Source: Candidatus Rifleibacteriota bacterium (lineage in GTDB: Bacteria; Muiribacteriota; Ozemobacteria; Ozemobacterales; Ozemobacteraceae). Taken from it: a DNA stretch of 64,000 nucleotides. Every line of letters starts with the position of its first letter. The stretch's first letter is position 1. Under the pieces are notes generated by a model. The model saw nothing but the letters and a program-made list of their open reading frames with translations, made no database searches and was not told the DNA's origin. Below, piece after piece: positions 1 through 64,000 of this stretch. Where the stretch lies: positions 22,641-86,640 of the forward strand of contig JANJUX010000033.1 of NCBI GenBank assembly GCA_024710355.1, written 5' to 3'. Made by a program: the position numbers and the translations under genes.

Positions 1-681
1 TCCACGACGCAACGGGTGGGTTAGTGTAATGCCCAGTCTGGTTGAAAACAGATTATCTGAGCGGGCCGAACGACTGCGGCCGAAGGTAACATCCAGAGCA
101 CTGCGGGTACCTGTGGTCGAAAGCTTTTCAAAAACAATACCCGCATCGGTGCGATTCGTAACATTTTCGCCCATGTTGCCCTGCTGAAAAATGGTTTTAC
201 CGATACGCTCAGAACCAGAAAATTCGGCACTGACGGCCGTATCGAACTTTGCCCGTTCTTTTTCGACAACGGTGCGGGCAAGTTCGGGGCCGATTTTTTC
301 AACCTTGAGAGCAATATTCTGGCTCAAGGCGCTACTGATAGCATTATCGAGAGACAGCGTCAGTGAAGCACCTGAATTCTTGAATATATTGAATGCCCCG
401 AAGTCCTGACAGGTTTTCTCTTCAGGCTGTTCAGAATCATCAACTTCTTCGGTCTCTTCGGTCTCTTCGGTCTCTTCGACCTCTTCAACTTCTTCAACTT
501 CTTCAACTTCTCCAGCTCCGTCATCTGTAAGTTCGTCAGCAGCAGCCCCTTCTGCCACAATCGCAGTTTCCGTCTTTGCGGCAGCCGCCTGGGCGGTGTC
601 TTCTGCGACAAGAACCCCTGTCAGAGAGAAAAGGAAAGCAACAGTTGCAATCAGCCAGTAATATCGATCAGATATTTTCAT
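1..681 (-). CDS. Outer-membrane efflux protein, TolC/OprM family. Partial: only the N-terminal 227 aa are in the window and the C-terminus runs off the 5' edge.
   Basis: Hand-translated open frame on the - strand from ATG 679-681 to position 1 with no stop. It is absent from the ORF track because it is edge-truncated. The signal peptide reads MKISDRYYWLIATVAFLFSLTGVLVAED and the motifs LSLDNAISSALSQNIALKVEKIG are typical of OEP family N-termini. It sits 8 bp downstream of the RND pump stop, giving the operon order mfp-rnd-omp. Confidence 0.7.
   Translation of the reverse strand, partial: MKISDRYYWLIATVAFLFSLTGVLVAEDTAQAAAAKTETAIVAEGAAADELTDDGAGEVEEVEEVEEVEETEETEETEEVDDSEQPEEKTCQDFGAFNIFKNSGASLTLSLDNAISSALSQNIALKVEKIGPELARTVVEKERAKFDTAVSAEFSGSERIGKTIFQQGNMGENVTNRTDAGIVFEKLSTTGTRSALDVTFGRSRSARSDNLFSTRLGITLTHPLRRG
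442..510 (-). repeat. In-frame 9-bp tandem repeat of about 8 units (ggtctcttc / aacttcttc variants) encoding an acidic (E-V-E / E-T-E)n linker inside the TolC-like gene.
   Basis: Direct reading of the plus strand shows ggtctcttc three times, then gacctcttc, then aacttcttc three times. Translated on the - strand this gives GEVEEVEEVEEVEETEETEETEEV. Confidence 0.8.
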
Positions 682-3600
682 TTTTTGCCTCGTTTTCAGC
701 AGCTTCAACCGGCTTTTTACGAAAGGCCAGGTCAAATTCATAATAAATAGCGGGAATAATCAGAAGAGAGATGAAAGTCGCACAGACCAGGCCGCCAATT
801 ACAGCGCGGGCCATCGGCGCCTGCACTTCGCCACCTTCACCAAGGCCGATCGCCAGAGGCAACAACCCAAGAATCGTTGTTAAAGCAGTCATCAGAATCG
901 GCCGGCATCGGTCGCGTGCCGCCTCGCTCACAGCGATAAGTAGATCGGTGGCCCCTTCCCGGCGCAGGTCGTTGATGTGGTCGACAAGCAGAATAGAGTT
1001 GTTAACGACGATACCGCCGAGCATGATGCAGCCAATGAAAGACTGAACATTAAAAGTTGTACCGGTGAAATAAAGGGCTGGTATAACTCCGATAACCGAA
1101 AGCGGCACGGTAATCATGACGATAACCGGGTCATATAGTGACTCATACTGCACGGCCATTACCATATAGACAAGAATCAGTGCCAGCACAAAGCTGAAGA
1201 GAAGTTCCTGAAACGACTTGACCTGTTCTTCGTAGTCACCGGCCATCAGAATACTGAAGTTGGATGGCAAAGGTATTTCGCGCAGTTTTTGCTGCACTTC
1301 CTCGATGACAAAGCCAATCGGGCGCCCGTCGACGTTAGCCGAGACACTCAGAATTCTTTCCTGGTCACGGCGTTCGATGAGAGTCGGACCCATCTGGCTT
1401 TCGATATGGGCGATATTGCGCAGCATAACCGGCTGGCCGGCAGAATTCGTGATAGCCAGGTTGAGAAGATCTTCGAGCTTCATGAACTCAGCATTTCTTG
1501 CCTTAACCAGAATACGGTATTCGTCACCGCCTTCGCGCAAATTACCGGCGCTGCTGCCGGCCATCATGGTTTCGAGGAACGAAGAAATCTTCGAAACCGT
1601 GAGTTTCAAATCAGCGGCCCGGGCGCGGTCGATAACGACAATGCGTTCCGGCACGCCCTTCTCCCGAGACAACTGCACGTCGGTCACACCTTCGGTGTTT
1701 TTGAGAAGCTTTTCGACCTCGGCACCGAGTGCGTCGGCAGTCTTAAGGTCGTAGCCACGCACCTGCACCTCAAGCTTGTCGGCGTCGGCATTACCCATGC
1801 GCAGCAGGAACATGCCCTGACCTTCGCGGGTGCGTAGAATCACACCGGGAATGCCGGTCAGCATCTGGCGAAGCTCTCCGGCAATTTTTGCGCTGCTTTT
1901 TTTCCGGCTCGCCTTGAGCGGAATACGTATCTGCCCTGAGTTGAGAGAACCGCCACCGCCGCCCATGCCACCACCAACGTTGGTAAAGACGGTTTCGGCA
2001 TCGGGCAGGTTTTTAATGATTATGTCTTCGGCCATGACAAAAATCTTTTCGACAAGGCTCAGACGAGTGCCCTCTTCCAGCTCGATACTGACCCTGACTT
2101 CGCCTTCGTCAGCGGACGGCATCAGTTCGGTGCCGATTCCGCGAGCCATGATAACAGATATGGCGATGAGAATGCCGATAACAAAAATGGCTTTTTTGCG
2201 GTTATTGAGAACCATGCGGAGGCTGAAGGCGTGCGCCGAAAGAATAAGCCCGATAACCCATTCCGAAATACGGCGAAAAATGCTGCGTCGGCTGCTGCCA
2301 TTCATTTTAAGAAACCTTGAACTGAGCATTGGCACCATGGTTAAAGCGATAACCAGCGAGCAGAACAGAGAGAACGAAACGACGTAGGCCAACTGCTTGA
2401 ACATCAGACCGGTCATACCCTCGACAAACAGCAAAGGCAAAAAGATTACCACGGTAGTGAGCGTGCTCGCCAGAACCGGCATTGCCACTTCAGAGGCGCC
2501 TTCAACGGCGGCCTGCATCATCGACCGGCCCTTTTCTCGGTAACGAAAAATGTTCTCGAGAACAACGATCGAGTTGTCGACGAGCATGCCGATGCCCAGC
2601 GCTACGCCACCGAGAGACATGATGTTGAGCGTAAACTGGAAGTAATACATCAGGGCGAAGGTTGCAATGACCGAGACCGGAATCGCGACCGCGATGATTG
2701 CGGTGCTGGCGGCATTGCCGAGGAAAAGCTGCAAAATTACAATTGCAAGAAGACCGCCATACAGGGCTGAAGAGCTGACGTTATCGATCGACCGCTGAAT
2801 GTATTTGGAGCTGTCGACAATGGCACTAAGGCGCAACTGCGGGATTTCCTCGTTGATCTTTGCGATTTCGGCCTTGACGGCGTTGGCAACCGCAACGGTG
2901 TTACTGCCTGACTGCTTGTTCACCATGACGCGCACGCCGGGTTTGCCGTTGATTCTGACGATGCTGCGTTTCTTTTCCCAGAGGTCGAGCACCTCGGCGA
3001 CATCGCGCAGACGAATCTGCTTGCCGGCGGTTTCGCCGATGGTCAATGCCGCAATTTCTTTTACGTCTCTGAATTCACCAGGAGTTCGCAGGCGAAGCTC
3101 GTAGTTGCCAGATTCAATCATACCGGCCGGCAGATTGAGGTTTTCGGCGCGCAGGCGCGAAATGATCTGGTCAGGCGCAATCTTCAAGGCTTTTATACGG
3201 TCAATGTCGAGATTCACCTGGATTTCGCGCAGGCTGCCACCCATAACATCGATCGCGGCAACCCCTGGTATACGCTCGATACGGTATTTCACCTGATCTT
3301 CGATCAGATTGAGCATCTGCACCGGGTCAAGGTCACTCGAAGCACCAATAATAAGAATCGGAAAAGCTGCCGCATCGAATTTGCGAATGCTTGGCCTTTC
3401 AACATCATCAGGCAGACGGCTTAAAACGCGGTCAAGGCGGTCGCGCAGATCGTTGGTGGCCGCGTCGAGGTCGGTTCCCCAGGCGAAGGCCACGCGCACG
3501 CGGCTGCTGCCTTCGCGCGAGGTCGAGGTAATCTCTTCAACCCCGGGCACTGCCGAAATAGCCTGTTCGATCGGCCTGGTGACCAGAGTTTCTATTTCGG

Positions 3601-3769
3601 TCGGGCTGGCATTGTTGTAGCTTGCCGAAACGGTAATGGTCGGGTAGGTGATGTCGGGCATCAGATCGACCGGAAGCTTGTAAAGTGATACGACGCCGAA
3701 AATCACCACCATGCACATGATCATGGTGACGCCGATCGGCCGTTTTACAGAGAAATGAGCGAGTTTCAT
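668..3769 (-). CDS. RND multidrug efflux transporter, inner-membrane pump of the AcrB/HAE1 family.
   Basis: 1033-aa ORF. The N-terminus MKLAHFSVKRPIGVTMIMCMVVIFGVVSLYKLPVDLMPDITYPTITV is the canonical AcrB start. Twelve TM helices and two large periplasmic loops are evident from hydropathy. Confidence 0.9.
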   Translation of the reverse strand: MKLAHFSVKRPIGVTMIMCMVVIFGVVSLYKLPVDLMPDITYPTITVSASYNNASPTEIETLVTRPIEQAISAVPGVEEITSTSREGSSRVRVAFAWGTDLDAATNDLRDRLDRVLSRLPDDVERPSIRKFDAAAFPILIIGASSDLDPVQMLNLIEDQVKYRIERIPGVAAIDVMGGSLREIQVNLDIDRIKALKIAPDQIISRLRAENLNLPAGMIESGNYELRLRTPGEFRDVKEIAALTIGETAGKQIRLRDVAEVLDLWEKKRSIVRINGKPGVRVMVNKQSGSNTVAVANAVKAEIAKINEEIPQLRLSAIVDSSKYIQRSIDNVSSSALYGGLLAIVILQLFLGNAASTAIIAVAIPVSVIATFALMYYFQFTLNIMSLGGVALGIGMLVDNSIVVLENIFRYREKGRSMMQAAVEGASEVAMPVLASTLTTVVIFLPLLFVEGMTGLMFKQLAYVVSFSLFCSLVIALTMVPMLSSRFLKMNGSSRRSIFRRISEWVIGLILSAHAFSLRMVLNNRKKAIFVIGILIAISVIMARGIGTELMPSADEGEVRVSIELEEGTRLSLVEKIFVMAEDIIIKNLPDAETVFTNVGGGMGGGGGSLNSGQIRIPLKASRKKSSAKIAGELRQMLTGIPGVILRTREGQGMFLLRMGNADADKLEVQVRGYDLKTADALGAEVEKLLKNTEGVTDVQLSREKGVPERIVVIDRARAADLKLTVSKISSFLETMMAGSSAGNLREGGDEYRILVKARNAEFMKLEDLLNLAITNSAGQPVMLRNIAHIESQMGPTLIERRDQERILSVSANVDGRPIGFVIEEVQQKLREIPLPSNFSILMAGDYEEQVKSFQELLFSFVLALILVYMVMAVQYESLYDPVIVMITVPLSVIGVIPALYFTGTTFNVQSFIGCIMLGGIVVNNSILLVDHINDLRREGATDLLIAVSEAARDRCRPILMTALTTILGLLPLAIGLGEGGEVQAPMARAVIGGLVCATFISLLIIPAIYYEFDLAFRKKPVEAAENEAKNENI

Positions 3770-4995
3770 TGCTGCTGACCACCTTTGCCCGGGCCGCGCC
3801 CCTTGCCCTTTTCGCCGGCAGGTGCAGCAGGCTGGTCTTTTCCGGGGAGCTTGATATTACTGCCATCTTCGAGCAGGTGATGTCCAAGAACCACGACAGC
3901 ACCTGAAATTGTCGGCGAAGCAATCTCGGCCCGGTCGCCTTCGAGAAAACCGACTTCAACCGGTATAAACCTGGCAATACTCTTTTCGCTGTCGACGAGG
4001 AAAAGGCCTTCCTGGTCGTTGCGTCTGACGAGAGCCGAAGCCGGGGCAATCGTTACCGAGTCGTGCCGCGCGTAAATCAGCCTGGCTTTAACAAACATAC
4101 CCGGTTTGAGGGCATTATCAGTATTTGAAAGCTCAAGCTCGATTCTTGCCTGTCTCGATGCCCCGTCAAGCATAGGTGCAATGCGCGAAACCCGTGCTGT
4201 ATAGATACAGTCAGGGATGGCCGCTGTTTCGATTTCGGCGGTCAGACCGGGTCTGATTTTGAAGTATTCACGCTCGACGACGTCGATTACCGCTGTCAGG
4301 GTTGCGATATCGATTACCGAGACTATCGGGGTATTGGCATTGATCATGGCCCCTTCGTTGAGAAAACGTTCAGCAATAAAACGCCGGCCTGAACCACCAC
4401 TCCAGGAAGCATCAACTCTCGCATACGCCAGCTTCAGTTTTGTGGTTTCAAGCGCAGCCTCTTTCTGACTAAGAAGAGCCTTGTTAACCTGATGTCTGGC
4501 CTGTCTGGTTTTGTGAGCCGCCTGAGCGTTCTCTACTTCTACTTCAGAAGAGACCTTCTGCTGCCGCATGGTTTTGACGCGATCGAGTTCGCGCTGCGAA
4601 ATTTCGAGCAGACCAGCGCTTTCATTAAGATTGGCCCGGGCGATTTCAAGGTCGGCTTCGGCCTGTTTAACCGCAAGAAGCATTTCTTCATCGTCAAGAG
4701 TGGCGATAGTTGCGCCATTATCGATGGTATCACCGATATCGACAAAAAGTTTTTTGATTCTGCCCGAGATTTTCGGGGCAACCATGAATTTAGAAGTGGC
4801 TTCGATCGAACCGACAAAGCGCCCCTCATCGACAAGACTGCCGATTTTAAGGGGTTCGATTTCGACCGCAACTGCCATGGCACCGCCAGGCCCGCGCCGG
4901 CCACTCACCGTATTGCTGGCAGACGGCTGAAACTGACTCACAAGAAGCCAGGCAAGAATAATCCCGCTGATAAAAGTTAGTGCGAATCTGTTCAT
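3766..4995 (-). CDS. RND efflux periplasmic adaptor (membrane fusion protein, HlyD/AcrA family).
   Basis: 409 aa with an N-terminal signal anchor, a coiled-coil hairpin (LLAVKQAEADLEIARANLNESAGLLEISQRELDRVKTM), a beta-barrel and a Gly/Pro-rich C-terminus. The stop overlaps the RND start by 4 bp. Confidence 0.85.
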   Translation of the reverse strand: MNRFALTFISGIILAWLLVSQFQPSASNTVSGRRGPGGAMAVAVEIEPLKIGSLVDEGRFVGSIEATSKFMVAPKISGRIKKLFVDIGDTIDNGATIATLDDEEMLLAVKQAEADLEIARANLNESAGLLEISQRELDRVKTMRQQKVSSEVEVENAQAAHKTRQARHQVNKALLSQKEAALETTKLKLAYARVDASWSGGSGRRFIAERFLNEGAMINANTPIVSVIDIATLTAVIDVVEREYFKIRPGLTAEIETAAIPDCIYTARVSRIAPMLDGASRQARIELELSNTDNALKPGMFVKARLIYARHDSVTIAPASALVRRNDQEGLFLVDSEKSIARFIPVEVGFLEGDRAEIASPTISGAVVVLGHHLLEDGSNIKLPGKDQPAAPAGEKGKGRGPGKGGQQQ

Positions 4996-5017
4996 ATATC
5001 TCCCTTATGAAGCCTCT

Positions 5018-5473
5018 TTATTCTTCAGCTTCCACGTGTAAATTACGATATTCGCGCCGGGCATTTTCGGCGACCCGGATCATCAGTGCAAAAATCATTT
5101 CTTTTTCGGCCGGGCTAAAGCCAGCGGTCAGGCGCTGATTCCAGTCTTTGAGAAACGCCTTGATCTCACCGGCGGCGGCGGCACCGCTGGCGGTAATTTT
5201 TACCTCATAGCGGCGGTGGTCATCTTCGGCAATGCGGCGTTCGACGTAACCGACCTCTTCGAGCTTTCTGATGGCACGGGCGGTGGTCGCCTTGTCGAAC
5301 ATCAGCGCCTGCGATATGGCTTCCTGTGATGAAGGGCCGCTGCGGCTCAGGTAATTGAGAAAGGGAAACTGGCCGTAGCCGATCTGCAACTTTCTGAGTC
5401 TTTCTGCCATATATGCATGGGTGGCACGATATGTCTGAGCAACCCAGCGGCCAAGAAATTGCTGTTCAACCAT
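5018..5473 (-). CDS. MarR-family transcriptional regulator, probably the repressor of the efflux operon.
   Basis: The winged-helix region SQEAISQALMFDKATTARAIRKLEEVGYVERRIAEDDHRRYEVKITASG is the MarR signature. The start was chosen at the internal ATG (MVEQQFL...) rather than the ORF-track start at 5587. It is the first gene of the marR-mfp-rnd-omp operon. Confidence 0.8.
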   Translation of the reverse strand: MVEQQFLGRWVAQTYRATHAYMAERLRKLQIGYGQFPFLNYLSRSGPSSQEAISQALMFDKATTARAIRKLEEVGYVERRIAEDDHRRYEVKITASGAAAAGEIKAFLKDWNQRLTAGFSPAEKEMIFALMIRVAENARREYRNLHVEAEE

Positions 5474-5494
5474 ATGAATTATCTGCTTTTTCGT

Positions 5495-5522
5495 AAAATT
5501 AGTTGCGCACGCAACTAATTTT
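5495..5522. promoter_or_regulatory. Perfect 13-bp inverted repeat with a 2-bp spacer (aaaattagttgcg-ca-cgcaactaatttt). Candidate MarR operator.
   Basis: Read directly from the sequence. It lies 22 bp upstream of the marR start codon, and MarR dimers bind palindromes of this size. Confidence 0.5.
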
Positions 5523-5634
5523 ACCACAGACAACATTGCCCGAAAACCCCCGGATTTTATTTTGGTTATCAAGCCACAAAGCACCATCAGACAGCAACTT
5601 TGCCCACAGCCAGCCGAGGTGGTATACTTTGCAG

Positions 5635-6054
5635 ATGCAGATGATTCTAAATAAAAAAGGTGTCAGCAGTTACGAGATCATCGCTCTGCTGCTGCTTCTT
5701 GCGGCAGCCTGGGCCGGTGACACTATCGGTTCGCGCTTCGGCAACACCGCCGGCATAGTCGGTATGATCGCGTTTCCGCTCATACTGATTATTCTCATCG
5801 AAAAGCTTGCCTGGCTCGAGCGAGAACTCATACTTGGACAAAAACCATACCCGAAATGTATCTGCGGCAAAGCGACGATTGACAGTCTGCCCGAAGACCC
5901 TGACACGCCTGCTGTCGGCAGCGGCATTTTTCGCTGCAGCTGTGGCCGGGTCTACGACACGGGTGGCCGCGGCATCATCGAAATTGTAGACAACGAAAAC
6001 CGGCGGCCATTTGCCCGCTGGAAAGCCTTTAAAGGCTGGATTTTATCAGATTAA
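5635..6054 (+). CDS. Small membrane protein with a C-terminal zinc-ribbon-like motif (hypothetical).
   Basis: Internal ATG of ORF 5503..6054 preceded by GAGGTGG. Two hydrophobic helices (IIALLLLLAAAW and GMIAFPLILIILI) are followed by CICG...CSCG. Confidence 0.4.
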   Translation: MQMILNKKGVSSYEIIALLLLLAAAWAGDTIGSRFGNTAGIVGMIAFPLILIILIEKLAWLERELILGQKPYPKCICGKATIDSLPEDPDTPAVGSGIFRCSCGRVYDTGGRGIIEIVDNENRRPFARWKAFKGWILSD

Positions 6055-6494
6055 TTCATGCCCTGGCCGGTTCGCACTTTTTCGAGGTGCCTGGCGATCG
6101 ACTCATACATCGGCCTGAAAAATGGCGCGGTGTCGAGTTCTGGCTCGATTCTTTTCCAGACCGCATTGACCGGAAAAATTACACTGCCGGTGTTTTCGTC
6201 GATCAAAGCCGGTTCGGTGCCATACTGATCTTCGATCATCTGCCAGATAAAGCCAAAATCGACCCTGAGCAACTCACCAAAAAGCGACCCGAGTCCAGAA
6301 GCGACATCAGCGGCCGGCATGCGACTATTGGTCGGCTGGGCAGCCCACTTTTTAAACACCTGATCGAGAAGATCAGCCGAAGGCGGACCCTTATGATGAC
6401 CCGATAAAGCCAGGCAGAGCTCGCGACCTGCCGCAAGACCTTTTGCCAGGTTTGCCTGTTCCGTTTCGTTAAAACCAGAAATTTTTGGCTGCAT
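6051..6494 (-). CDS. Hypothetical protein, 147 aa.
   Basis: Clean ORF convergent with the previous gene. No motif recognised. Confidence 0.45.
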   Translation of the reverse strand: MQPKISGFNETEQANLAKGLAAGRELCLALSGHHKGPPSADLLDQVFKKWAAQPTNSRMPAADVASGLGSLFGELLRVDFGFIWQMIEDQYGTEPALIDENTGSVIFPVNAVWKRIEPELDTAPFFRPMYESIARHLEKVRTGQGMN

Positions 6495-6715
6495 AGATTC
6501 ACTCGCTTTAATTTTTTGGGCATTAGTGATAAAAGATAATAATTGATTGCCGCTTCAACTACAACATGGCCTGACCGCCACGCCTTTGCTGGACCGCAGC
6601 AATTTTAGCGACGATTCTCGCCGCTGATAACTTGTTTTTAAGAGTTTCTTCTTGACACATTGCAGCATAAAAGTTATTTAAAGAGAATGACAAAGGAATG
6701 CTAAGGAGGCCGAAA

Positions 6716-7990
6716 ATGGTCGATTCTGAAGACACTGGAAAAGTCATACTGGTACTTAACTGCGGCAGTTCATCGCTGAAATACGATCTGATACTTATGC
6801 CGCACCGCAAAAGTCTCGGAAAAGGCATCGTCGAAAGAATTGGCGAAGAAAAGGGCAGCCTCGAACAAAAATCTGACGACAAGAAACTGGTAATCGAGCA
6901 GAAGATCAAAGATCATCGCGAAGCCCTCGAACTCGTGATGCGAGCCATTACTGACCGCGATGAAGGCATTATCAAAGATGTTTCCGAGATTGCTGGCATC
7001 GGCCACCGCGTCGTTCACGGTGGTGACAAGTATGCATCATCCGTAGTAATAGACGAAAGCGTTGTTGCCGCCATCGAAGAATTTATCGAGCTCGCACCAC
7101 TGCACAACCCGCCCAACCTTACCGGCATTCAGGTCGCGCGAGAACTCATGCCTAATCTCAAGCAGGTTGCGGTTTTTGACACAGCTTTTCACCAGACCAT
7201 GCCTTCGCATGCCTATCTCTACGGCCTGCCCCGCAAGTTTTATGAAGAATTTAAAATCAGACGTTACGGCTTTCACGGAACCAGCCATCGCTACGTTTCA
7301 GCCCGCGCTGTGGAACTCTGCCGCCGTCACCCCAGCAATACCAACGTAATTTCGTGTCACCTTGGCAACGGTGGCTCGGTAACCGCGATTGCCAGAGGCA
7401 AATCGATCGACACGTCGATGGGCTTTACGCCGCTCGAAGGCATGATCATGGGAACCAGGTCGGGTGACCTAGACCCGGCAATTCTTGGCTTTCTCATGGA
7501 CCGCGGCTATTCTTCGAAAGACCTCATCAAGATGTTGAACAAGGAAAGCGGTCTGCTTGGCCTATCGGGTATTTCAAATGACATGCGTGACCTCGAAAAA
7601 GCAGCTGAAGAAGGTAATCATCGCGCCAAAGAAGCTATCGACTGCTATGCCTACCGGGTCAGAAAATATATTGGTGCCTACGCCGCCAACCTGATCAAGG
7701 TGGATATTCTCGTTTTCACCGGTGGCATAGGCCAGAACGGCTGGCGCATGCGCGAGCGTATCTGCAAACGCCTCGAAAACCTCGGTATCTTTCTCGATCA
7801 CAAGCTCAACAAAGAGATGGGCTCAAAAGAAGGCATCGTTTCTGAGGCTTATTCTCCGGTAACTGTGGCTGTAATACCAACCAACGAAGAACTGCAGATT
7901 GCCATAGACGTTTATGAGCTCGCCTTCGGTGGTGAATCGGCTTTCAGGCGCCGCCAGACCGATTTTAACGTCGGAATGAAGCGTTCGTGA
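6716..7990 (+). CDS. ackA: Acetate kinase.
   Basis: The N-terminal KVILVLNCGSSSLKYDLI motif is present. The length (424 aa) and overall conservation fit. An AAGGAGG sequence lies 6 nt upstream of ATG 6716. Confidence 0.9.
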   Translation: MVDSEDTGKVILVLNCGSSSLKYDLILMPHRKSLGKGIVERIGEEKGSLEQKSDDKKLVIEQKIKDHREALELVMRAITDRDEGIIKDVSEIAGIGHRVVHGGDKYASSVVIDESVVAAIEEFIELAPLHNPPNLTGIQVARELMPNLKQVAVFDTAFHQTMPSHAYLYGLPRKFYEEFKIRRYGFHGTSHRYVSARAVELCRRHPSNTNVISCHLGNGGSVTAIARGKSIDTSMGFTPLEGMIMGTRSGDLDPAILGFLMDRGYSSKDLIKMLNKESGLLGLSGISNDMRDLEKAAEEGNHRAKEAIDCYAYRVRKYIGAYAANLIKVDILVFTGGIGQNGWRMRERICKRLENLGIFLDHKLNKEMGSKEGIVSEAYSPVTVAVIPTNEELQIAIDVYELAFGGESAFRRRQTDFNVGMKRS

Positions 7991-8601
7991 CCGACCAGAC
8001 GCTAAACTACTACGAACAGAACGCAGCTGAATTGAGCCGGCGTTACGAAACGACGGCTCTTGACTCTTTTCACCAGCTTCTTCAACAGACCTGGCGGCCG
8101 GGCGCCCGATTGCTCGAAATCGGCTGCGGCTCAGGTCGTGATGCGGCCAGGGCCACAACCGACGGCTTCAGAGTAACTGCAGTCGACGGCGCCGAAAATC
8201 TGTTGAAAGAAGCTGTCAGGCTTCACCCTGAACTGACCGACAGCCTGCATCACCTTCTGCTGCCGGCAAAGTTGCCGTTTGCCGATGCCAGCTTCGACGG
8301 TTTTTTCAGTGTCGCCTGCCTGATGCATTTTAATAATGCTGCGATTGGACAAATCATTTCAGAAGCTGCAAGAGTGACGGTTGCAGGCGGCAGCGGCCTG
8401 GTTTCGGTTCCGGCCGGCAGAAGCGACATAGACGCCGGCGGCTTCGACCAGCACGGCCGGGTCTTCAACGTCATGCCAGTCGACAACTGGATCAACCTTT
8501 TCCGCCAGCACGGCTTTTCTGCCGAACCCGGCCCCTTAGAGCCCGACAGTCTCGGCCGCCCAGGCATCAGCTGGATAACCTTCATCCTCAAAAAGCCCTG
8601 A
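7987..8601 (+). CDS. Class I SAM-dependent methyltransferase.
   Basis: Motif I LLEIGCGSGRDAARA is present. The GTG start overlaps the ackA stop (GTGA). Confidence 0.7.
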   Translation: MTDQTLNYYEQNAAELSRRYETTALDSFHQLLQQTWRPGARLLEIGCGSGRDAARATTDGFRVTAVDGAENLLKEAVRLHPELTDSLHHLLLPAKLPFADASFDGFFSVACLMHFNNAAIGQIISEAARVTVAGGSGLVSVPAGRSDIDAGGFDQHGRVFNVMPVDNWINLFRQHGFSAEPGPLEPDSLGRPGISWITFILKKP

Positions 8602-8605
8602 AAAC

Positions 8606-8656
8606 AAAAAACCCGCATTTCTGCGGGCTTTTCAGTGCCGGAAGTCGGGGTCGAAC
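8606..8656. repeat. Direct repeat copy A, 51 bp. It is identical to 10944..10994 and contains a terminator hairpin plus the last 21 nt of the tRNA-Leu 3' end. This is the distal boundary of the islet (attL/attR-like).
   Basis: Exact string match: aaaaaacccgcatttctgcgggcttttcagtgccggaagtcggggtcgaac occurs at both positions. Confidence 0.85.
8612..8631. terminator. Rho-independent terminator hairpin (cccgca-tttc-tgcggg) flanked by A/T runs on both strands. It terminates the methyltransferase gene on + and the toxin-antitoxin operon on -.
   Basis: A 6-bp GC stem with a 4-nt loop. The T-run on the - strand (aaaacaaaaaa read as its complement) is stronger than the + strand run (cttttc). Confidence 0.55.
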
Positions 8657-8786
8657 AGTCGTTTATAACAGTCACTGCGACTAACTTTAACATTAAAAAT
8701 TTATCGAGTTACACCAAAAAGTTACACCATTTTGAGTGCCGCGCCCAAAATTTCTCTGGTCTGTTTTCGATGTTTCCAAATTTTTT

Positions 8787-9050
8787 TTAAGATAATTCTG
8801 CTATCAACTTGTCATAATCTGCGTGGCTACCAATCCAGAACCAGAGCAAGCCATCTGCGACCTCTACGGCAAGAGCTCGGTAACGAATACCCGCCCTGAC
8901 CGACCACAACCGCCCGATCTGTTTGAAGTTCAATGATGCGTGTTTCGGGTCTTTCTTTAGAAGTTCATAATTTTTGTCGGCGGTTTTTCTTATTCTGGCA
9001 GGCAATGCGTCATAGGCAGACCAGAAAGAAGAACTTGCGAAATGATTCAT
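8787..9050 (-). CDS. Type II toxin, ParE/RelE superfamily.
   Basis: 87 aa. The sequence WSVRAGIRYRALAVEVADGLLWFWIGSHADYDKL has the RelE/ParE fold signature. It overlaps its upstream partner by 4 bp. Confidence 0.65.
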   Translation of the reverse strand: MNHFASSSFWSAYDALPARIRKTADKNYELLKKDPKHASLNFKQIGRLWSVRAGIRYRALAVEVADGLLWFWIGSHADYDKLIAELS

Positions 9051-9250
9051 AGTTGCCTGGTTTTGCCGTCTTTATGCTCTGCAATCGCCTTGTTTATAAG
9101 AGAGTCCAGCTTTCCTGATGCACAGTCTCTCTCTATTTTTTCGTCCCATTTCTTAGCGTCAAAGCGATCAAACCATTCTCTAAAGTTCTGCAACTGGTCT
9201 TCAGACAACTGCTTAACAGCGTTTTCCAGGTCTTTAACCGGATTACTCAT
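9047..9250 (-). CDS. Antitoxin (putative addiction-module component, TIGR02574-like).
   Basis: 67 aa. The sequence LSEDQLQNFREWFDRFDAKKWDEKIERD is typical of this antitoxin family. It is translationally coupled (ATGA) to the toxin. Confidence 0.6.
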   Translation of the reverse strand: MSNPVKDLENAVKQLSEDQLQNFREWFDRFDAKKWDEKIERDCASGKLDSLINKAIAEHKDGKTRQL

Positions 9251-9440
9251 AATTTGGCCCCTGTTTACAGTCTTAACTTATGCCCGGAGGTGAAGTATTT
9301 TTCATTCTTGATATTCCATATTGGCATATCAAAATTTGTGAATTTATCGTCACACTCTACTTTTTTGGCCTGGTTCGGCAAGAATATGCCGCCGATCTGC
9401 CGGTAAGTCAAATAGAAATTGTGGCAGTGAACTGTTGGCG

Positions 9441-9812
9441 CTATTCTTTTCGACCGATTCCTTCTGCTATTAAAGAAGCGGCCAGAAAGTTCATGCTGAC
9501 ATTTTCTTTCTTTGCGAGCTTGATAAGCTTGGAATGTAGAGTTTTAGTGAGCCTGAGAACAAACTTGCCGCTTGCGTCGATCTCTTTGTATTTGTCGGCG
9601 CTGTAAGGCTTCGGAATCGGCTTGCCAAGCTCCTGCAAGGTCTGAATCAAACCCTTGAGAGCATCGCGCCCGTTTTCCATGGCCTCTTCAATCGTCTCAC
9701 CATCAGATATGCACTCGTTGAAGTCGGGGTAACTGATGAGAAAGCCGCCGCCTTCTTCTTTGGTGAGCGTGCGAATCTCGAAAGGATACTTGTCTAATTC
9801 AGTTTTTTTCAT
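9441..9812 (-). CDS. hicB: HicB-family antitoxin with a C-terminal RHH DNA-binding domain.
   Basis: 123 aa. The N-terminal YPFEIRTLTKEEGGGFLISYPDFNECISDGETIEEAMENGRDAL is the HicB RNase-H-like fold. The C-terminal LTKTLHSKLIKLAKKENVSMNFLAASLIAEGI is a ribbon-helix-helix. Confidence 0.75.
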   Translation of the reverse strand: MKKTELDKYPFEIRTLTKEEGGGFLISYPDFNECISDGETIEEAMENGRDALKGLIQTLQELGKPIPKPYSADKYKEIDASGKFVLRLTKTLHSKLIKLAKKENVSMNFLAASLIAEGIGRKE

Positions 9813-10039
9813 AGATATACCTCGATGAAAACAAGAAACTTCTGCACATAGACGGGCTTTATCGGCCTGTGTGCCGGAACAGTCAGAGAAACGCCGTCAT
9901 CTCTTACAAACTGCACATGGCTTGTGCCGTTTTGTCTCCAGACGATTCCATATCTGGAAGCAATGGCAGTTAAATCGGCAATGCGCCAATCACGCGGATT
10001 GTTGCGCATTTTTTCTATCGTTTTCTCTGCTTTGGTCAT
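9809..10039 (-). CDS. hicA: HicA-family mRNA-interferase toxin.
   Basis: 76 aa. WRQNGTSHVQFVRDDGVSLTVPAHRPIKP matches the HicA/YcfA core (G-SH...P-H). It overlaps hicB by 4 bp and lies upstream of hicB, as is canonical. Confidence 0.7.
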   Translation of the reverse strand: MTKAEKTIEKMRNNPRDWRIADLTAIASRYGIVWRQNGTSHVQFVRDDGVSLTVPAHRPIKPVYVQKFLVFIEVYL

Positions 10040-10192
10040 ATTTTAATGATACCGCATCTAATACTATTGTCAAGTATTACGCTGCGCCGACAAAACCTGA
10101 CAGCTCGCTAAAATAGAGAAGATGCTCCGGCCTAAGGGTGGCACACCTTACGGCGATACCACAGCCGAAACATCTTCAAGAACTTTAACGGT

Positions 10193-10402
10193 TCATCCGA
10201 CTAAAGCGTACTTTGTTTGATGAAGTGCTTTGATTTTGAGTTTAAAGAACTCCATATCTCGAAAGCCATATGCCTGGAGCTTCATGGTTTTGATTTTGTT
10301 GTTGAAGCCCTCTAGAGGGCCCGTTGAAATCTTGTAATCATAACATGCAAGTATTGCTGCTTCATGCAGCTCCACCGTCTTTGAAAATGTTTTTCTTTGA
10401 AG
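10193..10402 (-). pseudogene. ISL3-family transposase, C-terminal ~65-aa remnant only (degraded IS).
   Basis: AAILACYDYKISTGPLEGFNNKIKTMKLQAYGFRDMEFFKLKIKALHQ matches the conserved ISL3 C-terminus (TNGxxEGxNNKIKxIKRxAYGFRNxxxFxxRI). The sequence upstream in the same ORF (MPLIPSLRPPQEPQ...) is not transposase-like. Confidence 0.55.
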
Positions 10403-10493
10403 ATTATGATAAAGCAATCCTCTGTGTTGGCTTTGTTTTTGATTTTTGCCGGTCTGGCAACAGGTTGTTTTACCGAGACGCCAAAGAAGCCTG

Positions 10494-10646
10494 ATGCCGA
10501 AGCCATTACCCTGCACTTCGTGTAATGGAAGAGGAGTTTGCGGTTCCTGCGGGGGGCGAAGCGATGGAATTAGCGGCAAGATCTGTTCTTTCTGTGATTA
10601 CAAAAGCGTTTGCTGGAGCTGCAAAGGTAGCGGCAAAAGAGGTTAG
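10494..10646 (+). CDS. Possible small protein (50 aa) with four CxxC motifs, a DnaJ-type zinc-finger-like arrangement (CTSC-NGRG, CGSC-GGRS, CSFC, CWSC-KGSG).
   Basis: Internal ATG of ORF 10446..10646 with no convincing RBS. It lies in the degraded islet, so it could be a relic. Confidence 0.25.
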   Translation: MPKPLPCTSCNGRGVCGSCGGRSDGISGKICSFCDYKSVCWSCKGSGKRG

Positions 10647-10805
10647 TGCATCATAAAATTTCTTAACTATATTGCGGCCAGCCAAACGGACTTTGTTTAA
10701 ACGATCTTTTAAAAACCTTTAATTAAAGGCCTGGCATCACGCCCACCGAAGACAGACACTGCCGATCTTCGGCATCAAGCTTTTCTTTATTGATCTCGCT
10801 TTTCG

Positions 10806-10830
10806 GTTTTGAGGTCACAATTTGTGACCT
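10806..10830. repeat. 25-bp perfect palindrome (ttgaggtcacaa-t-ttgtgacctcaa) followed by aaaattcttttt. Terminator, operator or IS-end remnant.
   Basis: Read directly. Each 12-bp arm is the exact reverse complement of the other. Confidence 0.6.
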
Positions 10831-10943
10831 CAAAAATTCTTTTTCTCCCGGCGAAAGTGAAGCATGAAACTTGCTGGGAAGCAGCTGGCGTTGTGCTTAA
10901 ACGCCTAAATTAGAATTTTGGTTGCCACGCCGCGAAGCCCGAA

Positions 10944-10994
10944 AAAAAACCCGCATTTCTGCGGGCTTTTCAGTGCCGGAAGTCGGGGTCGAAC
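10944..10994. repeat. Direct repeat copy B (51 bp, identical to 8606..8656), overlapping the tRNA-Leu 3' end and its terminator.
   Basis: Exact string match with copy A. Confidence 0.85.
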
Positions 10995-11058
10995 CGACAC
11001 GCCTTTAAGGGGCGCGGGATTTTGAGTCCCGTGCGTCTGCCAATTCCGCCATTCCGGC
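10974..11058 (-). tRNA. tRNA-Leu, anticodon CAA.
   Basis: Manual fold of the reverse complement. The acceptor stem GCCGGAA pairs with TTCCGGC. The D-arm is GCG/CGC, the anticodon stem is CGGGA/TCCCG and the loop is CTCAAAA (anticodon CAA). The long variable arm CGCC-CCTTAAA-GGCG identifies a class II tRNA. The T-arm is GTCGG-TTCGACC-CCGAC and the discriminator is A73. No CCA is encoded. Total length is 85 nt. It is followed on the - strand by the hairpin gcccgca-gaaa-tgcgggc plus T8. Confidence 0.85.
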
Positions 11059-11103
11059 CTGTGAGCCAATCATATCACAACGCCGGAATACGGCGCAACA
11101 AAA

Positions 11104-11250
11104 TTCAGTCTTTGGCAAGCAATCTGATTTTGCGCTTGCATTCAGGGCAGACTGCCCAATGTTCGCCATACTGGTCGGTTATCACGTCAACGGGCTCAAA
11201 AACAGCACCACAGGCGCATTCAACCTGAACAGCGTAAATGTTGTCGAACA
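11104..11250 (-). CDS. Small zinc-ribbon protein, 48 aa (MFDNIYAVQVECACGAVFEPVDVITDQYGEHWAVCPECKRKIRLLAKD).
   Basis: Hand-translated; it is below the 60-aa ORF-track cutoff. A strong GGAGGTGG RBS lies 5 nt upstream of the ATG, and the CxC...CxxC pairs are correctly spaced. Confidence 0.5.
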
Positions 11251-11557
11251 TGATTGCCACCTCCCTGAATTTTTTATTCTCTGCTTACCTGAAGGTACTT
11301 ACAAACCGCCAAAAGTAAAGGCAAAAAGTAACCCACGCACACCGGCACAGAATTGGCACAGAATTGGCGCAGTCCTGCCTTCTCTCCGTTAAAAACCCAA
11401 CCCGCAGGTATTCGGTATTTATCAGTGGCCGGAAGTATAAACATCAACAATAAAACTGCCTTTTGTCAGACAACCTTGTTTTCGCTGATTTTCGGTTGAG
11501 GTTGGCCGGCAAAAAGTTTAAAATCACTCAGAATCGAAACTGCATGGAGAAACAGCG

Positions 11558-12874
11558 ATGCGCAATTTCATGAATTTTCTGGCCGCGGTGCTTCTGTGCC
11601 TGGTTTTTGCCGGGCCTGCCAGCGCACAGCATGATAAATACTTTTTCATCACCCTGACCGGAAGAGCGGTGCTGTCGAGAACTTCAGGCTCTACGTGGCT
11701 TTCGCTGCAGCAGGCGCAGCCGGTTGAAGTCAAACCCGGCGACATGATCAACGTCGAAGGCGACGGTCGAGGCGAACTGCGGTTTCCTGATGGCAGCAGC
11801 GTCAAAATGAAAAACAACGCAATGATCACCATCATGCGCTATGGCATAAATCAACGCCTCGGCAACGTCTGGCTGAACGTGCGACGCAGCAGCGACATCT
11901 TCAAGGTAGTGACGCCCCTCGGCTCATGCAGCGTTCTCGGAACCTCTTTCGACGTCGACGTCGACCGTTACGGAAAAACCAAAGTAAGAGTCTTTTCCGG
12001 CCTTGTGGCGGTAAGAGCCGCAGAAGACAGCCGCAACCGTCAGCTGGTTCTGCAACCTGGCATGCACACAACCCTCTCAGAAAAAACAAAGGTTGCCGAC
12101 AAACCCGAAAAATTTCAGGCACCCACCATAGAGACATCCCTGAACAGTGAATGGGAAGCGCGCAACTTTACCGCTGCAGCTCCATCAGCTCTCGAGCAAA
12201 CCAGGCCGCTGCAGCACGACAGCAGAATACCCCCAGCCCTGCAACCGGCCGCCCCGGCACCTGGTTCGACCCAGACAATCCCCGCCCGTCCGAACATTCC
12301 CGAAGTGCAACCCGGCCGCATCGAAGCCCCGCCGGTTGGCCCGCTTGGAGGCTCTTCTACCGGCTCAGAAGCAAGTCTGCCACCAATAAGACCAGAGCTT
12401 CAATCTAACCTGCAGTTGCCCTCAGCCGGCGACGTTATCAAGGGCATAGAGCCTTCTCAGCCCAAAGATGGCGAAATCATGTCGCTGGCTCGGCAGCGGG
12501 CCGCTTTTCTCGAAATGCTTCGCCAGCAGAAAATCGACCGCGATTCAGTCATCGGCGGAAGCTTCAAAGAACGCGAAGAAATGGCAAAAGACCTGCACGG
12601 CCAGGAATCAGGCCAGCGCGCCAGACTATCTTTCAGCATCTCCGACAACGAGTCGCTCGACCGCGAAAACTGGCTGGTCAGAAACCGGCTGTTGCGCGTT
12701 CAGAGCCAGCTTCGCCAGAAAGAGCTCGAAGTTGCCGACCTGATTCGCCAGAACATTACAACCCCCTCTCATAAGCGGAAAATTTCAAATGCTCAGGCGC
12801 AACTTCTTGAGCTGCAAACAGAACAGAGAGTACTTTCAGACCGCATTCGCGATGTACAGACAAAAAAAAGATAA
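11558..12874 (+). CDS. Secreted FecR-domain protein with a Pro-rich linker and a C-terminal coiled coil.
   Basis: Signal peptide MRNFMNFLAAVLLCLVFAGPASA is present. The FecR-like beta region reads GDMINVEGDGRGELRFPDGSSVKMKNNAMITI...GSCSVLGTSFDV...TKVRVFSGLVAV. The C-terminus is heptad-rich (LELQTEQRVLSDRIRDVQ). Confidence 0.55.
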   Translation: MRNFMNFLAAVLLCLVFAGPASAQHDKYFFITLTGRAVLSRTSGSTWLSLQQAQPVEVKPGDMINVEGDGRGELRFPDGSSVKMKNNAMITIMRYGINQRLGNVWLNVRRSSDIFKVVTPLGSCSVLGTSFDVDVDRYGKTKVRVFSGLVAVRAAEDSRNRQLVLQPGMHTTLSEKTKVADKPEKFQAPTIETSLNSEWEARNFTAAAPSALEQTRPLQHDSRIPPALQPAAPAPGSTQTIPARPNIPEVQPGRIEAPPVGPLGGSSTGSEASLPPIRPELQSNLQLPSAGDVIKGIEPSQPKDGEIMSLARQRAAFLEMLRQQKIDRDSVIGGSFKEREEMAKDLHGQESGQRARLSFSISDNESLDRENWLVRNRLLRVQSQLRQKELEVADLIRQNITTPSHKRKISNAQAQLLELQTEQRVLSDRIRDVQTKKR

Positions 12875-12891
12875 AAAATTTTGCCAAAGCA

Positions 12892-12920
12892 TTGACAAAC
12901 CCGAAAACAGTTGGTACGAT
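12892..12920 (+). promoter_or_regulatory. Sigma-70-type promoter of the HU gene. The -35 is TTGACA, followed by a 17-bp spacer and -10 TACGAT.
   Basis: Read directly. The element lies 47 bp upstream of the GTG start, and an AGGAGG RBS sits at 12952-12957. Confidence 0.45.
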
Positions 12921-12967
12921 TTACTTGTGTTGAGTCCTAATTCAAGTTCCCAGGAGGATCCCCTTCA

Positions 12968-13252
12968 GTGAAAAAGATCGAACTCGTGCGCGAAATCGCA
13001 AAAACCACCAACATGACTCAGACCCAGGCTACCCAGGCTCTTGATGCCACGCTTTCTATCATCAAGAAAGCCCTCAAGAGAAAAGACGACGTACGTCTTG
13101 TAGGTTTTGGCTCTTTCAAGGTTAACACCCGCAAAGCCAGAACTGGCATCAACCCCCAGACCAAGAAGCCGATCAAAATTCCGGCATGCAACGTAGCCAA
13201 GTTCGTACCGGGCAAAGACCTGCGCGAACTCATCAACAACAAAAAGAAATAA
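12968..13252 (+). CDS. hup: HU-family nucleoid protein (DNA-binding protein HU/IHF fold).
   Basis: 94 aa. The HU signature GFGSFKVNTRKARTGINPQTKKPIKIPACNVAKFVPGKDLRE is present. Confidence 0.9.
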   Translation: MKKIELVREIAKTTNMTQTQATQALDATLSIIKKALKRKDDVRLVGFGSFKVNTRKARTGINPQTKKPIKIPACNVAKFVPGKDLRELINNKKK

Positions 13253-13271
13253 TCTTTAAGCGCACAAAAGG

Positions 13272-13304
13272 GCCGTTCCCGCAAGGGGGCGGCTCTTTTC
13301 TTTT
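13272..13304 (+). terminator. Rho-independent terminator downstream of the HU gene.
   Basis: The hairpin is GCCGUUCCC-GCAA-GGGGGCGGC with two G·U pairs, followed by tcttttctttt. Confidence 0.55.
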
Positions 13305-13451
13305 ACCTTAAACGCAGACTTAGAAAGGTTTCAGGGCAGGATTGATATGCCATTCCTGGCGCAGCACCGGAACCCAGAGGTTTGATACGATTGCCCTGTG
13401 AGGTTAAGATACTGCTTGCCTTAGTTTTAACCATCAGGTAAATTATTGGAC

Positions 13452-15110
13452 ATGACTACACAGAAAAAACGTCTGGGCGATATTCTCATCGACTGCAACC
13501 TCATAACCGAAGAGCAGCTGAAGCAGGCTCTCACGTTTCAGCGCGACCGCGGCATGAAGCTGGGCGAAGCTCTTTCCGAAATGGGTCTGGTTACCGAAGA
13601 CGATATAATCTGGGCCCTTGGCAATCAGCTGAATATCTCGTTCATTCATCTGAACCCGGATATCGTCGACACTGAAGTTACAAAAATGATCACCCCCGAA
13701 TTTGCGCGTGATCACAAGCTCATGCCTCTTTACAAGGCCGGCAACCAGCTCAGTGTCTGTATGGTCGACCCCCTCGACTCTCGACCAATCGAGTTTCTCG
13801 AAGGAAAATTCGGTGCCACGGTTTCGGTTTCGATCTGTACCGCGTTCGATTTTGAGCAGACTTATTCTGCCATTTACGGGCCAATCGACGTTCAGGAAAA
13901 AGTCGCACCCGGCGAAATCGACAACACCGAAAAGCAGAACCTTGAGCGCGGCATTCCCAAAGGCATGGAAGGCCCCGAAAAGGTCATCAACTATATTCTT
14001 GGCCAGGCGATTATCAACAAAGTCAACCGCATTCACTTTGAACCATCAGATAAGGGCGTGTTGATCAGATTCAGATCTAACAATGTTCTCGCACGCAAGA
14101 TCGAGATTCCGGTCAAAGTGCACCACGAAGTAATTTCGCGCCTTAAAAAACTTTCGCAGATCCCTGAAAAGGATATGGCCCGCGAAGGCGTTGTTGTCGG
14201 TCATTTCAGAGTCACGGTTTCGAACCGCCAGGTCAATATTCAGTCAATTTTTTATCCGACCGTGAACGGCGAAATGGTGATTCTCAAACTCAGCGACTTT
14301 GGCAGTATCATCGAACAGCTTGGCCGCTCCGGCAAAGCCTCGATCGAAGAGCTTCTCGTTGCCGCCAGAAACACGCACGGCGTTCTTTATGTTACCGGGC
14401 CACGAGAATCCGGGCGCACAACGACGCAATACTGTATAATCAGCGGCTACGATGCAGAAACCCGCAAACTGGTGACAATCGAAAACCCTGTGGTTGCAGC
14501 TCTCCCCAAAACTACACAGATTCAGATCGGCTCGGGCGGCATCGAAGACGCAATATCTGCCCTGAAGCTTGCATTGATGCTCGATGCGGACATCATCTAT
14601 CTCGATGATCTCGTTGGCCGTGACCTGACCCAGGAAGTCGCTTTCGCGGCACTTGGCGGCAAAACCGTATTAACCTCATTTCTTGCCTATGACGCTTCAA
14701 GCAGTCTGGTCAAGCTGATAGAAACCGGAGTAGACCCGGTTCTTATCGCGTCTTCAATGTGTGGCGTCGTCAGCCAGAGACTTGTCAGAGTCCTGTGCCC
14801 GAAATGCCGACAGCCGGCCGAGATCCCCCCCGAAGTTCTAGAACTGTTAAACGACGAAGACAAAAGCAAACAGATTTTCAAGGCAAAAGGCTGCGAGGGT
14901 TGCAACAACACCGGCTATACAGGCCGCACGCTGATTACCGAGTTCATGCCAGCCACCGCCACCCTCAGGCAGATGATCATCAACCGCCAGTCCTATCAGG
15001 ATTTCAAGAGTTTTGCCCGTAAACAGGGTATCAAAAGCCTCGAAGAAAAAACCCTCGATATGATGCTGAACGGCGAAACCAGCGCCGATGAATTTATGAG
15101 GCTGTTCTAA
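13452..15110 (+). CDS. GspE/PilB-family protein with an MshEN-like N-terminal domain and a catalytically degenerate ATPase domain (pseudo-ATPase).
   Basis: The N-terminus RLGDILIDCNLITEEQLKQALTFQ....KLGEALSEMGLVTEDDIIWALGNQ matches the tandem RLGxxLxxxGxxxxxxLxxALxxQ MshEN/T2SSE_N motif. The C-terminal tetracysteine motif CPKCRQP...CEGCNNTGYTGR is present. Walker A reads GPRESGRTT (K to R, and 'TGSGK' is lost). The Asp box reads TIENP (D to N). Walker B is DDLVGRD (the catalytic Glu is lost). The His box reads VLTSFLAYDA (His lost). Confidence 0.8.
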   Translation: MTTQKKRLGDILIDCNLITEEQLKQALTFQRDRGMKLGEALSEMGLVTEDDIIWALGNQLNISFIHLNPDIVDTEVTKMITPEFARDHKLMPLYKAGNQLSVCMVDPLDSRPIEFLEGKFGATVSVSICTAFDFEQTYSAIYGPIDVQEKVAPGEIDNTEKQNLERGIPKGMEGPEKVINYILGQAIINKVNRIHFEPSDKGVLIRFRSNNVLARKIEIPVKVHHEVISRLKKLSQIPEKDMAREGVVVGHFRVTVSNRQVNIQSIFYPTVNGEMVILKLSDFGSIIEQLGRSGKASIEELLVAARNTHGVLYVTGPRESGRTTTQYCIISGYDAETRKLVTIENPVVAALPKTTQIQIGSGGIEDAISALKLALMLDADIIYLDDLVGRDLTQEVAFAALGGKTVLTSFLAYDASSSLVKLIETGVDPVLIASSMCGVVSQRLVRVLCPKCRQPAEIPPEVLELLNDEDKSKQIFKAKGCEGCNNTGYTGRTLITEFMPATATLRQMIINRQSYQDFKSFARKQGIKSLEEKTLDMMLNGETSADEFMRLF

Positions 15111-15112
15111 CA

Positions 15113-16552
15113 ATGAGCGACAATTTTTTCGGCAAACTGTTCGGCGGGGAAGCCCCCCCGGGCGACGATAATAAACCAAAAGCACCAACCGCACCACCGT
15201 CTGCGCCCATGCCGGCAAGGCCACCCGCGCCTCCTCCCGGTGCCGGCGGCCCGCCGCTTCGCCCTGCCATGCCTGGCGGCCCGAGTGCTCCGACTCAGCC
15301 AGCCGGCGCACCGGCAAGACCGCCAATGCCACCGGCCGGGCAACCGTTGCCACCCAGACCAGCAGCGCCTGCTGCTCCTGGTCAGGCTCCTCAACCAGCA
15401 CGACCAACTGGCATACCGTCGACTATCTCGCAGGGTGCAATGCAAAGACCGGCACCCTCTGCGAGCCAGAAAGACGATGATGATGGCGAAGTCATTATCG
15501 ATGACCTGCTGCGCCTGATTGTCGACAAAAGCGGCTCCGACCTGCACCTTACAGTTGGCTCTCCACCGATGCTGCGCCTGCAGGGCAAGCTCTGGCCAAC
15601 CGATATTCCCTCACTGACTGCCAAAGAAACCCGGCGCCTGATTTTTCAGTTTCTCAACAACGACCAGCGCGAAAGACTCGAACGCGACCTCGAACTCGAC
15701 ATTTCGTATGAACTCGAAGGCGTGGCACGCTTCCGCTGCAATATCTTTTTCACCCGACTTGGCATGGGCGGGGTTTTCCGCGTCATCCCGACCCGCATCA
15801 AAACTCTGGCCGAACTGAAGCTGCCCGCAATTCTCGGTGATCTCGCCAGGCGAAACAAAGGCCTGATTCTGGTTACCGGCCCTACCGGCTCAGGTAAATC
15901 GACTACTCTGGCCGCCATGGTCGACCAGGTCAACAATGAACGCCAGGACCACATTCTCACTATCGAAGACCCGATCGAATTCGTGCACCAGCACAAGACC
16001 TGCCTGGTTAACCAGCGCGAAATCGGCCCAAATACCAAATCCTTTTCGGCCGCACTCAGATCGGCACTGCGCGAAGATCCTGACATCATTCTCGTCGGCG
16101 AAATGCGCGATTACGAAACCATCTCGCTGGCCGTAACCGCCGCCGAAACCGGCCACCTTGTCTTTGCAACTCTGCATACCCCGTCTGCCGCACAGTCGGT
16201 CGACCGTATCGTCGACGTTTTTCCGGCCCACCAGCAGGACCAGATCAGAACCCAGCTTGCCGACGCCCTGCAGGGAATCATTGCCCAGCAGCTGATCCCG
16301 ACCATTGACGGCATGAGTCGCGAAGTCGCGCTCGAAATTCTCATCAACACTCCGGCCGTCGCCAACCTGATCCGCGACAATAAAACCTTCCAGTTGCCCT
16401 CGATCATGCAGACCAGCAAACAGGCCGGCATGCAGACCATGGACCAGGCACTCATGGATCTGGTCAAACAGCGCAAGATCAGCCCCCAGGAAGCCTATCG
16501 ACGTGCCTTTGACAAAAAAGCCTTCGAACAATACAAGCCCAGAGAATATTAA
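15113..16552 (+). CDS. pilT: Type IV pilus retraction ATPase PilT with a ~125-aa Pro/Ala-rich N-terminal extension.
   Basis: The core starts at DDLLRLIVDKSGSDLHLTVGSPPMLRLQGKL. Walker A GPTGSGKSTT, Asp box TIEDPIEF, Walker B ILVGEMRD, His box FATLHT and the PilT-specific AVANLIRD (AIRNLIRE motif) are all intact. Residues 1-125 are low-complexity (PPSAPMPARPPAPPPGAGGPPLRPAMPGG...). Confidence 0.88.
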   Translation: MSDNFFGKLFGGEAPPGDDNKPKAPTAPPSAPMPARPPAPPPGAGGPPLRPAMPGGPSAPTQPAGAPARPPMPPAGQPLPPRPAAPAAPGQAPQPARPTGIPSTISQGAMQRPAPSASQKDDDDGEVIIDDLLRLIVDKSGSDLHLTVGSPPMLRLQGKLWPTDIPSLTAKETRRLIFQFLNNDQRERLERDLELDISYELEGVARFRCNIFFTRLGMGGVFRVIPTRIKTLAELKLPAILGDLARRNKGLILVTGPTGSGKSTTLAAMVDQVNNERQDHILTIEDPIEFVHQHKTCLVNQREIGPNTKSFSAALRSALREDPDIILVGEMRDYETISLAVTAAETGHLVFATLHTPSAAQSVDRIVDVFPAHQQDQIRTQLADALQGIIAQQLIPTIDGMSREVALEILINTPAVANLIRDNKTFQLPSIMQTSKQAGMQTMDQALMDLVKQRKISPQEAYRRAFDKKAFEQYKPREY

Positions 16553-16580
16553 GCCCGCAACCCGGATAATTTTAACAAAA

Positions 16581-16618
16581 GCAGCCCGGCGCATTCTGCC
16601 CGGGCTGCTTTGTTTTTG
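16581..16618 (+). terminator. Rho-independent terminator after pilT.
   Basis: The hairpin is gcagcccgg-N10-ccgggctgc, followed by tttgtttttg. Confidence 0.6.
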
Positions 16619-16749
16619 CGTATATCCAGCCAATGCAATCGAGTTTTGACCGCAGGCTGGTAAAATTTGTCTTGCATGCAGAGAGTGCTTAATGTACACT
16701 GTTGGCCTGCATTTCAGCATGACCTTATTTTTTGCCGGAGTACCGCCAA

Positions 16750-18573
16750 GTGAAAGCTCACAGACACATCACCAACCCAGAAATGATTCGCAACGTCGCG
16801 ATTATCGCCCATGTTGACCACGGAAAAACGACCCTGGTCGACGCCCTGATCAAGCAGTCCGGTCTTTTTCGCGATAACCAGCGCGTTGAAGAATGTTTCA
16901 TGGACAACAACGCCATCGAAAGAGAGCGCGGTATCACCATTCTGTCAAAGAATCTGTCGCTTGAATTCAATGGTTACCGTATCAATCTCGTCGATACTCC
17001 AGGTCACGTCGATTTCGGCGGCGAAGTTGAACGCGTTCTGCGCATGGCAAACGGTTGTCTGCTGCTTGTCGACTCTTTCGAAGGCCCGATGCCACAGACC
17101 CGCTTTGTATTAAAAAAAGCTCTGGCAGCCGGCCTGAGACCGGTCGTCGTCATCAACAAAATCGACCGGCCCGATGCCCGCGTTGAAGCAGTCGAAGACG
17201 AAATTCTCGACCTGTTCATCGACGTCGGTGTTGAAGAAAGCATGCTCAACTACCCGGTTCTTTATGCCTCCGGCCGTGCCGGCTATGCCGTTCGCAACAT
17301 GGATGACCCGAGAAACGATATCAGACCGCTGCTCGAAGAAATGATCAAACAGGTGCCACCGCCGGCAGGCGATCTTGACGTGCCCGGCAAAATGATGATC
17401 ACCAGTCTCGATTACAATGACTACGTCGGCAGAATCGGTATTGGCAGAATTATTGGCGGCGTGTTGACCGGCAAATCAGATATCTACCGCATGCACCCGG
17501 GTGAAGTGGCCGAAAAGCACAAAATCATGCGCCTCTATTCATACAGAGGTATTCAGCGCGTTGAAGTCGAAGAAGCTGGCGCCGGCGATATCGTCGCAAT
17601 ATGCGGCATCGACACCCTTTCAATCGGCGACACAGTCTGCACCGAGCTTTGTGAACCAGAACCAATAGTTTCGGTCGACCAGCCGGTTATCTCGATGGCA
17701 TTTGCCGCCAACACCAGCCCGTTTTCCGGTCGCTCCGGCAAGTTTCTCACCTCACGCCAGATTCGCGCCAGACTCGATCGCGAACTCGAAACCAACGTCG
17801 CCATGCGCGTCGAGAATGCGACCGAAGAGCGCGACACCTTTCTCGTCTCGGGTCGTGGCGAACTGCACCTCGGCATTCTTATCGAAACCATGCGCCGCGA
17901 AGGCTACGAACTGCAGGTAAGCAAACCGGCCGCAATCATGAAACGCGACGGAAACGGCCAGATACTTGAGCCTGTCGAAGAGCTCGCCATCGATATTCCT
18001 GATAACTACATGGGCATCGTCATGGAAGTACTCGGGCCGCGCCGCGCCATGCTCGAATCATCAAAGCGCCTGCTCGACAATTATCTGCGCCTGATCTTCT
18101 CGGTACCAGCACGTGGTCTGCTTGGCTTCAGATCGATGTTTCTCACCATGACCAACGGCACCGGCATCATGAATCAGTGCTTCAGAGCCTATGAACCTTA
18201 CCGTGGCGATATTCCCGAAAGCCGCAATGGCGTCATGGTCGCTACCGATCCGGGTGTTGCCACCGCCTATGCCATCAAAAACCTCTCTGAACGCGGAACC
18301 ATGTTCTACGCTCCCGGCGAAGAAATCTACGAAGGTCTGGTAGTTGGCGAACGCCCACTCAGCGGCGATCTCAAGGTTAACATAGTTAAAAAGCGCCATG
18401 TTACCAACCATCGCTCGGCGACCTCTGAAGAACTCGAAAAACTGCCTTCGCCACGCCGAATGACCCTCGACCAGGCTCTCGAATACGTAGCCGATGACGA
18501 ATGGGTCGAAGTCACTCCCGATGCAATCCGCCTGCGCAAAAAAGGCGAAGCACGCATCGGCGGCCGAAAGTAA
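16750..18573 (+). CDS. typA: Translational GTPase TypA/BipA.
   Basis: IRNVAIIAHVDHGKTTLVDALIKQSG (G1) and DTPGHVDFGGEVER (G3) are present. The length is ~600 aa with an EF-G-like domain architecture. The start is uncertain between GTG 16750 and ATG 16783. Confidence 0.88.
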   Translation: MKAHRHITNPEMIRNVAIIAHVDHGKTTLVDALIKQSGLFRDNQRVEECFMDNNAIERERGITILSKNLSLEFNGYRINLVDTPGHVDFGGEVERVLRMANGCLLLVDSFEGPMPQTRFVLKKALAAGLRPVVVINKIDRPDARVEAVEDEILDLFIDVGVEESMLNYPVLYASGRAGYAVRNMDDPRNDIRPLLEEMIKQVPPPAGDLDVPGKMMITSLDYNDYVGRIGIGRIIGGVLTGKSDIYRMHPGEVAEKHKIMRLYSYRGIQRVEVEEAGAGDIVAICGIDTLSIGDTVCTELCEPEPIVSVDQPVISMAFAANTSPFSGRSGKFLTSRQIRARLDRELETNVAMRVENATEERDTFLVSGRGELHLGILIETMRREGYELQVSKPAAIMKRDGNGQILEPVEELAIDIPDNYMGIVMEVLGPRRAMLESSKRLLDNYLRLIFSVPARGLLGFRSMFLTMTNGTGIMNQCFRAYEPYRGDIPESRNGVMVATDPGVATAYAIKNLSERGTMFYAPGEEIYEGLVVGERPLSGDLKVNIVKKRHVTNHRSATSEELEKLPSPRRMTLDQALEYVADDEWVEVTPDAIRLRKKGEARIGGRK

Positions 18574-18592
18574 GTCAGACCCTGCTTTGCAA

Positions 18593-19852
18593 TTGTTAAA
18601 AAGAGCATTACCGGCGCTGCTGGTAATGCTTTTTCTTTTTACCGCAACTTTTCTCAGCGCTCAATCGCGACTCGCTCATCTCGCAGCCGCAAACCCGTCC
18701 GACCCGAATGTCTTGAACTCTTATGGCATCGAATTGGCCAACAGCGGCGACCTGATGGGTGCCATAGGCGTCTGGCGCCGCGCCCTCGACTTTGACCGCA
18801 GCAATGTTCACCTCTACAACAATATTGGCAGCGCCTTAAAACGCCTGGGTCAGGATCGCCACGCCTTCGCCTGGTATGCCGCCGCTCTGCAGCTGCAACC
18901 AGTTTACTGGACTTACTACAATATCGCCCTTCTCTATCGCGACCACAATCAACCGGAAGAGGCCTGCTGGGCGCTTGGCGAAGCGCTGCGCCTCAACCCG
19001 CAGTTTGCCGAAGCAGCAAGCCTGCTGCAAAGAATCAGGGCCGGCGAAGCCGGCCGCGATCAGAGAATCAAAGCCGAAACCACCACTGTTAAAAAGCCGG
19101 TTGCCGGCCCGGAGCCAGCCGAATTGCCCAGACCAGAAAAAGAGAAGCCCAGGAAAACAGTAGTTGCCAGCCAGGCTGAAACGGCAAAGCCCGCAGTCAC
19201 AGGCAGCAAAATCGAGCAAAAAAAGCCGACAACCGATGAAGAGCCCCTGCGCCTGCCTTCTGACAGCGGCGGTCAGGTATTTCTCACCTTCGACGGTGGT
19301 GCCACCGACGCCGGCTTCGATTCAATACTCAACTCACTCCGCCGTTTTGGCGTCAAATCGACATTTTTTCTTACCGGCAAGTTCGCACAAAACTACCCCG
19401 AAAAATGCCGACAGCTGATTGCTGAGGGGCACGAAATCGGCAATCACAGCATGAATCATCCCGACATGAAAAACTTCAGCGCCGAAAAAATCGCAACCGA
19501 AATCGAAGCTGCCGAACAGGCCTTTGAAAAGGTGCTCGGCCGGCGTGGCGCGCCATTTTTCCGCTTTCCATACGGACACCAGAATAAACGTGTCGAACAG
19601 ATTGTCGAAAACCTTGGTTATCGCCCGGTTTACTGGCACATAGACACGATTGACTGGCGCGAAGACCCGGTAGAAACGATTATCAGCCGCGTTAAAAACA
19701 AACTGCGGCGCAATTCAGTTATTTTAATGCATCTTGGCAGCAAAAACGGGGCAAAAGCCCTCGACCGTATTCTGCAGCATGTAACCGCAAGAGGCTATTC
19801 GCCGGCCAGACTTTCTGATCTCGACGCCAGCCAGCTGGTTGCATTGCCCTGA
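18593..19852 (+). CDS. Secreted TPR-repeat protein fused to a polysaccharide deacetylase (NodB-homology) domain.
   Basis: TPR repeats (YNNIGSALKRLGQDRHAFAWYAAALQLQP...) are followed by a Lys/Pro-rich linker. The NodB motifs read FLTFDGGATDAGF, HEIGNHSMNHP and RFPYG. The start is placed at the in-frame TTG 18593, which gives a proper signal peptide MLKRALPALLVMLFLFTATFLSAQS. ATG 18626 is the alternative. The ORF-track start at 18494 overlaps typA and was rejected. Confidence 0.7.
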   Translation: MLKRALPALLVMLFLFTATFLSAQSRLAHLAAANPSDPNVLNSYGIELANSGDLMGAIGVWRRALDFDRSNVHLYNNIGSALKRLGQDRHAFAWYAAALQLQPVYWTYYNIALLYRDHNQPEEACWALGEALRLNPQFAEAASLLQRIRAGEAGRDQRIKAETTTVKKPVAGPEPAELPRPEKEKPRKTVVASQAETAKPAVTGSKIEQKKPTTDEEPLRLPSDSGGQVFLTFDGGATDAGFDSILNSLRRFGVKSTFFLTGKFAQNYPEKCRQLIAEGHEIGNHSMNHPDMKNFSAEKIATEIEAAEQAFEKVLGRRGAPFFRFPYGHQNKRVEQIVENLGYRPVYWHIDTIDWREDPVETIISRVKNKLRRNSVILMHLGSKNGAKALDRILQHVTARGYSPARLSDLDASQLVALP

Positions 19853-19876
19853 CTGCCAGACAGAAGCAGTGTGAAT

Positions 19877-20455
19877 TTAATTGCAGACCTGCATCGAATG
19901 ATGGGCACCGATCATTTTCATCAGCTGCTCGGGAGTATCTGCAACCTGAAACAGGTTCAGATGCTCGACACGAATGGTTTTCTGGGCAATACCATGTTGA
20001 AACAGTGCCAATAACGGCCCGAAAAAGTTGTCGATGTTCAGCAGAAACATCGGTCGATCGTGCCTGGCAAGCTGCTTCATCGTCAACAGGTCGAAAAATT
20101 CGTCGTAAGTCCCGATGCCGCCAGGCAGAGCGACAATGTAATCAGATTTGTCGAGCATCGCCTGCTTGCGAGGCCTGAGATCTTCGACAGCCTGCATTTC
20201 ATCGAGATCAGGGTGTTGAATGCCCCGGTCGATCATGTATTGTGGAACGACACCGATCAGTCGACCACCGGCGCTTTTGTGCGAATCGGCGACAATCTTC
20301 ATCAACCCGCAGGTAGTGCCGCCATAAAGCACCGAAAAATGGTTTTCGGCAAGCAGTCTGGCGAACTCAGCCGCGCCGCTTTTGATTCTTTCGGAAACAT
20401 CGGAGCTGGAAGAACAGAAAATACAGACAACCGGTTTATTGCTTGTTGGATTCAT
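19877..20455 (-). CDS. LOG-family (TIGR00730) nucleotide phosphoribohydrolase.
   Basis: The motifs [13 protein letters not shown] and [10 protein letters not shown] are the LOG GGGxGxM / PGGxGTxxE signatures. The protein is 192 aa. Confidence 0.8.
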
Positions 20456-20624
20456 AGTAACCGGATTATACCACTTACATCGCAGGTTGTATCGTTACGC
20501 CGGCAGATTTACGCGCGGGCGCCTGCAGGCAGTTGTATTGTTGATTTTTCGAGGGCGGCCGCTTATAATTGCCTCTCAAACAGTTTCGCCAATTCTTAAA
20601 TTTTGTCGTCGACGGGAGAAACAG

Positions 20625-22007
20625 ATGGTAGATCTCGATAAAATCATTTCTTTGTGCAAGCGCCGCGGATTCATCTTTCAGGGAAGCGACCAGTACGGTG
20701 GTCTGCAGGGAACCTGGGACTACGGCCCTCTCGGCGTCGAACTGAAGAACAATGTAAAAAAAGCCTGGTGGCGCCGCGTTGTCTATGAACGCGACGACAT
20801 GGAAGGCCTCGATTGCGCCATTCTGATGAACCGTCTGGTTCTCAAGTATTCAGGTCACGAAGAAACCTTCTCTGACCCGATGGTTGACTGCCGCAAATGT
20901 AAAAAGAGATTCAGAGCCGATCAGGTCGACCACAACGAAAAATGCGCTGAGGGCGACAAACACGACCTTACCGAACCACGCCCCTTCAATCTGATGTTCA
21001 AAACCACCGTCGGGCCCGTTGCCGAAGAAAATAACATCGCTTATCTGCGCCCTGAGACCGCACAGGGCATTTTCGTCAATTTCAAGAACGTGCTCGACTC
21101 AACTAACCGCAAACTGCCGTTCGGCATTGCCCAGATCGGCAAGTCATACCGCAACGAAATTACCCCCCGCAATTTCATCTTCAGAGTGCGTGAATTCGAA
21201 CAGATGGAAATCGAATTTTTCGTAAAACCCGGCACCGACGACGAATGGCACAGCAAATGGGTCGAAGACCGCTTCAACTGGTATGTCGAACTCGGCATCA
21301 AACCTGAAAATCTGCGCAAATACGAGCAGAAACCTGAAGAACTTGCTCACTACGCCAAGGCGACCGTCGACCTGCTCTATCGCTTTTTCCCGGAAAGAGA
21401 AGATGAAAACAAACAGTTCGACGAAGTCGAAGGCATTGCCAACCGCACCGATTTCGACCTCACCTGCCACACCAAGGGCGGCAAACTGGTGCTCGCCGAT
21501 GGCCGTGAAATACCGAACACGCACGCCGTCAACAAACTGACCTACTTCGATCACGAAACCAATCAGCACATTCTGCCCTATGTCGTCGAGCCCTCAGCCG
21601 GCGTTGACCGCGCCACCCTGGCGTTCCTGATGGATTCGTATTTTGAAGAAACCGTTAACGACGGTCAGCGCATCGTTCTCAGGCTGCACCCCGAACTGGC
21701 CCCGATCAAAGTTGCCGTTCTGCCGCTGAAGAAAAATCACGACGGCATTCGCAACACCGCGATGCAGATCAAGAACACCCTGATGAAAAAGAGCGGCTGG
21801 CGCACTGTTTATGACGACACAGCCGGTATCGGCAAGCTCTATCGCCGTCAGGACGAAATCGGCACGCCGTTCTGCGTCACTGTCGACTTCGACACTCTCG
21901 AAGACCAGTCGGTTACCGTTCGCGACCGCGATACCATGGCGCAGGAACGCGTCAAAATCGACACCCTGCAGGATTATCTGGCGAAAAAGCTTGGAAACTG
22001 CCGCTGA
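20625..22007 (+). CDS. glyQS: Glycine--tRNA ligase (dimeric class II GlyQS type).
   Basis: The N-terminus [43 protein letters not shown] is canonical. A GGGAGA RBS precedes the start. Class II motifs are present downstream. Confidence 0.9.
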
Positions 22008-22818
22008 AAATAACGGGCGGATCATCAGAGGCGACATGCTGCATGTCGCCTCTTTGCTTACGCCAGAAACTTTCAGGCTGATCTACCTCGACCCGCCATT
22101 TTTAACTGGCCGCGAGCAGATCGGCACCGGCGCAGGCATGGCCTACGACGACCGCTGGGAAGGAGAGCTCGACAGCTACCTGCCCTGGCTGCAGCAGCGC
22201 CTGCTGGCGATCTTTCCGCTTCTCTGCGCCGACGGCAGCCTGGTATTGCATCTGGACTACCGCACAGCCCACTATGCCCGGGTAATGCTCGACGGCATCT
22301 TTGGCCGCAGGGGCTTTATCAACGAGATAATCTGGCATTACACCGGTGGTGGCCGGTCGAAAAGTCGCTTCTCATGTAAACACGACACTCTTCTCTGGTA
22401 CAGCCGCGGCAAAACACCGGTTTTTAATCTCGACGCGGTCAGAGTGCCATATAAGCCGACTTCTGGCTATGCAAAGGGCGGAATTGTGGCGGCGAGCGGT
22501 CGAAAATATCTGCCAGACCCCAGAGGAACCCCGGTTGACGATGTCTGGGATATTCCGATCATCAACCCGATGTCGCACGAGAGAGTCGGCTACCCGACGC
22601 AGAAACCGCTCGCACTTCTGCACAGGCTGATCAGCGCCCTCAGTAACCCGGGCGACCTGATCGGTGACTTCTGTTGCGGCAGCGGCACGACAGCAATTGC
22701 AGCCCAGAAGCTCGGGCGCCGCTGGCTGGTATGTGACGTTTCTGAAGCGGCAGTAAGCTGCGTCAGCAATCGCCTGCTGAAAGAATGTGACATAGCTCTC
22801 AGCCCAGATTTGCCCTGA
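21991..22818 (+). CDS. DNA methyltransferase, beta-class (N4-C or N6-A; motif IV before motif I). No adjacent restriction endonuclease was found.
   Basis: The typical N-terminus reads [29 protein letters not shown] (DPPF is motif IV). Motif I reads [25 protein letters not shown]. The probable TTG start at 21991 overlaps the glyQS end by 17 nt. The alternative ATG at 22036 would delete the conserved N-terminal GD motif. Confidence 0.72.
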
Positions 22819-22908
22819 TATGCTGTCGGGTGCTTGCAGTTAACAGACAGCCGGTATATCATTATCAAGCTTGTTTGAGAGAAAACTGTAAGCACCATGG
22901 AGGAACAC

Positions 22909-24117
22909 ATGTCTGACGCCAGAAAAATGATTTTGAACATGCTCGCAGAAGGCAAAATCACGGTTGAAGAATCCGAAAAGCTGCTTGCAGCCATGAACGA
23001 AAAAGAAGCGCCCCGCGAAGAATCGAAAGGCGACACCCGCCAGCAGAATCGCGAAAACGATCAGTATGCCAGAAACGAAGAAAATTCTGAACGGGCCCGT
23101 GAGCGCGACGATGACCCGTTCAACCCCTTTTTAAACGCCACCAAGCTTGGTTTCGACCTGCGAAATCTTGCCCAGACAGTGCAACAAACGGTGCAACAGG
23201 CCATCAAAAAGGCAGAACCACGCAGACGCGAATTCAAAGACAAGATGAAAGAATTTGGCAACTGGATGCAGGAAGTTGTCGGCAGCATGGCCAACGAACT
23301 TGGCAATGTCAAAGGTGAGCCCACAGACGGAGTTCCGGTTGATTTTGTCGTCACACCACCGGAAGGTACTCAGGGCTGCGATACCTTCATCATTGAAAAC
23401 GTGTTTGGCGAAATCCGCATTCACGAAGGCAGCGAATTTAAAATGCACGTCAACGGCCAGGTCAGCAAGGCAACCCTGGGTGAATATCAGCCGGCGCAGT
23501 GGTTCTCACGCTACGGCATCGAAGTCGACGGCTACAAGCTTATTATCGGGTTTGATCGCGCCCAGCCGGTGAAAGCCGCCATCGACATGGAAATCACCCT
23601 GCCACCCGACATGCACATCAGCTGCAAAACCGTTTCTGGCGCCGTCAGAATTCGCGGTAATTTCAAAATCGGTGACCTTAACACTGTCAGCGGCAATATT
23701 CGCGTTCAGGGTGCCAACCTCAAGCAGTCACGTATCGAGACCGTCAGCGGCGCGGTTCAGATCGAGGGTGGCGAAATCGCGATGGAAATTAAATCGACCT
23801 CCGGCGACTTTCTCGTGCGCGACTCACGCATCGAAGAACTCAGGATCAACTCAGTTTCCGGCGATATCATGCTGACCGAAGGCAGCATATCTGAAAGCAC
23901 TAATGTTAAGCTCGTCACCACCTCTGGTGACATCATCGTCGAAAAAATGAGCGGCCCCTGGAAAGTCGTCGAAGCCACTACCCGCAGCGGCGACGTCGTA
24001 TTAGACTGGAAAGGCGACGCCACGCCACTGAACAACCAGGGCACAACCCTGAAGTCGGGCAGCAGTGGTGCCGAATTCAAAGCCGAATCGGTCAGCGGTG
24101 ACATTCAATTCACCTGA
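22909..24117 (+). CDS. DUF4097/LiaG-like beta-strand-repeat protein (putative cell-envelope stress or 'adhesin' family).
   Basis: The N-terminal helix reads ARKMILNMLAEGKITVEESEKLLAAM. This is followed by an acidic linker and then 8 or more repeats of a V/T-SGD/A-hydrophobic beta motif: TVSGAVRI, TVSGNIRV, TVSGAVQI, STSGDFLV, SVSGDIML, TTSGDIIV, TRSGDVVL and SVSGDIQF. A GGAGG sequence lies 5 nt before ATG 22909. Confidence 0.65.
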   Translation: MSDARKMILNMLAEGKITVEESEKLLAAMNEKEAPREESKGDTRQQNRENDQYARNEENSERARERDDDPFNPFLNATKLGFDLRNLAQTVQQTVQQAIKKAEPRRREFKDKMKEFGNWMQEVVGSMANELGNVKGEPTDGVPVDFVVTPPEGTQGCDTFIIENVFGEIRIHEGSEFKMHVNGQVSKATLGEYQPAQWFSRYGIEVDGYKLIIGFDRAQPVKAAIDMEITLPPDMHISCKTVSGAVRIRGNFKIGDLNTVSGNIRVQGANLKQSRIETVSGAVQIEGGEIAMEIKSTSGDFLVRDSRIEELRINSVSGDIMLTEGSISESTNVKLVTTSGDIIVEKMSGPWKVVEATTRSGDVVLDWKGDATPLNNQGTTLKSGSSGAEFKAESVSGDIQFT

Positions 24118-24162
24118 GACTATCACCTTATTAAATAACGGCATTCAAACGGAGCAAGAAAC

Positions 24163-24768
24163 ATGGAACCCCTGCAGATGATCGGTCTGATTCTTATCAT
24201 CACCGCCCTGTTCGCCATTGGCGGCAAGTTCGTAATTTTCTTCAAAAATCGCGAAATCGCGCTGATTAAAGAGAAATACGAACAGCTGATCGCTTCGAAT
24301 AAACATGAGTATGAATCGGTCAGAGCCACCCTTTCAGAAGACAGTTTCAAGCAGACCAAACGCCTTGAAGAGCATTATCTGCGCAAGCTGGATGACAAGG
24401 ACAAAGAAATTCAGGATCTGGTAAACGAACTCGAAACCCTGCAGAGCTGGAAAAAAGAGCTTGAGATCAAGTTTGCCAAATACGAAGGCGCCTCACAGGG
24501 CAGCCCGCAGCACCTGATCATGAAGCTTCTCGACCACAACCAGAAGCTGAATCAGGCCCTGAATGCCAAATGGAAAGACATCGAAACGAACCTCAACAAC
24601 GAACTTACCGCCACCCTCGGAAAAATAAAATCAATGTTTGCTGAAGCAGAAAAACTGCACCATGACGGCATAGAGATTATCTCTGAATATGAATCTCGCC
24701 TGCCCGACGACGTAAAGCGCAAAGTTCACGAAGAAATGCTCAAGCTCCCGCAATCGACCGGTCTTTAA
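24163..24768 (+). CDS. Membrane-anchored coiled-coil protein (hypothetical).
   Basis: There is one N-terminal TM helix (IGLILIITALFAIGGKFVIFF), and the remainder is heptad-rich. Confidence 0.5.
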   Translation: MEPLQMIGLILIITALFAIGGKFVIFFKNREIALIKEKYEQLIASNKHEYESVRATLSEDSFKQTKRLEEHYLRKLDDKDKEIQDLVNELETLQSWKKELEIKFAKYEGASQGSPQHLIMKLLDHNQKLNQALNAKWKDIETNLNNELTATLGKIKSMFAEAEKLHHDGIEIISEYESRLPDDVKRKVHEEMLKLPQSTGL

Positions 24769-24813
24769 GCAATAGTTATTTGTGTCAGAACGATTGTATG
24801 ATAGACTCGCAGC

Positions 24814-26517
24814 ATGAGTCTGCTCGACATCACAACCGGCGTCATTCTGCTTTCGGCTCTGGCCGGGATCTCTGCCGGCCTTGACAAGCTTGCCGGCACT
24901 CTGCTGTATCTGGCCCTGCTGGTTGGCAGCCAATATTTCAACAATCTCTGCCGACAACTTGCCGGCGATGACTGCTGGCTGCAGAATCGCCTTATGCAGC
25001 GCGGTTTCAGCCGCATTCAGACCGGCAAAACCCTGCGTATTACCGGTGCCATGTCGATTGCAGGCCTGTGCGGTCTGCTGTTGTATCAGGTTTACCGACT
25101 TTCTCTGGGGTTTAGCCTGACGGTTTACGATTCTTTCAATTTTCGTTTTTTCTACCTGGCAATTCATCTTCTTCTGATTTTTTATGCGGTTTTTGCCGTA
25201 AGAACTCTGCAGCTGCTCGAAAAACCAGACTTATCGGCCCGCTGGTACCGTGGGCTTGGCTACTTGAGCGGTTATCAGTCGCTGATTTTTGCAGTTTTCC
25301 TGCTGGCTTCATATCTGCCCGAGGCAGAGAGCGATGTTTTGAATGCCTATGTCGACTATGGCTTTTTCTCGGTATTTATCGGCATGGCATTGCTGGGTGC
25401 CGAAATTTTGACCGCTGCCATCCGCAGCCTGCGTCAGGCATTTTCCGGCAGCATTCAGACAGAACTGCCGGTTCCGTTTTTCATCAGTTTCTTTGCCGCA
25501 GAGAACACAATTAAAAAGAGCCTGATACGCAGCATCGAAAGCATTTCTGGAATCGATGTCTCCAGGTCTGAAATCATCGCTTTCGGCCTGCGCATTCTCG
25601 AACCGGTTCTCATAACCGCTTTTCTCGCAGTATGGCTCACATCGGCAATTGTCATCGTTCCGGCTGACCAGCAGGCGATTTTCAGACATTTCGGCAGGAT
25701 AACCGGCAGCAATGCAGCCGGGCCGGGTTTACACCTCAAGCTGCCCTGGCCCTTCGCTACCGTCGAGCTGCACAGGCCGCACCAGATTCGCACCCTCAAC
25801 ATTGGCTTCGAGCCTGACCCAAAGCAGAAAAACATCATCTGGGCAAAGCCACATGCGACTAATTATTTTCACCTGATTGTCGGCAATGGGGTAGAAATCA
25901 TCGCCATCGACTGCCAGGTTCTCTTTCGGGTCGACAACCTGTTCAGATACGTCACCAGCATGCAGAACCCTGAAGAATTCATCAGCGCCACCGCCTACCG
26001 GCATCTGACCCGCGAAACCGTCGCAGCCGCGTTCGACGAGATCATCACGCGCGACCGCAGAATTCTGGCCGATCAGCTGCGTCGAAATATCCAGGTTGAC
26101 CTTGACGCAGCTGGCCTTGGCGCCGCAGTTGTCGAAGTGGTATTTCTCGCCATGCACCCGCCAATCGAGGTTGCGGAGGCCTACGAAGATGTTATCAGCG
26201 CTCAAACAGATAAATTAACCTACGTATTAAAGGCAAACACCGAAAACACGCATAAAATGTTCATGAGCAAAGCAAATGCTCACAGCAAAGAATTCGAAGC
26301 CAGAAGTTACGCCGCCAACACCGTTGCAAAAGCGATTGGCGATGCCTCTTCGTTTTCAAGCCGTTCGGCTGCCTTCGAGGCCGAACCCGATCTGGAAAAG
26401 TTCAGACTGCGTCTCGACCGCCTGCAGCAGCTTCTGAGCGGCAAGCCCTTTTATGTTGTCGACAAAACTCTCATGCGCAGCAACGATAAAATGTATCTGA
26501 ATCTGCAAACATGGTAA
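24814..26517 (+). CDS. SPFH/band-7 domain protein fused to a ~280-aa polytopic N-terminal membrane domain.
   Basis: There are about 8 hydrophobic helices within residues 1-280. The HflK-like core then begins at VPADQQAIFRHFGRITGSNAAGPGLHLKLPWPFATVELHRP. Confidence 0.7.
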   Translation: MSLLDITTGVILLSALAGISAGLDKLAGTLLYLALLVGSQYFNNLCRQLAGDDCWLQNRLMQRGFSRIQTGKTLRITGAMSIAGLCGLLLYQVYRLSLGFSLTVYDSFNFRFFYLAIHLLLIFYAVFAVRTLQLLEKPDLSARWYRGLGYLSGYQSLIFAVFLLASYLPEAESDVLNAYVDYGFFSVFIGMALLGAEILTAAIRSLRQAFSGSIQTELPVPFFISFFAAENTIKKSLIRSIESISGIDVSRSEIIAFGLRILEPVLITAFLAVWLTSAIVIVPADQQAIFRHFGRITGSNAAGPGLHLKLPWPFATVELHRPHQIRTLNIGFEPDPKQKNIIWAKPHATNYFHLIVGNGVEIIAIDCQVLFRVDNLFRYVTSMQNPEEFISATAYRHLTRETVAAAFDEIITRDRRILADQLRRNIQVDLDAAGLGAAVVEVVFLAMHPPIEVAEAYEDVISAQTDKLTYVLKANTENTHKMFMSKANAHSKEFEARSYAANTVAKAIGDASSFSSRSAAFEAEPDLEKFRLRLDRLQQLLSGKPFYVVDKTLMRSNDKMYLNLQTW

Positions 26518-26530
26518 AGAAGGTGATTAT

Positions 26531-27421
26531 ATGCAATTCTGGCTGAGACTGCTTCTCGCCATACTGCTTCTCGGTCTTGTTTCCTACAAGGCCTTCATTC
26601 TGCCGCTGCCAGAAGGCTTCAAGGCCGTAATTGCCCATCTCGGAAAACCCGACCGCATCATCGAAACCCCGGGGGCACACCTTAAATGGCCATGGCCGGT
26701 CGACAATTTCTATCTCTTCGACTGCCGCAACCGCATTTACAACACCCGCTTCACCCAGACTCTGACACGCGATAAAAAGGCCATAATTCTGCTCACCTAC
26801 ATCGTCTGGCGCGTTCAGCAGCCACTCACCTTTCTGCAGTCAGTCGGAACCATGACTAACGCCGAAGACAAGATCGAGGGCCTGGTATCGAGCTCAAAAA
26901 ATAACGTTCTCGGCAACTATGACCTCGCCAACCTCGTGTCAACTGACCCAGCCCAGCTGAAACTTGCCGAAATCGAAAGCCAAATTCTCGAATCGGTCAG
27001 GGAAAAGGCCCGCGAAAGCTTTGGCGTCGAAATCGTCAGCCTCGGCGTCAAGCGACTCGCCTACCCCGAAAACAACATCAAAGCGATATTCAGCCAGATG
27101 CGTGCCGAAAGAGGCCAGTATGCCGCCAAATACCGCGCCGAAGGCCGTATGGAAGCAGCCATCATTCTCTCTGAAACTGACCTCGAAATTGCCCGCATCA
27201 ACGCCGAGGCGGTAAAAACCTCAGCCGAAATCAAAGGCAAAGCCGACCGTGAAGCCGCTGAAATTTATGCCGAAGCTCACAAAAAAGGTCGCGAATTCTA
27301 CAAGTTCAGCCGCTCGCTTGAAGCGCTCGAAAAGATGGTCAATGAAAACGCAGTATTCATTCTGCGCAGTGACCAGGCCCCCTTCGACGCCCTGAACGGA
27401 AACCAGAACGATGGCAACTGA
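26531..27421 (+). CDS. SPFH/band-7 protein, HflC-like.
   Basis: A signal-anchor is followed by an SPFH core (RIIETPGAHLKWPWPVDNFYLFD) and a C-terminal coiled coil. Confidence 0.7.
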   Translation: MQFWLRLLLAILLLGLVSYKAFILPLPEGFKAVIAHLGKPDRIIETPGAHLKWPWPVDNFYLFDCRNRIYNTRFTQTLTRDKKAIILLTYIVWRVQQPLTFLQSVGTMTNAEDKIEGLVSSSKNNVLGNYDLANLVSTDPAQLKLAEIESQILESVREKARESFGVEIVSLGVKRLAYPENNIKAIFSQMRAERGQYAAKYRAEGRMEAAIILSETDLEIARINAEAVKTSAEIKGKADREAAEIYAEAHKKGREFYKFSRSLEALEKMVNENAVFILRSDQAPFDALNGNQNDGN

Positions 27422-28493
27422 CAAAACCCGCACAATCAGCCCGCTGATAAAAACCATCGGTGACTTCATGACCCTGCTGAAGGTAGTCATGGCGCTGGTT
27501 TTTGTCGGGTATTGCCTCTCGGGGCTGACATTGATCAGGCCCGACGAAATCGGTCTGATACTGAGAATGGGTAAACTGCATGGCAGCACACCGGTCGATC
27601 AGATTCTCAACCCCGGCTGGGTTCTTGCCCTGCCAAAACCCTTCGACGAAGTGCTGCGGATTCCGGTCAAACAGATTCAGCAGGTAAAAATCAAAGAGCT
27701 TGCCGCCATCGAAAAAAAAGAAGAGGCAGACTATCGCACGATTGACCCGCTGAATGAGGGTTATTGCGTCAGTGGCGATGCCAACATCTTTCAGGCCAGT
27801 ATACTGGTTAAATACCAGATCAGCGACCCGATAAAAGCTGTTTTCGGCTTCTCGGCATCATATCAGACATTCAGTTCACTCGTGCATGACCTCACTGTCG
27901 CTGAAATGACTCGGGTTGCGGCCGGTTTCCCGATTGACGGGCTTTTGTCCGAAAGCAAAAAAGAGCTGTCAACTCAGGTTAAAGAACGGGTTCAGAAACA
28001 ACTCGACCGGGTTCAAACCGGCCTGGCGCTGGTCTCGCTCGAAATAGAAGAAATTGCACCGCCCACCTACCTCAGGAAAGACTTTGAAGAGGTCAATTCG
28101 GCCTTTATCAACCGCCACAATTTTATCAACGATGCCCGCAGCCTCAGCGAAGAAAAACTGCCGAAAGCCCGCGGCAACGCCGAAGAAATGATTAACAGGG
28201 CCAGGTCTTATCACCAGACCGTTGTTGCCGAGGCAACTGCCAACGCCGGCAGATTCAATCAACTTCTGACTGCCTGGCAGAACAACCCCGAAGAAGTCAG
28301 ACTCGAAATGACCGCTAAAGTTCAGAAACTGGTAATAGAAAAAATGCGGCGCATGGTAGTTGTTCCCGGCGGGTCGGCGGCTGCCGCCGGCGTCAGACTG
28401 ATGTTCGACACCAGCACCGGCTCCTCTCTTCCGGTTCCGACTAACGTCAACCCCGCTTACGACGAGCTTGCAGAAGAGGAAGAAGAAGATTAA
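27411..28493 (+). CDS. SPFH/band-7 protein, HflK-like.
   Basis: An N-terminal TM helix is followed by an SPFH core (IRPDEIGLILRMGKLHGS...GWVLALPKPFDEV), a coiled coil and an acidic tail EEEEED. The stop abuts the ATPase start. Confidence 0.7.
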   Translation: MATDKTRTISPLIKTIGDFMTLLKVVMALVFVGYCLSGLTLIRPDEIGLILRMGKLHGSTPVDQILNPGWVLALPKPFDEVLRIPVKQIQQVKIKELAAIEKKEEADYRTIDPLNEGYCVSGDANIFQASILVKYQISDPIKAVFGFSASYQTFSSLVHDLTVAEMTRVAAGFPIDGLLSESKKELSTQVKERVQKQLDRVQTGLALVSLEIEEIAPPTYLRKDFEEVNSAFINRHNFINDARSLSEEKLPKARGNAEEMINRARSYHQTVVAEATANAGRFNQLLTAWQNNPEEVRLEMTAKVQKLVIEKMRRMVVVPGGSAAAAGVRLMFDTSTGSSLPVPTNVNPAYDELAEEEEED

Positions 28494-30380
28494 ATGACAA
28501 ACGACCGGCAAGCTCCTGCAACTGGCCAGCACTCTGTTGGTCTGAACGGTATTATCAAGCTCAAGCTTGCCAATTCGATTTTTGCAGCAGTCTTTCTGAT
28601 TACCGGCATTGTTCTCGAAATGCTGCTGCCGGAGCAGAAGCAGACAGCCAGACTGATCGTGGCGATTGCCGCCATGGCCGTTTCCCTGCCGGTCTTTATC
28701 AATGGTTTCAAAGGTCTTTTCACCCGCGAACCCTGCTTCATGACCGAGCAGCTGGTGAGTCTGGCGATTCTTGCCGCGATGAGCGAAGGTGAATTCGCAG
28801 TTGCCACGATTATTCCGATAATCATGGTTTTCGGCCATCTGCTCGAAGAAAAGAGTATTATGGGCATCGAAGAAGCGATCGAGTCAATGCGGCGCCTGCA
28901 CTCACGCCAGGCCAGATTGCTGGCTGACGGGCGCGAAACTCTGGTAGAACCGGGCGGACTCAAGCCTGATGATCTGATCGTCTGCTACCCCGGTGAGACC
29001 ATTGCTGCCGATGGCGTGATCAGCGAAGGCGAAACCATGATCAATCAGGCCCCGATAACCGGTGAATCGGTACCCGTCGAGGCTTTTGCCGGGGTCGGAG
29101 TATTTGCCGGCACCATCAATCTCAGCGGCAAAATCTGCATAAAGGTTACCAAAGCCGCTTCTGACACGTTGTTTAACAAAATTCTGCATCTGCTTAAAGA
29201 GGCCGAGGCGTCAAAAGCGCCAATTGTCAAAATTATCGAAAAGTATCTCGGGCTCTATTTTCCGTTTGTCATAATGGTTGCGGCCCTGACCCTCTTTTTG
29301 ACAAGTGATATCAGCCGGGCGGTGGCAATTCTGGTGATAAGCTGCCCGTGTGCTCTGATACTTGCCAGTCCGAGCGCCATGATTGCAGCACTGGTGAGCG
29401 CTGCCCGCCACGGCATCATGATCAAGAACACCGCTTTTCTTGAGCTGCTTGCCGAAATCGACACGGTGATTTTCGATAAAACCGGCACTGTCACACTCGG
29501 CAAGCTTGAAGTCGAAAAAGTGGTAACGCTGCCCGGCAGCGATAATCAGGAAATGCTGAGATACGCAGCCATGTGTGCCAGCGGCTCGATTCACCCGGTT
29601 TCTGCCGCCCTGATCGCCTATGCTCACACGAACGGCATCAGGTTTCCGATACCGGCGGTTCAGAAAGAGCTGCATGGCCGCGGAGTGTCAGCCGAAATCG
29701 ACGGCAAAAGATTCTATCTCGGCAAACCCGGCTGGATAGCAGAAGAAGCCGGCATCACTGCGCCGGCAGATGTGGCCGGCGAAAATGGCATATCAGTCTG
29801 GGTCGCCTCTGAAACAGCCTTTCTTGGCGAAGTAATCTTCTCTGACCGGCCACGCCCCGAAATGCGCCAGGCAATTGACCAGTTGCGCAGCCTTGGCGTC
29901 AAAAATGTCATACTGCTGACCGGCGACCGCAGCCAGATTGGCAATGCCATTGGCAAAGCTCTCGGTGTCGACGCAACGGTCTGCGAATGTCTGCCGCAGG
30001 ATAAACTCAACTACGTCAATAACCGTAAGGCCTGCGGCGAACGGGTAATGTTCGTTGGTGACGGCATAAACGATGCTCTGGCGCTGAAAGCCAGTGATGT
30101 CGGTATTGCGATGGCCCGCGGCGGCACAGATATCGCCATTCAAAATTCTGATATTACTCTTAACACCGATAATCTGCTTAATCTGGCGCGCATGTTCGAT
30201 CTCTCTGAAAAAACACGCGGCATAATCAATCAGAACATTCTCATTGGCACCGGCTTCAGTCTGCTGATGATGGTTCTCGCCTCGATCGGGCTGATCAGCC
30301 CGGTTATCGGGGCCGTCGCCCATAATCTCGGGCCAGTGTTCGTAGTTCTCAACAGCGCCAGAATGCTCAAAGAAAATTAA
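28494..30380 (+). CDS. Heavy-metal-type (P1B) P-type ATPase lacking an N-terminal metal-binding domain.
   Basis: DKTGTVT is the phosphorylation site. The transmembrane metal motif is ISCPCALILASP (CPC). GDGINDALAL is the hinge. There is no HMA/CxxC domain before the first TM helix. The protein is 628 aa. Confidence 0.85.
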   Translation: MTNDRQAPATGQHSVGLNGIIKLKLANSIFAAVFLITGIVLEMLLPEQKQTARLIVAIAAMAVSLPVFINGFKGLFTREPCFMTEQLVSLAILAAMSEGEFAVATIIPIIMVFGHLLEEKSIMGIEEAIESMRRLHSRQARLLADGRETLVEPGGLKPDDLIVCYPGETIAADGVISEGETMINQAPITGESVPVEAFAGVGVFAGTINLSGKICIKVTKAASDTLFNKILHLLKEAEASKAPIVKIIEKYLGLYFPFVIMVAALTLFLTSDISRAVAILVISCPCALILASPSAMIAALVSAARHGIMIKNTAFLELLAEIDTVIFDKTGTVTLGKLEVEKVVTLPGSDNQEMLRYAAMCASGSIHPVSAALIAYAHTNGIRFPIPAVQKELHGRGVSAEIDGKRFYLGKPGWIAEEAGITAPADVAGENGISVWVASETAFLGEVIFSDRPRPEMRQAIDQLRSLGVKNVILLTGDRSQIGNAIGKALGVDATVCECLPQDKLNYVNNRKACGERVMFVGDGINDALALKASDVGIAMARGGTDIAIQNSDITLNTDNLLNLARMFDLSEKTRGIINQNILIGTGFSLLMMVLASIGLISPVIGAVAHNLGPVFVVLNSARMLKEN

Positions 30381-32383
30381 GGCTGCCTGAGATCAAATCT
30401 GATGATGCCGTCGAACAGGTCGATCTGATTGACCTTTACGATAACCTTCTGACCGGGTGTCACGTCAAAATTCGGGCGCCGGCAGTGCCTGAAAGAGCAG
30501 AGAAAATCGACATAAAATGTGACTTCGGTCATGCTGGTATCGACCACAACCCCGTCGTAAAGCAACTCAGCCGATTTCTGCTGCTGTTTGAGGTATTTGA
30601 GCAGAAAATAGCGCTCACGGTCGCGCATGATCTCATCGGCACGAATGACGGCCGTATCGGCGATCATCATCGTCTGATCGAGTTCACTCTGGCTGTAGAC
30701 CGGCGGTCTGCCATTGATGGCAGCCTTGATCTGGCGGTGCAGCAGCAGGTCAGAATAACGCCGCAGCGGCGAGGTGATCTGAGTATAAGAAGCCAGGCCC
30801 AGCGAGCTGTGTCGCCCCGGAACACTGTTAACAACAGTTTTACGCAAAGTTCTCAGCACCGAAAAGAAAGCGACCGGGTCAAATTCTTCGACGGGCGGCA
30901 TATCAACCGGTTCGCCTTCCTGAACGCGGTAGAGACACGGTACCGCGTGTTTGCGACACCATTCAGCGGCGGCATGATTGGCCCAGATCATGAATTCGGC
31001 AATCATGCCCTGAGTCAGATCATCGCGGTTACGTCTTTCGACAAGGATTTCGCCATCGACCACCTTGACGCTGAGCTCCGGCTGACGCGGAAACATCATC
31101 GCGCCGGCGGCCTCACGCTGCTTTTTAAGAACTTCAGCAAACTTCACCGCTTCGGCAAGCCAGGGTTCTGAAGCAAGCAGCCCGTCAGCGGTATCGTAGT
31201 CGAGAGCTCTTTCGATTCTGATCAACGACTCGCTGATCTGCAGATGCTCGAGATTACCGGCAGCCGAAAAATCAAGTTTAAAGGTAAGCGCCAGGCGCTC
31301 GCAGCCCTCAGAGAGGCTGAGAAAATTTTCAGAAATCCCGGTCGGCAGCATGTGAATGCGCTTATCGGGCATATACACCGAACTGCCGCGCCGCGCCGCT
31401 TCTTTGTCGAGAGGTGAGCCGGGCAGAATAAGTTCGGCCGGGTCGGCGACATGCACCCAGAGGCTGCAGCCACCATCTGTGTGCCTGACGAAAGAAAAAG
31501 CATCATCACGGTCTTTTGAACCGGGTGTATCGATTGCCCAGGTTTTCAGACCGGTCAAGTCAGAACGGCTCAAGGAGCTGATATCGACCAGACAAAGATT
31601 ATCGGCTTCAGCGATCAGATCGGCCGAAAATTCAACCGGCAGGCGGTATTTGATTATTGCCAGGTTTTCGTCGGCATCCAGAATTCCAGCACTCACCAGG
31701 GCCTGAAAAAGGCGACGCGGGTCACTGAGACCGGCCTTGTCGAGCGCAGCGGCCAGTCGCTTCGAGATTTTTGCCTCTTCGCCACAGGCAACCAGATTTT
31801 TCAGATCATTGAGATGCTCGACCGGAAAATCGCCGGCAGAGCTTCTGTCACCAAGTTTTTTAAGATGCTCGACCAGCATCGCCTCTTCGCGTTCGACCTG
31901 CTCTTTTCGATTCTGCTGTTCAAGCGCCGTCTTAAGCTCGTCTGACGATAATGGATGCCAGGTGTCGGCCTTGTTTTTAAAGTAAAGGCGATCGTCGCTC
32001 AGGCGCCGCAGCAGGGCTGCAGCCGCATCATCGTCATCAGGCGCAAACAGAAAGCCTGTGAGTTCCTTGAGGCTGTAGGGGCGAATCTCTTCGACCAGCA
32101 GGCTGTGCAGTTCTGCAAGATCAATACCGGCTTCGGTCTGGTTTCGCCGCTGATCGGCTTTAATGAGGTTTTGCCGGCAGGTCTCGCGGTCTGCAACCCC
32201 GGTAACAGCCCGCGAAGTTACATGCAGCACTTTTTTGTCAGGAATGCTTGTTTCTTTGCCGTTCAGCAACAGAAGCCTGACGCTGCCACCGGCGGCACTC
32301 AATATTACACCGGTTTCCGGCCGGCTCCCTTTTGCTGAAAATTCGACGATACAACCGGTCGCCAGGTTCATTGATTTCTCCAT
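30377..32383 (-). CDS. RNB-domain exoribonuclease (RNase II/R family).
   Basis: RNB motifs AIDTPGSKDRDDAFSF and ITSPLRRYSDLLLHRQ are present. There is a C-terminal S1-like segment. Confidence 0.8.
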   Translation of the reverse strand: MEKSMNLATGCIVEFSAKGSRPETGVILSAAGGSVRLLLLNGKETSIPDKKVLHVTSRAVTGVADRETCRQNLIKADQRRNQTEAGIDLAELHSLLVEEIRPYSLKELTGFLFAPDDDDAAAALLRRLSDDRLYFKNKADTWHPLSSDELKTALEQQNRKEQVEREEAMLVEHLKKLGDRSSAGDFPVEHLNDLKNLVACGEEAKISKRLAAALDKAGLSDPRRLFQALVSAGILDADENLAIIKYRLPVEFSADLIAEADNLCLVDISSLSRSDLTGLKTWAIDTPGSKDRDDAFSFVRHTDGGCSLWVHVADPAELILPGSPLDKEAARRGSSVYMPDKRIHMLPTGISENFLSLSEGCERLALTFKLDFSAAGNLEHLQISESLIRIERALDYDTADGLLASEPWLAEAVKFAEVLKKQREAAGAMMFPRQPELSVKVVDGEILVERRNRDDLTQGMIAEFMIWANHAAAEWCRKHAVPCLYRVQEGEPVDMPPVEEFDPVAFFSVLRTLRKTVVNSVPGRHSSLGLASYTQITSPLRRYSDLLLHRQIKAAINGRPPVYSQSELDQTMMIADTAVIRADEIMRDRERYFLLKYLKQQQKSAELLYDGVVVDTSMTEVTFYVDFLCSFRHCRRPNFDVTPGQKVIVKVNQIDLFDGIIRFDLRQP

Positions 32384-32392
32384 ATTTGCTGA

Positions 32393-33490
32393 TCAGCTGT
32401 ATTTTACCACTTTATTGCGATTTTGCCCTGAATTTTTGCTCTTCGCACGGTAAAGTTCGGCAAACCAGCAGCTGATACTCTCCGCCAGACGGTTAAATTC
32501 AGGGTCTTCAACCTCCACTGCCTGCCGGGCAAAAGCAGCAAGATCCGGCCACTCTTCGGTTTCGGCCGCCACTCCGCTGATTTCTCGCGGGCGACCGATC
32601 AGCTGCAGGAGCAGATCTGGAGTGTCGCCCCAGGGGGCAGCTTCTTCAGCCGCCAGAATTTGTGGCTCAGAATCAGCAACGACCGATCTCTGACGGCGCA
32701 GGGACGAAAAAACCCGCAGCGCCGCAAGCAGATCCTGTTGCGATTGTGGCTGCCGGCGATCGATACTTTCACGCCAGACATCGAGACGCTGCAGTTCAGT
32801 CTCGGTTTTATGCTCGACCTCAGCCGGTGAAATACTGATTATGCGCCACGCCAGATGACTTCGTTCGCCGCCAGACCATTCGGTAATATCGCGCCAGTCG
32901 CCATTTTTCAGGTCGCGAAATCTGATGCGCAGGTTCTGGTTAAAACTGGCCATTCTCTTTTTATCAGCTTCGAGACGCCGGTCAGGCTCTGTTCCTTCAT
33001 AATCAGCCAGCAGCCGGCTGGCCCACGGAACCTCAGGAAATACATGCACAAACAGAAAAGCGAGCTGAGCCGTATTTGCATCAGGGTAATCCGCAAGAAA
33101 ATTGCGCACCGTTGCAAAGATTTCGTCGGCAAAAGCAAGTCGAAGTGGTGTAAAACCGGTGCGGCCGACCTCAGGCAGATCGCCGGCCAGCCCGAAGGCG
33201 GTCGCTCGCGCTTGATATGGCCGGGTCAAGCGCTTGAGTTTCTGGTGAACGAACGCCAGAACCGAGCGTGAATGCAGCGCTCGACCGACATTAAAATCTT
33301 CGAGAAGAACCAGCAGCATTTCACTGGCCAGCTCTCTGATCTTCTCTTCGCGCGAAAGGCTCAGCTCGCGCCAGCTGGCAGCAATGTTGTTCAGGTAGCC
33401 GCGACAGCTGACGATCAGGCCAAAAGCAGTCTCGGGGCCAGGTTGCGCCATAAATTTCTGAAGTGCCTCTTCAACACTCGTATTTTGCAT
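32393..33490 (-). CDS. Hypothetical protein (365 aa).
   Basis: A clean ORF. The start was chosen at the second ATG, which is preceded by GAGAGG. It is divergent from the CCxxC operon. Confidence 0.45.
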   Translation of the reverse strand: MQNTSVEEALQKFMAQPGPETAFGLIVSCRGYLNNIAASWRELSLSREEKIRELASEMLLVLLEDFNVGRALHSRSVLAFVHQKLKRLTRPYQARATAFGLAGDLPEVGRTGFTPLRLAFADEIFATVRNFLADYPDANTAQLAFLFVHVFPEVPWASRLLADYEGTEPDRRLEADKKRMASFNQNLRIRFRDLKNGDWRDITEWSGGERSHLAWRIISISPAEVEHKTETELQRLDVWRESIDRRQPQSQQDLLAALRVFSSLRRQRSVVADSEPQILAAEEAAPWGDTPDLLLQLIGRPREISGVAAETEEWPDLAAFARQAVEVEDPEFNRLAESISCWFAELYRAKSKNSGQNRNKVVKYS

Positions 33491-33706
33491 ATTTTGCCTC
33501 TCATACTGCCGTTGCCGCAGGTTTGAATCGACCATCGCCGGCGGATAAAATCACTAATTTTAATGTGACGGGAAACCACCCGTCTTCGAGCATAGCAGAA
33601 GAGTTTGCAGTGTTCCAGAAGGTTTTTTGCAGAATTTTAAAATATTTTTTCCCTTTTTTGTTTTTCAGTTGATTTACCTGTGAAACCAAAAAACGGAGGC
33701 GAACTT

Positions 33707-34180
33707 ATGATGTGCTGCAATGAATGCCCGCTCAACCCGGTAACAGGTTACGCCGAAGAACGTTGCCGACGACCGGTCTGCCTGCAGTCAGAAACGCGCT
33801 GCAAAAGTGGCTTCTGCACCAGCGAACTGGGTGGCCGCTGCCAGCTCGACTTTTATGTGGTCAGAAAGCTGTATCACGGCGACCAGCTGGCCGAAAAACT
33901 CGTTTTTGCCTCGCTGAAATCGGCCATTCTCGGGCGTGATCGGTCTCTTGTGCTCGCAATTTTTCAATCAGCGAGAGAGACCCTGCAGCCGCTGCTCTGG
34001 CGCTGGCTCGAAGTCTACGAGCCCCGCAGTCTCTGGCTTTTGAACCCGGTATTTTCGTCGGCCGGCCTGAGCCCTCTCGATACCTTCAACGAACTCGAGC
34101 CACGGCGTGAAAAGTATCTGAAGGCAATCATGCATAACCCATGCACTGTCAGACAGGCTAGAACGATCTGCGGTCTTTGA
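33707..34180 (+). CDS. Hypothetical protein with an N-terminal CCxxCxLN motif (paralog A).
   Basis: The protein starts MMCCNECPLN. A GGAGG sequence lies 7 nt before ATG 33707. The C-terminal region LWRWLEVYEPRSLWLLNPVF aligns with paralog B. Confidence 0.5.
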   Translation: MMCCNECPLNPVTGYAEERCRRPVCLQSETRCKSGFCTSELGGRCQLDFYVVRKLYHGDQLAEKLVFASLKSAILGRDRSLVLAIFQSARETLQPLLWRWLEVYEPRSLWLLNPVFSSAGLSPLDTFNELEPRREKYLKAIMHNPCTVRQARTICGL

Positions 34181-34193
34181 AAGGAGTTTTCCA

Positions 34194-34694
34194 ATGACCA
34201 CGAACTGCTGCCATAAATGTCGGTTAAATATTGCTTCAACGGCTTTTGACAGCCGAATGTTCACTGTTGTTCCGCTGCCGGCCAGAGATATCTTTATCTG
34301 CAGGCAAAATGGTGCGGGCAGGGCTTTACCCGGGGCTGCACACGCTGAGGTCCGTCTTCTCTGCAGTCGCGATCTCTGGGTGTTGAGCTTTATCGGACAG
34401 AACGAAGCTTTTGCGGTCGAACAGGCCAGTGCAACTCTCGACCGGCTGGTTGCAGGCGGTCACTCAGAACTGCTCTGTCATCTCTTCGAAAATGCCGGCT
34501 ACGAAGTCAGGCGCGACCTGTGGCTGCGCATGACCAGCCTTTACCCGGGCCGGCTTTATCTTTTCGACGCCATTTTTGAACGTGGCTCGCTCGCACCTCT
34601 TGAAAAAGACCGGGCCCCCGAAAAAATGTATTATTACCAACAGCAGATGCTGTTTGGCATCGAAGGTTTAAACCATGAACTCGAAGATTTATAA
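34194..34694 (+). CDS. Hypothetical protein with an N-terminal CCxxCxLN motif (paralog B).
   Basis: The protein starts MTTNCCHKCRLN. An AAGGAG sequence lies 7 nt before the ATG. LWLRMTSLYPGRLYLFDAIF matches paralog A. Confidence 0.5.
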   Translation: MTTNCCHKCRLNIASTAFDSRMFTVVPLPARDIFICRQNGAGRALPGAAHAEVRLLCSRDLWVLSFIGQNEAFAVEQASATLDRLVAGGHSELLCHLFENAGYEVRRDLWLRMTSLYPGRLYLFDAIFERGSLAPLEKDRAPEKMYYYQQQMLFGIEGLNHELEDL

Positions 34695-35346
34695 TCAAAA
34701 AATGACTGCCGGCAAAAAATATTCGATACAAATGCTTATCTCGGGCGGGCAAACGGGCGTAGACCGCGCCGCACTCGATTTCGCTATGGCCATGAAGATT
34801 CCGTGTTCGGGCTGGTGCCCGGCAGGCCGGCGGGCAGAAGACGGCCCCATTGCCGATTGTTACCCGCTGCTCGAAGCCTCTTCTGAACTTTACCAGCAGC
34901 GCACCCGCCTCAACGTCAGAGATTCTGACGCCACGCTGATCATTGCAGACAGTTCGCCGTCAAATGGCACCCGTCTGACAGTCGAATATTGCCAGAAAAT
35001 GCGCAAACCGTTTCATATTCTTAATTCTGAAGCATTTTTTGACCGGCCCCCAAAACTAAAGGCCCTGAGCTCCCCAGCAATAGAGGTGCCTGAGAATGAG
35101 TCACACCGGCAGAAAAATACCGATAACCTTAGCGATGCCGAGTGGTTTGAAGTGGCTGAAACCCTGAACTGGCTGCATAAAACCAGGCCGGGCATTCTCA
35201 ATATTGCCGGGCCAAGAAAAAGCGAAAGCCCCCAGACAGAACTGCTGGCCCGATCGCTTCTGAGAATGCTTTTCGTCCCCTCAAAAATGTCTACACCAGT
35301 CTGGCCACCCAGAAGACCGATCACCAGAACCCTAAATTTCGGCTAG
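34675..35346 (+). CDS. SLOG-superfamily protein of the 'putative molybdenum-cofactor carrier' (PF12694-like) family.
   Basis: LISGGQTGVDRAALDFAMAMKIPCSGWCPAGRRAEDGPIADCYPLLEASSELYQQRTRLNVRDSDATLII...LNIAGPRKSESP matches the family consensus ISGGQTGxDRAAL...GGWCPxGRxAEDG...RTxxNVRDSDxTL...NVAGPRES. The start is uncertain among ATG 34675, 34702 and 34732. Confidence 0.65.
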   Translation: MNSKIYNQKMTAGKKYSIQMLISGGQTGVDRAALDFAMAMKIPCSGWCPAGRRAEDGPIADCYPLLEASSELYQQRTRLNVRDSDATLIIADSSPSNGTRLTVEYCQKMRKPFHILNSEAFFDRPPKLKALSSPAIEVPENESHRQKNTDNLSDAEWFEVAETLNWLHKTRPGILNIAGPRKSESPQTELLARSLLRMLFVPSKMSTPVWPPRRPITRTLNFG

Positions 35347-35440
35347 TCCAACGTCACATGTGAGCTCAAAAGTTGGCAACCTGTACCCTTTATACCAACG
35401 AGATCCCGGAGAACCCCGGACTCGGCCTATAAGAGCCTTA

Positions 35441-36004
35441 TTACCTGATGATTTTCAGAGAAAAACCGCTCTTTCCGGCAGATTCGCCGAGCTTGTTCTG
35501 AAATGGGTAATCATCGACACTTTGCTCATTCAAGAAAAAGGAATCGGTGGCGGCAGTCGTGTCAGTCTGACTCCAGTCCCAGGTTCTGGCTTCGCCGGTA
35601 TAAATCTGAAAGCTTGAGTTAGAAGCCAGATTTACCGAAGCCTGCCAGAACTGCTTGCCGGCGCCTGTGCCCCAGAGATGCTTTCTTGTCGTGGAATCGT
35701 AAATATCGCTGCTTCTAAGAAACCCTTCGGTTTTAAGAGTTTCGAGAACCTTGGCAATTGAAGCCGGAGCATCAGCATGGTCAGGGTCGAAATTTTCTTC
35801 CCAGGGCTGCCATGTATGAGAAGCTATTTTCATAAGGTCGAAAGCTTCACGTATCTGACTGATGTCTGTGTTTAAGCCAGCTTCAGCCAGACGACGATTA
35901 AGAATCTCTTCTGAAGGACCAATCTGTTGGGCAATAATAGCACCAATCGACAGGAGGATCAGAAGCAAAAGAATAACAGTTCCGGCCCGGTTATTTTTTT
36001 TCAT
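35441..36004 (-). CDS. Membrane-anchored periplasmic protein, hypothetical. There is a weak resemblance to a pseudopilin/GspG-like fold.
   Basis: MKKNNRAGTVILLLLILLSIGAIIAQQ is a signal-anchor without the canonical GFTLIE motif. The C-terminal part is Trp/Asp-rich. Confidence 0.45.
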   Translation of the reverse strand: MKKNNRAGTVILLLLILLSIGAIIAQQIGPSEEILNRRLAEAGLNTDISQIREAFDLMKIASHTWQPWEENFDPDHADAPASIAKVLETLKTEGFLRSSDIYDSTTRKHLWGTGAGKQFWQASVNLASNSSFQIYTGEARTWDWSQTDTTAATDSFFLNEQSVDDYPFQNKLGESAGKSGFSLKIIR

Positions 36005-36107
36005 GGTCCCAACCATAACCAGCAATAGTCCTATTGCGTAATATCTTTAACAACTGCTAGAATTATAACGATTTGCAAAACATGAGGGAAGCCGTATAAA
36101 AAAAAGG

Positions 36108-37502
36108 TTGGCAGTGATTTTTTGCTCGATTCTTCTGTTATTTATAACAGATGAGCTTTTTTCCAGCTCTCAAACACCACCGAAAGCTTCAAACATTGAA
36201 TTGGCGCATCTCAGACAGACCAGAAATGCTTCCGACAGTCTGTCTTTAAAAGCCGAAATGGCACGCAGCAAGGCTGCCGCCAGAATTTTCGGGGGCAAAA
36301 GAGTAGTCAACTTCACCCCCCGTCGCGATTTCCTCGGAACAAGAGAGTTTGAGCTGCAACGAATTATTGGGCTCAAGCCGGCAAGCGACAGCCTGCAACT
36401 GGCGCTGGAACATAAAAAGCAGTTTTCCCGCCCCAGACTGGAACTCGATGAATTTATCGCACTCTGCCACTGGGAAACCGGAAATATAGAAGAGGCCGTA
36501 AAACTAAGTAATGAGGTTCTGAACAAGAAAGAAAGTGTCAGCCTCCGGCAAAAGCTTTTCAATTCAGAGCTCAATCGTGGCTATTACGACACCGCAAAGC
36601 ACCACCTGAAACACTCAGGGCTCCCCAGAATCGCCCATTTAAAATCTCTCCTGCATTTCTTCTATTTGCGTTCAGGCCTGTATGCTTTTCTTTTCTGGGT
36701 GTTTTTACTGGTTACTTTAGGTGCGCTCGCCATCAGATTTTTTCTGCAATTATTCCCATTTGAAAAATTCAGTCAATTTTTCTTTCACAGACATAAAATA
36801 CAAACCACGACCGGTTTCCCTCTCAGTGAACCTGCAGTTATTTCACAAAAACCTGCTGGCAGCGAAAATCAGAGCAGCACGTCCGAAACAGTCACAAATC
36901 AGGACTCAACGCCCCTCCAGGGAACTAATTCCGACCTTCCTGCCAGCAAAGCTCAGTCAACGACACGACTACAGATGTTTGAAGAACTGGTTACCAGCAA
37001 AATGCTGCGGGTTATCGGTGTTTCATCGCAAAAAGAAAGTTTCAACCGCCTGGCACTGGCTCTTAAGCTTGCGATAAATTTTTCCAAAGCAGATTTTCAG
37101 ACCCTTATCATCGATGCCAACAGTTCAAAACCATATATCCATGAGATCAAAACCTGTAAAAGTTCTCCCGGCCTTTCTGACTGCTTCAATCAGACATTCG
37201 AAATCGAAACTTTCTGTCAGAAAACCAGTAGCCCCAACCTTAGAATTCTGGCTCGCGGCAGCCAGGTCATGCCATTGGCTGTTCTGCAGCCACATCAATG
37301 GAAAAGCCTGATACAGGCCTGTCAAAAAAGCTTCGACATCGTAATCGTCAATTTTCCCGGCATAATCAACCTGAAAGATAATCCAGAAACCCTGCAATCG
37401 GTTGAAATACTGGTGATAGATGGCACGGCAGACCCAGAAATCGAGATATACAAACCAATTGGAGCTGAAACAGAGCTTTATTTCTGGAACAGGAAGGGTT
37501 GA
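36108..37502 (+). CDS. BY-kinase/ParA-like P-loop homologue with a degenerate Walker A (pseudo-kinase) and one TM helix. Low-GC gene.
   Basis: The C-terminal domain reads MLRVIGVSSQKESFNRLALALKLAINFSKADFQTLIIDAN...SPGLSDCF...NLRILARGSQVMPLAVLQPHQWKSLIQACQKSFDIVIVNFPGI. It parallels the CpsD/Wzc-type BY-kinase consensus (VIxVTSxxPGEGKST...LLIDxD...GLSxxL...NLxVLxxGxxPPNP...YDxIIIDTPP), but the GEGKST motif is replaced by QKESF. It starts with TTG, and the start is uncertain. Confidence 0.5.
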   Translation: MAVIFCSILLLFITDELFSSSQTPPKASNIELAHLRQTRNASDSLSLKAEMARSKAAARIFGGKRVVNFTPRRDFLGTREFELQRIIGLKPASDSLQLALEHKKQFSRPRLELDEFIALCHWETGNIEEAVKLSNEVLNKKESVSLRQKLFNSELNRGYYDTAKHHLKHSGLPRIAHLKSLLHFFYLRSGLYAFLFWVFLLVTLGALAIRFFLQLFPFEKFSQFFFHRHKIQTTTGFPLSEPAVISQKPAGSENQSSTSETVTNQDSTPLQGTNSDLPASKAQSTTRLQMFEELVTSKMLRVIGVSSQKESFNRLALALKLAINFSKADFQTLIIDANSSKPYIHEIKTCKSSPGLSDCFNQTFEIETFCQKTSSPNLRILARGSQVMPLAVLQPHQWKSLIQACQKSFDIVIVNFPGIINLKDNPETLQSVEILVIDGTADPEIEIYKPIGAETELYFWNRKG

Positions 37503-37506
37503 GGAC

Positions 37507-40500
37507 ATGAAACAACAGACTTATAAACGGCTTAAAACAACAATAAACCGCCTGCAGCTCATGATCACCATTGCAATAATATTTTTCACAACTGTATTAA
37601 TTCGGTCTGTAGAAGCCCAGCCTTATCCTCCAATCAACATCACAGTAAATTCCCTGGCGACTTACAACCAGATAACCTGGGGGCATCACCCGCAGAACAC
37701 CGCAGGCTATGTCAAGAACTACCAGATCTGCCGGGGCATCAGCTACGGAGCCACCGCTCAGATTGCCACTGCAGCGGCTACTGCAACTTCTTTCAACGAC
37801 AATACCGTCGGACATGCCTTTGAAAAAGAGTTTTATTACACTGTACGCGCCCTCGGAACAGACGATCTGCCATCGGCAGATTCAGAACAGGTCATGCGCT
37901 TTCTGCCCACAGTAGGGCTTACCGGCACGGGCATGGGTATCAATACAATCAACAGCGTTCAATATGGCTCCTGGAAACCTTATCCCGGCCAATGGACAGA
38001 CACATATACGTATATCAGCACTACCCCAAACGGAACGAGCAATGGCTCCGATTACCCTCACAGGCAGATTATACGGGCAAGTCGGGCACTGTCTCTTACT
38101 GAAGGAACTACCTACTACCTGCGCGTCAGGATCGATGCTCCAGACTGGTGGGGAAGTCCAGCAGCGAGAAGAGCAGTTTCTTATTCCAGTTCCCTGCCAT
38201 TTGTCATTAACTCAACGGTTCCATATGAGGATAACGCCTCTTCGACTTACTTCAACAATTCACAGAACCGGGTTATGGCCGAACCACTTGCCACCGGCGG
38301 AGTCGGAACGACGCTTTTCAGCAATAACGGGGGTAATTTCTGGCGTATCCGCAGACCCGTGGGTGTCAGCGCTCATGTCAATAACCTTGTTTTTCCATCC
38401 GTAACCCCGAATGCTGCTACCCCAGCCAGAATTAATTCGCCGTGCCGCGTTGTGATTACAGGTATACCTGCGGGCGAAATTGCCGCAACTCGTGCTGACG
38501 ACGAGGTCAGGGTTGCCGACCAGTATGGCAACGAGTTGCCCTGCGTCGTTTATAACGAAACGACCGCAGCCGGATCGGTTACAGGTTTTGACGTTCACTT
38601 CATCACCAGCCAGGACGGCACAGCCCAGGAAATCTACTGGATTTACTGGGGCAACCCCGATGCATCCGTTCCGACTTATACAAACCCGGGGTTTTCTGAT
38701 AACTTTTCAACAACTTCGCAGTTCGCGGTTTCTCCATGGTATTCGCGCCGAATTCACCGCGGCGGTATCGAAACAGCAAGCGTACCTTTCAACGACCCGA
38801 GCAGGTTGATTCCAGATCCGCCCAGTCCCATAGATGACATGTCGGCATCGAAGGTCCTGGGCTTTGTATTTCCTCATTTCGACTTTGCAACCAATACGGT
38901 CAACGTTTCTACCAACGGCTACATCTCGTTCCCGCCAGATTCCCAGCCACTAAACGATATGGCTGTTTTTACCGGGGCGGGTCCCAACCGTTTCATCGCA
39001 CCTTTCTGGTGCAATCTTATGGAAAACGATGCCGTTCCCTCGAATGCCGGGCTTTACTATCACAATCTCGACAGCGGCACAGCAGCAAGACATCGCGCCA
39101 TGTTCACCTGGCGGGCCAATCGCTTCAATGCTACAACCGAAAGTTACATTTTTCAGGCGGCCCTTTATCGGCAGGGTGACATAGCCTTTCGCTACGAAAC
39201 TCTCAATTTCGGCGCATTAACAACAGTTCCATCACTCTCGGGCGACAACCCGATCAATGTCCCGCCACACCACACAGCCGGAATAAGTGCGACTGACGGT
39301 AATCGCTGGCTCGGCATCACCGATGGCACGACCAGCCAGGAAGTCGTTTCCCTTCGCGATGGCTCAGGAAGAAATGTTATTCATTATTTTCAGTCCTGCC
39401 ACGGCTGGACAATAAATCTTGGCTACACCGACCCGACAAACACCTGTTCCATGGCCGGGCCAACCTGCGTCGCCGATTACGAATCGAGAATTTTCGATGG
39501 CCGCAGTTCTGCCCCGACCTGGACCAATATGGAATACCAGATTACTGGTACCGGTCTTATAGACCTGTATGTCAGAAGCTCGGGCACCACGAACTTTCCG
39601 GCCTGGAACGCCGGGCACCTTGTTGGCGCGAACCTGGCTGCAAGCACCGGGGTAATAAATCTGACGCTGCCGACAGACCGTTATGTTCAGTATAAAGCCG
39701 TCTTCAAAAAGAGTAACAGTGGCGAAAACCCGGTTTTGCGGCGTGTCAAATTCAGTGTCGGTTATGTAACGATTGACAGCGTCACAAATCAGTATAACAA
39801 CCTCGACGTATCGCAGGGCCAGACATTTCTGGCATCGATGACCTACACGAACAAATACTCGAACCCTGTCGACACGATTACAGCCTCCTTGACCTTTACC
39901 CCCGCCTCTGCAATTCAGACATGGGTTCAGACTTCGCCCCTGCCGACAGGTGTTCTGACAGATACTTCAGCCACCGTCAGCTTTTCGATCTCCGTCGACC
40001 AGAACTCAGGCAATCTCGATGCTTGGACTGTAGTCAACGGCTACCTCTCAGCCGGGGACGGATTAGCGACTCTTACAAATTCAACCGCGCTCGTAACCAG
40101 CCAATACCGCATCCGAAGAAAGGCAGATCTTATCATAAATTCTGTCGATACCACCTTCGAAAAAGTTAACAAGGGCCAGGGTGGCATACCGGTTCAGATG
40201 ACGATCAGCAATGGCTCCCCCCAGGTTCCGCTCGTCCTGCAGACTGCCTCGCTGACCTTTTCTCTTGGGCAATACACACTTTCTCCTGAATTTGTTTTTG
40301 ACCCTGCGGACCAGGGCCTTTTTGGCTCATACTTTTACACGACGACAGGCAACCCACCGCCTTTTCCGACGCAGGCCAGTGCAACCCGGCTCGATAGTAC
40401 GGTAAATTTTAACTGGGGTGCTGCCAGTCCAATTCCCGGAGTTATCAGTGCCGATTATTTCGCCGTGCGCTGGAGTGGCTATGTAATCCCTGAATTCAGT

Positions 40501-43500
40501 GAAGACTACACATTCTATTTCTGGGCCGACGATGGCGTAAGAGTTTGGGTTAACGGGCAGATTATCATCAATTCGTGGGTTACATCAGCATCCGAAAAAA
40601 CTTCTGTGTCTGTGCCACTCACAGCCGGAGTTCCGGCAGAGATTGTCATAGACTATTACGAGCGCGCCAGCAATGCCAGAGCCGAATTAAGCTGGTCATC
40701 GCCGTCTCAGGCCAAACAGACTGTTCCGACTGCTCGCCTCAAGCCGGCATATCTGCCGGTCATTCATGGTGGGCAATCAATAACTCTCAATTATACCGTG
40801 GCAGTTCAACCAACATCTCCTTCTGGGGTTGCATATATCAAGGGCATCGCGTCTGGCACTAACGCCTGGGTGCCTGGCCTGGTAACAGACTCAAACAGCC
40901 CGCTCGTATTCGACTCCTGGATAATTCAATCGCCGGCAAGCCTTTCTATCGGGCTGATAAAGGCTCCTGCGGTAGTTTACCGTGGTCAGGCAAATGTTCC
41001 GGTTGAAGTTGAAATAATCAATACCGGAGAAGCTGATGCCCAGATTGCCTCAATTCCTCTTTTCATCTCACTTGGAGACTATGAAAACATAATACCAGGG
41101 CAAATAATGCCGGTAACGATTACCGGCGGACAGAGCAAATTCATCAAGGTTCTGGTCTCGATTCTCGAAAGTACTGCGACCGGCAGTGCGATTATCGACG
41201 CAGAAGTATCAGGAACCGACGTCAACAATGGTTCGTCACTTTCAACCGCTGGTGCAGCAGTGCCAGGTGAATGGACAGTTCTTGCAGAAAAGATCCTTTC
41301 GTATAAAGATCCATCGTATCTTTATCCTTCCAATGCTTTTTCGCAGCCTGACTCTGGCGAAACCTTCATCTATGCCCTTGCAGAAAACCTGGTTCCTCTC
41401 AAAGAATACGGAATCCGCTGGTATGATGCCTCCGGCTCCGAGATTATCTCTGCAACCACGATAGGCTTTTCTGATAATACCGGCAAACTTGCCGGAGAAT
41501 GGTCGATAACCTCTGCCACAGACTTTGGTGTTTACACAGTTAAAATAACTAACCCGGTGAACACCTATTCGCCCTCACAAACCAACTTCAGAGTCGTGAC
41601 CAGCGCTTCGGTTTCAGCAACACTTGAATTGCCTCAGAAGGTTTCAGTCGGGCAGGCATTTCAGGGCAGGATGGTCATAACTAATATCGGTGGTGCAGAG
41701 GCTGCCGGCATGGTACCAGACCCACTCACCATAGCCGGGCCTGGAACTGCAAATCTCACGTCTGGCCCATCACCAGCAGCAATAGACGTTCCGGGTGAAA
41801 GCACCGCCACCATAACCTACAACTATACGGCAACTGGTCAGGGCAATTTTCAGATTTCGGCTGGAGACAGTGGTTTTGATGCCAGCAATGACAAAGCAAT
41901 CCAGGCGGCCTACATCGATTCAAACCTTTGTCTGATTCAAACCCCTGCCATAATAGATATCGTCTCCCTCACTGCAACACCTACAATTGTCTACCGTGAT
42001 CAGAAAAATATTGAAGTGATGATGGCCCTGCAGAATACTGGGGAAGCTGACGCAATAATCAGTCTCGCCGATCTTCGTTCACCGCCCAACAATAACCTTT
42101 CGTTTGCCACATTCACCCTGGCATCCCCGACGATCCCGGCAACTGTGCCGGGCAACAGTACTGCAACCTTTACCTTCAGAGTAAATATCAACGGCACTGC
42201 CCCGGCCGGACCAGCTGTAATGACGGCAAGAGCCAGTTATACAGATGCGAACAATCCCACAACTCCCGCCACGCTGATCAACCAGACCCTTTCCTGGACA
42301 ATCAACACCGCGAACCTTCTCCTTTACATCAATAACACTTTTACGACCCCATGTTACGCATTCAATGACGGATCAACCGTATTCGCACGAGCTTCCGGGC
42401 TTGCAACCAACACCAACGTCAGAATACGATTTTATGAAAGCACAGAGCCATACCCACCCGTAGACGTTGGCGTTGGAATTTTGACCCCGCTCAACACCGG
42501 CGATACCGGAATAGTGTCTCACCCCGGGCATCTGATACCGCCTGGAACTGACAAACTGCAAAGATGGATGGCAGTTGTAGACGATGGCGATGACGCGACC
42601 GTAGGCAATATCTTTGCGGTACAGTTCTTTGATGTCTTCAGCCTGGCAACCTTCTCAGTAAGCCTCGAAATTGCCAGCCCCACATGCTTTGTCGGTGATC
42701 TGGTAAACGCCAATCTGACGATTAACAATATCGCGACCTGGCCAACCAACGTTCGTCTTTACCTTAATTCATTTAATCACAGCTACCTTGCCCACAGCGC
42801 CGGCACATTTAACAGAATCAGCGCTCAAACCGGGGTTTACCAGCCGTCTCCAAGCGGCTCTTCCAGGACTTACAATTCTGTACTGCAGGCAACTAACGAT
42901 TCGGCAATTGAAGGCAGCTCATACATCACCATTCCGGGCAATTCTTTACGTTTGTATGATGACAGTTTCGGGGTAACGAACTACTACACCAATTATCCTC
43001 TGCAGATAAACGCCCAGAGCCCCACACGGGTTTTTCGCAACAACTTCAGGCTGGAAACTCTGCCACAACCTTCTGCTGAGCCAGGATTACGTGGAGAATA
43101 TTATAATCTGATAGCAGTTAACGCAACTCAACCAATGCCGATCAGTGACCCGGCAACCACAACGATCAATGCGAATGTCAACTTCAACTGGGGAGGGGGC
43201 TCGCCGGCTCCAGGGGTCGTAAACACTGATTACCATGCAGTCCGTTGGAGTGGCCTGGTAACTCCTGACTTCAGTGAAAATTATACCTTTTTTGCCCGCA
43301 CCGATGACGGTTTTAGATTGTGGGTGAATGGCAATCTGATTTACGAAGATTGGGTCACACGGGCAGCTATAGAAAGAAGCGGTTCTATAGCTTTAACAGC
43401 CGGAGTACCTGTACCGATTGTTTTAGAAATGTTTTCAAATACTGGCACCTCGATCGCTGAACTAAGATGGCAAAGCCCATCAGTAGCCAAAAGCATTATA

Positions 43501-46500
43501 CCCGCTGCCAACCTGAGTTATATCCCATATCAGTCACCAATCTGGGATTTCGGCATTGCGGAACCCGGCAGCATCAGCAGTAAAATTGCAAATCTGATTA
43601 CCAATACCGGGAACCATAATCTTGAACGCATCAGGCTTTCGCAGGTTGACCTGCGAAAATCCGTTTCAGAGTCTATTTCTGGGTCGAATCTAACAGCTGA
43701 CCCGCCATTTCCATTCAATCTTCCGGTTGAGAACAACATGACTTTCGAAGCTTCGCTTCTCATACCGTTTTACCAGCCCCCCGGAGTTTACGTTGCAACA
43801 ATGGCAATATTCGAAGATCATAATGATTCTCAGGCCCTTGATCTTGCCCGACAATCCCGCGAGCCCCACACATTGATTTTTACAAAAGTTGAAGTTAAAG
43901 CTGTTGCCAAAGCAGTGCTTACCGATAACTTCATCGATCTCGGGGTCATAGAAGCAGGAGCGACAAGCACTGAACAACAGATCGAGATCATTGGTGTCGG
44001 AAATCAGAATCTCACCGATCTTAAGTTCGACGACATGTCTGCGCATGGCATCACCATTACGCCCCTGATTTTCGGGGCGATGGCATACAATGGCTATCAA
44101 ACCGCCAGCATTTCGGTAACTGTTCCACTGGCACAGATCCCGGGAGTTTTTTATGCAACCGGAACGGTACGCAACGATATACCAGGCGGAGCAAGCGAAG
44201 ATTTTACGGTTAAGTGGGCGGTTGGCACGCAAACTCTAGCGGTTAGCCCCGAGCTGATGGCACTTGGCAATGCAACCCCGACCTTCACTTTGCCAACCTT
44301 CGTGACCACCATCGACAATACCGGTGAGCTGCCGCTTTCCAGACTGAAAGGTGTTTCTACAGAGTTTATCAACCAGAGTCAGGCCGGAACAATAGCTTCA
44401 GACAATGTCAACCTCACTTCGCCATCATTAATCGATGTTGCCGATTCAGAAACCACTCCCGTATACGTTTATGTACCCGGCGGCAAGGCAACCGGAACCT
44501 ATCTTGCGTCATTCACATGGTATGAAGATCTGAATCTCAATCAGAATCCTGAAGTTTTTGAAGCAAAGGACATGGCAATCGCCTCATTCGTCATTCAGGC
44601 TTTTTACAGACTCTATTCACTCAAATCAACCGAAGACTTTGGCGGTGTCAAGCCAGATACGACCAAAACTGTCTCGGTTGGCGTCAGAAATGCCGGCAGT
44701 TTGCCCATAACCCGTCTCAGATTTATTACCAGCGATCTTTCAGACGGAACCGACATTTTTGACGATGCCCATATGACAGTTCCGGCCGATGTACTGAATA
44801 TTGCTCCCGGCGAACTGCGATATTTCGACCTCAGTGCGGCCGTTCCTGCTGCCCACACAAAGGGGGTCTTCATAGGTTCTATGACCGTCTACGGTGATCT
44901 CGACACCGATGATACTTTCGACACTTCTGATGAGCCCTGGTGCGATATCAAGCTCCGAATTGAAATCGGCGATCAGGCAATCGCAATAACGGCACCAGTA
45001 GAAGCGGTTATGGCCGGCAATGCCGCATCGTCAACCAATCAGATTTCTGTGACCACGAAAAATACTGGCTCGATGGCTCTGTCGAGAGTAAGAACGCAGG
45101 GAACTGACCTGATTGCAACTTCCGGTGCTGTTATTGCATCAACAAGCTTTCAATATTCACCTTCTGCACTTCTTGGCTCGCTGGTAATAAACCAGAGTCG
45201 TTCTAATTCGGCGTGGGTATTCGTGCCGTTTGGCCAGTCTCCAGGTCTTTATGAGGGCTCCATCTGGTCATGGGAAGATGCCAACAACGATGGCATAAGA
45301 CAACCCGAAGAAACTGCAGCCTCGATTCCTGTCAAGTTGACCGTTACGACTCTTAAAGCCGTCCAGACTTCACCCACATCTATCAATTTAGGAGTTATGG
45401 CTCGCGGCGACCTGGCAACTGCTTCGGTACTGGCGCAAAACGTCGGAAACACCGGACTTGTCGATGCGCGATGGGAAAAAGGCATTCTGAACGGGCCAAC
45501 CCCAATCGCTGCGACCAGCATTGCCATTACCCCGGATCCGGTAGGAGTAGTTGTTGCACCACCTGTGGGCCTACCGGAAAACATTGTTTCAACGCTGACT
45601 TTGACAATTCCGACAACTACATCCGATGGTCTTTATAACGGTGTAATGGTTTTCTTCGATGACGACATCGACCCGGCTCTCAATGTTTTCAATACCGGCC
45701 TTGAACAGTTTGCCAATCTGACAGTCACCGTTCAGGTTGTTACCCCGTTCTTCACGGTAAACCCCGATCCGATAGTTATTCCAGCAAGTGACCCAACCGG
45801 ACCCACCGCATCAGGTGCCTTTACAATAAGCAACAGCGGCAGCATCGCCTTCAAAAAACCCCGTTACAGTATTTCAAATCTCGCTAACGGAGCCAGCACG
45901 ATAGCCTCTTCAACGGTTAAAATTGTGCCCGCTGCGATCAGCGCTCTTCTGCCTGGTCAGAACGAAGCGGCAGAGATTTCTACGACCGTTTCACCGGCGA
46001 CAGCGTATCCCCCGGGGGTTTATTCAGGCGTCTTTACAATCTATGACGACCGCAACAACAACAATGTCAGAGACGCCTACGAATCGTTCCTCGCCGTTCC
46101 TGTCAATCTCACCGTCAATTCATATCCACGACTTGATATAATTCCGGCAAGCTTTGACGCAGGTAAAATTGCCCGCAATACCTTTTCGCCCACACTGCGT
46201 CTTGGCTTCAGAAACACCGGAAATACGCCATTGAACGGCCTGGCCTGGACAAAAAACGATATGTTCAAAGCTCCCGGCATTTTAATACCGGTCGCCAGTC
46301 TGAGTTTCTCGTTTTCCCAGCCCGAGCCGATCAGTCCTGGGGTAATTGCTACGGCAGAACTCATAATCGGAAGGATTTCTCCGGACCAGGAACTCGGCGG
46401 GCCATACGGACCAGTCGAACAGTTTTTGCAGGCCGGAACAGCTGTCGATTCAGTCTTCATTGAGTGCGAAATAATACCTGGCGGCCCTCAGGGGCTTGAT

Positions 46501-47001
46501 AAGGGCAGTGTCTGGCAGGAGGTCGCAACAAAGACCTTTCCGGTTGCCCCATTGACCAGCAACTACCTCCTTTCGGCCTATGTCTGCCCAGGCTCAGGTT
46601 CAGCCAGAATTGGTTTTCTCATGACCGACGAAGTAGGTATCCAAACGGGCTATAGTGGCATTGAAGTCGGCGAGAACGGTAATGCCAGCCTTATTGGCGC
46701 AACCGGAGCAGTGCTTGAAAAACATCTGGTTGAATATGCCCCCGGTGTAGAATTGCCATGGTACAGAGTATTTATACAGTTTTCCTACGGTTTCGACTCT
46801 GCAGTTGCAAGCAAAACATACATTCTTCTGCAGAATACCGGCCCGGAAGGCCTCGGACATGCGGCATGGTTCGATGGCATTCAACTTGAGAAGGCCAAAC
46901 TCAATCAAACAAAACCAACATCGTGGAGCGACAGAGCCAAAATCATTGCGCCGGGCCAGGCATCAGATCTCTCAGGCAGAAACAGCTATTACGAGTGGTA
47001 A
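37507..47001 (+). CDS. Giant secreted surface protein (3165 aa) with two PA14 domains and numerous Ig/CARDB-like beta-sandwich repeats (putative adhesin or surface-layer component).
   Basis: The signal peptide is MKQQTYKRLKTTINRLQLMITIAIIFFTTVLIRSVEA, and GAGG lies 3 nt before the ATG. PA14-1 spans about 40315-40745 (GLFGSYFYTT...NFNWGAASPIPGVISADYFAVRWSGYVIPEFSEDYTFYFWADDGVRVWVNGQ...). PA14-2 spans about 43084-43525 (GLRGEYYNL...NFNWGGGSPAPGVVNTDYHAVRWSGLVTPDFSENYTFFARTDDGFRLWVNGN...). The motif (V/I)xN(T/A/V)G(N/S)xxL/A recurs 15 or more times. The protein is Thr/Ser/Asn/Gly-rich and has many N-x-T/S sites. Confidence 0.85.
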   Translation: MKQQTYKRLKTTINRLQLMITIAIIFFTTVLIRSVEAQPYPPINITVNSLATYNQITWGHHPQNTAGYVKNYQICRGISYGATAQIATAAATATSFNDNTVGHAFEKEFYYTVRALGTDDLPSADSEQVMRFLPTVGLTGTGMGINTINSVQYGSWKPYPGQWTDTYTYISTTPNGTSNGSDYPHRQIIRASRALSLTEGTTYYLRVRIDAPDWWGSPAARRAVSYSSSLPFVINSTVPYEDNASSTYFNNSQNRVMAEPLATGGVGTTLFSNNGGNFWRIRRPVGVSAHVNNLVFPSVTPNAATPARINSPCRVVITGIPAGEIAATRADDEVRVADQYGNELPCVVYNETTAAGSVTGFDVHFITSQDGTAQEIYWIYWGNPDASVPTYTNPGFSDNFSTTSQFAVSPWYSRRIHRGGIETASVPFNDPSRLIPDPPSPIDDMSASKVLGFVFPHFDFATNTVNVSTNGYISFPPDSQPLNDMAVFTGAGPNRFIAPFWCNLMENDAVPSNAGLYYHNLDSGTAARHRAMFTWRANRFNATTESYIFQAALYRQGDIAFRYETLNFGALTTVPSLSGDNPINVPPHHTAGISATDGNRWLGITDGTTSQEVVSLRDGSGRNVIHYFQSCHGWTINLGYTDPTNTCSMAGPTCVADYESRIFDGRSSAPTWTNMEYQITGTGLIDLYVRSSGTTNFPAWNAGHLVGANLAASTGVINLTLPTDRYVQYKAVFKKSNSGENPVLRRVKFSVGYVTIDSVTNQYNNLDVSQGQTFLASMTYTNKYSNPVDTITASLTFTPASAIQTWVQTSPLPTGVLTDTSATVSFSISVDQNSGNLDAWTVVNGYLSAGDGLATLTNSTALVTSQYRIRRKADLIINSVDTTFEKVNKGQGGIPVQMTISNGSPQVPLVLQTASLTFSLGQYTLSPEFVFDPADQGLFGSYFYTTTGNPPPFPTQASATRLDSTVNFNWGAASPIPGVISADYFAVRWSGYVIPEFSEDYTFYFWADDGVRVWVNGQIIINSWVTSASEKTSVSVPLTAGVPAEIVIDYYERASNARAELSWSSPSQAKQTVPTARLKPAYLPVIHGGQSITLNYTVAVQPTSPSGVAYIKGIASGTNAWVPGLVTDSNSPLVFDSWIIQSPASLSIGLIKAPAVVYRGQANVPVEVEIINTGEADAQIASIPLFISLGDYENIIPGQIMPVTITGGQSKFIKVLVSILESTATGSAIIDAEVSGTDVNNGSSLSTAGAAVPGEWTVLAEKILSYKDPSYLYPSNAFSQPDSGETFIYALAENLVPLKEYGIRWYDASGSEIISATTIGFSDNTGKLAGEWSITSATDFGVYTVKITNPVNTYSPSQTNFRVVTSASVSATLELPQKVSVGQAFQGRMVITNIGGAEAAGMVPDPLTIAGPGTANLTSGPSPAAIDVPGESTATITYNYTATGQGNFQISAGDSGFDASNDKAIQAAYIDSNLCLIQTPAIIDIVSLTATPTIVYRDQKNIEVMMALQNTGEADAIISLADLRSPPNNNLSFATFTLASPTIPATVPGNSTATFTFRVNINGTAPAGPAVMTARASYTDANNPTTPATLINQTLSWTINTANLLLYINNTFTTPCYAFNDGSTVFARASGLATNTNVRIRFYESTEPYPPVDVGVGILTPLNTGDTGIVSHPGHLIPPGTDKLQRWMAVVDDGDDATVGNIFAVQFFDVFSLATFSVSLEIASPTCFVGDLVNANLTINNIATWPTNVRLYLNSFNHSYLAHSAGTFNRISAQTGVYQPSPSGSSRTYNSVLQATNDSAIEGSSYITIPGNSLRLYDDSFGVTNYYTNYPLQINAQSPTRVFRNNFRLETLPQPSAEPGLRGEYYNLIAVNATQPMPISDPATTTINANVNFNWGGGSPAPGVVNTDYHAVRWSGLVTPDFSENYTFFARTDDGFRLWVNGNLIYEDWVTRAAIERSGSIALTAGVPVPIVLEMFSNTGTSIAELRWQSPSVAKSIIPAANLSYIPYQSPIWDFGIAEPGSISSKIANLITNTGNHNLERIRLSQVDLRKSVSESISGSNLTADPPFPFNLPVENNMTFEASLLIPFYQPPGVYVATMAIFEDHNDSQALDLARQSREPHTLIFTKVEVKAVAKAVLTDNFIDLGVIEAGATSTEQQIEIIGVGNQNLTDLKFDDMSAHGITITPLIFGAMAYNGYQTASISVTVPLAQIPGVFYATGTVRNDIPGGASEDFTVKWAVGTQTLAVSPELMALGNATPTFTLPTFVTTIDNTGELPLSRLKGVSTEFINQSQAGTIASDNVNLTSPSLIDVADSETTPVYVYVPGGKATGTYLASFTWYEDLNLNQNPEVFEAKDMAIASFVIQAFYRLYSLKSTEDFGGVKPDTTKTVSVGVRNAGSLPITRLRFITSDLSDGTDIFDDAHMTVPADVLNIAPGELRYFDLSAAVPAAHTKGVFIGSMTVYGDLDTDDTFDTSDEPWCDIKLRIEIGDQAIAITAPVEAVMAGNAASSTNQISVTTKNTGSMALSRVRTQGTDLIATSGAVIASTSFQYSPSALLGSLVINQSRSNSAWVFVPFGQSPGLYEGSIWSWEDANNDGIRQPEETAASIPVKLTVTTLKAVQTSPTSINLGVMARGDLATASVLAQNVGNTGLVDARWEKGILNGPTPIAATSIAITPDPVGVVVAPPVGLPENIVSTLTLTIPTTTSDGLYNGVMVFFDDDIDPALNVFNTGLEQFANLTVTVQVVTPFFTVNPDPIVIPASDPTGPTASGAFTISNSGSIAFKKPRYSISNLANGASTIASSTVKIVPAAISALLPGQNEAAEISTTVSPATAYPPGVYSGVFTIYDDRNNNNVRDAYESFLAVPVNLTVNSYPRLDIIPASFDAGKIARNTFSPTLRLGFRNTGNTPLNGLAWTKNDMFKAPGILIPVASLSFSFSQPEPISPGVIATAELIIGRISPDQELGGPYGPVEQFLQAGTAVDSVFIECEIIPGGPQGLDKGSVWQEVATKTFPVAPLTSNYLLSAYVCPGSGSARIGFLMTDEVGIQTGYSGIEVGENGNASLIGATGAVLEKHLVEYAPGVELPWYRVFIQFSYGFDSAVASKTYILLQNTGPEGLGHAAWFDGIQLEKAKLNQTKPTSWSDRAKIIAPGQASDLSGRNSYYEW

Positions 47002-47076
47002 AACTCTTTAACGGGCGATAAAAAAAGCAGGCCCGGTTAGCTCCCGGGCCTGCGTCAGCTTAGAAAAGACTTTGGG

Positions 47077-48384
47077 TCAGTAGTGATACTGCAGCATGCT
47101 CTGCAGGCGGTAGTCGTAGCCAAAGAACATGTCGTTGCTCAGTGCAATCGGGGCAGCCAGGGTCAGCGACATGCCAGGTTTAACATGATAGCGCATGCCA
47201 AGAGTCAGGTCGGTGCTTCTGCCGTTGTTAACGCGGTTATAGAAGTTTACTTCACCCATGAAGGTGAAAGATTCGTTGGCACTGTAGTCGAAGCCGGCGT
47301 TCACGAATACGCCTTCGTGGTTGGTATTGCCGTCGCCAGCCTGATAACCGCCGTTGAGGTGAATATTGCCGCCTTCTTTGCGCTTGCTCGAAAGACCGGC
47401 GAAAATTTCCCAGGCGTTGTTGGTGTCGGTATTGCCGATATCGATATCGCTGGTCGGAAAAATCGCGCCCAGACCAAGGCAAGAGGCCATATCGTCGTTC
47501 TGCGAAGTGAATTTGAGGCGCAGCGATGCATCACCCATGCCTGAATCAGAGCCATCTCTGAAATTATAGGTGACCGGCGCAAAAACATCGTAAGATTCAA
47601 ACGGCAGCTTGAATGCCACTTCGAAATTTTCGCCGGCGTAGGTCATCAGCATCGGAAATTCCCAGTAGTCGGCATCTTCGCCGCCTCTCAGGCGATTACC
47701 ATCGCGGCGGGTGATTTTGTTCCAGACCATGCCAAAACCGGTCGAAAAGAGATTTTCACCGAGCGGGTAGGCGGCAAAGGTATTGACCAGGCCTGTCAGA
47801 CCGTTGAAGGTAACATGATTATCGTCAGATGCCTTGCGAACCTTGCGTTCGCCCGGAAGAATAATCTGCGGCAGGCCAGATTCAGAGTAAAGTACGGCAT
47901 CATCACTCTGAGTTACCGGCGGCAGCGGCAGAGCAGTCGCCGGTGCCGGATTCGGGGCAGTCTGAGGCGGCGAAGCGATATAGCGGGTGCGCTGGCGATA
48001 GGTCACGCCCTGACCCTTTTCATAACTGGTGCCCGGAATCTGCAGTTCCTGGCCAACTTTGATCTTCGCGGCATTGCTGATACCGTTGGTCTTGGCGATT
48101 TCTTTCCATTTCGTGGTTGTACCAAAAAACTTCTTCGAGATCGAACCCAGGGTATCGCCCTTTTTGACAGTGTAAGTCTGATAACCGGTCGAAACCGAAT
48201 CTTCTTCGACCCAGCTGCTGTCGGCACTGGTCGAAGGCTCGGCTTCGTAGTAGTATTCGGTCTCAGGCGGTGGTGCCATCGAATAGCCTTCCGGAATCTG
48301 GTAATCATACTGGCCAAAGGCCGAAGTTGCCAGAGCAAGAACCAGAAAACCAGTCAGAAGGTATGAATTATGCCGTTTATTCAT
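47077..48384 (-). CDS. LysM-domain outer-membrane beta-barrel protein.
   Basis: Signal peptide MNKRHNSYLLTGFLVLALATSAFG; AAGGA lies before the ATG. The LysM domain is YTVKKGDTLGSISKKFFGTTTKWKEIAKTNGISNAAKIKVGQELQIP. The C-terminal ~260 aa have alternating hydrophobic beta-strands ending ...LQYHY (an aromatic terminus). Confidence 0.7.
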   Translation of the reverse strand: MNKRHNSYLLTGFLVLALATSAFGQYDYQIPEGYSMAPPPETEYYYEAEPSTSADSSWVEEDSVSTGYQTYTVKKGDTLGSISKKFFGTTTKWKEIAKTNGISNAAKIKVGQELQIPGTSYEKGQGVTYRQRTRYIASPPQTAPNPAPATALPLPPVTQSDDAVLYSESGLPQIILPGERKVRKASDDNHVTFNGLTGLVNTFAAYPLGENLFSTGFGMVWNKITRRDGNRLRGGEDADYWEFPMLMTYAGENFEVAFKLPFESYDVFAPVTYNFRDGSDSGMGDASLRLKFTSQNDDMASCLGLGAIFPTSDIDIGNTDTNNAWEIFAGLSSKRKEGGNIHLNGGYQAGDGNTNHEGVFVNAGFDYSANESFTFMGEVNFYNRVNNGRSTDLTLGMRYHVKPGMSLTLAAPIALSNDMFFGYDYRLQSMLQYHY

Positions 48385-48621
48385 GGAACTTCTGTTCCTT
48401 TCAGTTTTAAGAAACCATAAATGTTTCGTAGAATCGGGTTGATACACTTTCCCGTTTTCTTCTATCGGTCGAATTGTGAGAATCTTTAATCAACCAACAA
48501 TTTTTTTATGCAACCCCCGGGGCTTTATTTTGCCTTCTGATGTAGTATGAAGTTTGACACATTCTTTCGGGCTGTGATAAGTTTTTGTGCACAGTTCAAT
48601 TAATACGACAGGAACCGCTTA

Positions 48622-49941
48622 ATGAAAAAAACCTTTGTAGTGGATACCAACGTCATTCTGCACAGCCACCAGGCGCTGTTTTCGTTTAAAGAACACGATG
48701 TAGTAATTCCACTCGGCGTAATTGAAGAACTCGACCGTTTTAAAAGCATCAACGACGAAAAGGGCCGTGAAGCCCGCCAGGCTTCGCGCGAACTCGACAA
48801 CCTGCGGAACAAGGGCAATCTGTCAACCGGGGTAACCCTCGAAAGCGGCGGTACCCTGCAGATCATGATCGACTCTGAAGATGAGATGCCATACGGCTTT
48901 GGCCTCGACACCCACAAGGTCGACAATCGTATTCTTGCCTGCGCTCTGACCCTCAAAAAGGCTGGTCGCAACCCGATTCTGATCAGCAAAGACATCAACT
49001 GCCGCATCAAAGCCGATGCCCTTGGCATTGCAGCAGAAGATTTCGAAACCAATAAAATCGATATCGACGAACTTTACACCGGCTGGCGCGAACTGGTAAT
49101 GCCCGTCAGCCGTATTGAAGCGTTTCTGCGTGACGAAGGGCTGGCATACGACCAGAACGACCTGTTCAGAAATGAATTCATTCTGCTCAAAGCCGCCGAA
49201 AACGAAAATAAAACCGCCCTTGCCAAATATGACGGCGTTCAGAAGAAACTTCTGCCGCTCTTTCACCTGAACTCAAAGCCATGGGGCGTTGAACCGATGA
49301 ATCTGCAGCAGAAATTCGCCATCGAGCTACTGCTCTGTAACGAAATTCAGCTGGTAACCCTCGTGGGTCGCGCCGGCACCGGCAAAACCCTGCTGGCACT
49401 CGCCTGCGGTCTGCAGAAAACCATCGACGAGCATCTGTTCAGAAAACTGCTCGTCAGCCGCCCCATCATGCCACTCGGCAAAGATATCGGCTATCTGCCG
49501 GGTTCCAAAGACGAAAAGCTCAGTCACTGGATGCAGCCGATTTTCGACAATCTCGAATTTGTCATGGACCGCCTCTACAAGAATTCCGATGACGTCGACA
49601 AAAAGATCCGCTTCCTGATTGAATCTCAGAAGGTTCAGATCGAAGCGATCACCTACATCAGAGGCCGCAGTATCCCGAAACAGTATCTGATCGTCGACGA
49701 AGCCCAGAACCTGACCCCGCATGAGGTAAAGACGATCATCAGCCGCGCCGGCGAAGGCACCAAGGTCGTGCTGACCGGTGACCCTTATCAGATCGATAAC
49801 CCTTACCTCGACAGTTCATCAAACGGCCTTAACTTCGTAATTGAGAAGTTTAAAGACCATAATCTGTTCGGTCATATCATTCTGCACAAATCCGAACGCT
49901 CTTCACTCTCTGCACTGGCTTCTGAACTGCTGCAAAACTGA
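48622..49941 (+). CDS. PhoH2-type protein (N-terminal PIN domain plus PhoH-like ATPase; YlaK-like).
   Basis: The PIN domain starts FVVDTNVILHSHQALFSF...VVIPLGVIEELD. The Walker A motif is LVGRAGTGKTLLALA. Confidence 0.85.
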   Translation: MKKTFVVDTNVILHSHQALFSFKEHDVVIPLGVIEELDRFKSINDEKGREARQASRELDNLRNKGNLSTGVTLESGGTLQIMIDSEDEMPYGFGLDTHKVDNRILACALTLKKAGRNPILISKDINCRIKADALGIAAEDFETNKIDIDELYTGWRELVMPVSRIEAFLRDEGLAYDQNDLFRNEFILLKAAENENKTALAKYDGVQKKLLPLFHLNSKPWGVEPMNLQQKFAIELLLCNEIQLVTLVGRAGTGKTLLALACGLQKTIDEHLFRKLLVSRPIMPLGKDIGYLPGSKDEKLSHWMQPIFDNLEFVMDRLYKNSDDVDKKIRFLIESQKVQIEAITYIRGRSIPKQYLIVDEAQNLTPHEVKTIISRAGEGTKVVLTGDPYQIDNPYLDSSSNGLNFVIEKFKDHNLFGHIILHKSERSSLSALASELLQN

Positions 49942-49963
49942 TAAAAAAAGAGGTGTCTGGCTG

Positions 49964-50875
49964 ATGTTTCTGCCCAACAGACGAGCCGTAACCTTCATCG
50001 AGATAGTCATCGCCGTGGCCATTCTGGCGGTGGCTCTGATTCCTCTTTTCGGCCTGATCAGCCGGCAGACGGTCGAAACCGACAAAAACGCCGCCCAGGC
50101 CTTTGCGATTAACAAGGCATCAGAAGTGCTCAACACGATTCTCGATAATGTGCCGTTTGCAGCCCTGCGCCAGGGCAACCCCGGCTATGTGAAAACCGAC
50201 GATCTGGCTGCCAACCCGAGGTTTTCACGCTATAACGACAGCTGGGCCAGAAAAATCATGCCGATTCTCTTCCCCGGCTCTCAAAAAGAGGCCGCCGGTT
50301 ACCCATGCCGCGGTATCGTTACCGACTCACGCGGCATTCACTACCTTGTACATCTTCGTGTCGAAGACGTCGCATCAGAACGCAAACCGCCCAAATCCGA
50401 AAAAATACAGATCGGCAATTCTTTCCCCGATGGCAAACCCAAAGATTTTGCCGAATCTCCGGAGCTGACCTTCACCTTTCTGCGAAACCCAGGCATGATC
50501 TCCGATGGCTCCTGGGTTCAGGATTATTCTGAAGATCCCGAAGAAACCAGCAAACCATTCTCAGAACTCGATATTGGCTCTGGCAAGGGTGTATCTGAAG
50601 CCCCCGGCAATGTTTATCTCGATCAGGGCATGGAAGGCCTCGATGCGAACGCTCCCCGCTTCACCAACCCGACGGCTGAACGATACACGGCGAAGATGGT
50701 CACCGAAAAAGTCCTTCATGACGCACCCGAAAAATTTGCCTGGTGCTCGATGAAAAAACTCGTGGTGCAGGTGCAATGGAACCTGGATCAGCGCTATTTC
50801 AAAAACCCCGAAGAAAAGAATGGCCGCATCCAGAGAATCCATCTGATGACCATCAAGGGGGATATCGACGGATGA
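49964..50875 (+). CDS. Prepilin-type N-terminal domain protein (minor pseudopilin-like), 303 aa.
   Basis: MFLPNRRAVTFIEIVIAVAILAVALIPLFGL is a class III signal peptide plus hydrophobic helix (consensus G/A-FTLIE, with Glu at +5). A GAGGTG RBS is present. The ORF-track start at 49841 was rejected. Confidence 0.6.
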   Translation: MFLPNRRAVTFIEIVIAVAILAVALIPLFGLISRQTVETDKNAAQAFAINKASEVLNTILDNVPFAALRQGNPGYVKTDDLAANPRFSRYNDSWARKIMPILFPGSQKEAAGYPCRGIVTDSRGIHYLVHLRVEDVASERKPPKSEKIQIGNSFPDGKPKDFAESPELTFTFLRNPGMISDGSWVQDYSEDPEETSKPFSELDIGSGKGVSEAPGNVYLDQGMEGLDANAPRFTNPTAERYTAKMVTEKVLHDAPEKFAWCSMKKLVVQVQWNLDQRYFKNPEEKNGRIQRIHLMTIKGDIDG

Positions 50876-51729
50876 AAACCTTTAATCGCCGCCGTGGCGT
50901 CGCCATCGTCATCGCCCTGTTCTTCTGTTTCTGCATGCTGATTCTCTTTGTGTCGATGATGTTCAGACAATCGAGCACCGCCGGGCACAATCAGATAACC
51001 ATTCAGGAGCGCCAGGCCTTTTTCGCCGCCAGAGCAGCGATGCAGCACTTTCTGCTGAAGGCAAAGCTTTTTCCCACCGAGCTTTATGATGCGGTCGAAT
51101 TCGCTCAGGGTAAAAACCCGCTGTGCAATTTTACTGAGTTCGACGGTCTCAGCGAAAGCGGTCAGAACGCTTTTGAACCACTTGGCAGCCGCGCCGAACT
51201 CTATGTCAGAGTTCTGCCAACAAGAGAACTCGACAGCGACAAAAAGCCCAAGTATTTTTACTACCCGATTCCGGGCAAAAATGCCTTTGTAAGACTTGGC
51301 AGCTACCACAACCCCGACTATCGTTTTCTTGCACCCGGCCTTGCGGCCTCAGACCCCGAAACCCGCTATATCAAGCCAGAGGCGCCGGCAGCTGAGCTGA
51401 AACCTGACAAATATCTCAAGTATTACATACGCGACTGCTGTAATATGACCTATGAAGGCACTCGACTGCAGCCGCCCGTCGAAATGGTTACCGACAAGAC
51501 GATCAAAGACATCAATGATTTCGATATTGCCACCAGCGATGGCTACCCATATACGATGAACTACCGCGTCAATGAAGTGAAGATCCAGTCGATCAAGGGG
51601 TTGCGTAAATATGGCGAAGAAGCGATCGAGGTAAGCGTCGAAGGTCTGGTGAAAAATTTCCAGGGCAAGGTGACACCACAGACTCAGAGACGTGTGCAGA
51701 AGATCACCAGAAAGGGCTCGATCGACTGA
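50872..51729 (+). CDS. GspK/PilX-like minor pseudopilin (lacks Glu+5).
   Basis: MKTFNRRRGVAIVIALFFCFCMLILFVSMM resembles the GspK N-terminus (RGVALLxVL). There is ATGA start/stop coupling with the upstream gene. Confidence 0.5.
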   Translation: MKTFNRRRGVAIVIALFFCFCMLILFVSMMFRQSSTAGHNQITIQERQAFFAARAAMQHFLLKAKLFPTELYDAVEFAQGKNPLCNFTEFDGLSESGQNAFEPLGSRAELYVRVLPTRELDSDKKPKYFYYPIPGKNAFVRLGSYHNPDYRFLAPGLAASDPETRYIKPEAPAAELKPDKYLKYYIRDCCNMTYEGTRLQPPVEMVTDKTIKDINDFDIATSDGYPYTMNYRVNEVKIQSIKGLRKYGEEAIEVSVEGLVKNFQGKVTPQTQRRVQKITRKGSID

Positions 51730-52478
51730 TGCTCAACATGCTTAAACCGGCCAGAAAAGCCTTTACCTTAATTGAAGTCATCATCGCCTGCGCGGTCATG
51801 GCCCTCTTCATGACCGGAGTTTATCAGCTGTTCATCGGTGGCAGCAAAACCGCCGGCCGCGCGCAGTGGATCAGCGGCACCGTCGATCAGATGCGCAACA
51901 CTCTCAGTCTGCTGAGTAAAGAGATTCGCTCAGCCACCTACCCAACCACCCTGTTTTCAGACACTTTTTTCGACCCATGTGATAACCCCGACCCCAAAGT
52001 GCCTGCAGAATTCTACCTGCGTATTCTCAAAGACGGCAAACCTATCCTGACACCGAATAGCGGCGAACTCAAAATCATGACCTGGGTGGTCTGCGAGCCC
52101 GAAAAGCCCAAAAACCAGCCGGGCAAAATTGTTAAAAACGAACTTTATCTTGACTTTGTGCATCAGACAAGAGTTGCACCGGTCGGCAACCTGCGTCTCA
52201 AATCGTCTGCCTTCGAATACACCACCGATGCAAAAAATGATTATGCCAAATCTGGCAAGCTTAATCTGACACCAATCGAAAGTGAAACACGCACAAAAGT
52301 GCTGGTCAACGACGTCCAGTCCGTGGAATTTTCGGTCGCCGGCACTCTGCCACCTGAAAAACCTGTGGACTTTTTTCCGATTTCCGTTAAAATACGTACT
52401 CTATACCCAAAAGATGAAAATGTTTTTAAGGAAAATTCAATCATGGCAACCCCGCAGGTTGGCATCGATACCTTTTAA
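51729..52478 (+). CDS. Prepilin-type N-terminal domain pseudopilin.
   Basis: ARKAFTLIEVIIACAVMALFMTG is a canonical cleavage/methylation motif. There is ATGA coupling with the upstream gene. Confidence 0.65.
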   Translation: MLNMLKPARKAFTLIEVIIACAVMALFMTGVYQLFIGGSKTAGRAQWISGTVDQMRNTLSLLSKEIRSATYPTTLFSDTFFDPCDNPDPKVPAEFYLRILKDGKPILTPNSGELKIMTWVVCEPEKPKNQPGKIVKNELYLDFVHQTRVAPVGNLRLKSSAFEYTTDAKNDYAKSGKLNLTPIESETRTKVLVNDVQSVEFSVAGTLPPEKPVDFFPISVKIRTLYPKDENVFKENSIMATPQVGIDTF

Positions 52479-52499
52479 ACAGACCTATAAAAGTTAAAC

Positions 52500-53258
52500 A
52501 TGGCTAAACAGTGGCACCAACTAGAAAAGCTCGACCACAAGGCGCTTAAAAAGCTGCAGGTCGAGCGCGAAAAAGCGCAAAAGCTTGCACAGGACGCCGA
52601 AGAAAAAAAGCGACGCATGATAATCGGCGTGATTGTCATGGCGGCCTTGCTGGTTCTCGGCGTTTTTGTCGTTGTCATGCGAAAAAGGGCCGCCACTCTC
52701 GCTTTCCAGGAAGAACGCAACAAGCTTCTCTTCTCACGGGTAACCGAAATCACCGGCAAGGTCGAGGCCCGCCACATCGGCGCCTGGGAAGTCATTAAAG
52801 AAAAAATCGAATTCGACAAGGAATACTCCTTTAAAACCGCTCCCGAAGGTGCGATTACCGTGCAACTGCAGCTCGAAAACCAGGTTAAGCTGGCCGGTAA
52901 ATCAGAAATGACGGTTATGCCCCCGGTGCTGGCAGAAAAAGAAAACAAAATCGAAAAAGAACCGGTCATCCTGAAGCGTGGCGAGCTCACCGCCGCCATC
53001 TCACTCGACGGCCGCGGCATTCTCTCGGTAGAATCCTCAGACATTCAGGTAACAGGCTCTTCAGGCCTTTTCAAGGTTCTCTACGACGATGATAAAGACA
53101 AAGGCGAAGTTGTGGTCAAAAACGGCCTTGTCGAAGTCAGCAAAAAACGTGGTGGCGGTAAGCCAGTCAAGGTTTCCGGGTTTTACAAGGTTACCTTCGG
53201 CGGCGGCGATATCAGCACACCCACTCAGGCAAGCGTAATTCAGTACGACTGGCGCTGA
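52500..53258 (+). CDS. Bitopic membrane protein (hypothetical). It is the last gene of the pseudopilin operon.
   Basis: There is an N-terminal coiled coil, one TM helix (MIIGVIVMAALLVLGVFVVVM) and a periplasmic beta-rich domain. Confidence 0.5.
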   Translation: MAKQWHQLEKLDHKALKKLQVEREKAQKLAQDAEEKKRRMIIGVIVMAALLVLGVFVVVMRKRAATLAFQEERNKLLFSRVTEITGKVEARHIGAWEVIKEKIEFDKEYSFKTAPEGAITVQLQLENQVKLAGKSEMTVMPPVLAEKENKIEKEPVILKRGELTAAISLDGRGILSVESSDIQVTGSSGLFKVLYDDDKDKGEVVVKNGLVEVSKKRGGGKPVKVSGFYKVTFGGGDISTPTQASVIQYDWR

Positions 53259-53273
53259 GACCACACACAAAAC

Positions 53274-56156
53274 ATGATACGCATTGTTAAAGCCAAGGTT
53301 CACAACCTTAAAGATCTCAGCATCTCAATTCCTACCAATTCCCTCACCGTAGTCACCGGCGTTTCAGGCTCAGGCAAGTCGTCTCTCGCCTTCGACACCA
53401 TTCACGCCGAAGGTCAGCGCCGCTACATGGAATCATTGTCTTCTTACGCCCGGCAATTCCTGCAGCAGATGGAAAAACCCGACGTCGAAGTCATCGAGGG
53501 CCTGTCGCCGACTATCGCCATTCAGCAGAAGTCGACATCGAGGAACCCGCGCTCGACTGTCGGCACCATAACCGAGCTCTACGACTATTTCCGCCTGCTG
53601 TTCGCCGCAATCGGCAAACCCCATTGCCCGAAATGCGCGCAACCGGTCGAAGCCGCCACTCCGCAGCAGATTGTCGAAAACCTGCTGAGCTACCCCGATC
53701 AGACCAAAATAACTCTGCTGGCACCGGTCATCAGAAGCCGCAAAGGCGAATACGCCAAAGTGTTCGATGAACTGCGCCGCGAGGGTCTGTCGCGCGTCAG
53801 GGTCGATGGCGATATGTGGTCGCTCGATGACGAAATTCCCGAACTCGACCGCAATAAAAAGCACAATATCGAAGTGGCCGTCGACCGTATCAAACTGGCA
53901 GCGGCCGAACGCGAACAGAATACTGCGCGCATGAACGAGGCGGTCGAACTTTGCTTTAAACTGGCTGAAGGTCAGTTGCTTGTCATCATCGACAGCCCCG
54001 ACAGCAAAAAACCGGTCGAAAAACTGTTCAGTGAAAACCTGCGCTGCGCCGTCTGTGACATCTCATTGCCCGAAATCAAGCCGCGTCTGTTTTCTTTCAA
54101 CGCGCCTTACGGCTCGTGCCAGGCGTGTTCTGGCCTTGGCTTTCAGCTGATTGCCGACCCTGAGCTAGTGGTTCCTGACCCTGACCTGTCGATTGCCGAA
54201 GGGGCAATCGCCTCTGAAAACTTCATGGATGCAACCTTTTCGCGGCAATGGATGGAAGGCCTCGCGCAGTATTACAAATTTTCTCTTGACGTGCCTTTCA
54301 AAAATCTGCCTGATCAGGCGAAAAAGGTCATCTTCTTCGGTTCCGGTGACAAGGTTCTCAACATCAAATATCAGGGCCGCACAATGCAGGGCTCGCTGAC
54401 CAAGCCTTTCGAAGGGGTTATTCCGACCCTGACGCGACGCTACCAGGAAACCCGCTCAGAAGGCGCCAAGAATTTTTACGAACGCTTCATGCGCACCCTG
54501 CCATGCCCCGGCTGTAACGGCCGACGCCTCAACGAAGTGGCGCTTTCGGTGCGCCTCGAAGGTGAGAACATTCATGAACTCTCGCAACACTCGGTCGGCC
54601 GGCTCGTCGACTTTTTCGCCGGGCTCAAACTCAACGAGCGCGAGCATTTTATCTGCAAAAAGATTCTCGAACAGATCAATAACCGCCTCAGGTTCCTGAA
54701 AGACGTCGGTCTCGACTATCTCGACCTGTCGCGGGCAGCCCACACCCTTTCAGGTGGCGAAGCCCAGCGCATCAGACTGGCGACCCAGATCGGCTCTGCC
54801 CTGGTTGGCATCACCTACGTTCTCGATGAACCGAGCATCGGCCTGCACCCGCGTGACAACCGGCGTCTGATCAACACTCTCAAAAAGCTTCGCGATATCG
54901 GCAATACCGTGCTGGTCGTCGAACACGACCGCGAAATCATGATAGAAGCCGACAACATCATTGACCTCGGCCCCGGCGCCGGCGTGCAGGGCGGTCAACT
55001 CGTCGTCGACGGGCCGCCAGAAAAGGTTATGTCCGACCCCAACAGCATGACCGGCCGCTTTCTCACCGGCCAGGAATTCATCGTCGTCCCTGAGACAAGG
55101 CGAACGGGCAACGGGCGCCTGCTTTCATTGCGCGGCGCCACCCATAACAATCTCAAAAATATCAATGTCGATATTCCGCTCGGCAAACTCGTCGTCGTCA
55201 CCGGCGTCTCAGGCTCAGGCAAATCGAGTCTGGTCACCGATACGCTGTTTCCGCTGCTCAACAATATCATCAACCGTTCTCATCTCGAAGTCGGGCCATA
55301 TAAAGAGCTCATGGGTATCGAGGCAATCGACAAGGTTGTCAATATCGACCAGAACCCGATCGGGCGCACCCCAAGATCGAACCCGGCCACTTATACCGGC
55401 ATTTTTACCCCGATTCGCGAGCTTTTCGCCCAGACGGTCGAAGCCAAAACGCGCGGTTATTCACCGGGACGCTTCAGCTTCAACGTCAAGGGTGGCCGCT
55501 GCGAAGTCTGCGAGGGGTCAGGCCAGATTCAGATCGAAATGCACTTTCTGCCCGATGTTTTTGTGACCTGCGAGCAGTGTAAAGGTACCCGCTTCAACGA
55601 AGAAACGCTCAAAATCAAATTCAAGGGGCTAAATATCGCCCAGGTTCTCGATCTGAGCGTCAATGACGCTGTCACTTTCTTCGATTCATTCGTTACCATC
55701 AGGCGCAAACTCCAGACACTGCAGGATGTCGGCCTCGGATACATCACCCTCGGGCAGGCGAGCACAACTCTTTCGGGCGGTGAGGCACAACGTATCAAGC
55801 TGGCGACCGAACTGTCGAAAGTAGCGACCGGTTCGACCTTTTACCTGCTCGACGAGCCAACTACCGGCCTGCACTTTCAGGATGTCCGCTGCCTGCTCGA
55901 CGTTCTCAACCGCCTGGTCGAGAAGGGCAACACCGTTCTGGTGGTCGAACACAACCTCGACGTCATCAAAACCGCCGATCATATCATCGATCTGGGGCCC
56001 GAAGGCGGCGAGGCCGGTGGCCGCGTTATCGCAACCGGAACCCCCGAAGAAATCGTTAAAAATGCTGATTCACTTACCGGGCAGTTCCTCGCCGAAGATA
56101 TGCAGCGCACCGGTGGTCTGAACACTCATAAACAGAACGGACGCCGGAGAAAATAA
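53274..56156 (+). CDS. uvrA: Excinuclease ABC subunit A.
   Basis: The N-terminus is MIRIVKAKVHNLKDLSISIPTNSLTVVTGVSGSGKSSLAFDTI. There are two ABC ATPase modules, zinc-finger Cys pairs and LSGGEAQRI signature motifs. The protein is 960 aa. Confidence 0.95.
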   Translation: MIRIVKAKVHNLKDLSISIPTNSLTVVTGVSGSGKSSLAFDTIHAEGQRRYMESLSSYARQFLQQMEKPDVEVIEGLSPTIAIQQKSTSRNPRSTVGTITELYDYFRLLFAAIGKPHCPKCAQPVEAATPQQIVENLLSYPDQTKITLLAPVIRSRKGEYAKVFDELRREGLSRVRVDGDMWSLDDEIPELDRNKKHNIEVAVDRIKLAAAEREQNTARMNEAVELCFKLAEGQLLVIIDSPDSKKPVEKLFSENLRCAVCDISLPEIKPRLFSFNAPYGSCQACSGLGFQLIADPELVVPDPDLSIAEGAIASENFMDATFSRQWMEGLAQYYKFSLDVPFKNLPDQAKKVIFFGSGDKVLNIKYQGRTMQGSLTKPFEGVIPTLTRRYQETRSEGAKNFYERFMRTLPCPGCNGRRLNEVALSVRLEGENIHELSQHSVGRLVDFFAGLKLNEREHFICKKILEQINNRLRFLKDVGLDYLDLSRAAHTLSGGEAQRIRLATQIGSALVGITYVLDEPSIGLHPRDNRRLINTLKKLRDIGNTVLVVEHDREIMIEADNIIDLGPGAGVQGGQLVVDGPPEKVMSDPNSMTGRFLTGQEFIVVPETRRTGNGRLLSLRGATHNNLKNINVDIPLGKLVVVTGVSGSGKSSLVTDTLFPLLNNIINRSHLEVGPYKELMGIEAIDKVVNIDQNPIGRTPRSNPATYTGIFTPIRELFAQTVEAKTRGYSPGRFSFNVKGGRCEVCEGSGQIQIEMHFLPDVFVTCEQCKGTRFNEETLKIKFKGLNIAQVLDLSVNDAVTFFDSFVTIRRKLQTLQDVGLGYITLGQASTTLSGGEAQRIKLATELSKVATGSTFYLLDEPTTGLHFQDVRCLLDVLNRLVEKGNTVLVVEHNLDVIKTADHIIDLGPEGGEAGGRVIATGTPEEIVKNADSLTGQFLAEDMQRTGGLNTHKQNGRRRK

Positions 56157-56157
56157 C

Positions 56158-57513
56158 ATGGCAAAAATTAAAACCCGCTACGTGTGCCAGTCTTGTGGCC
56201 AGAGTTTTCCGAAGTGGCAGGGGCAATGCTCCGGCTGTGAAGAATGGAACACTCTGGCGCAGGAAGTCGAACAGCCTTCGGCGCGGCGGGTTCCCAACGC
56301 TCTTTCGGGCAGCATTTCGATCATACAGACTCTCGATGAAGTTGCAATCGAGCGGGCTGCCCGCTGGCAGACCGGCGTCGACATTTTCGACGAACTGATT
56401 GGCGGCGGTCTGGTGCCGGGTGGTATCACCCTGATCGGCGGCGAACCTGGCGTCGGCAAATCGACGTTCATGCTGCAGCTGATTTCTCGACTCGGCGTCA
56501 ATATCAAGCCGCTGGCCTACGTTTCGGGCGAAGAATCGGCAACCCAGATCAAGCTGCGCGCCGAACGACTGCGGGTTGGCAATGGCAGCGACATCATTCT
56601 CGTGGCTGAGCAGAATCTCGATTCGGCGCTCAACGGGCTCGCTTCATATCTTCCGAGAATGCTGGTCGTCGACTCGATTCAGACGGTTTATACGCCGCAG
56701 ATGGATGCGACACCGGGCTCGGTCACGCAGATACGCGAATGTGCGGCGATTCTCACCAAGTATGGCAAAGACCGCGGTCTGCCGGTTTTCATCGTCGGCC
56801 ATGTCACCAAAGAAGGCGCCATTGCCGGGCCGAAGATTCTCGAACACATTGTCGACACGGTTCTTTATTTTGAAGGCGACGTCAATTCAAATTTCAGACT
56901 GCTGCGGGTTTTCAAGAACCGCTACGGTGCCACCGGCGAAGTCGCGGTTTTTCAGATGACCGATAAGGGCCTGAGCCCGGTCATCAACCCCTCAGATCTT
57001 TTTATCAGCCGCAAACGCAGTGATGCTCCCGGCGTCGTAGTAGTGCCCCTGCTGCAGGGAACCCGCTGCATCCTTACCGAGGTACAGGCGCTCGTCACCC
57101 AGTCGTTTCTGCCGATGCCCAGGCGCGTGGTTGCAGGCCTCGACAGCAACCGCCTGAGTCTGGTAATTGCAGTTCTCGAAAAGCATGCCGGTTTAAAATT
57201 CTATAATCGTGACGTTTTTGCGAACGTCGCCGGCGGGCTGAAACTGACCGAGCCGGGTGGCGACCTTGGGCTGGCAATGGCTATGGTCAGCAGCCTGAAC
57301 GATCAGGCGATGCCGCCTGATATTCTGCCGATCGGCGAAGTCACTCTGGCTGGCGAAATCAGGCCGGTCACGCAGATCTCCCGCCGCATAGCCGAAGGCA
57401 GAAGGTTTGGTTTTAAAAGATTTGTGGTTTCGGGGTCTTGCGATTTACCGGAAGAAAAAGGCATAATTAAGGTCAGCTCTTTACGCGAGGCGGTTAAATC
57501 AGTTTTTGCGTAA
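56158..57513 (+). CDS. radA: DNA repair protein RadA/Sms.
   Basis: The N-terminal zinc finger is CQSCGQSFPKWQGQCSGCEEWNT. The Walker A motif is GGEPGVGKST. The KNRYG motif and a Lon-like C-terminal domain are present. Confidence 0.95.
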   Translation: MAKIKTRYVCQSCGQSFPKWQGQCSGCEEWNTLAQEVEQPSARRVPNALSGSISIIQTLDEVAIERAARWQTGVDIFDELIGGGLVPGGITLIGGEPGVGKSTFMLQLISRLGVNIKPLAYVSGEESATQIKLRAERLRVGNGSDIILVAEQNLDSALNGLASYLPRMLVVDSIQTVYTPQMDATPGSVTQIRECAAILTKYGKDRGLPVFIVGHVTKEGAIAGPKILEHIVDTVLYFEGDVNSNFRLLRVFKNRYGATGEVAVFQMTDKGLSPVINPSDLFISRKRSDAPGVVVVPLLQGTRCILTEVQALVTQSFLPMPRRVVAGLDSNRLSLVIAVLEKHAGLKFYNRDVFANVAGGLKLTEPGGDLGLAMAMVSSLNDQAMPPDILPIGEVTLAGEIRPVTQISRRIAEGRRFGFKRFVVSGSCDLPEEKGIIKVSSLREAVKSVFA

Positions 57514-57567
57514 AAAGTATAGAGATAGACAAATATAGGTGATATTATATAATACCGGAGGTAGAGA

Positions 57568-57825
57568 TTGAAAAAGGCAGATACCGTAACATTCAAAGTA
57601 GACCCAAACCTTCTCGAAATCCTGCAGGCGATGCCGAACCGCTCAGAATTCATCAGATCAGCGATTCTTAACGCCCTTGACCATGTTTGCCCGCTTTGCA
57701 GCGGTGCTGGCGTGCTTTCACCCTCACAGAAAAAGTGCTGGGACAAGTTCGCCGAAAAACATGAGATCAAAAAATGCTCCGAAACAGATCAACTGCTGTT
57801 TCTGTGCAATGTCGAATCAGACTAA
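57568..57825 (+). CDS. Small ribbon-helix-helix (CopG-like) protein with a C-terminal Cys cluster. Candidate metal-responsive regulator of znuABC.
   Basis: The start is TTG with GGAGG 6 nt upstream. NRSEFIRSAILNALDHV is RHH-like. The C-terminus reads CPLCSGAG...KKCWDKF...KKCSETDQLLFLC. Confidence 0.5.
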   Translation: MKKADTVTFKVDPNLLEILQAMPNRSEFIRSAILNALDHVCPLCSGAGVLSPSQKKCWDKFAEKHEIKKCSETDQLLFLCNVESD

Positions 57826-57835
57826 CGGCAAATCC

Positions 57836-58888
57836 ATGCAAAAACCCTGGCAGTCCGGTCATAATATTCAGTCACAAGTTCTGCTGCCTGACGGTATCTT
57901 ATTAAACACAGGTTCCAGATTCTTCCGGTTAAATACAGGCCCTCGCTGCCAGGGCCAACGCCATTTTCGAACGCCCGCCCACACCTTTGCGATAACGCTG
58001 CTGACAGTTCTGGCAATTTTTCTGCTGGGCCTTTTGAGGCCGGCAGCTGCCGAGACAGCAACCAGCGGCGCCAGACTCGAGATTTTCGCCAGCATCCTTC
58101 CCCAGAAATTTTTTATCGAAAAGCTCGCCGGCGACCTCGCCAATGTCGAAGTCATGGTCGGGCCGGGCATGTCACCACACACCTACGAACCCCTGCCGCA
58201 GCAGATGAGTCGCATTTCGCGCGCCAGGCTGTTTTTTACCATCGGCGTGCCGTTCGAAAAAACGCTCGAAAAGAAGCTGCAGGCTGTCTGCCCGAATCTG
58301 AAGATCGTTGCAACCAACCGTAACGTAGAATACCGCATGATGGAAAGCAGCGACCAGACGCACGTTCACTCAGAAAGTTGCACGCACGGGCATGGAGAGC
58401 CTGACCCGCACATATGGCTCGACCCGCATCAGGTAATGATTCAGGCAGGCAGCATCGCTGAGGCTCTCAAAGAGAACCTGCCAGAACATCGGTCAGAGAT
58501 CGAAGCCCGGCTGGCGAGCTTTACTGCCGAACTGCAGCGGCTCAGTGACGAACTGGCCACAATTCTTGCACCGGTCAAGGGGCAGACGATGCTGGTATTC
58601 CACCCGGCTTTCGGTTATTTTGCCGACCGTTTTGATCTCAGGCAGCTGGCTATCGAAATCGAGGGCAAGGAACCGGGCCCGCGGCAACTGGCCGAACTTA
58701 TAAGAAAGTGCCGCAACGAAAATATTCATCTGATTTTTGTGCAGCAGCAGTTCCCGGTCGCGGCAGCCAATACGGTTGCCGAAGCCATCAACGGCGCTGT
58801 TGTGCCGATCGACCCGCTTGCCGAAGATTACTTCAACAACCTGCGTCACATCGCCACAGCGGTAAGTGAAGGCCTGACAAAGAAATGA
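57836..58888 (+). CDS. znuA: Zinc ABC transporter substrate-binding protein (TroA/ZnuA family) with a His-rich loop.
   Basis: The His-rich metal loop reads HVHSESCTHGHGEPDPHIWLDP. Cluster-9 SBP architecture is evident. The signal-peptide region is ...FAITLLTVLAIFLLGLLRPAAA. The start is uncertain because the pre-hydrophobic N-region is long. Confidence 0.82.
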   Translation: MQKPWQSGHNIQSQVLLPDGILLNTGSRFFRLNTGPRCQGQRHFRTPAHTFAITLLTVLAIFLLGLLRPAAAETATSGARLEIFASILPQKFFIEKLAGDLANVEVMVGPGMSPHTYEPLPQQMSRISRARLFFTIGVPFEKTLEKKLQAVCPNLKIVATNRNVEYRMMESSDQTHVHSESCTHGHGEPDPHIWLDPHQVMIQAGSIAEALKENLPEHRSEIEARLASFTAELQRLSDELATILAPVKGQTMLVFHPAFGYFADRFDLRQLAIEIEGKEPGPRQLAELIRKCRNENIHLIFVQQQFPVAAANTVAEAINGAVVPIDPLAEDYFNNLRHIATAVSEGLTKK

Positions 58889-59658
58889 GCAGCGCCGACA
58901 TCGTTGTCAGGTTCAAAGACGTTAATTTCGCCTACGAAGACGGCATAACCGTTCTCGAAAGCATCAACCTCGAACTCGAAAAGGGCGAATTTGCCTGTAT
59001 TGTCGGCCCGAACGGCGGCGGCAAAACAACGATGATCAGGCTGATGCTCGGGCTGCTCAAGCCGACTTCCGGGAGCATCGAAATTCTCGGGGGCAAACCG
59101 CGTGAACGATGCCAGCATGTCGGCTATGTGCCACAGTTTTCAAAGTTTGACGCCAGTTTTCCGGTCAGCGTTCTCGATGTGGTGCTGATGGGCTGTATGC
59201 AGCGCAGCTTTTTTATGGGGCGCTATTCAAAGACCCAGAAAGAACAGGCGCAGCAGGCACTTGCCGACGTAGGGCTCAAAGACATGGCCTTTCGCAGTTT
59301 CGCAGATCTTTCAGGCGGGCAAAAGCAGCGGGCCCTGATCGCCAGAGCCCTTATGTCTGAACCGCAGCTGCTGCTGCTCGATGAACCGACCGCCAGCGTC
59401 GACGTGCACGGCACCGAGCAGTTTTACCGCATGTTTTCAGAGATGAACGAAAAATTTACCATCGTCATGGTTTCGCACGACATCGGCTTCGTTGCGGCGA
59501 GCGTCAAAAGTGTCATCTGTGTGCGCAAAACCATGCAGATACACCCGGTTTCTGAGTTGACCGGCGAATCGCTGCAGAAGATGTACGGCCTCGATGTTCA
59601 CCTGATCAGGCACGACCACCGCTGCACCGAAAAGGGGCATGTATGTCCGCATTCATAA
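58885..59658 (+). CDS. znuC: Zinc ABC transporter ATP-binding protein.
   Basis: The motifs GPNGGGKTT, LSGGQKQR and LLLLDEP are present. Confidence 0.9.
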   Translation: MSSADIVVRFKDVNFAYEDGITVLESINLELEKGEFACIVGPNGGGKTTMIRLMLGLLKPTSGSIEILGGKPRERCQHVGYVPQFSKFDASFPVSVLDVVLMGCMQRSFFMGRYSKTQKEQAQQALADVGLKDMAFRSFADLSGGQKQRALIARALMSEPQLLLLDEPTASVDVHGTEQFYRMFSEMNEKFTIVMVSHDIGFVAASVKSVICVRKTMQIHPVSELTGESLQKMYGLDVHLIRHDHRCTEKGHVCPHS

Positions 59659-60503
59659 AAGACCTTATTGAACTGCCATTTCTGCAGAACGCGGTTCTTG
59701 CCGGCATTCTCTGCAGCATTGCCAGCGGCATCGTCGGCACCTGGGTAGTTCTGCGCCGTATCACCTACATCGCCGCCGCCATTTCACATTGCATTCTCGG
59801 TGGTCTCGGCGCCGCCCGCTATTTTTCGGTCGTCTACGACCTGCCCTGGCTGCGGCCGGTTTATGGCGCAATTTTCACGGCTCTGGCGGCGGCGCTGACA
59901 ATCGGCATCATCAGTCTGCGGGCGAAAGAACGTGAAGACACGGTGATCAGCGCTCTCTGGGCAATCGGCATGGCCGTGGGCGTTCTCTTTATCTTCAAAA
60001 CCCCCGGTTACAACGAAGATCTGATGAGCTATCTGTTTGGCAACATTCTCATGGTTTCGCGCGAAGATCTTTTTTTAATCGGCGCACTCGACGTGGTGGT
60101 CGTTGCTTTGACCCTGACTTTTTACAGTCAAACGCTGGCGGTATGCTTCGACGAAGAATTTGCGCGCACCCGCGGTATGGCGGTCGAGTTCTACTATCTG
60201 CTGCTGCTTTGTCTGACAGCTCTTACCGTGGTTCTTACCGTCTCAGTCGTAGGTATTATCATGGTAATAGCCTTGCTCAGCCTGCCGGTAGCCATTGCTT
60301 CGCGGTTTTTTGACCGGGTCTGGAAAATCATGGCCGCATCTATGCTTTTAGGCATATTCTTCACCCTTACCGGTCTGGCAGTCAGCTACACGCCGAATCT
60401 GCCCTCCGGCGCCGTCACTATCGTCATGGCCGGGCTAACCTATCTGATGACTCTGGTTTTCTCAGCTCTGAAAAAACCGGTGCAAAAGACCCCGACCGCC
60501 TGA
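59643..60503 (+). CDS. znuB: Zinc ABC transporter permease.
   Basis: The protein is 286 aa with 8 or more TM helices and has the ZnuB/TroCD-type permease pattern. Confidence 0.88.
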   Translation: MSAFIKDLIELPFLQNAVLAGILCSIASGIVGTWVVLRRITYIAAAISHCILGGLGAARYFSVVYDLPWLRPVYGAIFTALAAALTIGIISLRAKEREDTVISALWAIGMAVGVLFIFKTPGYNEDLMSYLFGNILMVSREDLFLIGALDVVVVALTLTFYSQTLAVCFDEEFARTRGMAVEFYYLLLLCLTALTVVLTVSVVGIIMVIALLSLPVAIASRFFDRVWKIMAASMLLGIFFTLTGLAVSYTPNLPSGAVTIVMAGLTYLMTLVFSALKKPVQKTPTA

Positions 60504-60624
60504 AGCATCATTCTTGATAACAGGTACAGAAACGCAAGATATTTCGGGCCAATTCTCGCGGGCTGACCATTGATTTAATCGTCACTTCGTGTTATTCTGC
60601 CTTGCCCTCAGGAGAACACCCTTT

Positions 60625-61701
60625 ATGATTTTTCAACTGCTCAGATCTTTGCTGGTCCTGACCGGCACCATCGTTGGTGTCGCGGTTGGTTATGCAACGG
60701 CGAGCGATTACCCCTCGATGATCGAGCTCGAAAACCCCGAGTTGACCCTTGCGGCTCTGCTGGGTTTCATCGGTTATCTTTTGTGCTCGATCGCCGGACG
60801 CGAGCTGCATATGTGGCTCGAATCGCAGATCGAACATACCAACAGTTACGAACTGGCCTGGGGTGCCGTGGGCCTGCTGATGGGCCTGATCAGTGCCAAC
60901 CTGCTGTTTTTCCCGGTTTATTTCATAATGTACAAGGGTCTGGGTGAAATCAAAGTCGACAACAAGTACCTTGCAAGTCTGGTGCCGCTGTTCAACCTGA
61001 TGGTGCCACTGACTTTCAACCTTCTCTTTGCCTACCTCGGCGTCAAGATCATTCTCAGATACCGCCGTTACCAGTCAAAAATCAATGCCGAAGGTGTCAC
61101 CGCCCGCTCAAAGATCATCGATACCAGCGCCATCATCGACGGCCGCTTCGCCGATCTTTTCAAGCTCGGCTTTCTTGAAGGCAATATTCTCGTGCCGCGT
61201 TTCGTGGTCAACGAACTGCAGTTTCTCGCCGATGCCGGCGACGACCTCAAGCGCAACAAGGGCCGCAAGGGCCTCAACACGCTCAACCAGCTGAAAACTG
61301 ATTTTCCCGACCATATCGTGATTGCCGAGCAGGATTTCGCAGATATCGCCGAAGTCGATGCCAAGCTGGTCAGGCTGGCTTCCGATCTCAATGCGATTAT
61401 GATAACTCAGGATTACAACCTCAAAAAGGTTGCTGAGCTCGATAAAATACAGGTCCTGAATTTGAATGACCTCGCCAATGCGCTGAAACCGATCTTTATC
61501 AGCGGCGAAGACATTGAAGTTAAAATTGTTAAGAAGGGTAAGGAGCCTTGTCAGGGCGTTGGTTTCCTGTCTGACGGCACCATGGTCGTTGTCGAAGACG
61601 GCGGCGAGCACGTGGGCGAGACAGTGATGACAACCGTAAGCAACATTCTGCAGACCGGCGCCGGGCGGATGGTGTTCTGCCGCATTGGTGACAAAAAGTA
61701 A
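60625..61701 (+). CDS. Integral-membrane PIN + TRAM domain protein (YacL-like).
   Basis: There are 4 N-terminal TM helices. The PIN domain begins IIDTSAIIDGRF...ITQDYNLKKVA. The C-terminal TRAM domain is IEVKIVKKGKEPCQGVGFLSDGTMVVVEDG. AGGAG lies 10 nt before the ATG. Confidence 0.72.
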   Translation: MIFQLLRSLLVLTGTIVGVAVGYATASDYPSMIELENPELTLAALLGFIGYLLCSIAGRELHMWLESQIEHTNSYELAWGAVGLLMGLISANLLFFPVYFIMYKGLGEIKVDNKYLASLVPLFNLMVPLTFNLLFAYLGVKIILRYRRYQSKINAEGVTARSKIIDTSAIIDGRFADLFKLGFLEGNILVPRFVVNELQFLADAGDDLKRNKGRKGLNTLNQLKTDFPDHIVIAEQDFADIAEVDAKLVRLASDLNAIMITQDYNLKKVAELDKIQVLNLNDLANALKPIFISGEDIEVKIVKKGKEPCQGVGFLSDGTMVVVEDGGEHVGETVMTTVSNILQTGAGRMVFCRIGDKK

Positions 61702-61723
61702 AGGCTCTTTCAGAGGAGTAAGC

Positions 61724-62509
61724 ATGGGTATTCGGGTTAAAGAAATCATGGACAAAAACCCGGTCATCGTCGATCACAAACAGACGATTTTCGGGCTGCG
61801 CGAGATTGTGATTCTGAGGCAGCCAGAATGTATTCTCGTCATTGACGGCGAAAAAAAACTGGTTGGTATAATGACCCCAACGCATCTGGCGACCATCGCC
61901 GATGTCGACATTGAAGAAACCGTGACTGCCGTCATGGAACGCAAGTTCAGACGGGTCAACGCCAACATGTCGGTGCGCGAAGCGGCGGCGCTGCTGTCTG
62001 CCAGCGAGCTTGAGGCCCTGCCGGTCGTCGACAACAACGACGACCTCGTCGGCGTCGTCACCTACAAAGACATCGTCAAAGACCTTGTCGAAGATCATGA
62101 AGATCAGATGCTGACGCCCGAAAGCGCCGTCATCTATCTGGCCATGACCAAAGACCCCGAACAGGAAGAATACTGGCTGCAGAAGGTCAACAACAAGGGT
62201 TACCGCGCTGCGATCACGCAGGTCGGCGCCACTGCCGAAAAGCTGCCGATCAAGCTGCGCGAAGCCACGATCGTTGCTGCCATCGCCCGTTCGGTTATCA
62301 AAGAAGATTCACGCGAAAAGTTCTCGGTCAGTAATGCTGTCAGAGACATTTTCAGTCAGTGCTACACCATCAACCCGGGTCTTGGCGGTGGCTTCAAAGT
62401 CGCTATCGTCAGAGGCGAGGGAAGAATCGCCGTTGCCGCGTTCGGCCGCTGTGGCCATGCTCTTTCGAACGGCAACGAGCAAATTTTCATGGGGAGTAAC
62501 ATCATTTAA
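61724..62509 (+). CDS. CBS-domain pair protein.
   Basis: Two CBS motifs are present (IVDHKQTIFGLREI...LVGIMTPTHL and ...ALPVVDNNDDLVGVVTYKDI). GAGGAG lies before the ATG. Confidence 0.7.
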   Translation: MGIRVKEIMDKNPVIVDHKQTIFGLREIVILRQPECILVIDGEKKLVGIMTPTHLATIADVDIEETVTAVMERKFRRVNANMSVREAAALLSASELEALPVVDNNDDLVGVVTYKDIVKDLVEDHEDQMLTPESAVIYLAMTKDPEQEEYWLQKVNNKGYRAAITQVGATAEKLPIKLREATIVAAIARSVIKEDSREKFSVSNAVRDIFSQCYTINPGLGGGFKVAIVRGEGRIAVAAFGRCGHALSNGNEQIFMGSNII

Positions 62510-63939
62510 TGTCACAGCAGGTTCGTGTCCGCTTTGCTCCATCTCCAACCGGTTATCTGCACGTCGGCGGCGCCCGCACCGCTCTTTTCAACTGGCTCTA
62601 CGCCAGAAAGACCGGCGGCAAGTTCATTCTGCGCATCGAAGACACCGATGTCGAGCGCTCGACCCAGGAATCGGTAGACGGACTGCTGCGCGACATGAAG
62701 TGGCTCGGCCTCACCTGGGATGAAGGCCCCGAAGTTGGCGGCCCGCACGGCCCATACTACCAGTCACAGCGCCTGCACATCTACCAGGAATACGCCCACC
62801 GCCTCGTCGCCAACGGCGCTGCCTACCCCTGCTTCTGCTCTGAAGAAGAACTCGAAGCCAAGCGCCAGAAAGCCGAAGAAGAGCACCGCTCGGTTCACTA
62901 CGACGGAACCTGCCGCCACCTCAGCAAAGAAGAGGTCGACCGCCGCGTCGCTGCCGGTGAACCGCATGTCATCAGAGTTAAAGTGCCCGAAAAAGACTAC
63001 GTGCTCGAAGATCTTGTGCGAGGCCGCGTCGAATGGAAAGCCGAAACCCTCGGTGATTTCATCATTCTGCGCTCGAGCGGCATGCCGGTCTACAATTTCT
63101 GCGTCGTCGTCGACGATGCCGACATGCAGATCAGCCACGTCGTCAGAGCTGAAGAACACCTGACCAACACGCATCGCCAGCTGATTCTTTATGAAGCACT
63201 CGGCATCAAACCGCCGGTTTTCGGCCATGCCTCGCTGATTCTCGGCGAAGACAAGTCGAAACTGTCGAAGCGCCACGGCGCCACCGCCGTCGGCCAGTAT
63301 GCCATCGATGGCTTTCTGCGCGAAGCTCTGATAAACTTTCTCGCCCTGCTCGGCTGGAACGAAGGCAACGATCGCGAAATCTACAGCGTCGAAGAATTGA
63401 TCGAATGCTTCACCCTCGAACGCATCAGCAAATCACCCGGCGTCTTCGATCACAACAAGCTGATCTGGATGAACGGGCAGCACCTGCGCGCCCTGCCGGT
63501 CGACAAGCTCGTGCCGCTCGTCGAGCCATTTCTTAAAAATGCTCTGCCTGATGACCGCCGCCTCGATAACCCCGAAATTCTGCGCAAACTCGTAGAGCTC
63601 GTTCAGATCAAAATGAACGTGCTCACCGACGCCGGCCCGGTTGCCGAATCGGTGCTGCGCGCCAGCCAGCCCGAAAACGAAGAGGCGGCCGCCATGATCG
63701 CCACCGATAAGTCAAAAGCGTTGTTCGCCGCGCTCGCCGAAGAATTCGCAAAGTGTGAATGGGTGCGCGATGGCTACAACGCCGCCATCAAAGCCGCCGG
63801 CAAGACCGCCGAAGCCAAGGGCAAAGACCTGTTCATGCCGATCCGCGTTAAAATCACCGGGTCGTGCCACGGCCCCGAACTGGTCGGCATTCTCGACGTT
63901 CTCGGCCGCGATGAGGTAATCAACCGCCTGAAAAGCTGA
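62509..63939 (+). CDS. gltX: Glutamate--tRNA ligase.
   Basis: The N-terminus reads VRVRFAPSPTGYLHVGGARTALFNWLYAR (HIGH region), and KLSKRHG is the KMSKS motif. Confidence 0.95.
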   Translation: MSQQVRVRFAPSPTGYLHVGGARTALFNWLYARKTGGKFILRIEDTDVERSTQESVDGLLRDMKWLGLTWDEGPEVGGPHGPYYQSQRLHIYQEYAHRLVANGAAYPCFCSEEELEAKRQKAEEEHRSVHYDGTCRHLSKEEVDRRVAAGEPHVIRVKVPEKDYVLEDLVRGRVEWKAETLGDFIILRSSGMPVYNFCVVVDDADMQISHVVRAEEHLTNTHRQLILYEALGIKPPVFGHASLILGEDKSKLSKRHGATAVGQYAIDGFLREALINFLALLGWNEGNDREIYSVEELIECFTLERISKSPGVFDHNKLIWMNGQHLRALPVDKLVPLVEPFLKNALPDDRRLDNPEILRKLVELVQIKMNVLTDAGPVAESVLRASQPENEEAAAMIATDKSKALFAALAEEFAKCEWVRDGYNAAIKAAGKTAEAKGKDLFMPIRVKITGSCHGPELVGILDVLGRDEVINRLKS

Positions 63940-63968
63940 GATTTTCAACCTTTTATATAAGCGACCTA

Positions 63969-64000
63969 CAGGCTCCTGCGTTTGCAGGGGCCTGTTTTTA
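63969..64000 (+). terminator. Rho-independent terminator after gltX.
   Basis: The hairpin is cctgc-gttt-gcagg (extended cagg...cctg), followed by ttttta. Confidence 0.55.

Follow-up and report, generated by a model that had tools for sequence, protein, structure and literature searches.

A decayed tRNA-Leu(CAA) genomic island with two toxin-antitoxin operons in a Riflebacteria-type bacterium

We analyzed a 64-kb window, the whole 64,000-nt stretch of DNA presented above, with regard to a small islet bounded by direct repeats at a tRNA-Leu(CAA) gene. The islet is a decayed tRNA-integrated island of an ordinary sort with a CIME-like structure, and a familiar kind of genomic fossil. We hold with good confidence that it is the non-autonomous relic of a P4-type-integrase genomic island that targets the segment from the T-loop to the 3' end of tRNA-Leu(CAA) in Riflebacteria-type bacteria. 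The earlier note on this DNA had read the region as a tRNA-targeted integrative element, and this reading is supported by the homology of the islet parts to parts of integrase-bearing islands; each recognizable piece (the arm, the ParE-like/antitoxin pair, hicAB, the ISL3 remnant, the lipoprotein gene, and the ORF6N fragment) has its match in such an island.

Direct repeats, tRNA, and contents of the islet

The islet occupies 2.3 kb directly downstream of tRNA-Leu(CAA). Its GC content of 0.44 is the lowest of any 2.3-kb stretch of the window (mean 0.52, sd 0.024), in agreement with its earlier description as AT-rich. The features are listed by their positions in the window.

8606-8656, no strand: distal direct repeat, attR-like, on the methyltransferase side, identical to 10944-10994; hairpin at 8612-8627 and displaced 21-nt tRNA-Leu 3' fragment at 8636-8656
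8657-8786, no strand: P'-like arm of the island, in which AGTTACACC is repeated in tandem (8707-8715 and 8720-8728)
8787-9050, minus strand: ParE-like toxin gene, 87 aa, intact (Pfam PF24732 ParE_like, 26.4 bits, barely over the cut-off of 24.4)
9047-9250, minus strand: presumed cognate antitoxin gene, 67 aa, assigned from the operon layout (4-nt overlap with the toxin start)
9441-9812, minus strand: hicB antitoxin gene, 123 aa (Pfam HicB_lk_antitox, E 1e-10; HicB, E 3.6e-8)
9809-10039, minus strand: hicA toxin gene, 76 aa (Pfam HicA_toxin, E 3.2e-5, 24.4 bits, under the cut-off of 27)
10078-10389, minus strand: truncated ISL3-family IS, with the last ~54 transposase codons (about 10232-10393) and the downstream end
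10397-10646, plus strand: lipoprotein pseudogene, 107 aa, with four CxxCxGxG-type Cys motifs
10781-10937, minus strand: ORF6N-domain gene fragment, a pseudogene with an in-frame stop (blastn, tblastn)
10944-10994, no strand: proximal direct repeat, attL-like; its hairpin (10950-10965) abuts the intact tRNA 3' end
10974-11058, minus strand: tRNA-Leu(CAA), intact, the integration target (ARAGORN, Rfam)

The exact 51-nt direct repeat that had been claimed was confirmed, and its two copies are identical. As described before, the repeat is composed of 21 nt of the tRNA 3' end (T-loop to discriminator) and 30 nt of a terminator-like hairpin, which is predicted to be bidirectional; read on the tRNA strand, eight U residues directly follow the stem-loop of the proximal copy. 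The intact tRNA gene was recovered by both ARAGORN (10973-11058) and Rfam (10974-11058, minus strand), with 54.1 bits, and an identical gene is present in 18 species representatives. The displaced tRNA 3' fragment lies in the same orientation as the intact tRNA, which is the signature of a tDNA island. The earlier note had also raised the case of a common intergenic, REP-like element. We found two copies only in the window with up to three mismatches allowed, where shuffled sequences give an expectation of 0. The CCCGC-N6-GCGGG hairpin is confined to the same two sites within the window and is therefore not REP-like. The 7 nt to the left of the tRNA-side copy (AAGCCCG) resemble the methyltransferase end of the window species (AAGCCCTG), but their similarity to the terminator flank of the island itself is nearly as high, so that they favor neither a host nor an island origin of the tRNA-side copy.

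Next to the distal repeat, the arm carries the AGTTACACC repeats, a motif with three matches in 64 kb against 0.41 expected. These repeats are putative arm-type integrase-binding sites. In the related islands L012, L013, L018, and L058, the same GTTAYACC-N5-GTTAYACY-ATTTTGAG module is found in the interval from the integrase start to the att core. A 16-nt similarity between the arm (8729-8744) and the tRNA anticodon arm was treated as chance.

The two operons resemble type II toxin-antitoxin modules (ParDE/RelE-fold and HicAB) in their two-gene layout with 4-nt overlaps, in their protein sizes (67/87 aa and 76/123 aa), and in their Pfam matches. The gene order is antitoxin-toxin in the usual ParE-like pairs and toxin-antitoxin in hicAB, and the islet operons have the same order. 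They differ from these modules in that the 67-aa partner falls outside any antitoxin family, the ParE-like score is marginal, and HicA stays under the Pfam cut-off; the pairs are known here by sequence. Thus, of the proposed ParE/RelE-like toxin with its antitoxin, the toxin stood with a marginal ParE_like match, whereas its partner matched no family in profile searches (Pfam, NCBIfam) or among PDB sequences. Of the proposed hicAB pair, HicB is clear (42.3 and 33.6 bits), and HicA is significant by E-value but below the bit cut-off. A promoter-like site for hicA is located at 10073-10046 (11/12 match). None of the four proteins matched an NCBIfam or PADLOC model, and the search of PDB sequences returned only noise for the ParE-like toxin and its 67-aa partner and no match for HicA. 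If active, the pairs would act as ordinary type II modules in which labile antitoxins neutralize a ParE-fold toxin and the HicA RNase, and they would penalize loss of the segment.

The remaining islet sequence consists of gene fragments. The reported C-terminal remnant of an ISL3 transposase was verified, as the match of the ORF at 10193-10579 (minus strand) to the ISL3 profile is confined to the final 54 profile positions (Pfam DDE_Tnp_ISL3 positions 187-240 of 240; NCBIfam transpos_ISL3 positions 314-367 of 370, with 51.9 bits against a cut-off of 180). The remnant does not contain a full DDE transposase and falls short of a full ISL3-family member. Its limits are set on the left by the end of the L006 match (10077) and on the right by the start of the L012 homology (10390); the 64-kb window contains no further ISL3 copy from which the IS ends could be read.

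The Cys-rich mini-ORF noticed earlier (10446-10646) is present and is the 3' half of the broken 107-aa lipoprotein gene, the other piece being a signal-peptide ORF at 10397-10525. An 83-nt deletion between TGCCGAAGC repeats, at about 10495-10503, broke the gene. The pseudogene has ~92% nt identity to positions 653-991 of L012, where the gene is intact (start at 669) and adjoins Mrr, and it is also intact in L026/L054. The perfect palindrome had been given as 25 bp and is in fact 29 nt long (14+1+14; 10807-10835). It sits within the ORF6N pseudogene fragment, and intact ORF6N genes have it too. This fragment matches L013 by blastn (88%, positions 6284-6386, within the ORF6N gene) and aa 33-57 of the L012 ORF6N protein by tblastn (E 7e-4). 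For the segment 10647-10780, no counterpart was identified among the compared islands.

Integrase-bearing relatives and empty sites

The islet was compared with metagenome and MAG assemblies, the source of all comparison sequences, in which chimeras are possible around repeats. The repeat has the same two-copy structure in assemblies obtained independently from NCBI MAGs, ENA, JGI, and Logan. As the earlier note had anticipated for an empty site, the order methyltransferase, one terminator, tRNA-Leu was found in eight loci (L011, L017, L048, L050, L052, L053, L055, and L057). Each has a single copy of the sequence, and the hairpin directly abuts the tRNA in a clean junction with no scar. All eight belong to one sister species with ~88-90% nt identity to the window. 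Among the assemblies compared, no empty site was found within the window's own species, in which every assembly has the islet or a larger island.

The search for an integrase beside the repeat was likewise positive: the tRNA end adjoins an integrase in L012, L013, L018, L041, L043, L045, L046, and L058. The last of these is from the window's own species (97.5% flank identity) and represents the integrase side of the island; L006, of the same species, has a larger island in which hicAB is followed by BREX genes. Read from the tRNA, the backbone of the island family begins with the integrase and ORF6N and continues with an AlpA-like HTH protein, an AAA_25 protein, and a primase. After this module comes variable cargo (BREX type 1, GmrSD, Mrr, and type I R-M), and the far end, beside the methyltransferase gene, is formed by the ParE-like/antitoxin module together with an arm in which AGTTACACC sites are repeated. 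In L030, L021, and L027, the order is methyltransferase, terminator, core, the same arm, the ParE gene with a stop, and the identical 67-aa antitoxin, and then BrxA, BrxB, BrxC, PglX, and GmrSD; the linkage of the L030 and L012 parts into one island rests on their shared MAG. No contig among the assemblies spans a complete island from methyltransferase to tRNA, and a scan of JGI metagenomes with the AAA_25 protein for a complete island on one contig gave only 7-kb and 2-kb fragments.

The family integrase has 416 aa, lies directly downstream of tRNA-Leu, and contains the Arm-DNA-bind_3, Phage_int_M, and Phage_integrase domains; in L012, these score E 6.6e-22 (PF13356), 1.9e-23 (PF22022), and 4.8e-17 (PF00589). 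The L012 integrase shares 35.9% identity with P4 Int, across 94% of its length (E 3e-63), and reaches 228.9 bits against NF007246, under the cut-off of 434. The arm-binding and catalytic domains and the similarity to P4 Int that mark a P4-type integrase are thus found in the parent island and not in the window. There, tblastn detected no homologue of the family integrase in 64 kb, and the islet ORFs have no integrase domain, which bears out the proposed loss of the integrase and makes the window copy a remnant and not an active member. An IMG/VR scan with the island integrase gave a best match of 33% identity; therefore, the integrase family is not represented there as a virus. By the usual features of tDNA islands, the islet is polymorphic in presence and absence and distinct in base composition, and it has no integrase within the element.

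The modules vary among the relatives. The 87-aa toxin is identical in many assemblies and has a premature stop in L021, L027, and L030, whereas the 67-aa ORF is full-length in 23 of the 23 relatives that have it (22 identical; 94% identity in L009) and also occurs at the end of BREX-carrying islands. The earlier note presumed that the toxin-antitoxin modules had stabilized the islet, which they may have done; in several relatives, a toxin gene is already broken and the islet is still present. Toxin genes break earlier than antitoxin genes in the decay series. The hicAB proteins are 97-98% identical in L034, and the near-identity, despite a neighboring FecR of only ~50% identity, indicates mobility between species. 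L009 is a mosaic with a ParE pair of 92-94% identity and an identical hicAB (100%), the arms of the window and L001 differ over ~100 nt, and L042, from another species, has the block in a differently decayed form.

Junction structure and alternative readings

In the island family, attP is composed of a homologue of the host methyltransferase end and terminator, a 32-nt spacer, and then the 21-nt tRNA core. Both junctions in the window are without the spacer, which is the host-type arrangement, and the canonical repeat of the family is 21-25 nt versus 51 nt in the window. The repeat reaches into the terminator because attP includes a terminator of its own that is homologous to that of the host (alignment A3). 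The 30-bp extension beyond the tRNA, previously called unusual, is therefore real and finds its explanation in this homologue. The two spacer-less junctions probably came from recombination or gene conversion within the extended attP/host homology. In many same-species relatives, the spacer is on the methyltransferase side, which a single simple integration does not predict, and three junction haplotypes were seen among the relatives.

A tentative model, which we consider possible though not the likelier outcome, is that attP carries a captured copy of host sequence from beyond the tRNA, with the last methyltransferase codons, the stop, and the bidirectional terminator, interrupted by the 32-nt stem-loop spacer. 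Two recombination registers would then be available, one integrase-mediated at the 21-nt core and one driven by homology at the ~45-nt terminator block. Switching between them would shift the spacer between junctions and account for the three haplotypes. If true, decayed islets such as this one would be landing pads that, through their 51 nt of perfect homology, recruit and exchange defense cargo without an integrase of their own.

For the relic itself, the fragments suggest that an ISL3 element inserted first and that three or more deletions came later, through which the cargo and the replication module would have been lost along with the integrase and its arm. The islet still has both copies of the att core, the two toxin-antitoxin operons, and fragments of three genes. 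Such an islet would at present be unable to excise alone and would be lost only via rare recombination between the 51-nt repeats, and it may travel along if a related island integrates beside it.

The alternative that survives best, although we judge it unlikely, makes the islet a functional CIME-like hitch-hiker: with the att cores kept, a related island accretes in tandem, and the composite moves or modules are exchanged. Structurally, the islet fits what defines a CIME (loss of the integration and transfer genes with attL and attR kept; PMC6323972), and the same species also has islands with an integrase in circulation (L058). In many same-species relatives, the methyltransferase side has an attP-type segment (terminator, 32-nt spacer, core), the expected product if a tandem array was resolved or if recombination took place in the hairpin register. 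The mosaic modules (L009, and the arms of the window versus L001) point the same way, but ordinary homologous recombination between strains can explain them as well. Moreover, the integrase-side arm with AGTTAYACY sites is missing at the tRNA-proximal junction, which makes integrase-mediated excision of the islet alone doubtful, and no assembly contains a tandem array or a circular junction.

Far less probable is an ancestral chromosomal toxin-antitoxin locus, in which the sister-species empty sites would be secondary precise deletions and the islands would have captured chromosomal genes. The presence of the block in all own-species assemblies and its differently decayed version in the other species (L042) agree with this view. 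However, the GC content of the block is the lowest in the window, and the block begins with a displaced 3' piece of the tRNA, next to which is an arm with integrase-type repeats. It contains island backbone fragments (ORF6N, and the lipoprotein gene that stands beside Mrr in L012), its hicAB is nearly identical in a species whose flanking genes are only ~50% identical, and the eight empty sites have a clean, scarless terminator-tRNA junction.

That the 51-nt repeat is a REP-like dispersed repeat, a target-site duplication, or an assembly artifact with no bearing on site-specific integration has a negligible probability. The hairpin does look like a generic GC-rich terminator-like stem-loop, yet these readings are refuted by the count of two copies in 64 kb, even with mismatches or in a hairpin-only search, and by the recurrence in independent assemblies. 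In addition, the adjacent tRNA accounts for 21 of the 51 nt with its exact 3' end, directly oriented, and 51 nt far exceeds any ISL3 target duplication.

Known elements and significance of the site

As a decayed tRNA-integrated island, the islet has its closest counterparts among the islands with P4-type integrases, such as satellite phage P4 and the leuX pathogenicity islands of E. coli (e.g., PAI II536). The shared traits are a tRNA-Leu target, an integrase with an arm-binding domain immediately downstream of the tRNA (here in the parent family), a restored tRNA 3' end with the displaced 3' fragment as the far-end direct repeat, and erosion by IS elements and deletions. The use of such fragments follows the Islander principle for tDNA islands (PMC4383910), and the leuX island has a P4-type integrase and 18-bp direct repeats (PMC9686529). 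Here, in contrast, the host is an uncultured Riflebacteria-type bacterium, the window copy is without an integrase, the repeat has 51 nt with the terminator beyond the tRNA duplicated too, and the island integrase has no close IMG/VR relative (best 33%). The P4 satellite label, with its capsid-hijacking genes sid, delta, and psu, is not claimed for the island family. In the intact relatives, variable cargo is flanked by an integration/replication module on one side and by the distal end on the other, both of them conserved, which is the same layout as that of the variable hotspots described for P4-like satellites (PMC9122126).

The CIMEs of the Streptococcus ICE families have lost their integration and transfer genes and retain attL and attR (PMC6323972). 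The islet has the same anatomy (both identical cores, no integrase) and integrase-bearing relatives in the same species. It differs in that the parent island has no conjugation genes in the parts seen and that the arm-type repeats survive on one side only, those on the integrase side being gone; cis mobilization is only putative here. With the defense islands on integrative elements (BREX-carrying IMEs), the parent family shares its cargo of BREX type 1, GmrSD, Mrr, and type I R-M, whereas the window copy has lost all recognized defense cargo.

These results mark tRNA-Leu(CAA) as a hot spot at which defense islands turn over in an uncultured candidate phylum, here Riflebacteria-type MAGs of digester and sediment origin. 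At this one site, a few close populations show all stages of the decay series: the empty site, the full BREX island, the IS-disrupted island, and the 2.3-kb toxin-antitoxin relic. The host-terminator copy in attP, the sole mildly unusual point, gives long and variable direct repeats. The finding leaves the understanding of how islands work unchanged; its use lies in annotating Riflebacteria-type MAGs and in finding their defense cargo.

The repeat at tRNA-Leu(CAA) and the genes it encloses

An exact direct repeat of 51 nt was found at 8606-8656 and 10944-10994. It comprises the final 21 nt of the tRNA (T-loop to discriminator; hereafter the core) and 30 nt downstream, in which a GC-rich hairpin precedes a U run (tRNA strand) or CUUUUC (opposite strand); read from either strand, this 30-nt part resembles a terminator. 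The search bears out the earlier note, made from the sequence alone, which had described an identical string of tRNA 3' end and terminator hairpin at both positions. The possibility of a common, REP-like repeat was not borne out: only two copies occurred in the 64 kb (up to 3 mismatches), against none in 100 shuffles, and the hairpin searched alone fell in the same two places. The 2.3-kb islet between the repeats has a GC content of 0.44, the lowest among 2.3-kb stretches of the window (mean 0.52, sd 0.024), in line with the AT-richness reported earlier. ORF and profile matches recovered the gene content proposed earlier (a ParE/RelE-like toxin with antitoxin, hicAB, and a C-terminal ISL3 remnant whose ORF matched only the last 54 positions of the transposase profile), and no integrase homologue was detected anywhere in the window; the earlier note had described the element as having lost its integrase.

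Features of the islet and its target
8699-8736: two AGTTACACC repeats, matching a module between integrase start and core in intact islands
8787-9050, minus: ParE_like ORF; Pfam match marginally above cut-off
upstream of the ParE_like ORF, 4-nt overlap: 67-aa ORF, presumed antitoxin; no family match
9441-9812: hicB
9809-10039: hicA; Pfam E 3e-5, yet below the Pfam cut-off
10078-10389: truncated ISL3; left limit where the match to L006 (same species) ends, right limit where homology to L012 (integrase-bearing island) begins
10390-10645: lipoprotein-gene remnant, about 92% identical to L012 653-991
10781-10937: ORF6N gene fragment with in-frame stop; contains a 29-nt palindrome (10807-10835)
10974-11058, minus: tRNA-Leu(CAA)

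A scan of species-representative genomes found the 85-nt tRNA gene, at 100% identity, in 18 loci. Many of them bear the title Candidatus Riflebacteria or Rifleibacterium, and the window's FecR-HU synteny recurs in several. Two of the 18 are MAGs labelled Avigastranaerophilus, without common synteny, and one is labelled Methylomirabilis, yet its FecR-HU synteny is Riflebacteria-like, which suggests a mis-binned contig (L032, L044, and L047 are the loci concerned). Directly upstream of the tRNA, a 48-aa ORF (11105-11251, minus) with two CxxC-like pairs (CAC...CPEC) is kept in all relatives, including distant species (about 60% identity); its sole family match, to DUF3039, is weak and sub-threshold.

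Empty sites and integrase-bearing islands

The comparison data, metagenome assemblies throughout, also included about 50 MAG and metagenome loci, obtained by exact-protein look-up; the proteins used were those of the flanking methyltransferase and HU genes, the 67-aa ORF, and the small ORF next to the tRNA. By flank nucleotide identity, these loci fell into two groups, the window's species (96-99.9%) and a sister species (about 88-90%). Eight sister-species loci (L011, L017, L048, L050, L052, L053, L055, and L057) are empty: the methyltransferase stop codon is followed by a single terminator hairpin and directly by the tRNA 3' end, the arrangement that the earlier note had predicted for related genomes, and the toxin-antitoxin genes are absent. 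All of the empty sites seen belong to the sister species.

In eight other loci, the same tRNA adjoins a 416-aa integrase transcribed away from it, which agrees with the proposed tRNA-targeted integrative element. Four are species representatives (L041, L043, L045, and L046), and L058 comes from the same species as the window (flank identity 97.5%). The integrase carries Arm-DNA-bind_3, Phage_int_M, and Phage_integrase domains and shares 35.9% identity with the integrase of phage P4 across 94% of its length. The full-length loci L012, L013, and L018 continue after the integrase with ORF6N, an ORF of 216-261 aa without a Pfam match, AlpA/HTH_17, AAA_25, primase, and then Mrr or type I R-M cargo; ORF6N also lies beside the integrase in L043 and L045, whereas L041, L046, and L058 cover the integrase only.

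The opposite end is visible in L030 (same MAG as L012), L021, and L027. There the methyltransferase is followed by the host terminator and the 21-nt core, then by an arm with homology to 8657-8786 of the window, a ParE-like gene interrupted by a premature stop, a 67-aa ORF identical to the window's, BrxA, BrxB, BrxC, PglX, and GmrSD. In L006, hicAB is followed by BREX genes where the window has the ISL3 remnant. The island was seen in separate contigs, none of the fetched loci holding it complete on one. At the level of the assembled loci, these comparisons show that a family of islands with a P4-type integrase targets this site for integration, and that integrase, integrase-side arm, replication module, and all of the defence cargo are missing from the window copy.

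Island parts and junctions in the islet

The AGTTACACC module lies between integrase start and core in intact islands and also at 8699-8736, so the repeat occurs on both arms, as would be expected for arm-type integrase sites. The Cys-rich mini-ORF reported earlier is present, as the product of an 83-nt deletion between TGCCGAAGC repeats that split a lipoprotein gene, intact in L012 (653-991) with 107 aa and four CxxCxGxG-type motifs. This lipoprotein (window 10397-10646; L012 669-992; L026/L054) has a signal peptide with lipobox, a linker, and motifs resembling the DnaJ zinc-finger region, and matched no Pfam or NCBIfam family; the deletion, between 9-nt repeats, breaks the gene in most same-species assemblies as well as in the window.

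The perfect palindrome of the earlier note is likewise present, although its length is 29 nt, not 25, and it lies inside the ORF6N fragment. It falls in the LRSQFVTS region of the ORF6N coding sequence (window 10807-10835; L012 6508; L013 6310; L018 6506; L042 1502), and intact ORF6N genes carry it slightly imperfectly. In L042, a differently decayed islet from another species, both arms show symmetric changes (GAGGTC/GACCTC to GAAGTC/GACTTC), a pattern that suggests selection on DNA or RNA structure besides protein. Among the fetched islands, a counterpart was lacking only for 10647-10780 (about 130 nt, from the broken lipoprotein gene to the ORF6N fragment), a stretch with no notable ORF.

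The integrase-side junction of intact islands (alignment A3) consists of a host-end homologue (last methyltransferase codons, stop codon, and terminator), a 32-nt spacer containing an inverted repeat of its own (GAGTTTA...TAAACTC type), and TCRG plus the 21-nt core. Canonical integration thus gives a 21-25-nt direct repeat and a second, displaced homology block, as seen in L030 and L012. Both window junctions are without the spacer, hence 51 contiguous identical bases. The extension 30 bp beyond the tRNA 3' end, which the earlier note considered unusual, is real and is accounted for by the host-terminator homologue.

The spacer separates terminator and core in every integrase-side junction (L012 8113-8148; L013, L018, L041, L045, L046, and L058) and is possibly a recombination-protein site. 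Many same-species relatives carry it on the methyltransferase side (L001 10645-10680 and equivalents in L003-L010); in some of these, a G of the core is changed to A. The perfect 51-mer, found in the window, GCA_024710525.1, and GCA_024710025.1 (GCA_054685995.1 has one A fewer), is therefore specific to a sub-lineage. Such junction haplotypes would be expected if recombination or conversion took place in the terminator block and not in the core; tandem-array resolution would yield the same haplotypes.

Decay and persistence of the islet

Wherever relatives retain its gene, the presumed antitoxin of 67 aa is full-length, and so is HicB, except in L042 (residues 50-123 left). A stop interrupts the ParE-like gene in L021, L027, and L030, and HicA is frameshifted in L002, L016, L025, and L034; the putative toxins appear to decay first. 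In L034 (Betzabe_MAG007; native 4962-6905 and 7062-7644), hicAB shares 97-98% protein identity with the window's, against about 50% for FecR, and adjoins the N-terminus of a BREX PglX, which is fused to, or interrupted by, an IS66 transposase. On these identities and this arrangement, L034 provides evidence for a recent transfer among distant Riflebacteria, and it adds a second case of island decay driven by an IS.

The islet has the standard tDNA-island signature (PMC4383910), and its structure is that by which a CIME is defined: integration and transfer genes are lost, and attL and attR are kept (PMC6323972). The E. coli leuX islands, with P4-type integrases and short direct repeats, offer a parallel (PMC9686529). 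A similar layout, with conserved ends around variable defence cargo, is described for P4-like satellites (PMC9122126) and defence islands (PMC10121019). We do not claim the parent island as a phage satellite; IMG/VR yielded no close relative of its integrase.

The losses in the window copy probably began with ISL3 insertion, followed by deletions. The islet would be unable to excise by itself, and it could be lost only if the 51-nt repeats recombined, a rare event. If active, the two putative toxin-antitoxin operons would penalise such loss.

What the first reader, a model, noticed from the sequence alone, without database searches (positions are those of the whole stretch)
13452..15110. PilB/GspE homologue with an MshEN-like c-di-GMP-binding N-domain but a fully degenerate ATPase active site
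The N-terminal ~60 aa carry the tandem RLGxxLxxxGxxxxxxLxxALxxQ motif characteristic of MshEN/T2SSE_N c-di-GMP receptor domains. The C-terminal tetracysteine zinc motif of GspE-type ATPases is retained. Every catalytic element is mutated. Walker A reads GPRESGRTT, so the Lys is replaced by Arg. The Asp box reads IENP. The Walker B Glu is absent. The His-box His is absent. This looks like a dedicated pseudo-ATPase, possibly a c-di-GMP sensor that partners with the intact PilT encoded 3 bp downstream. I do not recall such a pseudo-PilB being described.
Basis: partly seen in the sequence, partly recalled or inferred. Interest (0 to 1): 0.8.

Follow-up and report, generated by a model that had tools for sequence, protein, structure and literature searches.

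The report
Catalytically dead PilB paired with PilT
Bacteria of the uncultured phylum Rifleibacteriota all carry a second copy of the pilus-building motor PilB that keeps its c-di-GMP sensor domain but has lost its ATP-splitting residues, and it always sits directly in front of the pilus-retracting motor PilT, so it is probably a signal-sensing regulator rather than a motor.

Summary
Window 13452..15110 (+) encodes a 552-aa PilB/GspE-fold protein. It has an intact MshEN c-di-GMP motif and an intact CxxC…CxxC zinc motif. Its catalytic residues are replaced:
- Walker A GPTGSGKT is GPRESGRT.
- The catalytic Glu after Walker B is lost.
- Both His-box His and all three N2D arginines are lost.

This is not an error or a decaying gene. 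The same substitutions occur in about 90 protein clusters and in 47 species-level genomes, all Rifleibacteriota. dN/dS is 0.02-0.03, as low as for the neighbouring PilT. The pocket is remodelled rather than degraded: the replacement residues are conserved, and four of six cationic positions stay cationic. The MshEN bundle is the best-conserved part.

An intact PilT follows immediately in 42 of 42 assessable loci. This PilT has a proline-rich N-terminal extension that starts with a MinD-MTS-like peptide. The same phylum also has a fully canonical PilB, next to a platform protein and pilins at another locus.

Best reading: a c-di-GMP-sensing, non-hydrolysing PilB paralogue that regulates or adapts PilT. 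I found no published description. All functional claims are inferred from sequence.

The parts
13382..13410 (+). Promoter-like site (TTGATA-17-TAAGAT) about 40 nt upstream of the start codon
   Evidence: Consensus scan only. It lies after a strong terminator at 13266..13299 that closes the HU gene. This suggests that pseudo-PilB and PilT form their own transcription unit.
13452..15110 (+). Pseudo-PilB gene, 552 aa: MshEN N1 domain, N2D, and a CTD with a zinc motif
   Evidence: ORF; Pfam and NCBIfam. AlphaFold2 model with pLDDT 81.4. Foldseek target-normalised TM-score 0.84 to G. metallireducens PilB 5tsh_E. dN/dS 0.023-0.031.
13470..13628 (+). MshEN c-di-GMP-binding four-helix motif (aa 7-59): RLGDILIDCNLITEEQLKQALTFQ, RDRGM, KLGEALSEMGLVTEDDIIWALGNQ
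   Evidence: NF053729 scores 63.7 bits against a cutoff of 38. Gap-free alignment to MshE 5HTL. R7, L8, G9, Q30, L37, G38 and Q59 are invariant or nearly so in 86 homologues, and this is the most conserved region of the protein. The motif definition comes from PMC11731258 and PMC12943098.
13629..13883 (+). MshEN C-terminal subdomain (aa 60-144), including the invariant D106 that corresponds to MshE D108
   Evidence: Pfam PF05157 on aa 61-144; alignment to MshE; invariant columns.
14187..14288 (+). Remodelled N2D arginine positions: PQDGR is GVVVGH (H251 in 99% of the family), DxR is NIQ (Q264 in 97%), R279 is K
   Evidence: Per-column comparison of 86 clade sequences against 26 canonical sequences; coordinates.
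14397..14420 (+). Remodelled Walker A, GPRESGRT (canonical GPTGSGKT)
   Evidence: In the family: R318 88%, E319 100%, R322 94% (otherwise K), T323 97%.
14475..14495 (+). Altered Asp box, TIENPVV (canonical TIEDPVE)
   Evidence: In the family: E344 100%; position 345 is D 48%, N 28%, S 10%; the canonical Glu at position 348 is replaced by V, Q or I.
14583..14618 (+). Altered Walker B, DADIIYLDDLVG (canonical DPDIIMVGEIRD). Gly is replaced by an invariant Asp385. The catalytic Glu position is variable.
   Evidence: In the family: D385 99%; position 386 is H 45%, K 14%, D 8%; the following canonical R and D are not conserved.
14655..14690 (+). Altered His box, GGKTVLTSFLAY (canonical TGHLVLSTLHTN)
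   Evidence: K404 (98% of the family) replaces the first His. L or M at position 411 replaces the second.
14796..14903 (+). Retained tetracysteine zinc motif, CPKC…CEGC (C449, C452, C481, C484)
   Evidence: 100% conserved in both clade and canonical sequences.
15113..16552 (+). Intact PilT retraction ATPase (479 aa), starting 2 nt after the pseudo-PilB stop codon
   Evidence: TIGR01420 scores 487.8 bits against a cutoff of 319.1. GPTGSGKS, EDPIE, GEMRD and TGHLVFATLHT are all present. It is directly downstream of pseudo-PilB in 42 of 42 assessable loci, with a median gap of 3 nt.
15113..15487 (+). PilT N-terminal extension (about 125 aa, about 30% Pro), beginning with the conserved peptide MSDNFFGKLFGG (15113..15148)
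   Evidence: Present in all 42 loci: 99-205 aa, median 128, with a conserved FFGKLFGG head. It resembles the E. coli MinD membrane-targeting sequence KGFLKRLFGG (sequence quoted in PMC5471200). This is a resemblance only and its function is untested. The two other PilT paralogues in L043 are 347 and 362 aa, so they lack the extension.
11558..13252 (+). Conserved upstream neighbours: a secreted FecR-domain protein (11558..12874) and HU (12968..13252)
   Evidence: Pfam. The order FecR, HU, pseudo-PilB, PilT is kept in most of the 47 loci. A functional link is not shown.
49961..52478 (+). Cluster of pilin-like genes elsewhere in the window (prepilin motifs VTFIEI and AFTLIEV)
   Evidence: PF07963 and TIGR02532 matches; sequences. 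This shows that the organism encodes type IV filament subunits. The cluster is not similar to the pilins at the canonical PilB locus.

Best explanation
The gene encodes a non-catalytic paralogue of the type IV pilus extension ATPase PilB, here called pseudo-PilB. It is conserved across the phylum Rifleibacteriota.

It keeps four things: the PilB fold, the zinc-binding tetracysteine motif, a phosphate-binding-type P-loop, and above all the N-terminal MshEN domain that binds c-di-GMP in MshE, PilB and PilF.

It has lost every residue that PilB-family motors need to hydrolyse ATP and to close the N2D/CTD interface: the Walker A Lys, the catalytic Glu, both His-box His and the N2D arginines.

The most likely mode of action is as a c-di-GMP receptor with no motor activity. 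It would control, recruit or gate the PilT retraction ATPase, with which it is co-transcribed and probably translationally coupled. It could do this by occupying the motor-docking site of the pilus platform, or by acting as an adapter ring.

Pilus extension itself is powered by a separate, canonical PilB encoded beside the platform protein and the pilins.

Shown here: sequence, fold, conservation, selection and gene linkage. Inferred: c-di-GMP binding, absence of hydrolysis, and physical or functional coupling to PilT and to the pilus machine.
For: Catalytic residues are replaced family-wide.
- 86 homologues carry the same replacements, while 26 canonical relatives have 100% GPTGSGK[ST], GE(I)RD and TGH..LHTN.
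- The PilB and GspE equivalog models score 267.5 and 268 bits, against cutoffs of 675.65 and 630.25. The phylum's canonical PilB scores 632 and 604.6.

The protein is functional.
- dN/dS is 0.023-0.031 at dS of about 0.6, equal to or lower than PilT.
- The ORF is intact in 47 species-level genomes.

Constraint has shifted to the sensor domain.
- In the clade, the MshEN bundle has a mean majority-residue frequency of 0.86 and the CTD core 0.70. In canonical PilBs the CTD core is highest, at 0.80.
- The MshE c-di-GMP contact residues R9, Q32 and D108 are conserved. Their roles are described in PMC5013675 and PMC12943098.

The phylum has c-di-GMP enzymes.
- A CHASE2-GAF-GGDEF protein is encoded in L021.
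- A GAF-HD_5 protein, an HD-GYP-type domain, is encoded in L001.

The link to PilT is tight.
- PilT is directly downstream in 42 of 42 loci, with a median gap of 3 nt.
- The pair has its own promoter-like site after a terminator.

A canonical motor exists elsewhere.
- Rifleibacteriota encode a fully canonical MshEN-PilB next to a GspF/PilC-like protein and pilins, with no PilT at that locus.
- One MAG, ADurb.Bin157, has both proteins.

There is a precedent. Walker-box-dead PilT still works as a structural partner for PilU in V. cholerae (review PMC11656802).
Against: - There is no biochemical or genetic data. The phylum is uncultured.
- The P-loop is very strongly conserved (G316, P317, E319, S320, G321, K/R322, T323), and a classical Walker-B-like Asp385 has appeared. 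Nucleotide binding is therefore likely, and weak or unconventional hydrolysis cannot be excluded.
- The deepest branch (P0091) and about 6% of members keep the Walker A Lys.
- Motif I of MshEN has Asn where the consensus has Gly, at position 10. This falls outside even the relaxed [GAS] set of Wang et al.. The same Asn does occur in canonical PilBs such as Wallbacteria P0145.
- Gene adjacency is the only evidence for a PilT partnership.
- The neighbourhood is otherwise housekeeping (HU, TypA), not pilus genes.
Confidence: 0.55

Rival explanations
1. It is still an NTPase with an unconventional active site. Arg322 and Thr323 would bind the phosphates and Mg, and Asp385 would act as a classical Walker B residue. 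It would then work as a slow motor or a nucleotide-dependent switch rather than as a dead scaffold.
For: - The P-loop is the most invariant stretch of the CTD.
- Position 322 is always basic (R 94%, K 6%), T323 is 97% conserved, and D385 is 99% conserved, giving an hhhhD pattern.
- Four of six cationic pocket positions are replaced by other cationic residues: K to R, R to H, R to K and H to K.
Against: - The catalytic Glu position is not conserved (H, K, D and others).
- Both His-box His residues, the last Glu of the Asp box and all three N2D arginines are gone.
- The review PMC11656802 states that all PilB-type ATPases have a catalytic glutamate.
- Walker A Lys-to-Arg substitutions in RecA-type ATPases classically retain binding but abolish hydrolysis. 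This is from my own knowledge and was not tested here.
Confidence: 0.15
2. It acts on the canonical PilB rather than on PilT. It would either co-assemble into mixed hexamers as a poison subunit, or compete for c-di-GMP and for the platform. Either way it would throttle extension when c-di-GMP changes. The linkage to PilT would then only ensure co-expression of two antagonists of extension.
For: - It shares the full three-domain architecture and the zinc motif with the canonical PilB of the same phylum.
- Both carry MshEN motifs.
- An independent degenerate PilB-like protein (P0235) sits in a gene order of canonical PilB, response regulator, degenerate PilB.
Against: - It is only about 30% identical to the phylum's canonical PilB in N2D plus CTD, no closer than to any other PilB. 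Preserved hetero-oligomer interfaces are therefore not evident.
- It is never encoded next to the canonical PilB within 10 kb in 47 loci.
Confidence: 0.12
3. The pseudo-PilB/PilT pair works outside pilus dynamics. It could be a c-di-GMP receptor or buffer, or a module for another process such as DNA uptake, secretion or signalling to exopolysaccharide synthesis. M. xanthus PilB signals in this way independently of piliation.
For: - The conserved neighbours are HU, TypA/BipA and a FecR-domain protein, not pilus genes.
- The review reports that PilB acts as a regulator of EPS independently of pilus assembly (PMC11656802).
Against: - The partner is a bona fide PilT by a curated model.
- The phylum has pilins, a platform protein and a canonical PilB.
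Confidence: 0.13
4. It is a decaying pseudogene, an assembly error or a sequencing error.
For: None, beyond the loss of the catalytic residues.
Against: - The ORF is intact in 47 genomes and about 90 protein clusters from independent assemblies.
- dN/dS is about 0.03.
- The replacement residues are themselves conserved.
Confidence: 0.01

Closest known systems
c-di-GMP-binding extension ATPases with an MshEN (GSPII) N-domain: V. cholerae MshE, M. xanthus and C. thermophilum PilB, T. thermophilus PilF, C. perfringens PilB2
   Same: The architecture is identical: an MshEN four-helix c-di-GMP motif, the MshEN C-subdomain, N2D, and a CTD with tetracysteine. The best PDB sequence and fold matches are PilF and PilB.
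   Different: All of those are active motors with canonical Walker A, catalytic Glu, His box and arginines. Here every one of these is replaced, and the protein scores far below the PilB and GspE equivalog cutoffs.
The canonical PilB/GspE of Rifleibacteriota itself (for example P0163, 584 aa)
   Same: It comes from the same phylum and has the same domain order, the same MshEN motif and the same zinc motif.
   Different: It has canonical catalytic motifs. It is encoded with a GspF/PilC-like platform protein and pilins, not with PilT. It is only about 30% identical to pseudo-PilB. It evolves more slowly: 86% against 62% identity for comparable lineage pairs.
Walker-box-inactive PilT supporting PilU-driven retraction in V. 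cholerae (engineered mutants), and PilU's dependence on PilT
   Same: An ATPase-dead member of the PilT-like family still functions as a structural partner or adapter for another motor (review PMC11656802).
   Different: That case is a laboratory mutant of PilT. This one is a natural, anciently fixed PilB-type paralogue with a c-di-GMP sensor domain.
The FimX-PilZ-PilB system of Pseudomonas and Xanthomonas
   Same: A protein with degenerate enzyme domains serves as a c-di-GMP receptor that controls a type IV pilus motor (PMC11656802).
   Different: The degenerate domains there are GGDEF, EAL and PilZ, and they act on PilB. Here the degenerate enzyme is a PilB copy itself, and it is linked to PilT.
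Archaellum FlaH (a RecA/KaiC-like ATP-binding, non-hydrolysing partner of the motor ATPase FlaI). This comparison is from my own knowledge.
   Same: A nucleotide-binding but non-catalytic partner of a type IV filament motor ATPase.
   Different: It belongs to an unrelated fold family, is not a paralogue of the motor, and has no c-di-GMP domain. It was not tested here.
Other sporadic degenerate PilB-like proteins found here (P0235, P0167)
   Same: They have MshEN plus T2SSE architecture with a lost Walker A Lys, catalytic Glu or His box.
   Different: They are singletons from metagenomes with different substitutions and different gene contexts. P0235 is next to a canonical PilB and a response regulator. 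P0167 is next to a chemoreceptor. They are not part of the Rifleibacteriota family.

Membership tests
PilB/GspE-type secretion ATPase (Pfam T2SSE PF00437; NCBIfam TIGR02538 and TIGR02533) | Sequence match to the T2SSE domain above the Pfam gathering score | tested here: met
   196.5 bits against a cutoff of 24.9, aa 176-550.
PilB/GspE-type secretion ATPase (Pfam T2SSE PF00437; NCBIfam TIGR02538 and TIGR02533) | Three-domain fold: N1D, N2D, and CTD with a zinc subdomain | tested here: met
   AlphaFold2 model with pLDDT 81.4. Foldseek gives a target-normalised TM-score of 0.84 and rmsd 3.5 Å to PilB 5tsh_E. C449, C452, C481 and C484 are 100% conserved.
PilB/GspE-type secretion ATPase (Pfam T2SSE PF00437; NCBIfam TIGR02538 and TIGR02533) | Score above the curated equivalog cutoff for PilB or GspE | tested here: not met
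   267.5 against 675.65 for PilB, and 268 against 630.25 for GspE. The phylum's canonical PilB scores 632 and 604.6.
PilB/GspE-type secretion ATPase (Pfam T2SSE PF00437; NCBIfam TIGR02538 and TIGR02533) | Walker A GxxxxGK[ST] with the catalytic Lys | tested here: not met
   GPRESGRT here. Arg is present in 94% of the family.
PilB/GspE-type secretion ATPase (Pfam T2SSE PF00437; NCBIfam TIGR02538 and TIGR02533) | Catalytic Glu following the atypical Walker B (hhhhGE) | tested here: not met
   GE is replaced by D385 followed by a variable residue: Asp in the window, and H, K, D or others in the family. The catalytic Glu is stated to be universal in PMC11656802.
PilB/GspE-type secretion ATPase (Pfam T2SSE PF00437; NCBIfam TIGR02538 and TIGR02533) | Asp box, His box and N2D arginines | tested here: not met
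   EDPVE is ENPVV. TGH..LHTN is GGK..FLAY. PQDGR is VVVGH. DxR is NIQ. R279 is K.
PilB/GspE-type secretion ATPase (Pfam T2SSE PF00437; NCBIfam TIGR02538 and TIGR02533) | ATP hydrolysis and pilus or pseudopilus assembly activity | not testable with these tools
   Needs purified protein or genetics.
MshEN / GSPII c-di-GMP receptor domain | Two 24-residue motifs (R/K/L)LGxx(L/V/I)(L/V/I)xxG(L/V/I)(L/V/I)xxxxLxxxLxxQ separated by 5 residues | tested here: met
   R7..Q30, a 5-residue spacer, then K36..Q59, 53 residues in total. There are two deviations: N16 in place of Gly in motif I, and S42 in motif II. The family consensus at position 42 is Ile.
MshEN / GSPII c-di-GMP receptor domain | Score above curated cutoffs (NF053729, PF05157) | tested here: met
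   63.7 against 38 and 45.6 against 23.1.
MshEN / GSPII c-di-GMP receptor domain | Residues equivalent to the MshE c-di-GMP contacts R9, Q32 and D108 | tested here: met
   R7, Q30 and D106, from a gap-free alignment to 5HTL. R7 and Q30 are 100% conserved in 86 homologues, and D106 is invariant in the 33-sequence alignment.
MshEN / GSPII c-di-GMP receptor domain | Measured c-di-GMP binding | not testable with these tools
   Needs ITC, DRaCALA or a similar assay.
PilT retraction ATPase (downstream gene 15113..16552) | Score above the TIGR01420 cutoff and intact catalytic motifs | tested here: met
   487.8 against 319.1. GPTGSGKS, EDPIE, GEMRD and TGHLVFATLHT are present.
Pseudogene or decaying gene | Disrupted ORF or relaxed selection (dN/dS near 1) | tested here: not met
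   The ORF is intact in 47 genomes. dN/dS is 0.023-0.031.

The most novel reading that the evidence does not exclude
Pseudo-PilB is a new class of type IV pilus regulator: a c-di-GMP-gated, catalytically dead 'motor mimic'. It would dock on the pilus platform in place of PilB. From there it would load or release a membrane-tethered PilT, whose conserved N-terminal FFGKLFGG peptide on a proline-rich leash serves either as a MinD-like membrane anchor or as the docking peptide for pseudo-PilB. This would put pilus retraction, and not only extension, under direct c-di-GMP control. A variant of this reading is that the remodelled cationic pocket has been repurposed to bind a second signalling nucleotide instead of ATP.
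Probability: 0.3. Interest if true: 0.8.

Novelty: new variant of a known kind. Interest (0 to 1): 0.62.

Why it matters
Type IV pili are driven by antagonistic hexameric ATPases that swap at the base of one machine. Two questions are open: how the swap is controlled, and what the c-di-GMP-binding N-domain of PilB does mechanistically, given that c-di-GMP barely changes MshE ATPase activity in vitro (PMC5013675).

A natural PilB copy that has kept the sensor and the scaffold but discarded catalysis, and that is hard-wired to PilT across a whole phylum, separates the sensing and docking role of PilB from its motor role.

If it binds c-di-GMP and PilT, it would be the first dedicated pseudo-enzyme among type IV filament motors. 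It would also give a route by which c-di-GMP controls retraction, and it could be a useful static mimic for structural work on motor docking.

It also shows that annotation pipelines label these proteins as active enzymes ('ATPase, T2SS/T4P/T4SS family', 'PilB', 'TadA').

Tried and rejected
- **Other secretion ATPases in the window.** I searched the 64-kb window for further T2SSE-family genes and found only pseudo-PilB and PilT.
- **Canonical PilB near pseudo-PilB.** I looked within 10 kb on each side in 47 genomes and found none.
- **Orthology by synteny.** I tested whether pseudo-PilB is the degenerated ortholog of a canonical pilB-pilT pair, using the Wallbacteria PilB locus. That locus has a different context with no PilT, so this gave no support.
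- **Origin by phylogeny.** A neighbour-joining tree of N2D plus CTD shows a monophyletic clade on a long stem. The clade is equally distant (27-31% identity) from all canonical PilBs, including the phylum's own. The origin is unresolved, and the grouping with other degenerate proteins is probably long-branch attraction.
- **Nearest canonical relatives by profile score.** The top hits were Nitrospirota multi-MshEN PilBs. Their scores are inflated by repeated N-domains, so they are not informative.
- **Literature.** Searches on Riflebacteria pili, on pseudo-ATPase with type IV pilus, on degenerate Walker A with PilB and on MshEN architectures found no description of such a protein. They also found nothing on Riflebacteria pili.
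- **Active-site geometry.** No geometric analysis of the pocket was possible.
- **Pseudogene and sequencing-error explanations.** Both were rejected.
Full report
**1. What is at the coordinates**

Window 13452..15110 (+) is a 552-aa ORF running from ATG to TAA. An alternative TTG two codons upstream is not supported, because 95% of homologues begin at the Met.

Upstream lie a 15-bp-stem terminator that closes the HU gene (13266..13299) and a promoter-like site (13382..13410). The next gene starts at 15113, two nucleotides after the stop codon.

The protein matches Pfam T2SSE (196.5 bits, aa 176-550) and MshEN (45.6 bits, aa 61-144). It also matches the NCBIfam c-di-GMP motif NF053729 (63.7 bits against a cutoff of 38, aa 7-59).

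Its best matches among solved structures are T. thermophilus PilF, Geobacter PilB, M. xanthus PilB and Vibrio GspE. An AlphaFold2 model (mean pLDDT 81.4) superposes on G. metallireducens PilB with a target-normalised TM-score of 0.84 and rmsd 3.5 Å. It is therefore a full-length PilB/GspE-fold protein.

**2. The catalytic site**

I compared the protein residue by residue with solved PilBs. I also made a per-column comparison of 86 close homologues against 26 canonical homologues.

| Element | Canonical | This protein | Conservation in the family |
|---|---|---|---|
| Walker A | GPTGSGKT | GPRESGRT | R318 88%, E319 100%, R322 94% (otherwise K), T323 97% |
| Asp box | TIEDPVE | TIENPVV | E344 100%; position 345 D 48%, N 28%; the terminal Glu is lost |
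| Walker B | DPDIIMVGEIRD | DADIIYLDDLVG | Gly replaced by Asp385 (99%); catalytic Glu position variable; the following R and D lost |
| His box | TGHLVLSTLHTN | GGKTVLTSFLAY | K404 98%; position 411 L or M |
| N2D arginines | PQDGR, DxR, R279 | VVVGH, NIQ, K279 | H251 99%, Q264 97%, K279 81% |
| Tetracysteine | CxxC…CxxC | C449, C452, C481, C484 | 100% |

The protein scores 267.5 bits on the curated PilB equivalog model and 268 on the GspE model. The cutoffs are 675.65 and 630.25.

**3. Remodelled, not decayed**

The replacement residues are themselves conserved. Of the six cationic pocket positions, four are replaced by another cationic residue: K to R, R to H, R to K and H to K. A new Arg also appears at position 318. 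Position 322 is always K or R. The Mg-binding Thr323 is kept. Gly385 has become an invariant Asp, which gives a classical hhhhD Walker-B look.

The deepest branch of the family (P0091, 46% identity) already has E319, H251, D385 and K404 but still has the Walker A Lys (GPGESGKT). Loss of the catalytic Glu, the His box and the arginines therefore came before the K-to-R change.

My reading, which is an inference, is that the pocket still binds a phosphate-bearing ligand, most simply ATP or ADP, but cannot hydrolyse it or drive domain closure. Walker A K-to-R is the classical 'binds but does not hydrolyse' substitution in RecA-type ATPases. That statement is from my own knowledge.

**4. The sensor domain**

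Residues 7-59 form two 24-residue MshEN repeats separated by five residues: RLGDILIDCNLITEEQLKQALTFQ, RDRGM, KLGEALSEMGLVTEDDIIWALGNQ. This is exactly the published architecture (PMC11731258; PMC12943098).

The domain aligns without gaps to the V. cholerae MshE N-domain (5HTL). MshE R9, Q32, R38 and D108 correspond to R7, Q30, K36 and D106. R9, Q32 and D108 are the experimentally implicated contacts. Lys at the first position of a motif is accepted by the extended consensus.

One deviation is Asn16, where the consensus has Gly. This also occurs in canonical PilBs.

Within the family the MshEN bundle is the most conserved region, with a mean majority-residue frequency of 0.86. The CTD core, which is the most conserved part of canonical PilBs (0.80), drops to 0.70. 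Selection has moved from catalysis to sensing.

**5. Distribution and selection**

A search of 5.8 billion proteins returned about 93 clusters at 46-97% identity. All that carry a taxon name are Riflebacteria, Rifleibacteriota or Ozemobacter. Identity then drops sharply to 34%, where the canonical PilBs begin.

A profile search of 1.84 billion cluster representatives collapses the family into two full-length representatives plus two fragments. Only 3 of the next 146 representatives have any degenerate motif.

A scan of one genome per GTDB species found 47 loci. All are Rifleibacteriota MAGs, a few with evidently wrong taxon labels but the same synteny. One is a complete 5.2-Mb chromosome. The window is closest (96-97% identity) to Ozemobacteraceae MAGs.

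dN/dS is 0.023-0.031 where dS is unsaturated (about 0.6). PilT in the same genome pairs gives 0.023-0.043.

Over longer distances pseudo-PilB evolves faster than the phylum's canonical PilB. For comparable lineage pairs, pseudo-PilB is 62% identical, the canonical PilB 86% and PilT 70%.

**6. Gene context**

The downstream gene is a bona fide PilT (TIGR01420, 487.8 bits against a cutoff of 319.1) with all motifs intact. PilT follows pseudo-PilB in all 42 loci whose contigs extend far enough. The median intergenic gap is 3 nt. Upstream, the order FecR-domain protein then HU is kept in most loci, and TypA/BipA follows PilT in many.

This PilT always carries an N-terminal extension of 99-205 aa with about 25% proline. 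The first residues of the extension form a conserved peptide, MSDN(D)FFGKLFGG. The peptide resembles the E. coli MinD membrane-targeting sequence KGFLKRLFGG (quoted in PMC5471200). This is a resemblance, not a test. Two other PilT paralogues in one genome lack the extension.

**7. A canonical PilB exists in the same phylum**

Using a Wallbacteria PilB as a stepping stone, I found about 16 named Rifleibacteriota PilB/GspE proteins of 578-590 aa. All their motifs are canonical: LPQDGR, DLR, GPTGSGKT, TVEDPVE, DPNVILIGEIRD and TGHLVFSTLHTN, plus the zinc motif and two RLG..Q repeats. They score near the equivalog cutoffs, 632 and 604.6 bits.

They are encoded in a compact type IV filament operon. 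It contains the ATPase, a GspF/PilC-like platform protein, a GFxxxE pilin, three minor pilins and a weak PilM-like protein. There is no PilT.

At least one MAG, ADurb.Bin157, holds both proteins. The window itself also holds a separate cluster of pilin-like genes at 49961..52478.

The phylum encodes c-di-GMP enzymes as well: a CHASE2-GAF-GGDEF protein with an RxxD I-site and a GAF-HD_5 protein.

**8. Mechanism**

The division of labour in the genome suggests the following. One locus holds the canonical PilB with the platform protein and pilins. Another holds pseudo-PilB with PilT. From this I infer that pseudo-PilB is a c-di-GMP receptor built on a motor scaffold, and that it controls the retraction motor. 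It could do so by occupying the motor-docking site of the platform, or by acting as an adapter ring for PilT.

There are two partial precedents. Walker-box-dead PilT still supports PilU-driven retraction, and M. xanthus PilB has a signalling role that does not need pilus assembly (PMC11656802).

What is shown: sequence, fold, conservation, selection, linkage, and co-occurrence with a canonical system. What is inferred: ligand binding, absence of hydrolysis, and the partnership with PilT and the pilus machine.

The rivals are an unconventional active NTPase, a poison subunit or competitor of the canonical PilB, a role outside pili, and a pseudogene. Each is weighed in its own section of this report. 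Only the pseudogene is excluded.

**9. Novelty**

I found no description of a naturally catalytically dead PilB/GspE paralogue in reviews of PilB regulation, in MshEN papers or in targeted searches. Public annotations call these proteins active ATPases.

Sporadic independent degenerate PilB-like proteins do exist. P0235 lies in a gene order of canonical PilB, response regulator, degenerate PilB. P0167 lies beside a chemoreceptor. The phenomenon may therefore be wider than this phylum.

I file this as a new variant of a known kind. It belongs to the PilB/GspE fold family and carries an MshEN domain. It fails the defining catalytic features of the motor family.

Noticed in passing
window 15113..15487 (motif at 15113..15148); also L004-L049: The PilT linked to pseudo-PilB has a proline-rich N-terminal extension of about 125 aa in all 42 loci. 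It starts with a conserved peptide, MSDN(D)FFGKLFGG, that resembles the E. coli MinD membrane-targeting sequence KGFLKRLFGG. Two other PilT paralogues in L043 lack it. It could be a membrane tether or a docking peptide.
   Followed up: partly
window 12968..13252: The HU gene has an unusually low synonymous divergence. Its dS is 0.03-0.05, against about 0.6 for the adjacent pseudo-PilB and PilT genes in the same genome pairs. Possible causes are strong codon bias, an RNA-level constraint or recent exchange.
   Followed up: no
window 49961..53258: A cluster of three pilin-like genes (prepilin motifs VTFIEI and AFTLIEV) is followed by a weak FecR-like protein and UvrA. It is not similar to the pilins at the canonical PilB locus. 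The FecR-like plus UvrA pair lies next to the pseudo-PilB locus in L043.
   Followed up: partly
window 11558..12874: A secreted FecR-domain protein with a proline-rich middle and a coiled-coil C-terminus is syntenic with HU, pseudo-PilB and PilT in most Rifleibacteriota genomes. Whether it belongs to the same system is unknown.
   Followed up: no
L051 153..4048 (JGI metagenome 3300037479): An independent degenerate PilB-like protein (P0235: SPDGNGRT, SHVRD, DGK..PAH) lies in a gene order of canonical MshEN-PilB, response regulator, degenerate PilB.
   Followed up: partly
L052 1120..3663: Another degenerate MshEN-T2SSE protein (P0167, 847 aa) has an intact Walker A but has lost the catalytic Glu, the His box and the arginines. 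It lies next to a cyclophilin-like protein and a chemoreceptor.
   Followed up: no
L043 14181..18792 (-): Two tandem PilT-like paralogues (347 and 362 aa) lie upstream of an 828-aa HEAT/TPR protein, within 7 kb of the pseudo-PilB/PilT pair in one Rifleibacteriota MAG.
   Followed up: no
window 37420..47001: A very large ORF (3193 aa) has PA14 and GLEYA adhesin-type domains. The rest has no Pfam match.
   Followed up: no
window 8787..10579 (-): A small mobile or toxin-antitoxin-like patch, judged by eye from the translations only: a RelE/ParE-like ORF, a HicB-like ORF, and what looks like the C-terminal remnant of an ISL3-type transposase.
   Followed up: no
window 24814..28493: Three consecutive SPFH/Band 7 genes precede a P-type ATPase.
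   Followed up: no
L011, L015, L018, L019: Four records with the same locus and synteny are labelled Erysipelotrichia, Methylomirabilis or Avigastranaerophilus in their titles. Their sequences nest inside the Rifleibacteriota family, so the labels are probably wrong.
   Followed up: no

Follow-up and report, generated by a model that had tools for sequence, protein, structure and literature searches.

We propose that a new family of small cysteine-rich proteins, A/B, binds metal and partners a circularly permuted YpsA-type (cpYpsA) SLOG protein in a phylum-specific core operon, a reading that as a whole we hold with about even confidence. The genes were found in a 64,000-nucleotide stretch of DNA from Candidatus Rifleibacteriota bacterium (the window), where open reading frames for A, B and the cpYpsA gene, C, all lie on the + strand. 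As far as alignments and database searches can tell, A and B form a new protein family that no described family matches. We read the A-B-cpYpsA genes as a core-genome operon specific to the candidate phylum Rifleibacteriota, and as neither a mobile nor a defence element.

Genes A and B are paralogs with a conserved cysteine pattern

Gene A (33,707 to 34,180, + strand) encodes 157 residues, the N-terminal 45 of which are Cys-rich and are followed by an α-helical domain of about 100 residues; gene B (34,194 to 34,694, + strand) encodes a paralog of 166 residues. The mechanical ORF of gene A opens earlier, at GTG 33,680; the gene itself starts at ATG 33,707 with MMCCNECPLN, and homologs of 157 residues start at the same MMCC; the 22 homologs in our set range from 157 to 183 residues. 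Shine-Dalgarno sequences, already recognized in the sequence-only reading that preceded this work, are present at both genes as GGAGG (A) and AGGAG (B), each 7 nt upstream of the start. BLASTP aligns A with B at 22% identity over 150 residues (E 3e-9), and profile–profile comparison with hhalign gives a probability of 97.5% (E 7.6e-12); on these comparisons the two are true paralogs. The C-terminal segment that the same reading had seen in both proteins falls within their aligned helical domain. Gene B has 42 homologs in our set. Values of dN/dS are 0.11–0.13 for A, 0.13–0.14 for B and 0.16–0.25 for C, indicating that purifying selection acts on all three genes. By family median A is basic (pI 8.8) and B acidic (pI 6.1); both are small helical proteins of the cytoplasm.

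The motif C-x2-C-[P]-[LF]-N is kept family-wide in the A and B alignments. The doubled cysteine in the originally described CC-x2-C-x-LN motif is not, most B orthologs having a single Cys there. Four Cys are invariant across the whole A/B family and make up one Cys4 site. Gene A has eight conserved Cys (C3, C4, C7, C20, C25, C32, C37 and C45), with one CxxC plus singly spaced Cys; gene B retains the common Cys4 site (C6, C9, C36 and C57, one CxxC plus two distant Cys) and carries C95 in its helical domain, the second set of four having been lost. A further form, the I-type gene, is the 8-Cys form of gene 2: its eight invariant Cys include two CxxC knuckles (C-x2-C twice) plus C-x4-C. Besides the four Cys, the residues common to A and B are one Asp and a number of hydrophobic positions, and the alignments hold no conserved polar or catalytic residues apart from the Cys and this Asp. 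The N-terminus is a candidate metal-binding Cys module, possibly of the zinc-ribbon or treble-clef type, in which two CxxC-type knuckles provide the four metal ligands. In the AF2 model of A the helical domain has pLDDT 85–92 and the N-terminus less than 50; the model of B has pLDDT 75.6 and pTM 0.71.

The A/B family has no described relatives

Neither A nor B matches Pfam-A, NCBIfam or PADLOC, and a profile search of the PDB with the A and B alignments returned nothing at E ≤ 10. For the AF2 models of both proteins Foldseek found nothing but noise in the PDB, and for that of B the same in BFVD (E ≥ 1.7, generic helical repeats). A match of the CCxxC proteins to a well-known family, which the early reading had named as a refuting result, thus appeared in none of the Pfam, NCBIfam, PADLOC and PDB searches. 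Because A and B have neither a detectable homolog nor a fold match, the biochemical role that we propose below is drawn only from composition and pattern.

A profile search of 1.84 billion representatives gave 36 clusters, and all the relatives that bear a name come from Riflebacteria or are suspected of being mislabelled. The genome scan was seeded with the A alignment, the combined A+B alignment being too divergent to serve as a seed. Some lineages have a single 8-Cys I-type gene adjoining cpYpsA, and two have independent natural A-B fusions (P0066 and P0070), in which a second helical domain is attached to an entire A. The duplicated Cys-rich partners described at the outset are therefore a real paralog pair, though not a universal one.

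Gene C is a cpYpsA protein with a clade-specific tail

Gene C (34,675 or 34,702 to 35,346, + strand) encodes a cpYpsA-type SLOG protein of 223 residues (ATG 34,675) or 214 residues (ATG 34,702). Its match to PF12694 (E 1.4e-48; 164.7 bits against a gathering cut-off of 26.2) bears out the original assignment to this SLOG family, and it also matches PDB 3imk, the family's structural-genomics entry (E 8e-25). It is a bona fide member with all invariant columns: in an alignment that includes non-riflebacterial members it retains GGQTGVDRAAL, GWCPxGRRAEDG, RTxxNV, GT-LT and NxAGPR. The reported 20-nt overlap with B is true of the ORF from ATG 34,675, but ortholog starts favour ATG 34,702, which lies 7 nt past the B stop, since the conserved N-terminus of distant C orthologs (M-x-KY-x-[IV]-x-M-[IL]-ISGG) begins 0–10 nt past that stop.

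Compared with other cpYpsA proteins, gene C adds an insert of about 40 residues, specific to the window's sub-clade, a C-terminal tail, WPP-x-RP-x-T-x2-L-F, specific to the riflebacterial clade, and the A/B partners. Gene C ends ...PVWPPRRPITRTLNFG. The tail is borne by 77 cpYpsA matches, all ranked above the point where it vanishes, and by every C that adjoins an A/B gene. Outside Rifleibacteriota, PF12694 was seen in three contexts in four loci, either solo or as GYD + cpYpsA + Zn-ribbon NUDIX, and these four loci have neither the WPP tail nor A/B. Co-occurrence of PF12694 with the CCxxC genes, proposed earlier as a check, thus holds throughout Rifleibacteriota but not in the four outside loci, and the absence of A/B beside PF12694 sampled elsewhere argues that this is not a general PF12694 partnership. 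The cpYpsA family is very large, with more than 7,900 clusters at E 1e-5 among the matches listed.

Some databases call C a "putative molybdenum carrier protein", and PF12694 was formerly called MoCo_carrier; Pfam now defines it as the circularly permuted YpsA SLOG family, making the molybdenum label a historical annotation. The literature searched gave no experimentally defined function for cpYpsA, for PF12694 or for the "putative molybdenum carrier". Precomputed matches to PF02481 (DNA_processg_A) fall on several riflebacterial C orthologs and are faint where graded.

The operon is part of a larger conserved block

In 22 of the 26 assessable species-level genomes A, B and C stand side by side on one strand, as they do in metagenome loci L044 and L047. 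The A-B gap, 13 nt in the window, falls between −4 and 25 nt at nearly every locus. Between B and C the window has a 7-nt gap or, from the earlier start, the overlap; across loci about half have gaps of at most 10 nt and about half have gaps of 34–466 nt, so that C may be served by a promoter of its own. With one strand and short or overlapping spacing, the genes make up a probable operon of two paralogs and a SLOG gene, as first supposed, and its neighbourhood is kept in many other genomes. What had been taken for a three-gene module is, however, part of a larger conserved unit, in which a U–RNase II pair stands head-to-head with A-B-C.

Gene U (32,393 to 33,490, − strand), divergent from A, encodes a conserved protein of about 365 residues. 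An alignment of 16 orthologs is available; the true start is Met16 of a 380-residue ORF, preceded by GAGG, and scans of Pfam, NCBIfam and PADLOC and a profile search of the PDB (E ≤ 10) gave no match. Co-oriented with U, which lies 9 nt upstream, is the gene for an RNase II-family exoribonuclease (30,377 to 32,383, − strand) with RNB (Pfam E 1.1e-71), HTH_RNase_II and wH_RNase_II domains. A scheme with U as sigma factor and A/B as anti-sigma factors was dropped: compared with E. coli RpoE by hhalign, a weak test, the U profile reached a probability of 0.3%, and by this test no adjacent sigma factor was found.

The block stays intact while its flanks take at least three arrangements, in one of which the entire block looks inverted with respect to the DUF4097 and x202 genes. 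Orthologs diverge to about 43% identity, with order and strand kept. Four genomes (L020, L023, L028 and L031) have A/B without an adjoining cpYpsA, and in L020, L023 and L028 A and B remain together where C has been lost. Four loci from three MAGs (L021, L022, L023 and L031) carry an SSB paralog within the operon, and in two of these four a convergent RecQ+UvrD helicase of about 1600 residues comes next; PIN-PhoH is nearby in many loci. The GC content of the block matches its surroundings, and its chromosomal context is common phylum-wide. A defence island was rejected on the PADLOC result, composition and this common syntenic location.

A promoter-like element precedes gene A

The divergent region between U and A is compact (114–340 bp). 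In the window it holds a promoter-like element conserved across the phylum, TTTCCC-N16-TGATT(TA), at 33,648 to 33,674 on the + strand, ending 32 nt before the start codon of A. TTTCCC occurs in this region in 13 of 14 diverged genomes, against a shuffle maximum of 7, and the exact TTTCCC-N16-TGATT stands upstream of A at 21 of 43 loci, several of them redundant. Across the window there are 2 matches to the pattern per 64 kb, with 0.43 expected. The second copy (33,549 to 33,575, − strand) faces the U–RNase II operon and may be due to chance; as the exact pattern is seen on the U side in the window only, it carries little weight as evidence of co-regulation. The pattern is also found upstream of PIN-PhoH in four loci, and the window's own PhoH has an ordinary TTGACA/TG-extended −10 promoter, so it may be that the element is a variant form of a housekeeping promoter and does not mark a regulon. 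A simple scan listed weak promoter-like sites immediately ahead of C and, within A, a single terminator-like hairpin; terminator-like sites were fewer than expected from shuffling. Neither the operon nor its vicinity gave an RNA element in Rfam and tRNA scans.

Proposed role and alternatives

Most likely, A and B make up a helical, metal-binding heterodimer working with cpYpsA, perhaps in nucleic-acid or nucleotide turnover. Each protein would consist of an N-terminal Cys-rich metal-binding module followed by the helical domain of about 100 residues, with one Cys4 metal site family-wide and four further Cys in A and the I-type. We propose that A and B act jointly, as a heterodimer that goes back to the duplication of one 8-Cys gene whose product was probably a homodimer. 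Their partnership is suggested by their staying together after loss of C, by the two natural fusions and by the basic character of A against the acidic character of B/I. The pair would then bind cpYpsA, possibly by docking of its C-terminal WPP-x-RP-x-T-x2-L-F peptide. Co-distribution of the WPP tail with A/B points to this second partnership, as does the retention of the I-type beside cpYpsA in single-copy lineages.

In this arrangement A/B would be the adaptor or regulator, dependent on metal or redox state, of an activity that binds or processes nucleotides. Such an activity may be tied to single-stranded nucleic-acid or nucleotide turnover, with a presumptive link to RNA turnover; the theme is suggested by RNase II in the block, the embedded SSB paralog, the RecQ+UvrD helicase and PIN-PhoH nearby. 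The neighbours on which the theme rests are common housekeeping genes. A bolder version would make U, RNase II, A, B/I and cpYpsA one phylum-specific machine, in which A/B recruit the SLOG enzyme, through the WPP peptide, to the degradation of RNA or single-stranded nucleic acid and the SLOG protein processes or senses the freed nucleotides. We think this unlikely; if true, the five-gene machine would be the first defined biochemical context for the cpYpsA family.

Inherited synteny may account for part of the linkage, since every genome that carries the block is from a single phylum. Taken to its limit, this would make A/B and cpYpsA unrelated housekeeping genes that happened to be adjacent in one ancestor, an improbable account but one to be taken seriously: A/B occur in one phylum only, cpYpsA outside it stands alone or among other genes, the space between B and C can be as wide as 466 nt, and adjacency to C is lost in L020, L023, L028 and L031. 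Yet order and strand have persisted through divergence to about 43% identity, at least three flank rearrangements surround an unbroken block of tightly spaced or overlapping genes, the clade-specific cpYpsA tail is co-distributed with A/B, and single-copy lineages still pair the I-type with cpYpsA. It is rather unlikely that A/B are instead Fe-S or Zn thiol redox sensors of the WhiB-like or RsrA type that regulate transcription of U–RNase II and of their own operon, cpYpsA being merely co-expressed. Such sensors would fit the small, cytoplasmic, helical proteins with 4–8 invariant Cys and the compact divergent region with its conserved element, the pattern facing both operons in the window. 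However, no similarity of A/B to Wbl, ZAS or any regulator family was found in Pfam or NCBIfam, no DNA-binding motif was detected in them, U is not sigma-like in the RpoE comparison, and the pattern on the U side is particular to the window.

The name "putative molybdenum carrier protein" and the wealth of conserved Cys in A/B would suit a module that makes or carries a ligand or metal cofactor, with A/B as metallochaperones or biosynthetic enzymes that feed a molybdenum-cofactor carrier. We regard this as very unlikely, given that the molybdenum label is historical for what Pfam defines as a YpsA SLOG family, that neither the block nor its surroundings contain biosynthetic genes, whether for Moco, for Fe-S assembly or of another kind, and that Cys and one Asp are the only conserved polar or catalytic residues of A/B. 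The ligand-synthesis half of the initial proposal is likewise unsupported, since the residues shared by A/B carry no enzyme-like signature; A/B are more plausible as binding proteins, adaptors or sensors. On comparative-genomic grounds PMC6459960 and PMC9503650, both citing Burroughs et al. 2015, assign YpsA-clade SLOG domains to conflict systems in which NAD/ADP-ribose-derived signals are sensed or processed. A conflict, defence or toxin-antitoxin-like system, a setting common for SLOG domains, with cpYpsA as sensor or processor of a nucleotide signal and A/B as effectors or immunity proteins, is nonetheless the least probable account of all. PADLOC gave no matches beyond noise; no signal generator (nucleotide cyclase, TIR or similar) with its effector was found in the block or flanks, nor an effector nuclease or pore gene in the block; and A/B are under strong purifying, not diversifying, selection. 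The uniform GC, the empty PADLOC result and the phylum-wide chromosomal context, none of them island-like, speak instead for the core-genome character of the operon on which the metal-binding, cpYpsA-partnering reading builds.

Relation to known systems

The WhiB-like proteins and RsrA are small, cytoplasmic and helical, and their function needs a four-Cys (or Cys/His) metal centre that includes CxxC. A/B resemble WhiB-like and ZAS (RsrA) proteins in size, helicity and a Cys centre with CxxC, but differ in having no sequence or fold match to them and a larger helical domain; A/B did not match the Wbl or zf-HC2 models and have neither H-x3-C-x2-C nor a conserved His before CxxC.

DprA binds single-stranded DNA. 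Its SLOG domain and the LOG nucleotide N-glycosidases share a superfamily with C and offer analogies for a SLOG protein tied to RNase II and SSB, although gene C has no significant match to the Pfam model of either. LOG enzymes act on nucleoside monophosphates, including those from RNA breakdown (PMC9503650). The YpsA of Bacillus subtilis is a small, stand-alone protein in a conserved ypsA-gpsB housekeeping neighbourhood, proposed to bind NAD/ADP-ribose-like ligands and to act via protein partners (PMC6459960). A SLOG protein of the "YpsA proper" clade, it shares its SLOG clade with gene C, whereas gene C is placed by Pfam in the circularly permuted family and comes from another phylum, with other partners and no evident link to cell division. 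Set beside these systems, the A/B family is new and the A-B-cpYpsA system is a lineage-specific variant.

The impact is limited, the system being particular to an uncultivated lineage and its function inferred. Within that lineage, the operon gives one cpYpsA clade testable partners, namely a Cys-rich helical family, a docking-like tail and a linked RNase II, and the single-copy, duplicated and fused forms are natural controls. As a new protein family, A/B also provide a synteny marker for Rifleibacteriota, one that flags probable taxonomic mislabels among MAGs.

The A-B-C genes and the A/B/I protein family

The sequence-only reading described two paralogous Cys-rich proteins, A and B, followed by a SLOG-superfamily protein, C, and all three open reading frames are found in the window as it gave them. 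Gene A starts at ATG 33707 (MMCCNECPLN), with GGAGG 7 nt upstream, and B at ATG 34194, with AGGAG 7 nt upstream; C ends at 35346 and has candidate starts at ATG 34675 and ATG 34702. The reported 20-nt overlap of B and C follows from ATG 34675. Because more distant C orthologs open with a conserved M-x-KY-x-[IV]-x-M-[IL]-ISGG, 0-10 nt past the B stop codon, ATG 34702 is the likelier start. For A and B, comparison with the nearest genomes (74-87% amino-acid identity) gives a dN/dS of 0.11-0.14, and for C one of 0.16-0.25; all three genes are functional and coding.

The paralogy of A and B was borne out by BLASTP (22% identity, E 3e-9) and by hhalign of the family alignments (97.5% probability, E 7.6e-12, spanning 123 columns). 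The CC-x2-C proposed as their shared motif gives way to a family-wide consensus of C-x2-C-[P]-[LF]-N. Eight Cys are conserved within the first 45 residues of A orthologs (C3, C4, C7, C20, C25, C32, C37 and C45), B orthologs conserve C6, C9, C36, C57 and C95, and a third form, the I-type, has eight invariant Cys (CC-x2-C, C-x4-C, C-x2-C, C). Only four are invariant across the family: the pair in the N-terminal C-x2-C, a third midway through the N-terminal module and a fourth directly ahead of the helical domain, within a nearly invariant C-x2-D motif. Of the two presumptive metal sites, the window's B has lost one. The A proteins are basic (median pI 8.8), and B and I are acidic (6.1 and 5.6). 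A and B share those four Cys, a single Asp and hydrophobic positions, a pattern in keeping with a role in binding or structure rather than catalysis.

AF2 models confidently predict an alpha-helical domain in both proteins. For A, pLDDT is 85-92 over most of residues 45-145 and below 50 at the N-terminus; for B, mean pLDDT is 75.6 and pTM 0.71, with residues 10-40 also confident. Foldseek of these models against the PDB and BFVD gave no significant match (best E at least 1.7), the best being generic helical-repeat and designed bundle proteins, and Pfam, NCBIfam, PADLOC and PDB sequences likewise gave no match to A or B. A/B/I is an undescribed, phylum-restricted family without recognisable fold relatives.

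In the gene tree, the first gene (A) forms a single clade that spans both of the main organismal clades. The second gene is I-type, with 8 Cys, in Ozemobacteraceae-like genomes and in loci L027 and L044, and B-type, with 4-6 Cys, in the window's clade. Two separate lineages (L042/L043; L047) have a lone I-type gene followed by cpYpsA, and P0066 (274 aa) and P0070 (243 aa) are diverged natural fusions of a complete A to a second family helical domain that has no Cys-rich N-terminal module. Together, the tree, the single-copy lineages and the fusions point to a dimer of two helical domains as the likely functional unit. We propose that an ancestral homodimer would have given rise to an A-B heterodimer and, in some lineages, to a covalent fusion.

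A cpYpsA protein with a lineage-specific tail

The assignment of C to the SLOG family PF12694 (cpYpsA) stands, at 164.7 bits against a cut-off of 26.2; C also matches the structural-genomics entry 3imk (E 8e-25). Since C retains all columns that are invariant in cpYpsA proteins both within the phylum and beyond it, its basic activity is probably that of the family. All riflebacterial orthologs carry a C-terminal extension ending WPP-x-[RK]P-x-T-x2-L-F. WPP is present in 77 of the best 120 matches and WPR in two more, and the tail is lost near the rank where non-riflebacterial sequences start. Across L001-L043, every C adjoining an A/B/I gene bears the tail, and four non-riflebacterial cpYpsA loci have neither tail nor A/B. 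We infer that this short proline- and aromatic-rich tail, which co-occurs with lineage-specific helical partners, could be a docking motif.

In these non-riflebacterial loci cpYpsA stands alone or is flanked by a GYD-domain gene and a convergent Zn-ribbon NUDIX gene, a context in line with the NAD/ADP-ribose theme that has been put forward for the YpsA clade (PMC6459960, PMC9503650). The GYD-cpYpsA-NUDIX arrangement is conserved in L039-L041, where it lies at about 4668-6092 beside cytochrome c maturation genes, and may offer an independent hint to what cpYpsA does, in NAD or ADP-ribose metabolism.

Genomic linkage and distribution

The gene neighbourhood proves to be conserved elsewhere: A-B-C are consecutive on one strand in 22 of the 26 species-level loci whose flanks are long enough to judge. 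L020 is rearranged past B and has no such run, L028 has A and an I-type gene without C, and L023 and L031 have A-SSB-B followed by a convergent helicase gene (~1600 aa, a RecQ-like and UvrD-like fusion), with cpYpsA not adjacent. Gaps between A and B are mostly -4 to 25 nt; those between B and C are at most 10 nt in about half of the loci and 34-466 nt in the others. Upstream and divergent from A lie U, a gene for a ~365-aa protein with no detectable family membership, and an RNase II-family (RNB) gene, spaced from U by 9 nt in the window and by 13 nt in L005 (per gene calls). The block [RNB<-U | A->B->C] remains unbroken despite differing flanks: the window's sub-clade has SPFH and P-type ATPase genes; Rifleibacterium-like genomes have DUF4097 and x202 to the left and LysM and PIN-PhoH to the right; and Ozemobacteraceae have PdxA to the left and, inverted, x202 and DUF4097 to the right, an order that whole-block inversion would produce.

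Within the U|A intergenic region, only 114-340 bp long, lies a promoter-like element conserved across the phylum, TTTCCC-N16-TGATT(TA), whose end is ~30 nt ahead of the A start. It is found upstream of A in 21 of 43 loci, several of them redundant copies, and among L005-L043 lies ~30-60 nt upstream of A. The 64-kb window has two copies, both of them here and each facing one of the two operons (33648-33674, + strand; 33549-33575, - strand). The element may represent a promoter variant particular to this phylum, or else mark a regulon. The same element lies upstream of PIN-PhoH in L011, L015, L016 and L019.

Among 5.8 billion proteins, a word-indexed search picked out 22 relatives of A and 42 of B; the named ones come from Candidatus Riflebacteria, Rifleibacterium or Ozemobacteraceae MAGs, except for one labelled 'Erysipelotrichia' and one 'uncultured bacterium'. 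An exhaustive HMMER search of 1.84 billion cluster representatives with a joint A+B profile found 36 proteins, and a scan that took one genome from each GTDB species yielded 30 loci, the phylum-named ones nearly all from Riflebacteria. In that scan the block was present in two 'Avigastranaerophilus' MAGs and one 'Erysipelotrichia' MAG. Carriers of the A-B-cpYpsA genes with such labels (L021/L022, 'Candidatus Avigastranaerophilus sp.'; L024/L037 and P0024/P0137, 'Erysipelotrichia bacterium', L024 having U and RNase II too) have probably been given the wrong taxonomic label or come from contaminated bins. At 99% identity, C in the window matches a protein of a Candidatus Rifleibacterium sp. MAG, a genus of the phylum Candidatus Rifleibacteriota.

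Proposed role of the A-B-C module

The reading with most support is that A and B (or two I proteins) would form a metal-dependent dimer, which would act as the partner of cpYpsA, and that the module would belong to core physiology rather than defence. A core role is backed by a PADLOC scan without matches, uniform GC, a common syntenic location and strong purifying selection. Single-stranded nucleic acids and their nucleotide products are a recurrent theme among the neighbours: RNase II within the block, the SSB paralog and RecQ+UvrD helicase, and PIN-PhoH near many loci. DprA, another SLOG protein, binds ssDNA. LOG-clade SLOG proteins hydrolyse nucleoside monophosphates (PMC9503650), and by analogy with both a nucleic-acid or nucleotide link for C is biochemically plausible. 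That A-B-C form a functional module we consider probable; to the full reading, with the adaptor function and the nucleic-acid link, we give an even chance at best.

Inherited synteny only could also keep A/B and cpYpsA together; we consider this explanation unlikely. Somewhat more doubtful again is thiol- or Fe-S-based redox regulation of the divergent operons by A/B. A cofactor-carrier or ligand-synthesis system strikes us as improbable, and a conflict system as more so.

C falls within a known family with uncharacterised function; among SLOG-centred gene neighbourhoods, the pairing of A/B/I with C, together with the tail and the RNase II linkage, is a lineage-specific variant. The system is not categorically new, as there is no sign of a new mechanism type, nor is it already explained. 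The host phylum is uncultivated and we infer function, and natural variants make the A-B-C system testable.

Neighbouring genes

In one sub-lineage an SSB paralog sits inside the A/B operon, as SSB-A-B-C or A-SSB-B. It occurs in four loci from three MAGs (L021, 6490-6978; L022, about 6438-6980; L023, 6935-7315; L031, 2-217), two of which have the RecQ+UvrD helicase. In other Rifleibacterium-like genomes cpYpsA is immediately followed by LysM and PIN-PhoH; in the window an ~11.7-kb insertion (35441-47001) separates C from the LysM gene (47077-48447). The insertion encodes three proteins: one of 194 aa with a hydrophobic N-terminal segment (35441-36025, - strand), one of 464 aa that carries a Wzc-like tyrosine-kinase ATPase domain (36108-37502) and one of 3193 aa that has two PA14 domains (37420-47001). 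Beyond it, at 48622-52478, lie PIN-PhoH (PhoH2-like) and then several genes with prepilin-type N-terminal methylation motifs (pseudopilins); many Rifleibacterium-like genomes have this set in synteny with the block. At 24814-30380, directly upstream of the window's RNase II gene, are three SPFH/Band 7 paralogs in a row (24814-26517, 26531-27421 and 27411-28493) and then a P-type ATPase (28494-30380). A tRNA-Leu (CAA) at 10973-11058 (- strand) is the sole Rfam or ARAGORN match in the window.
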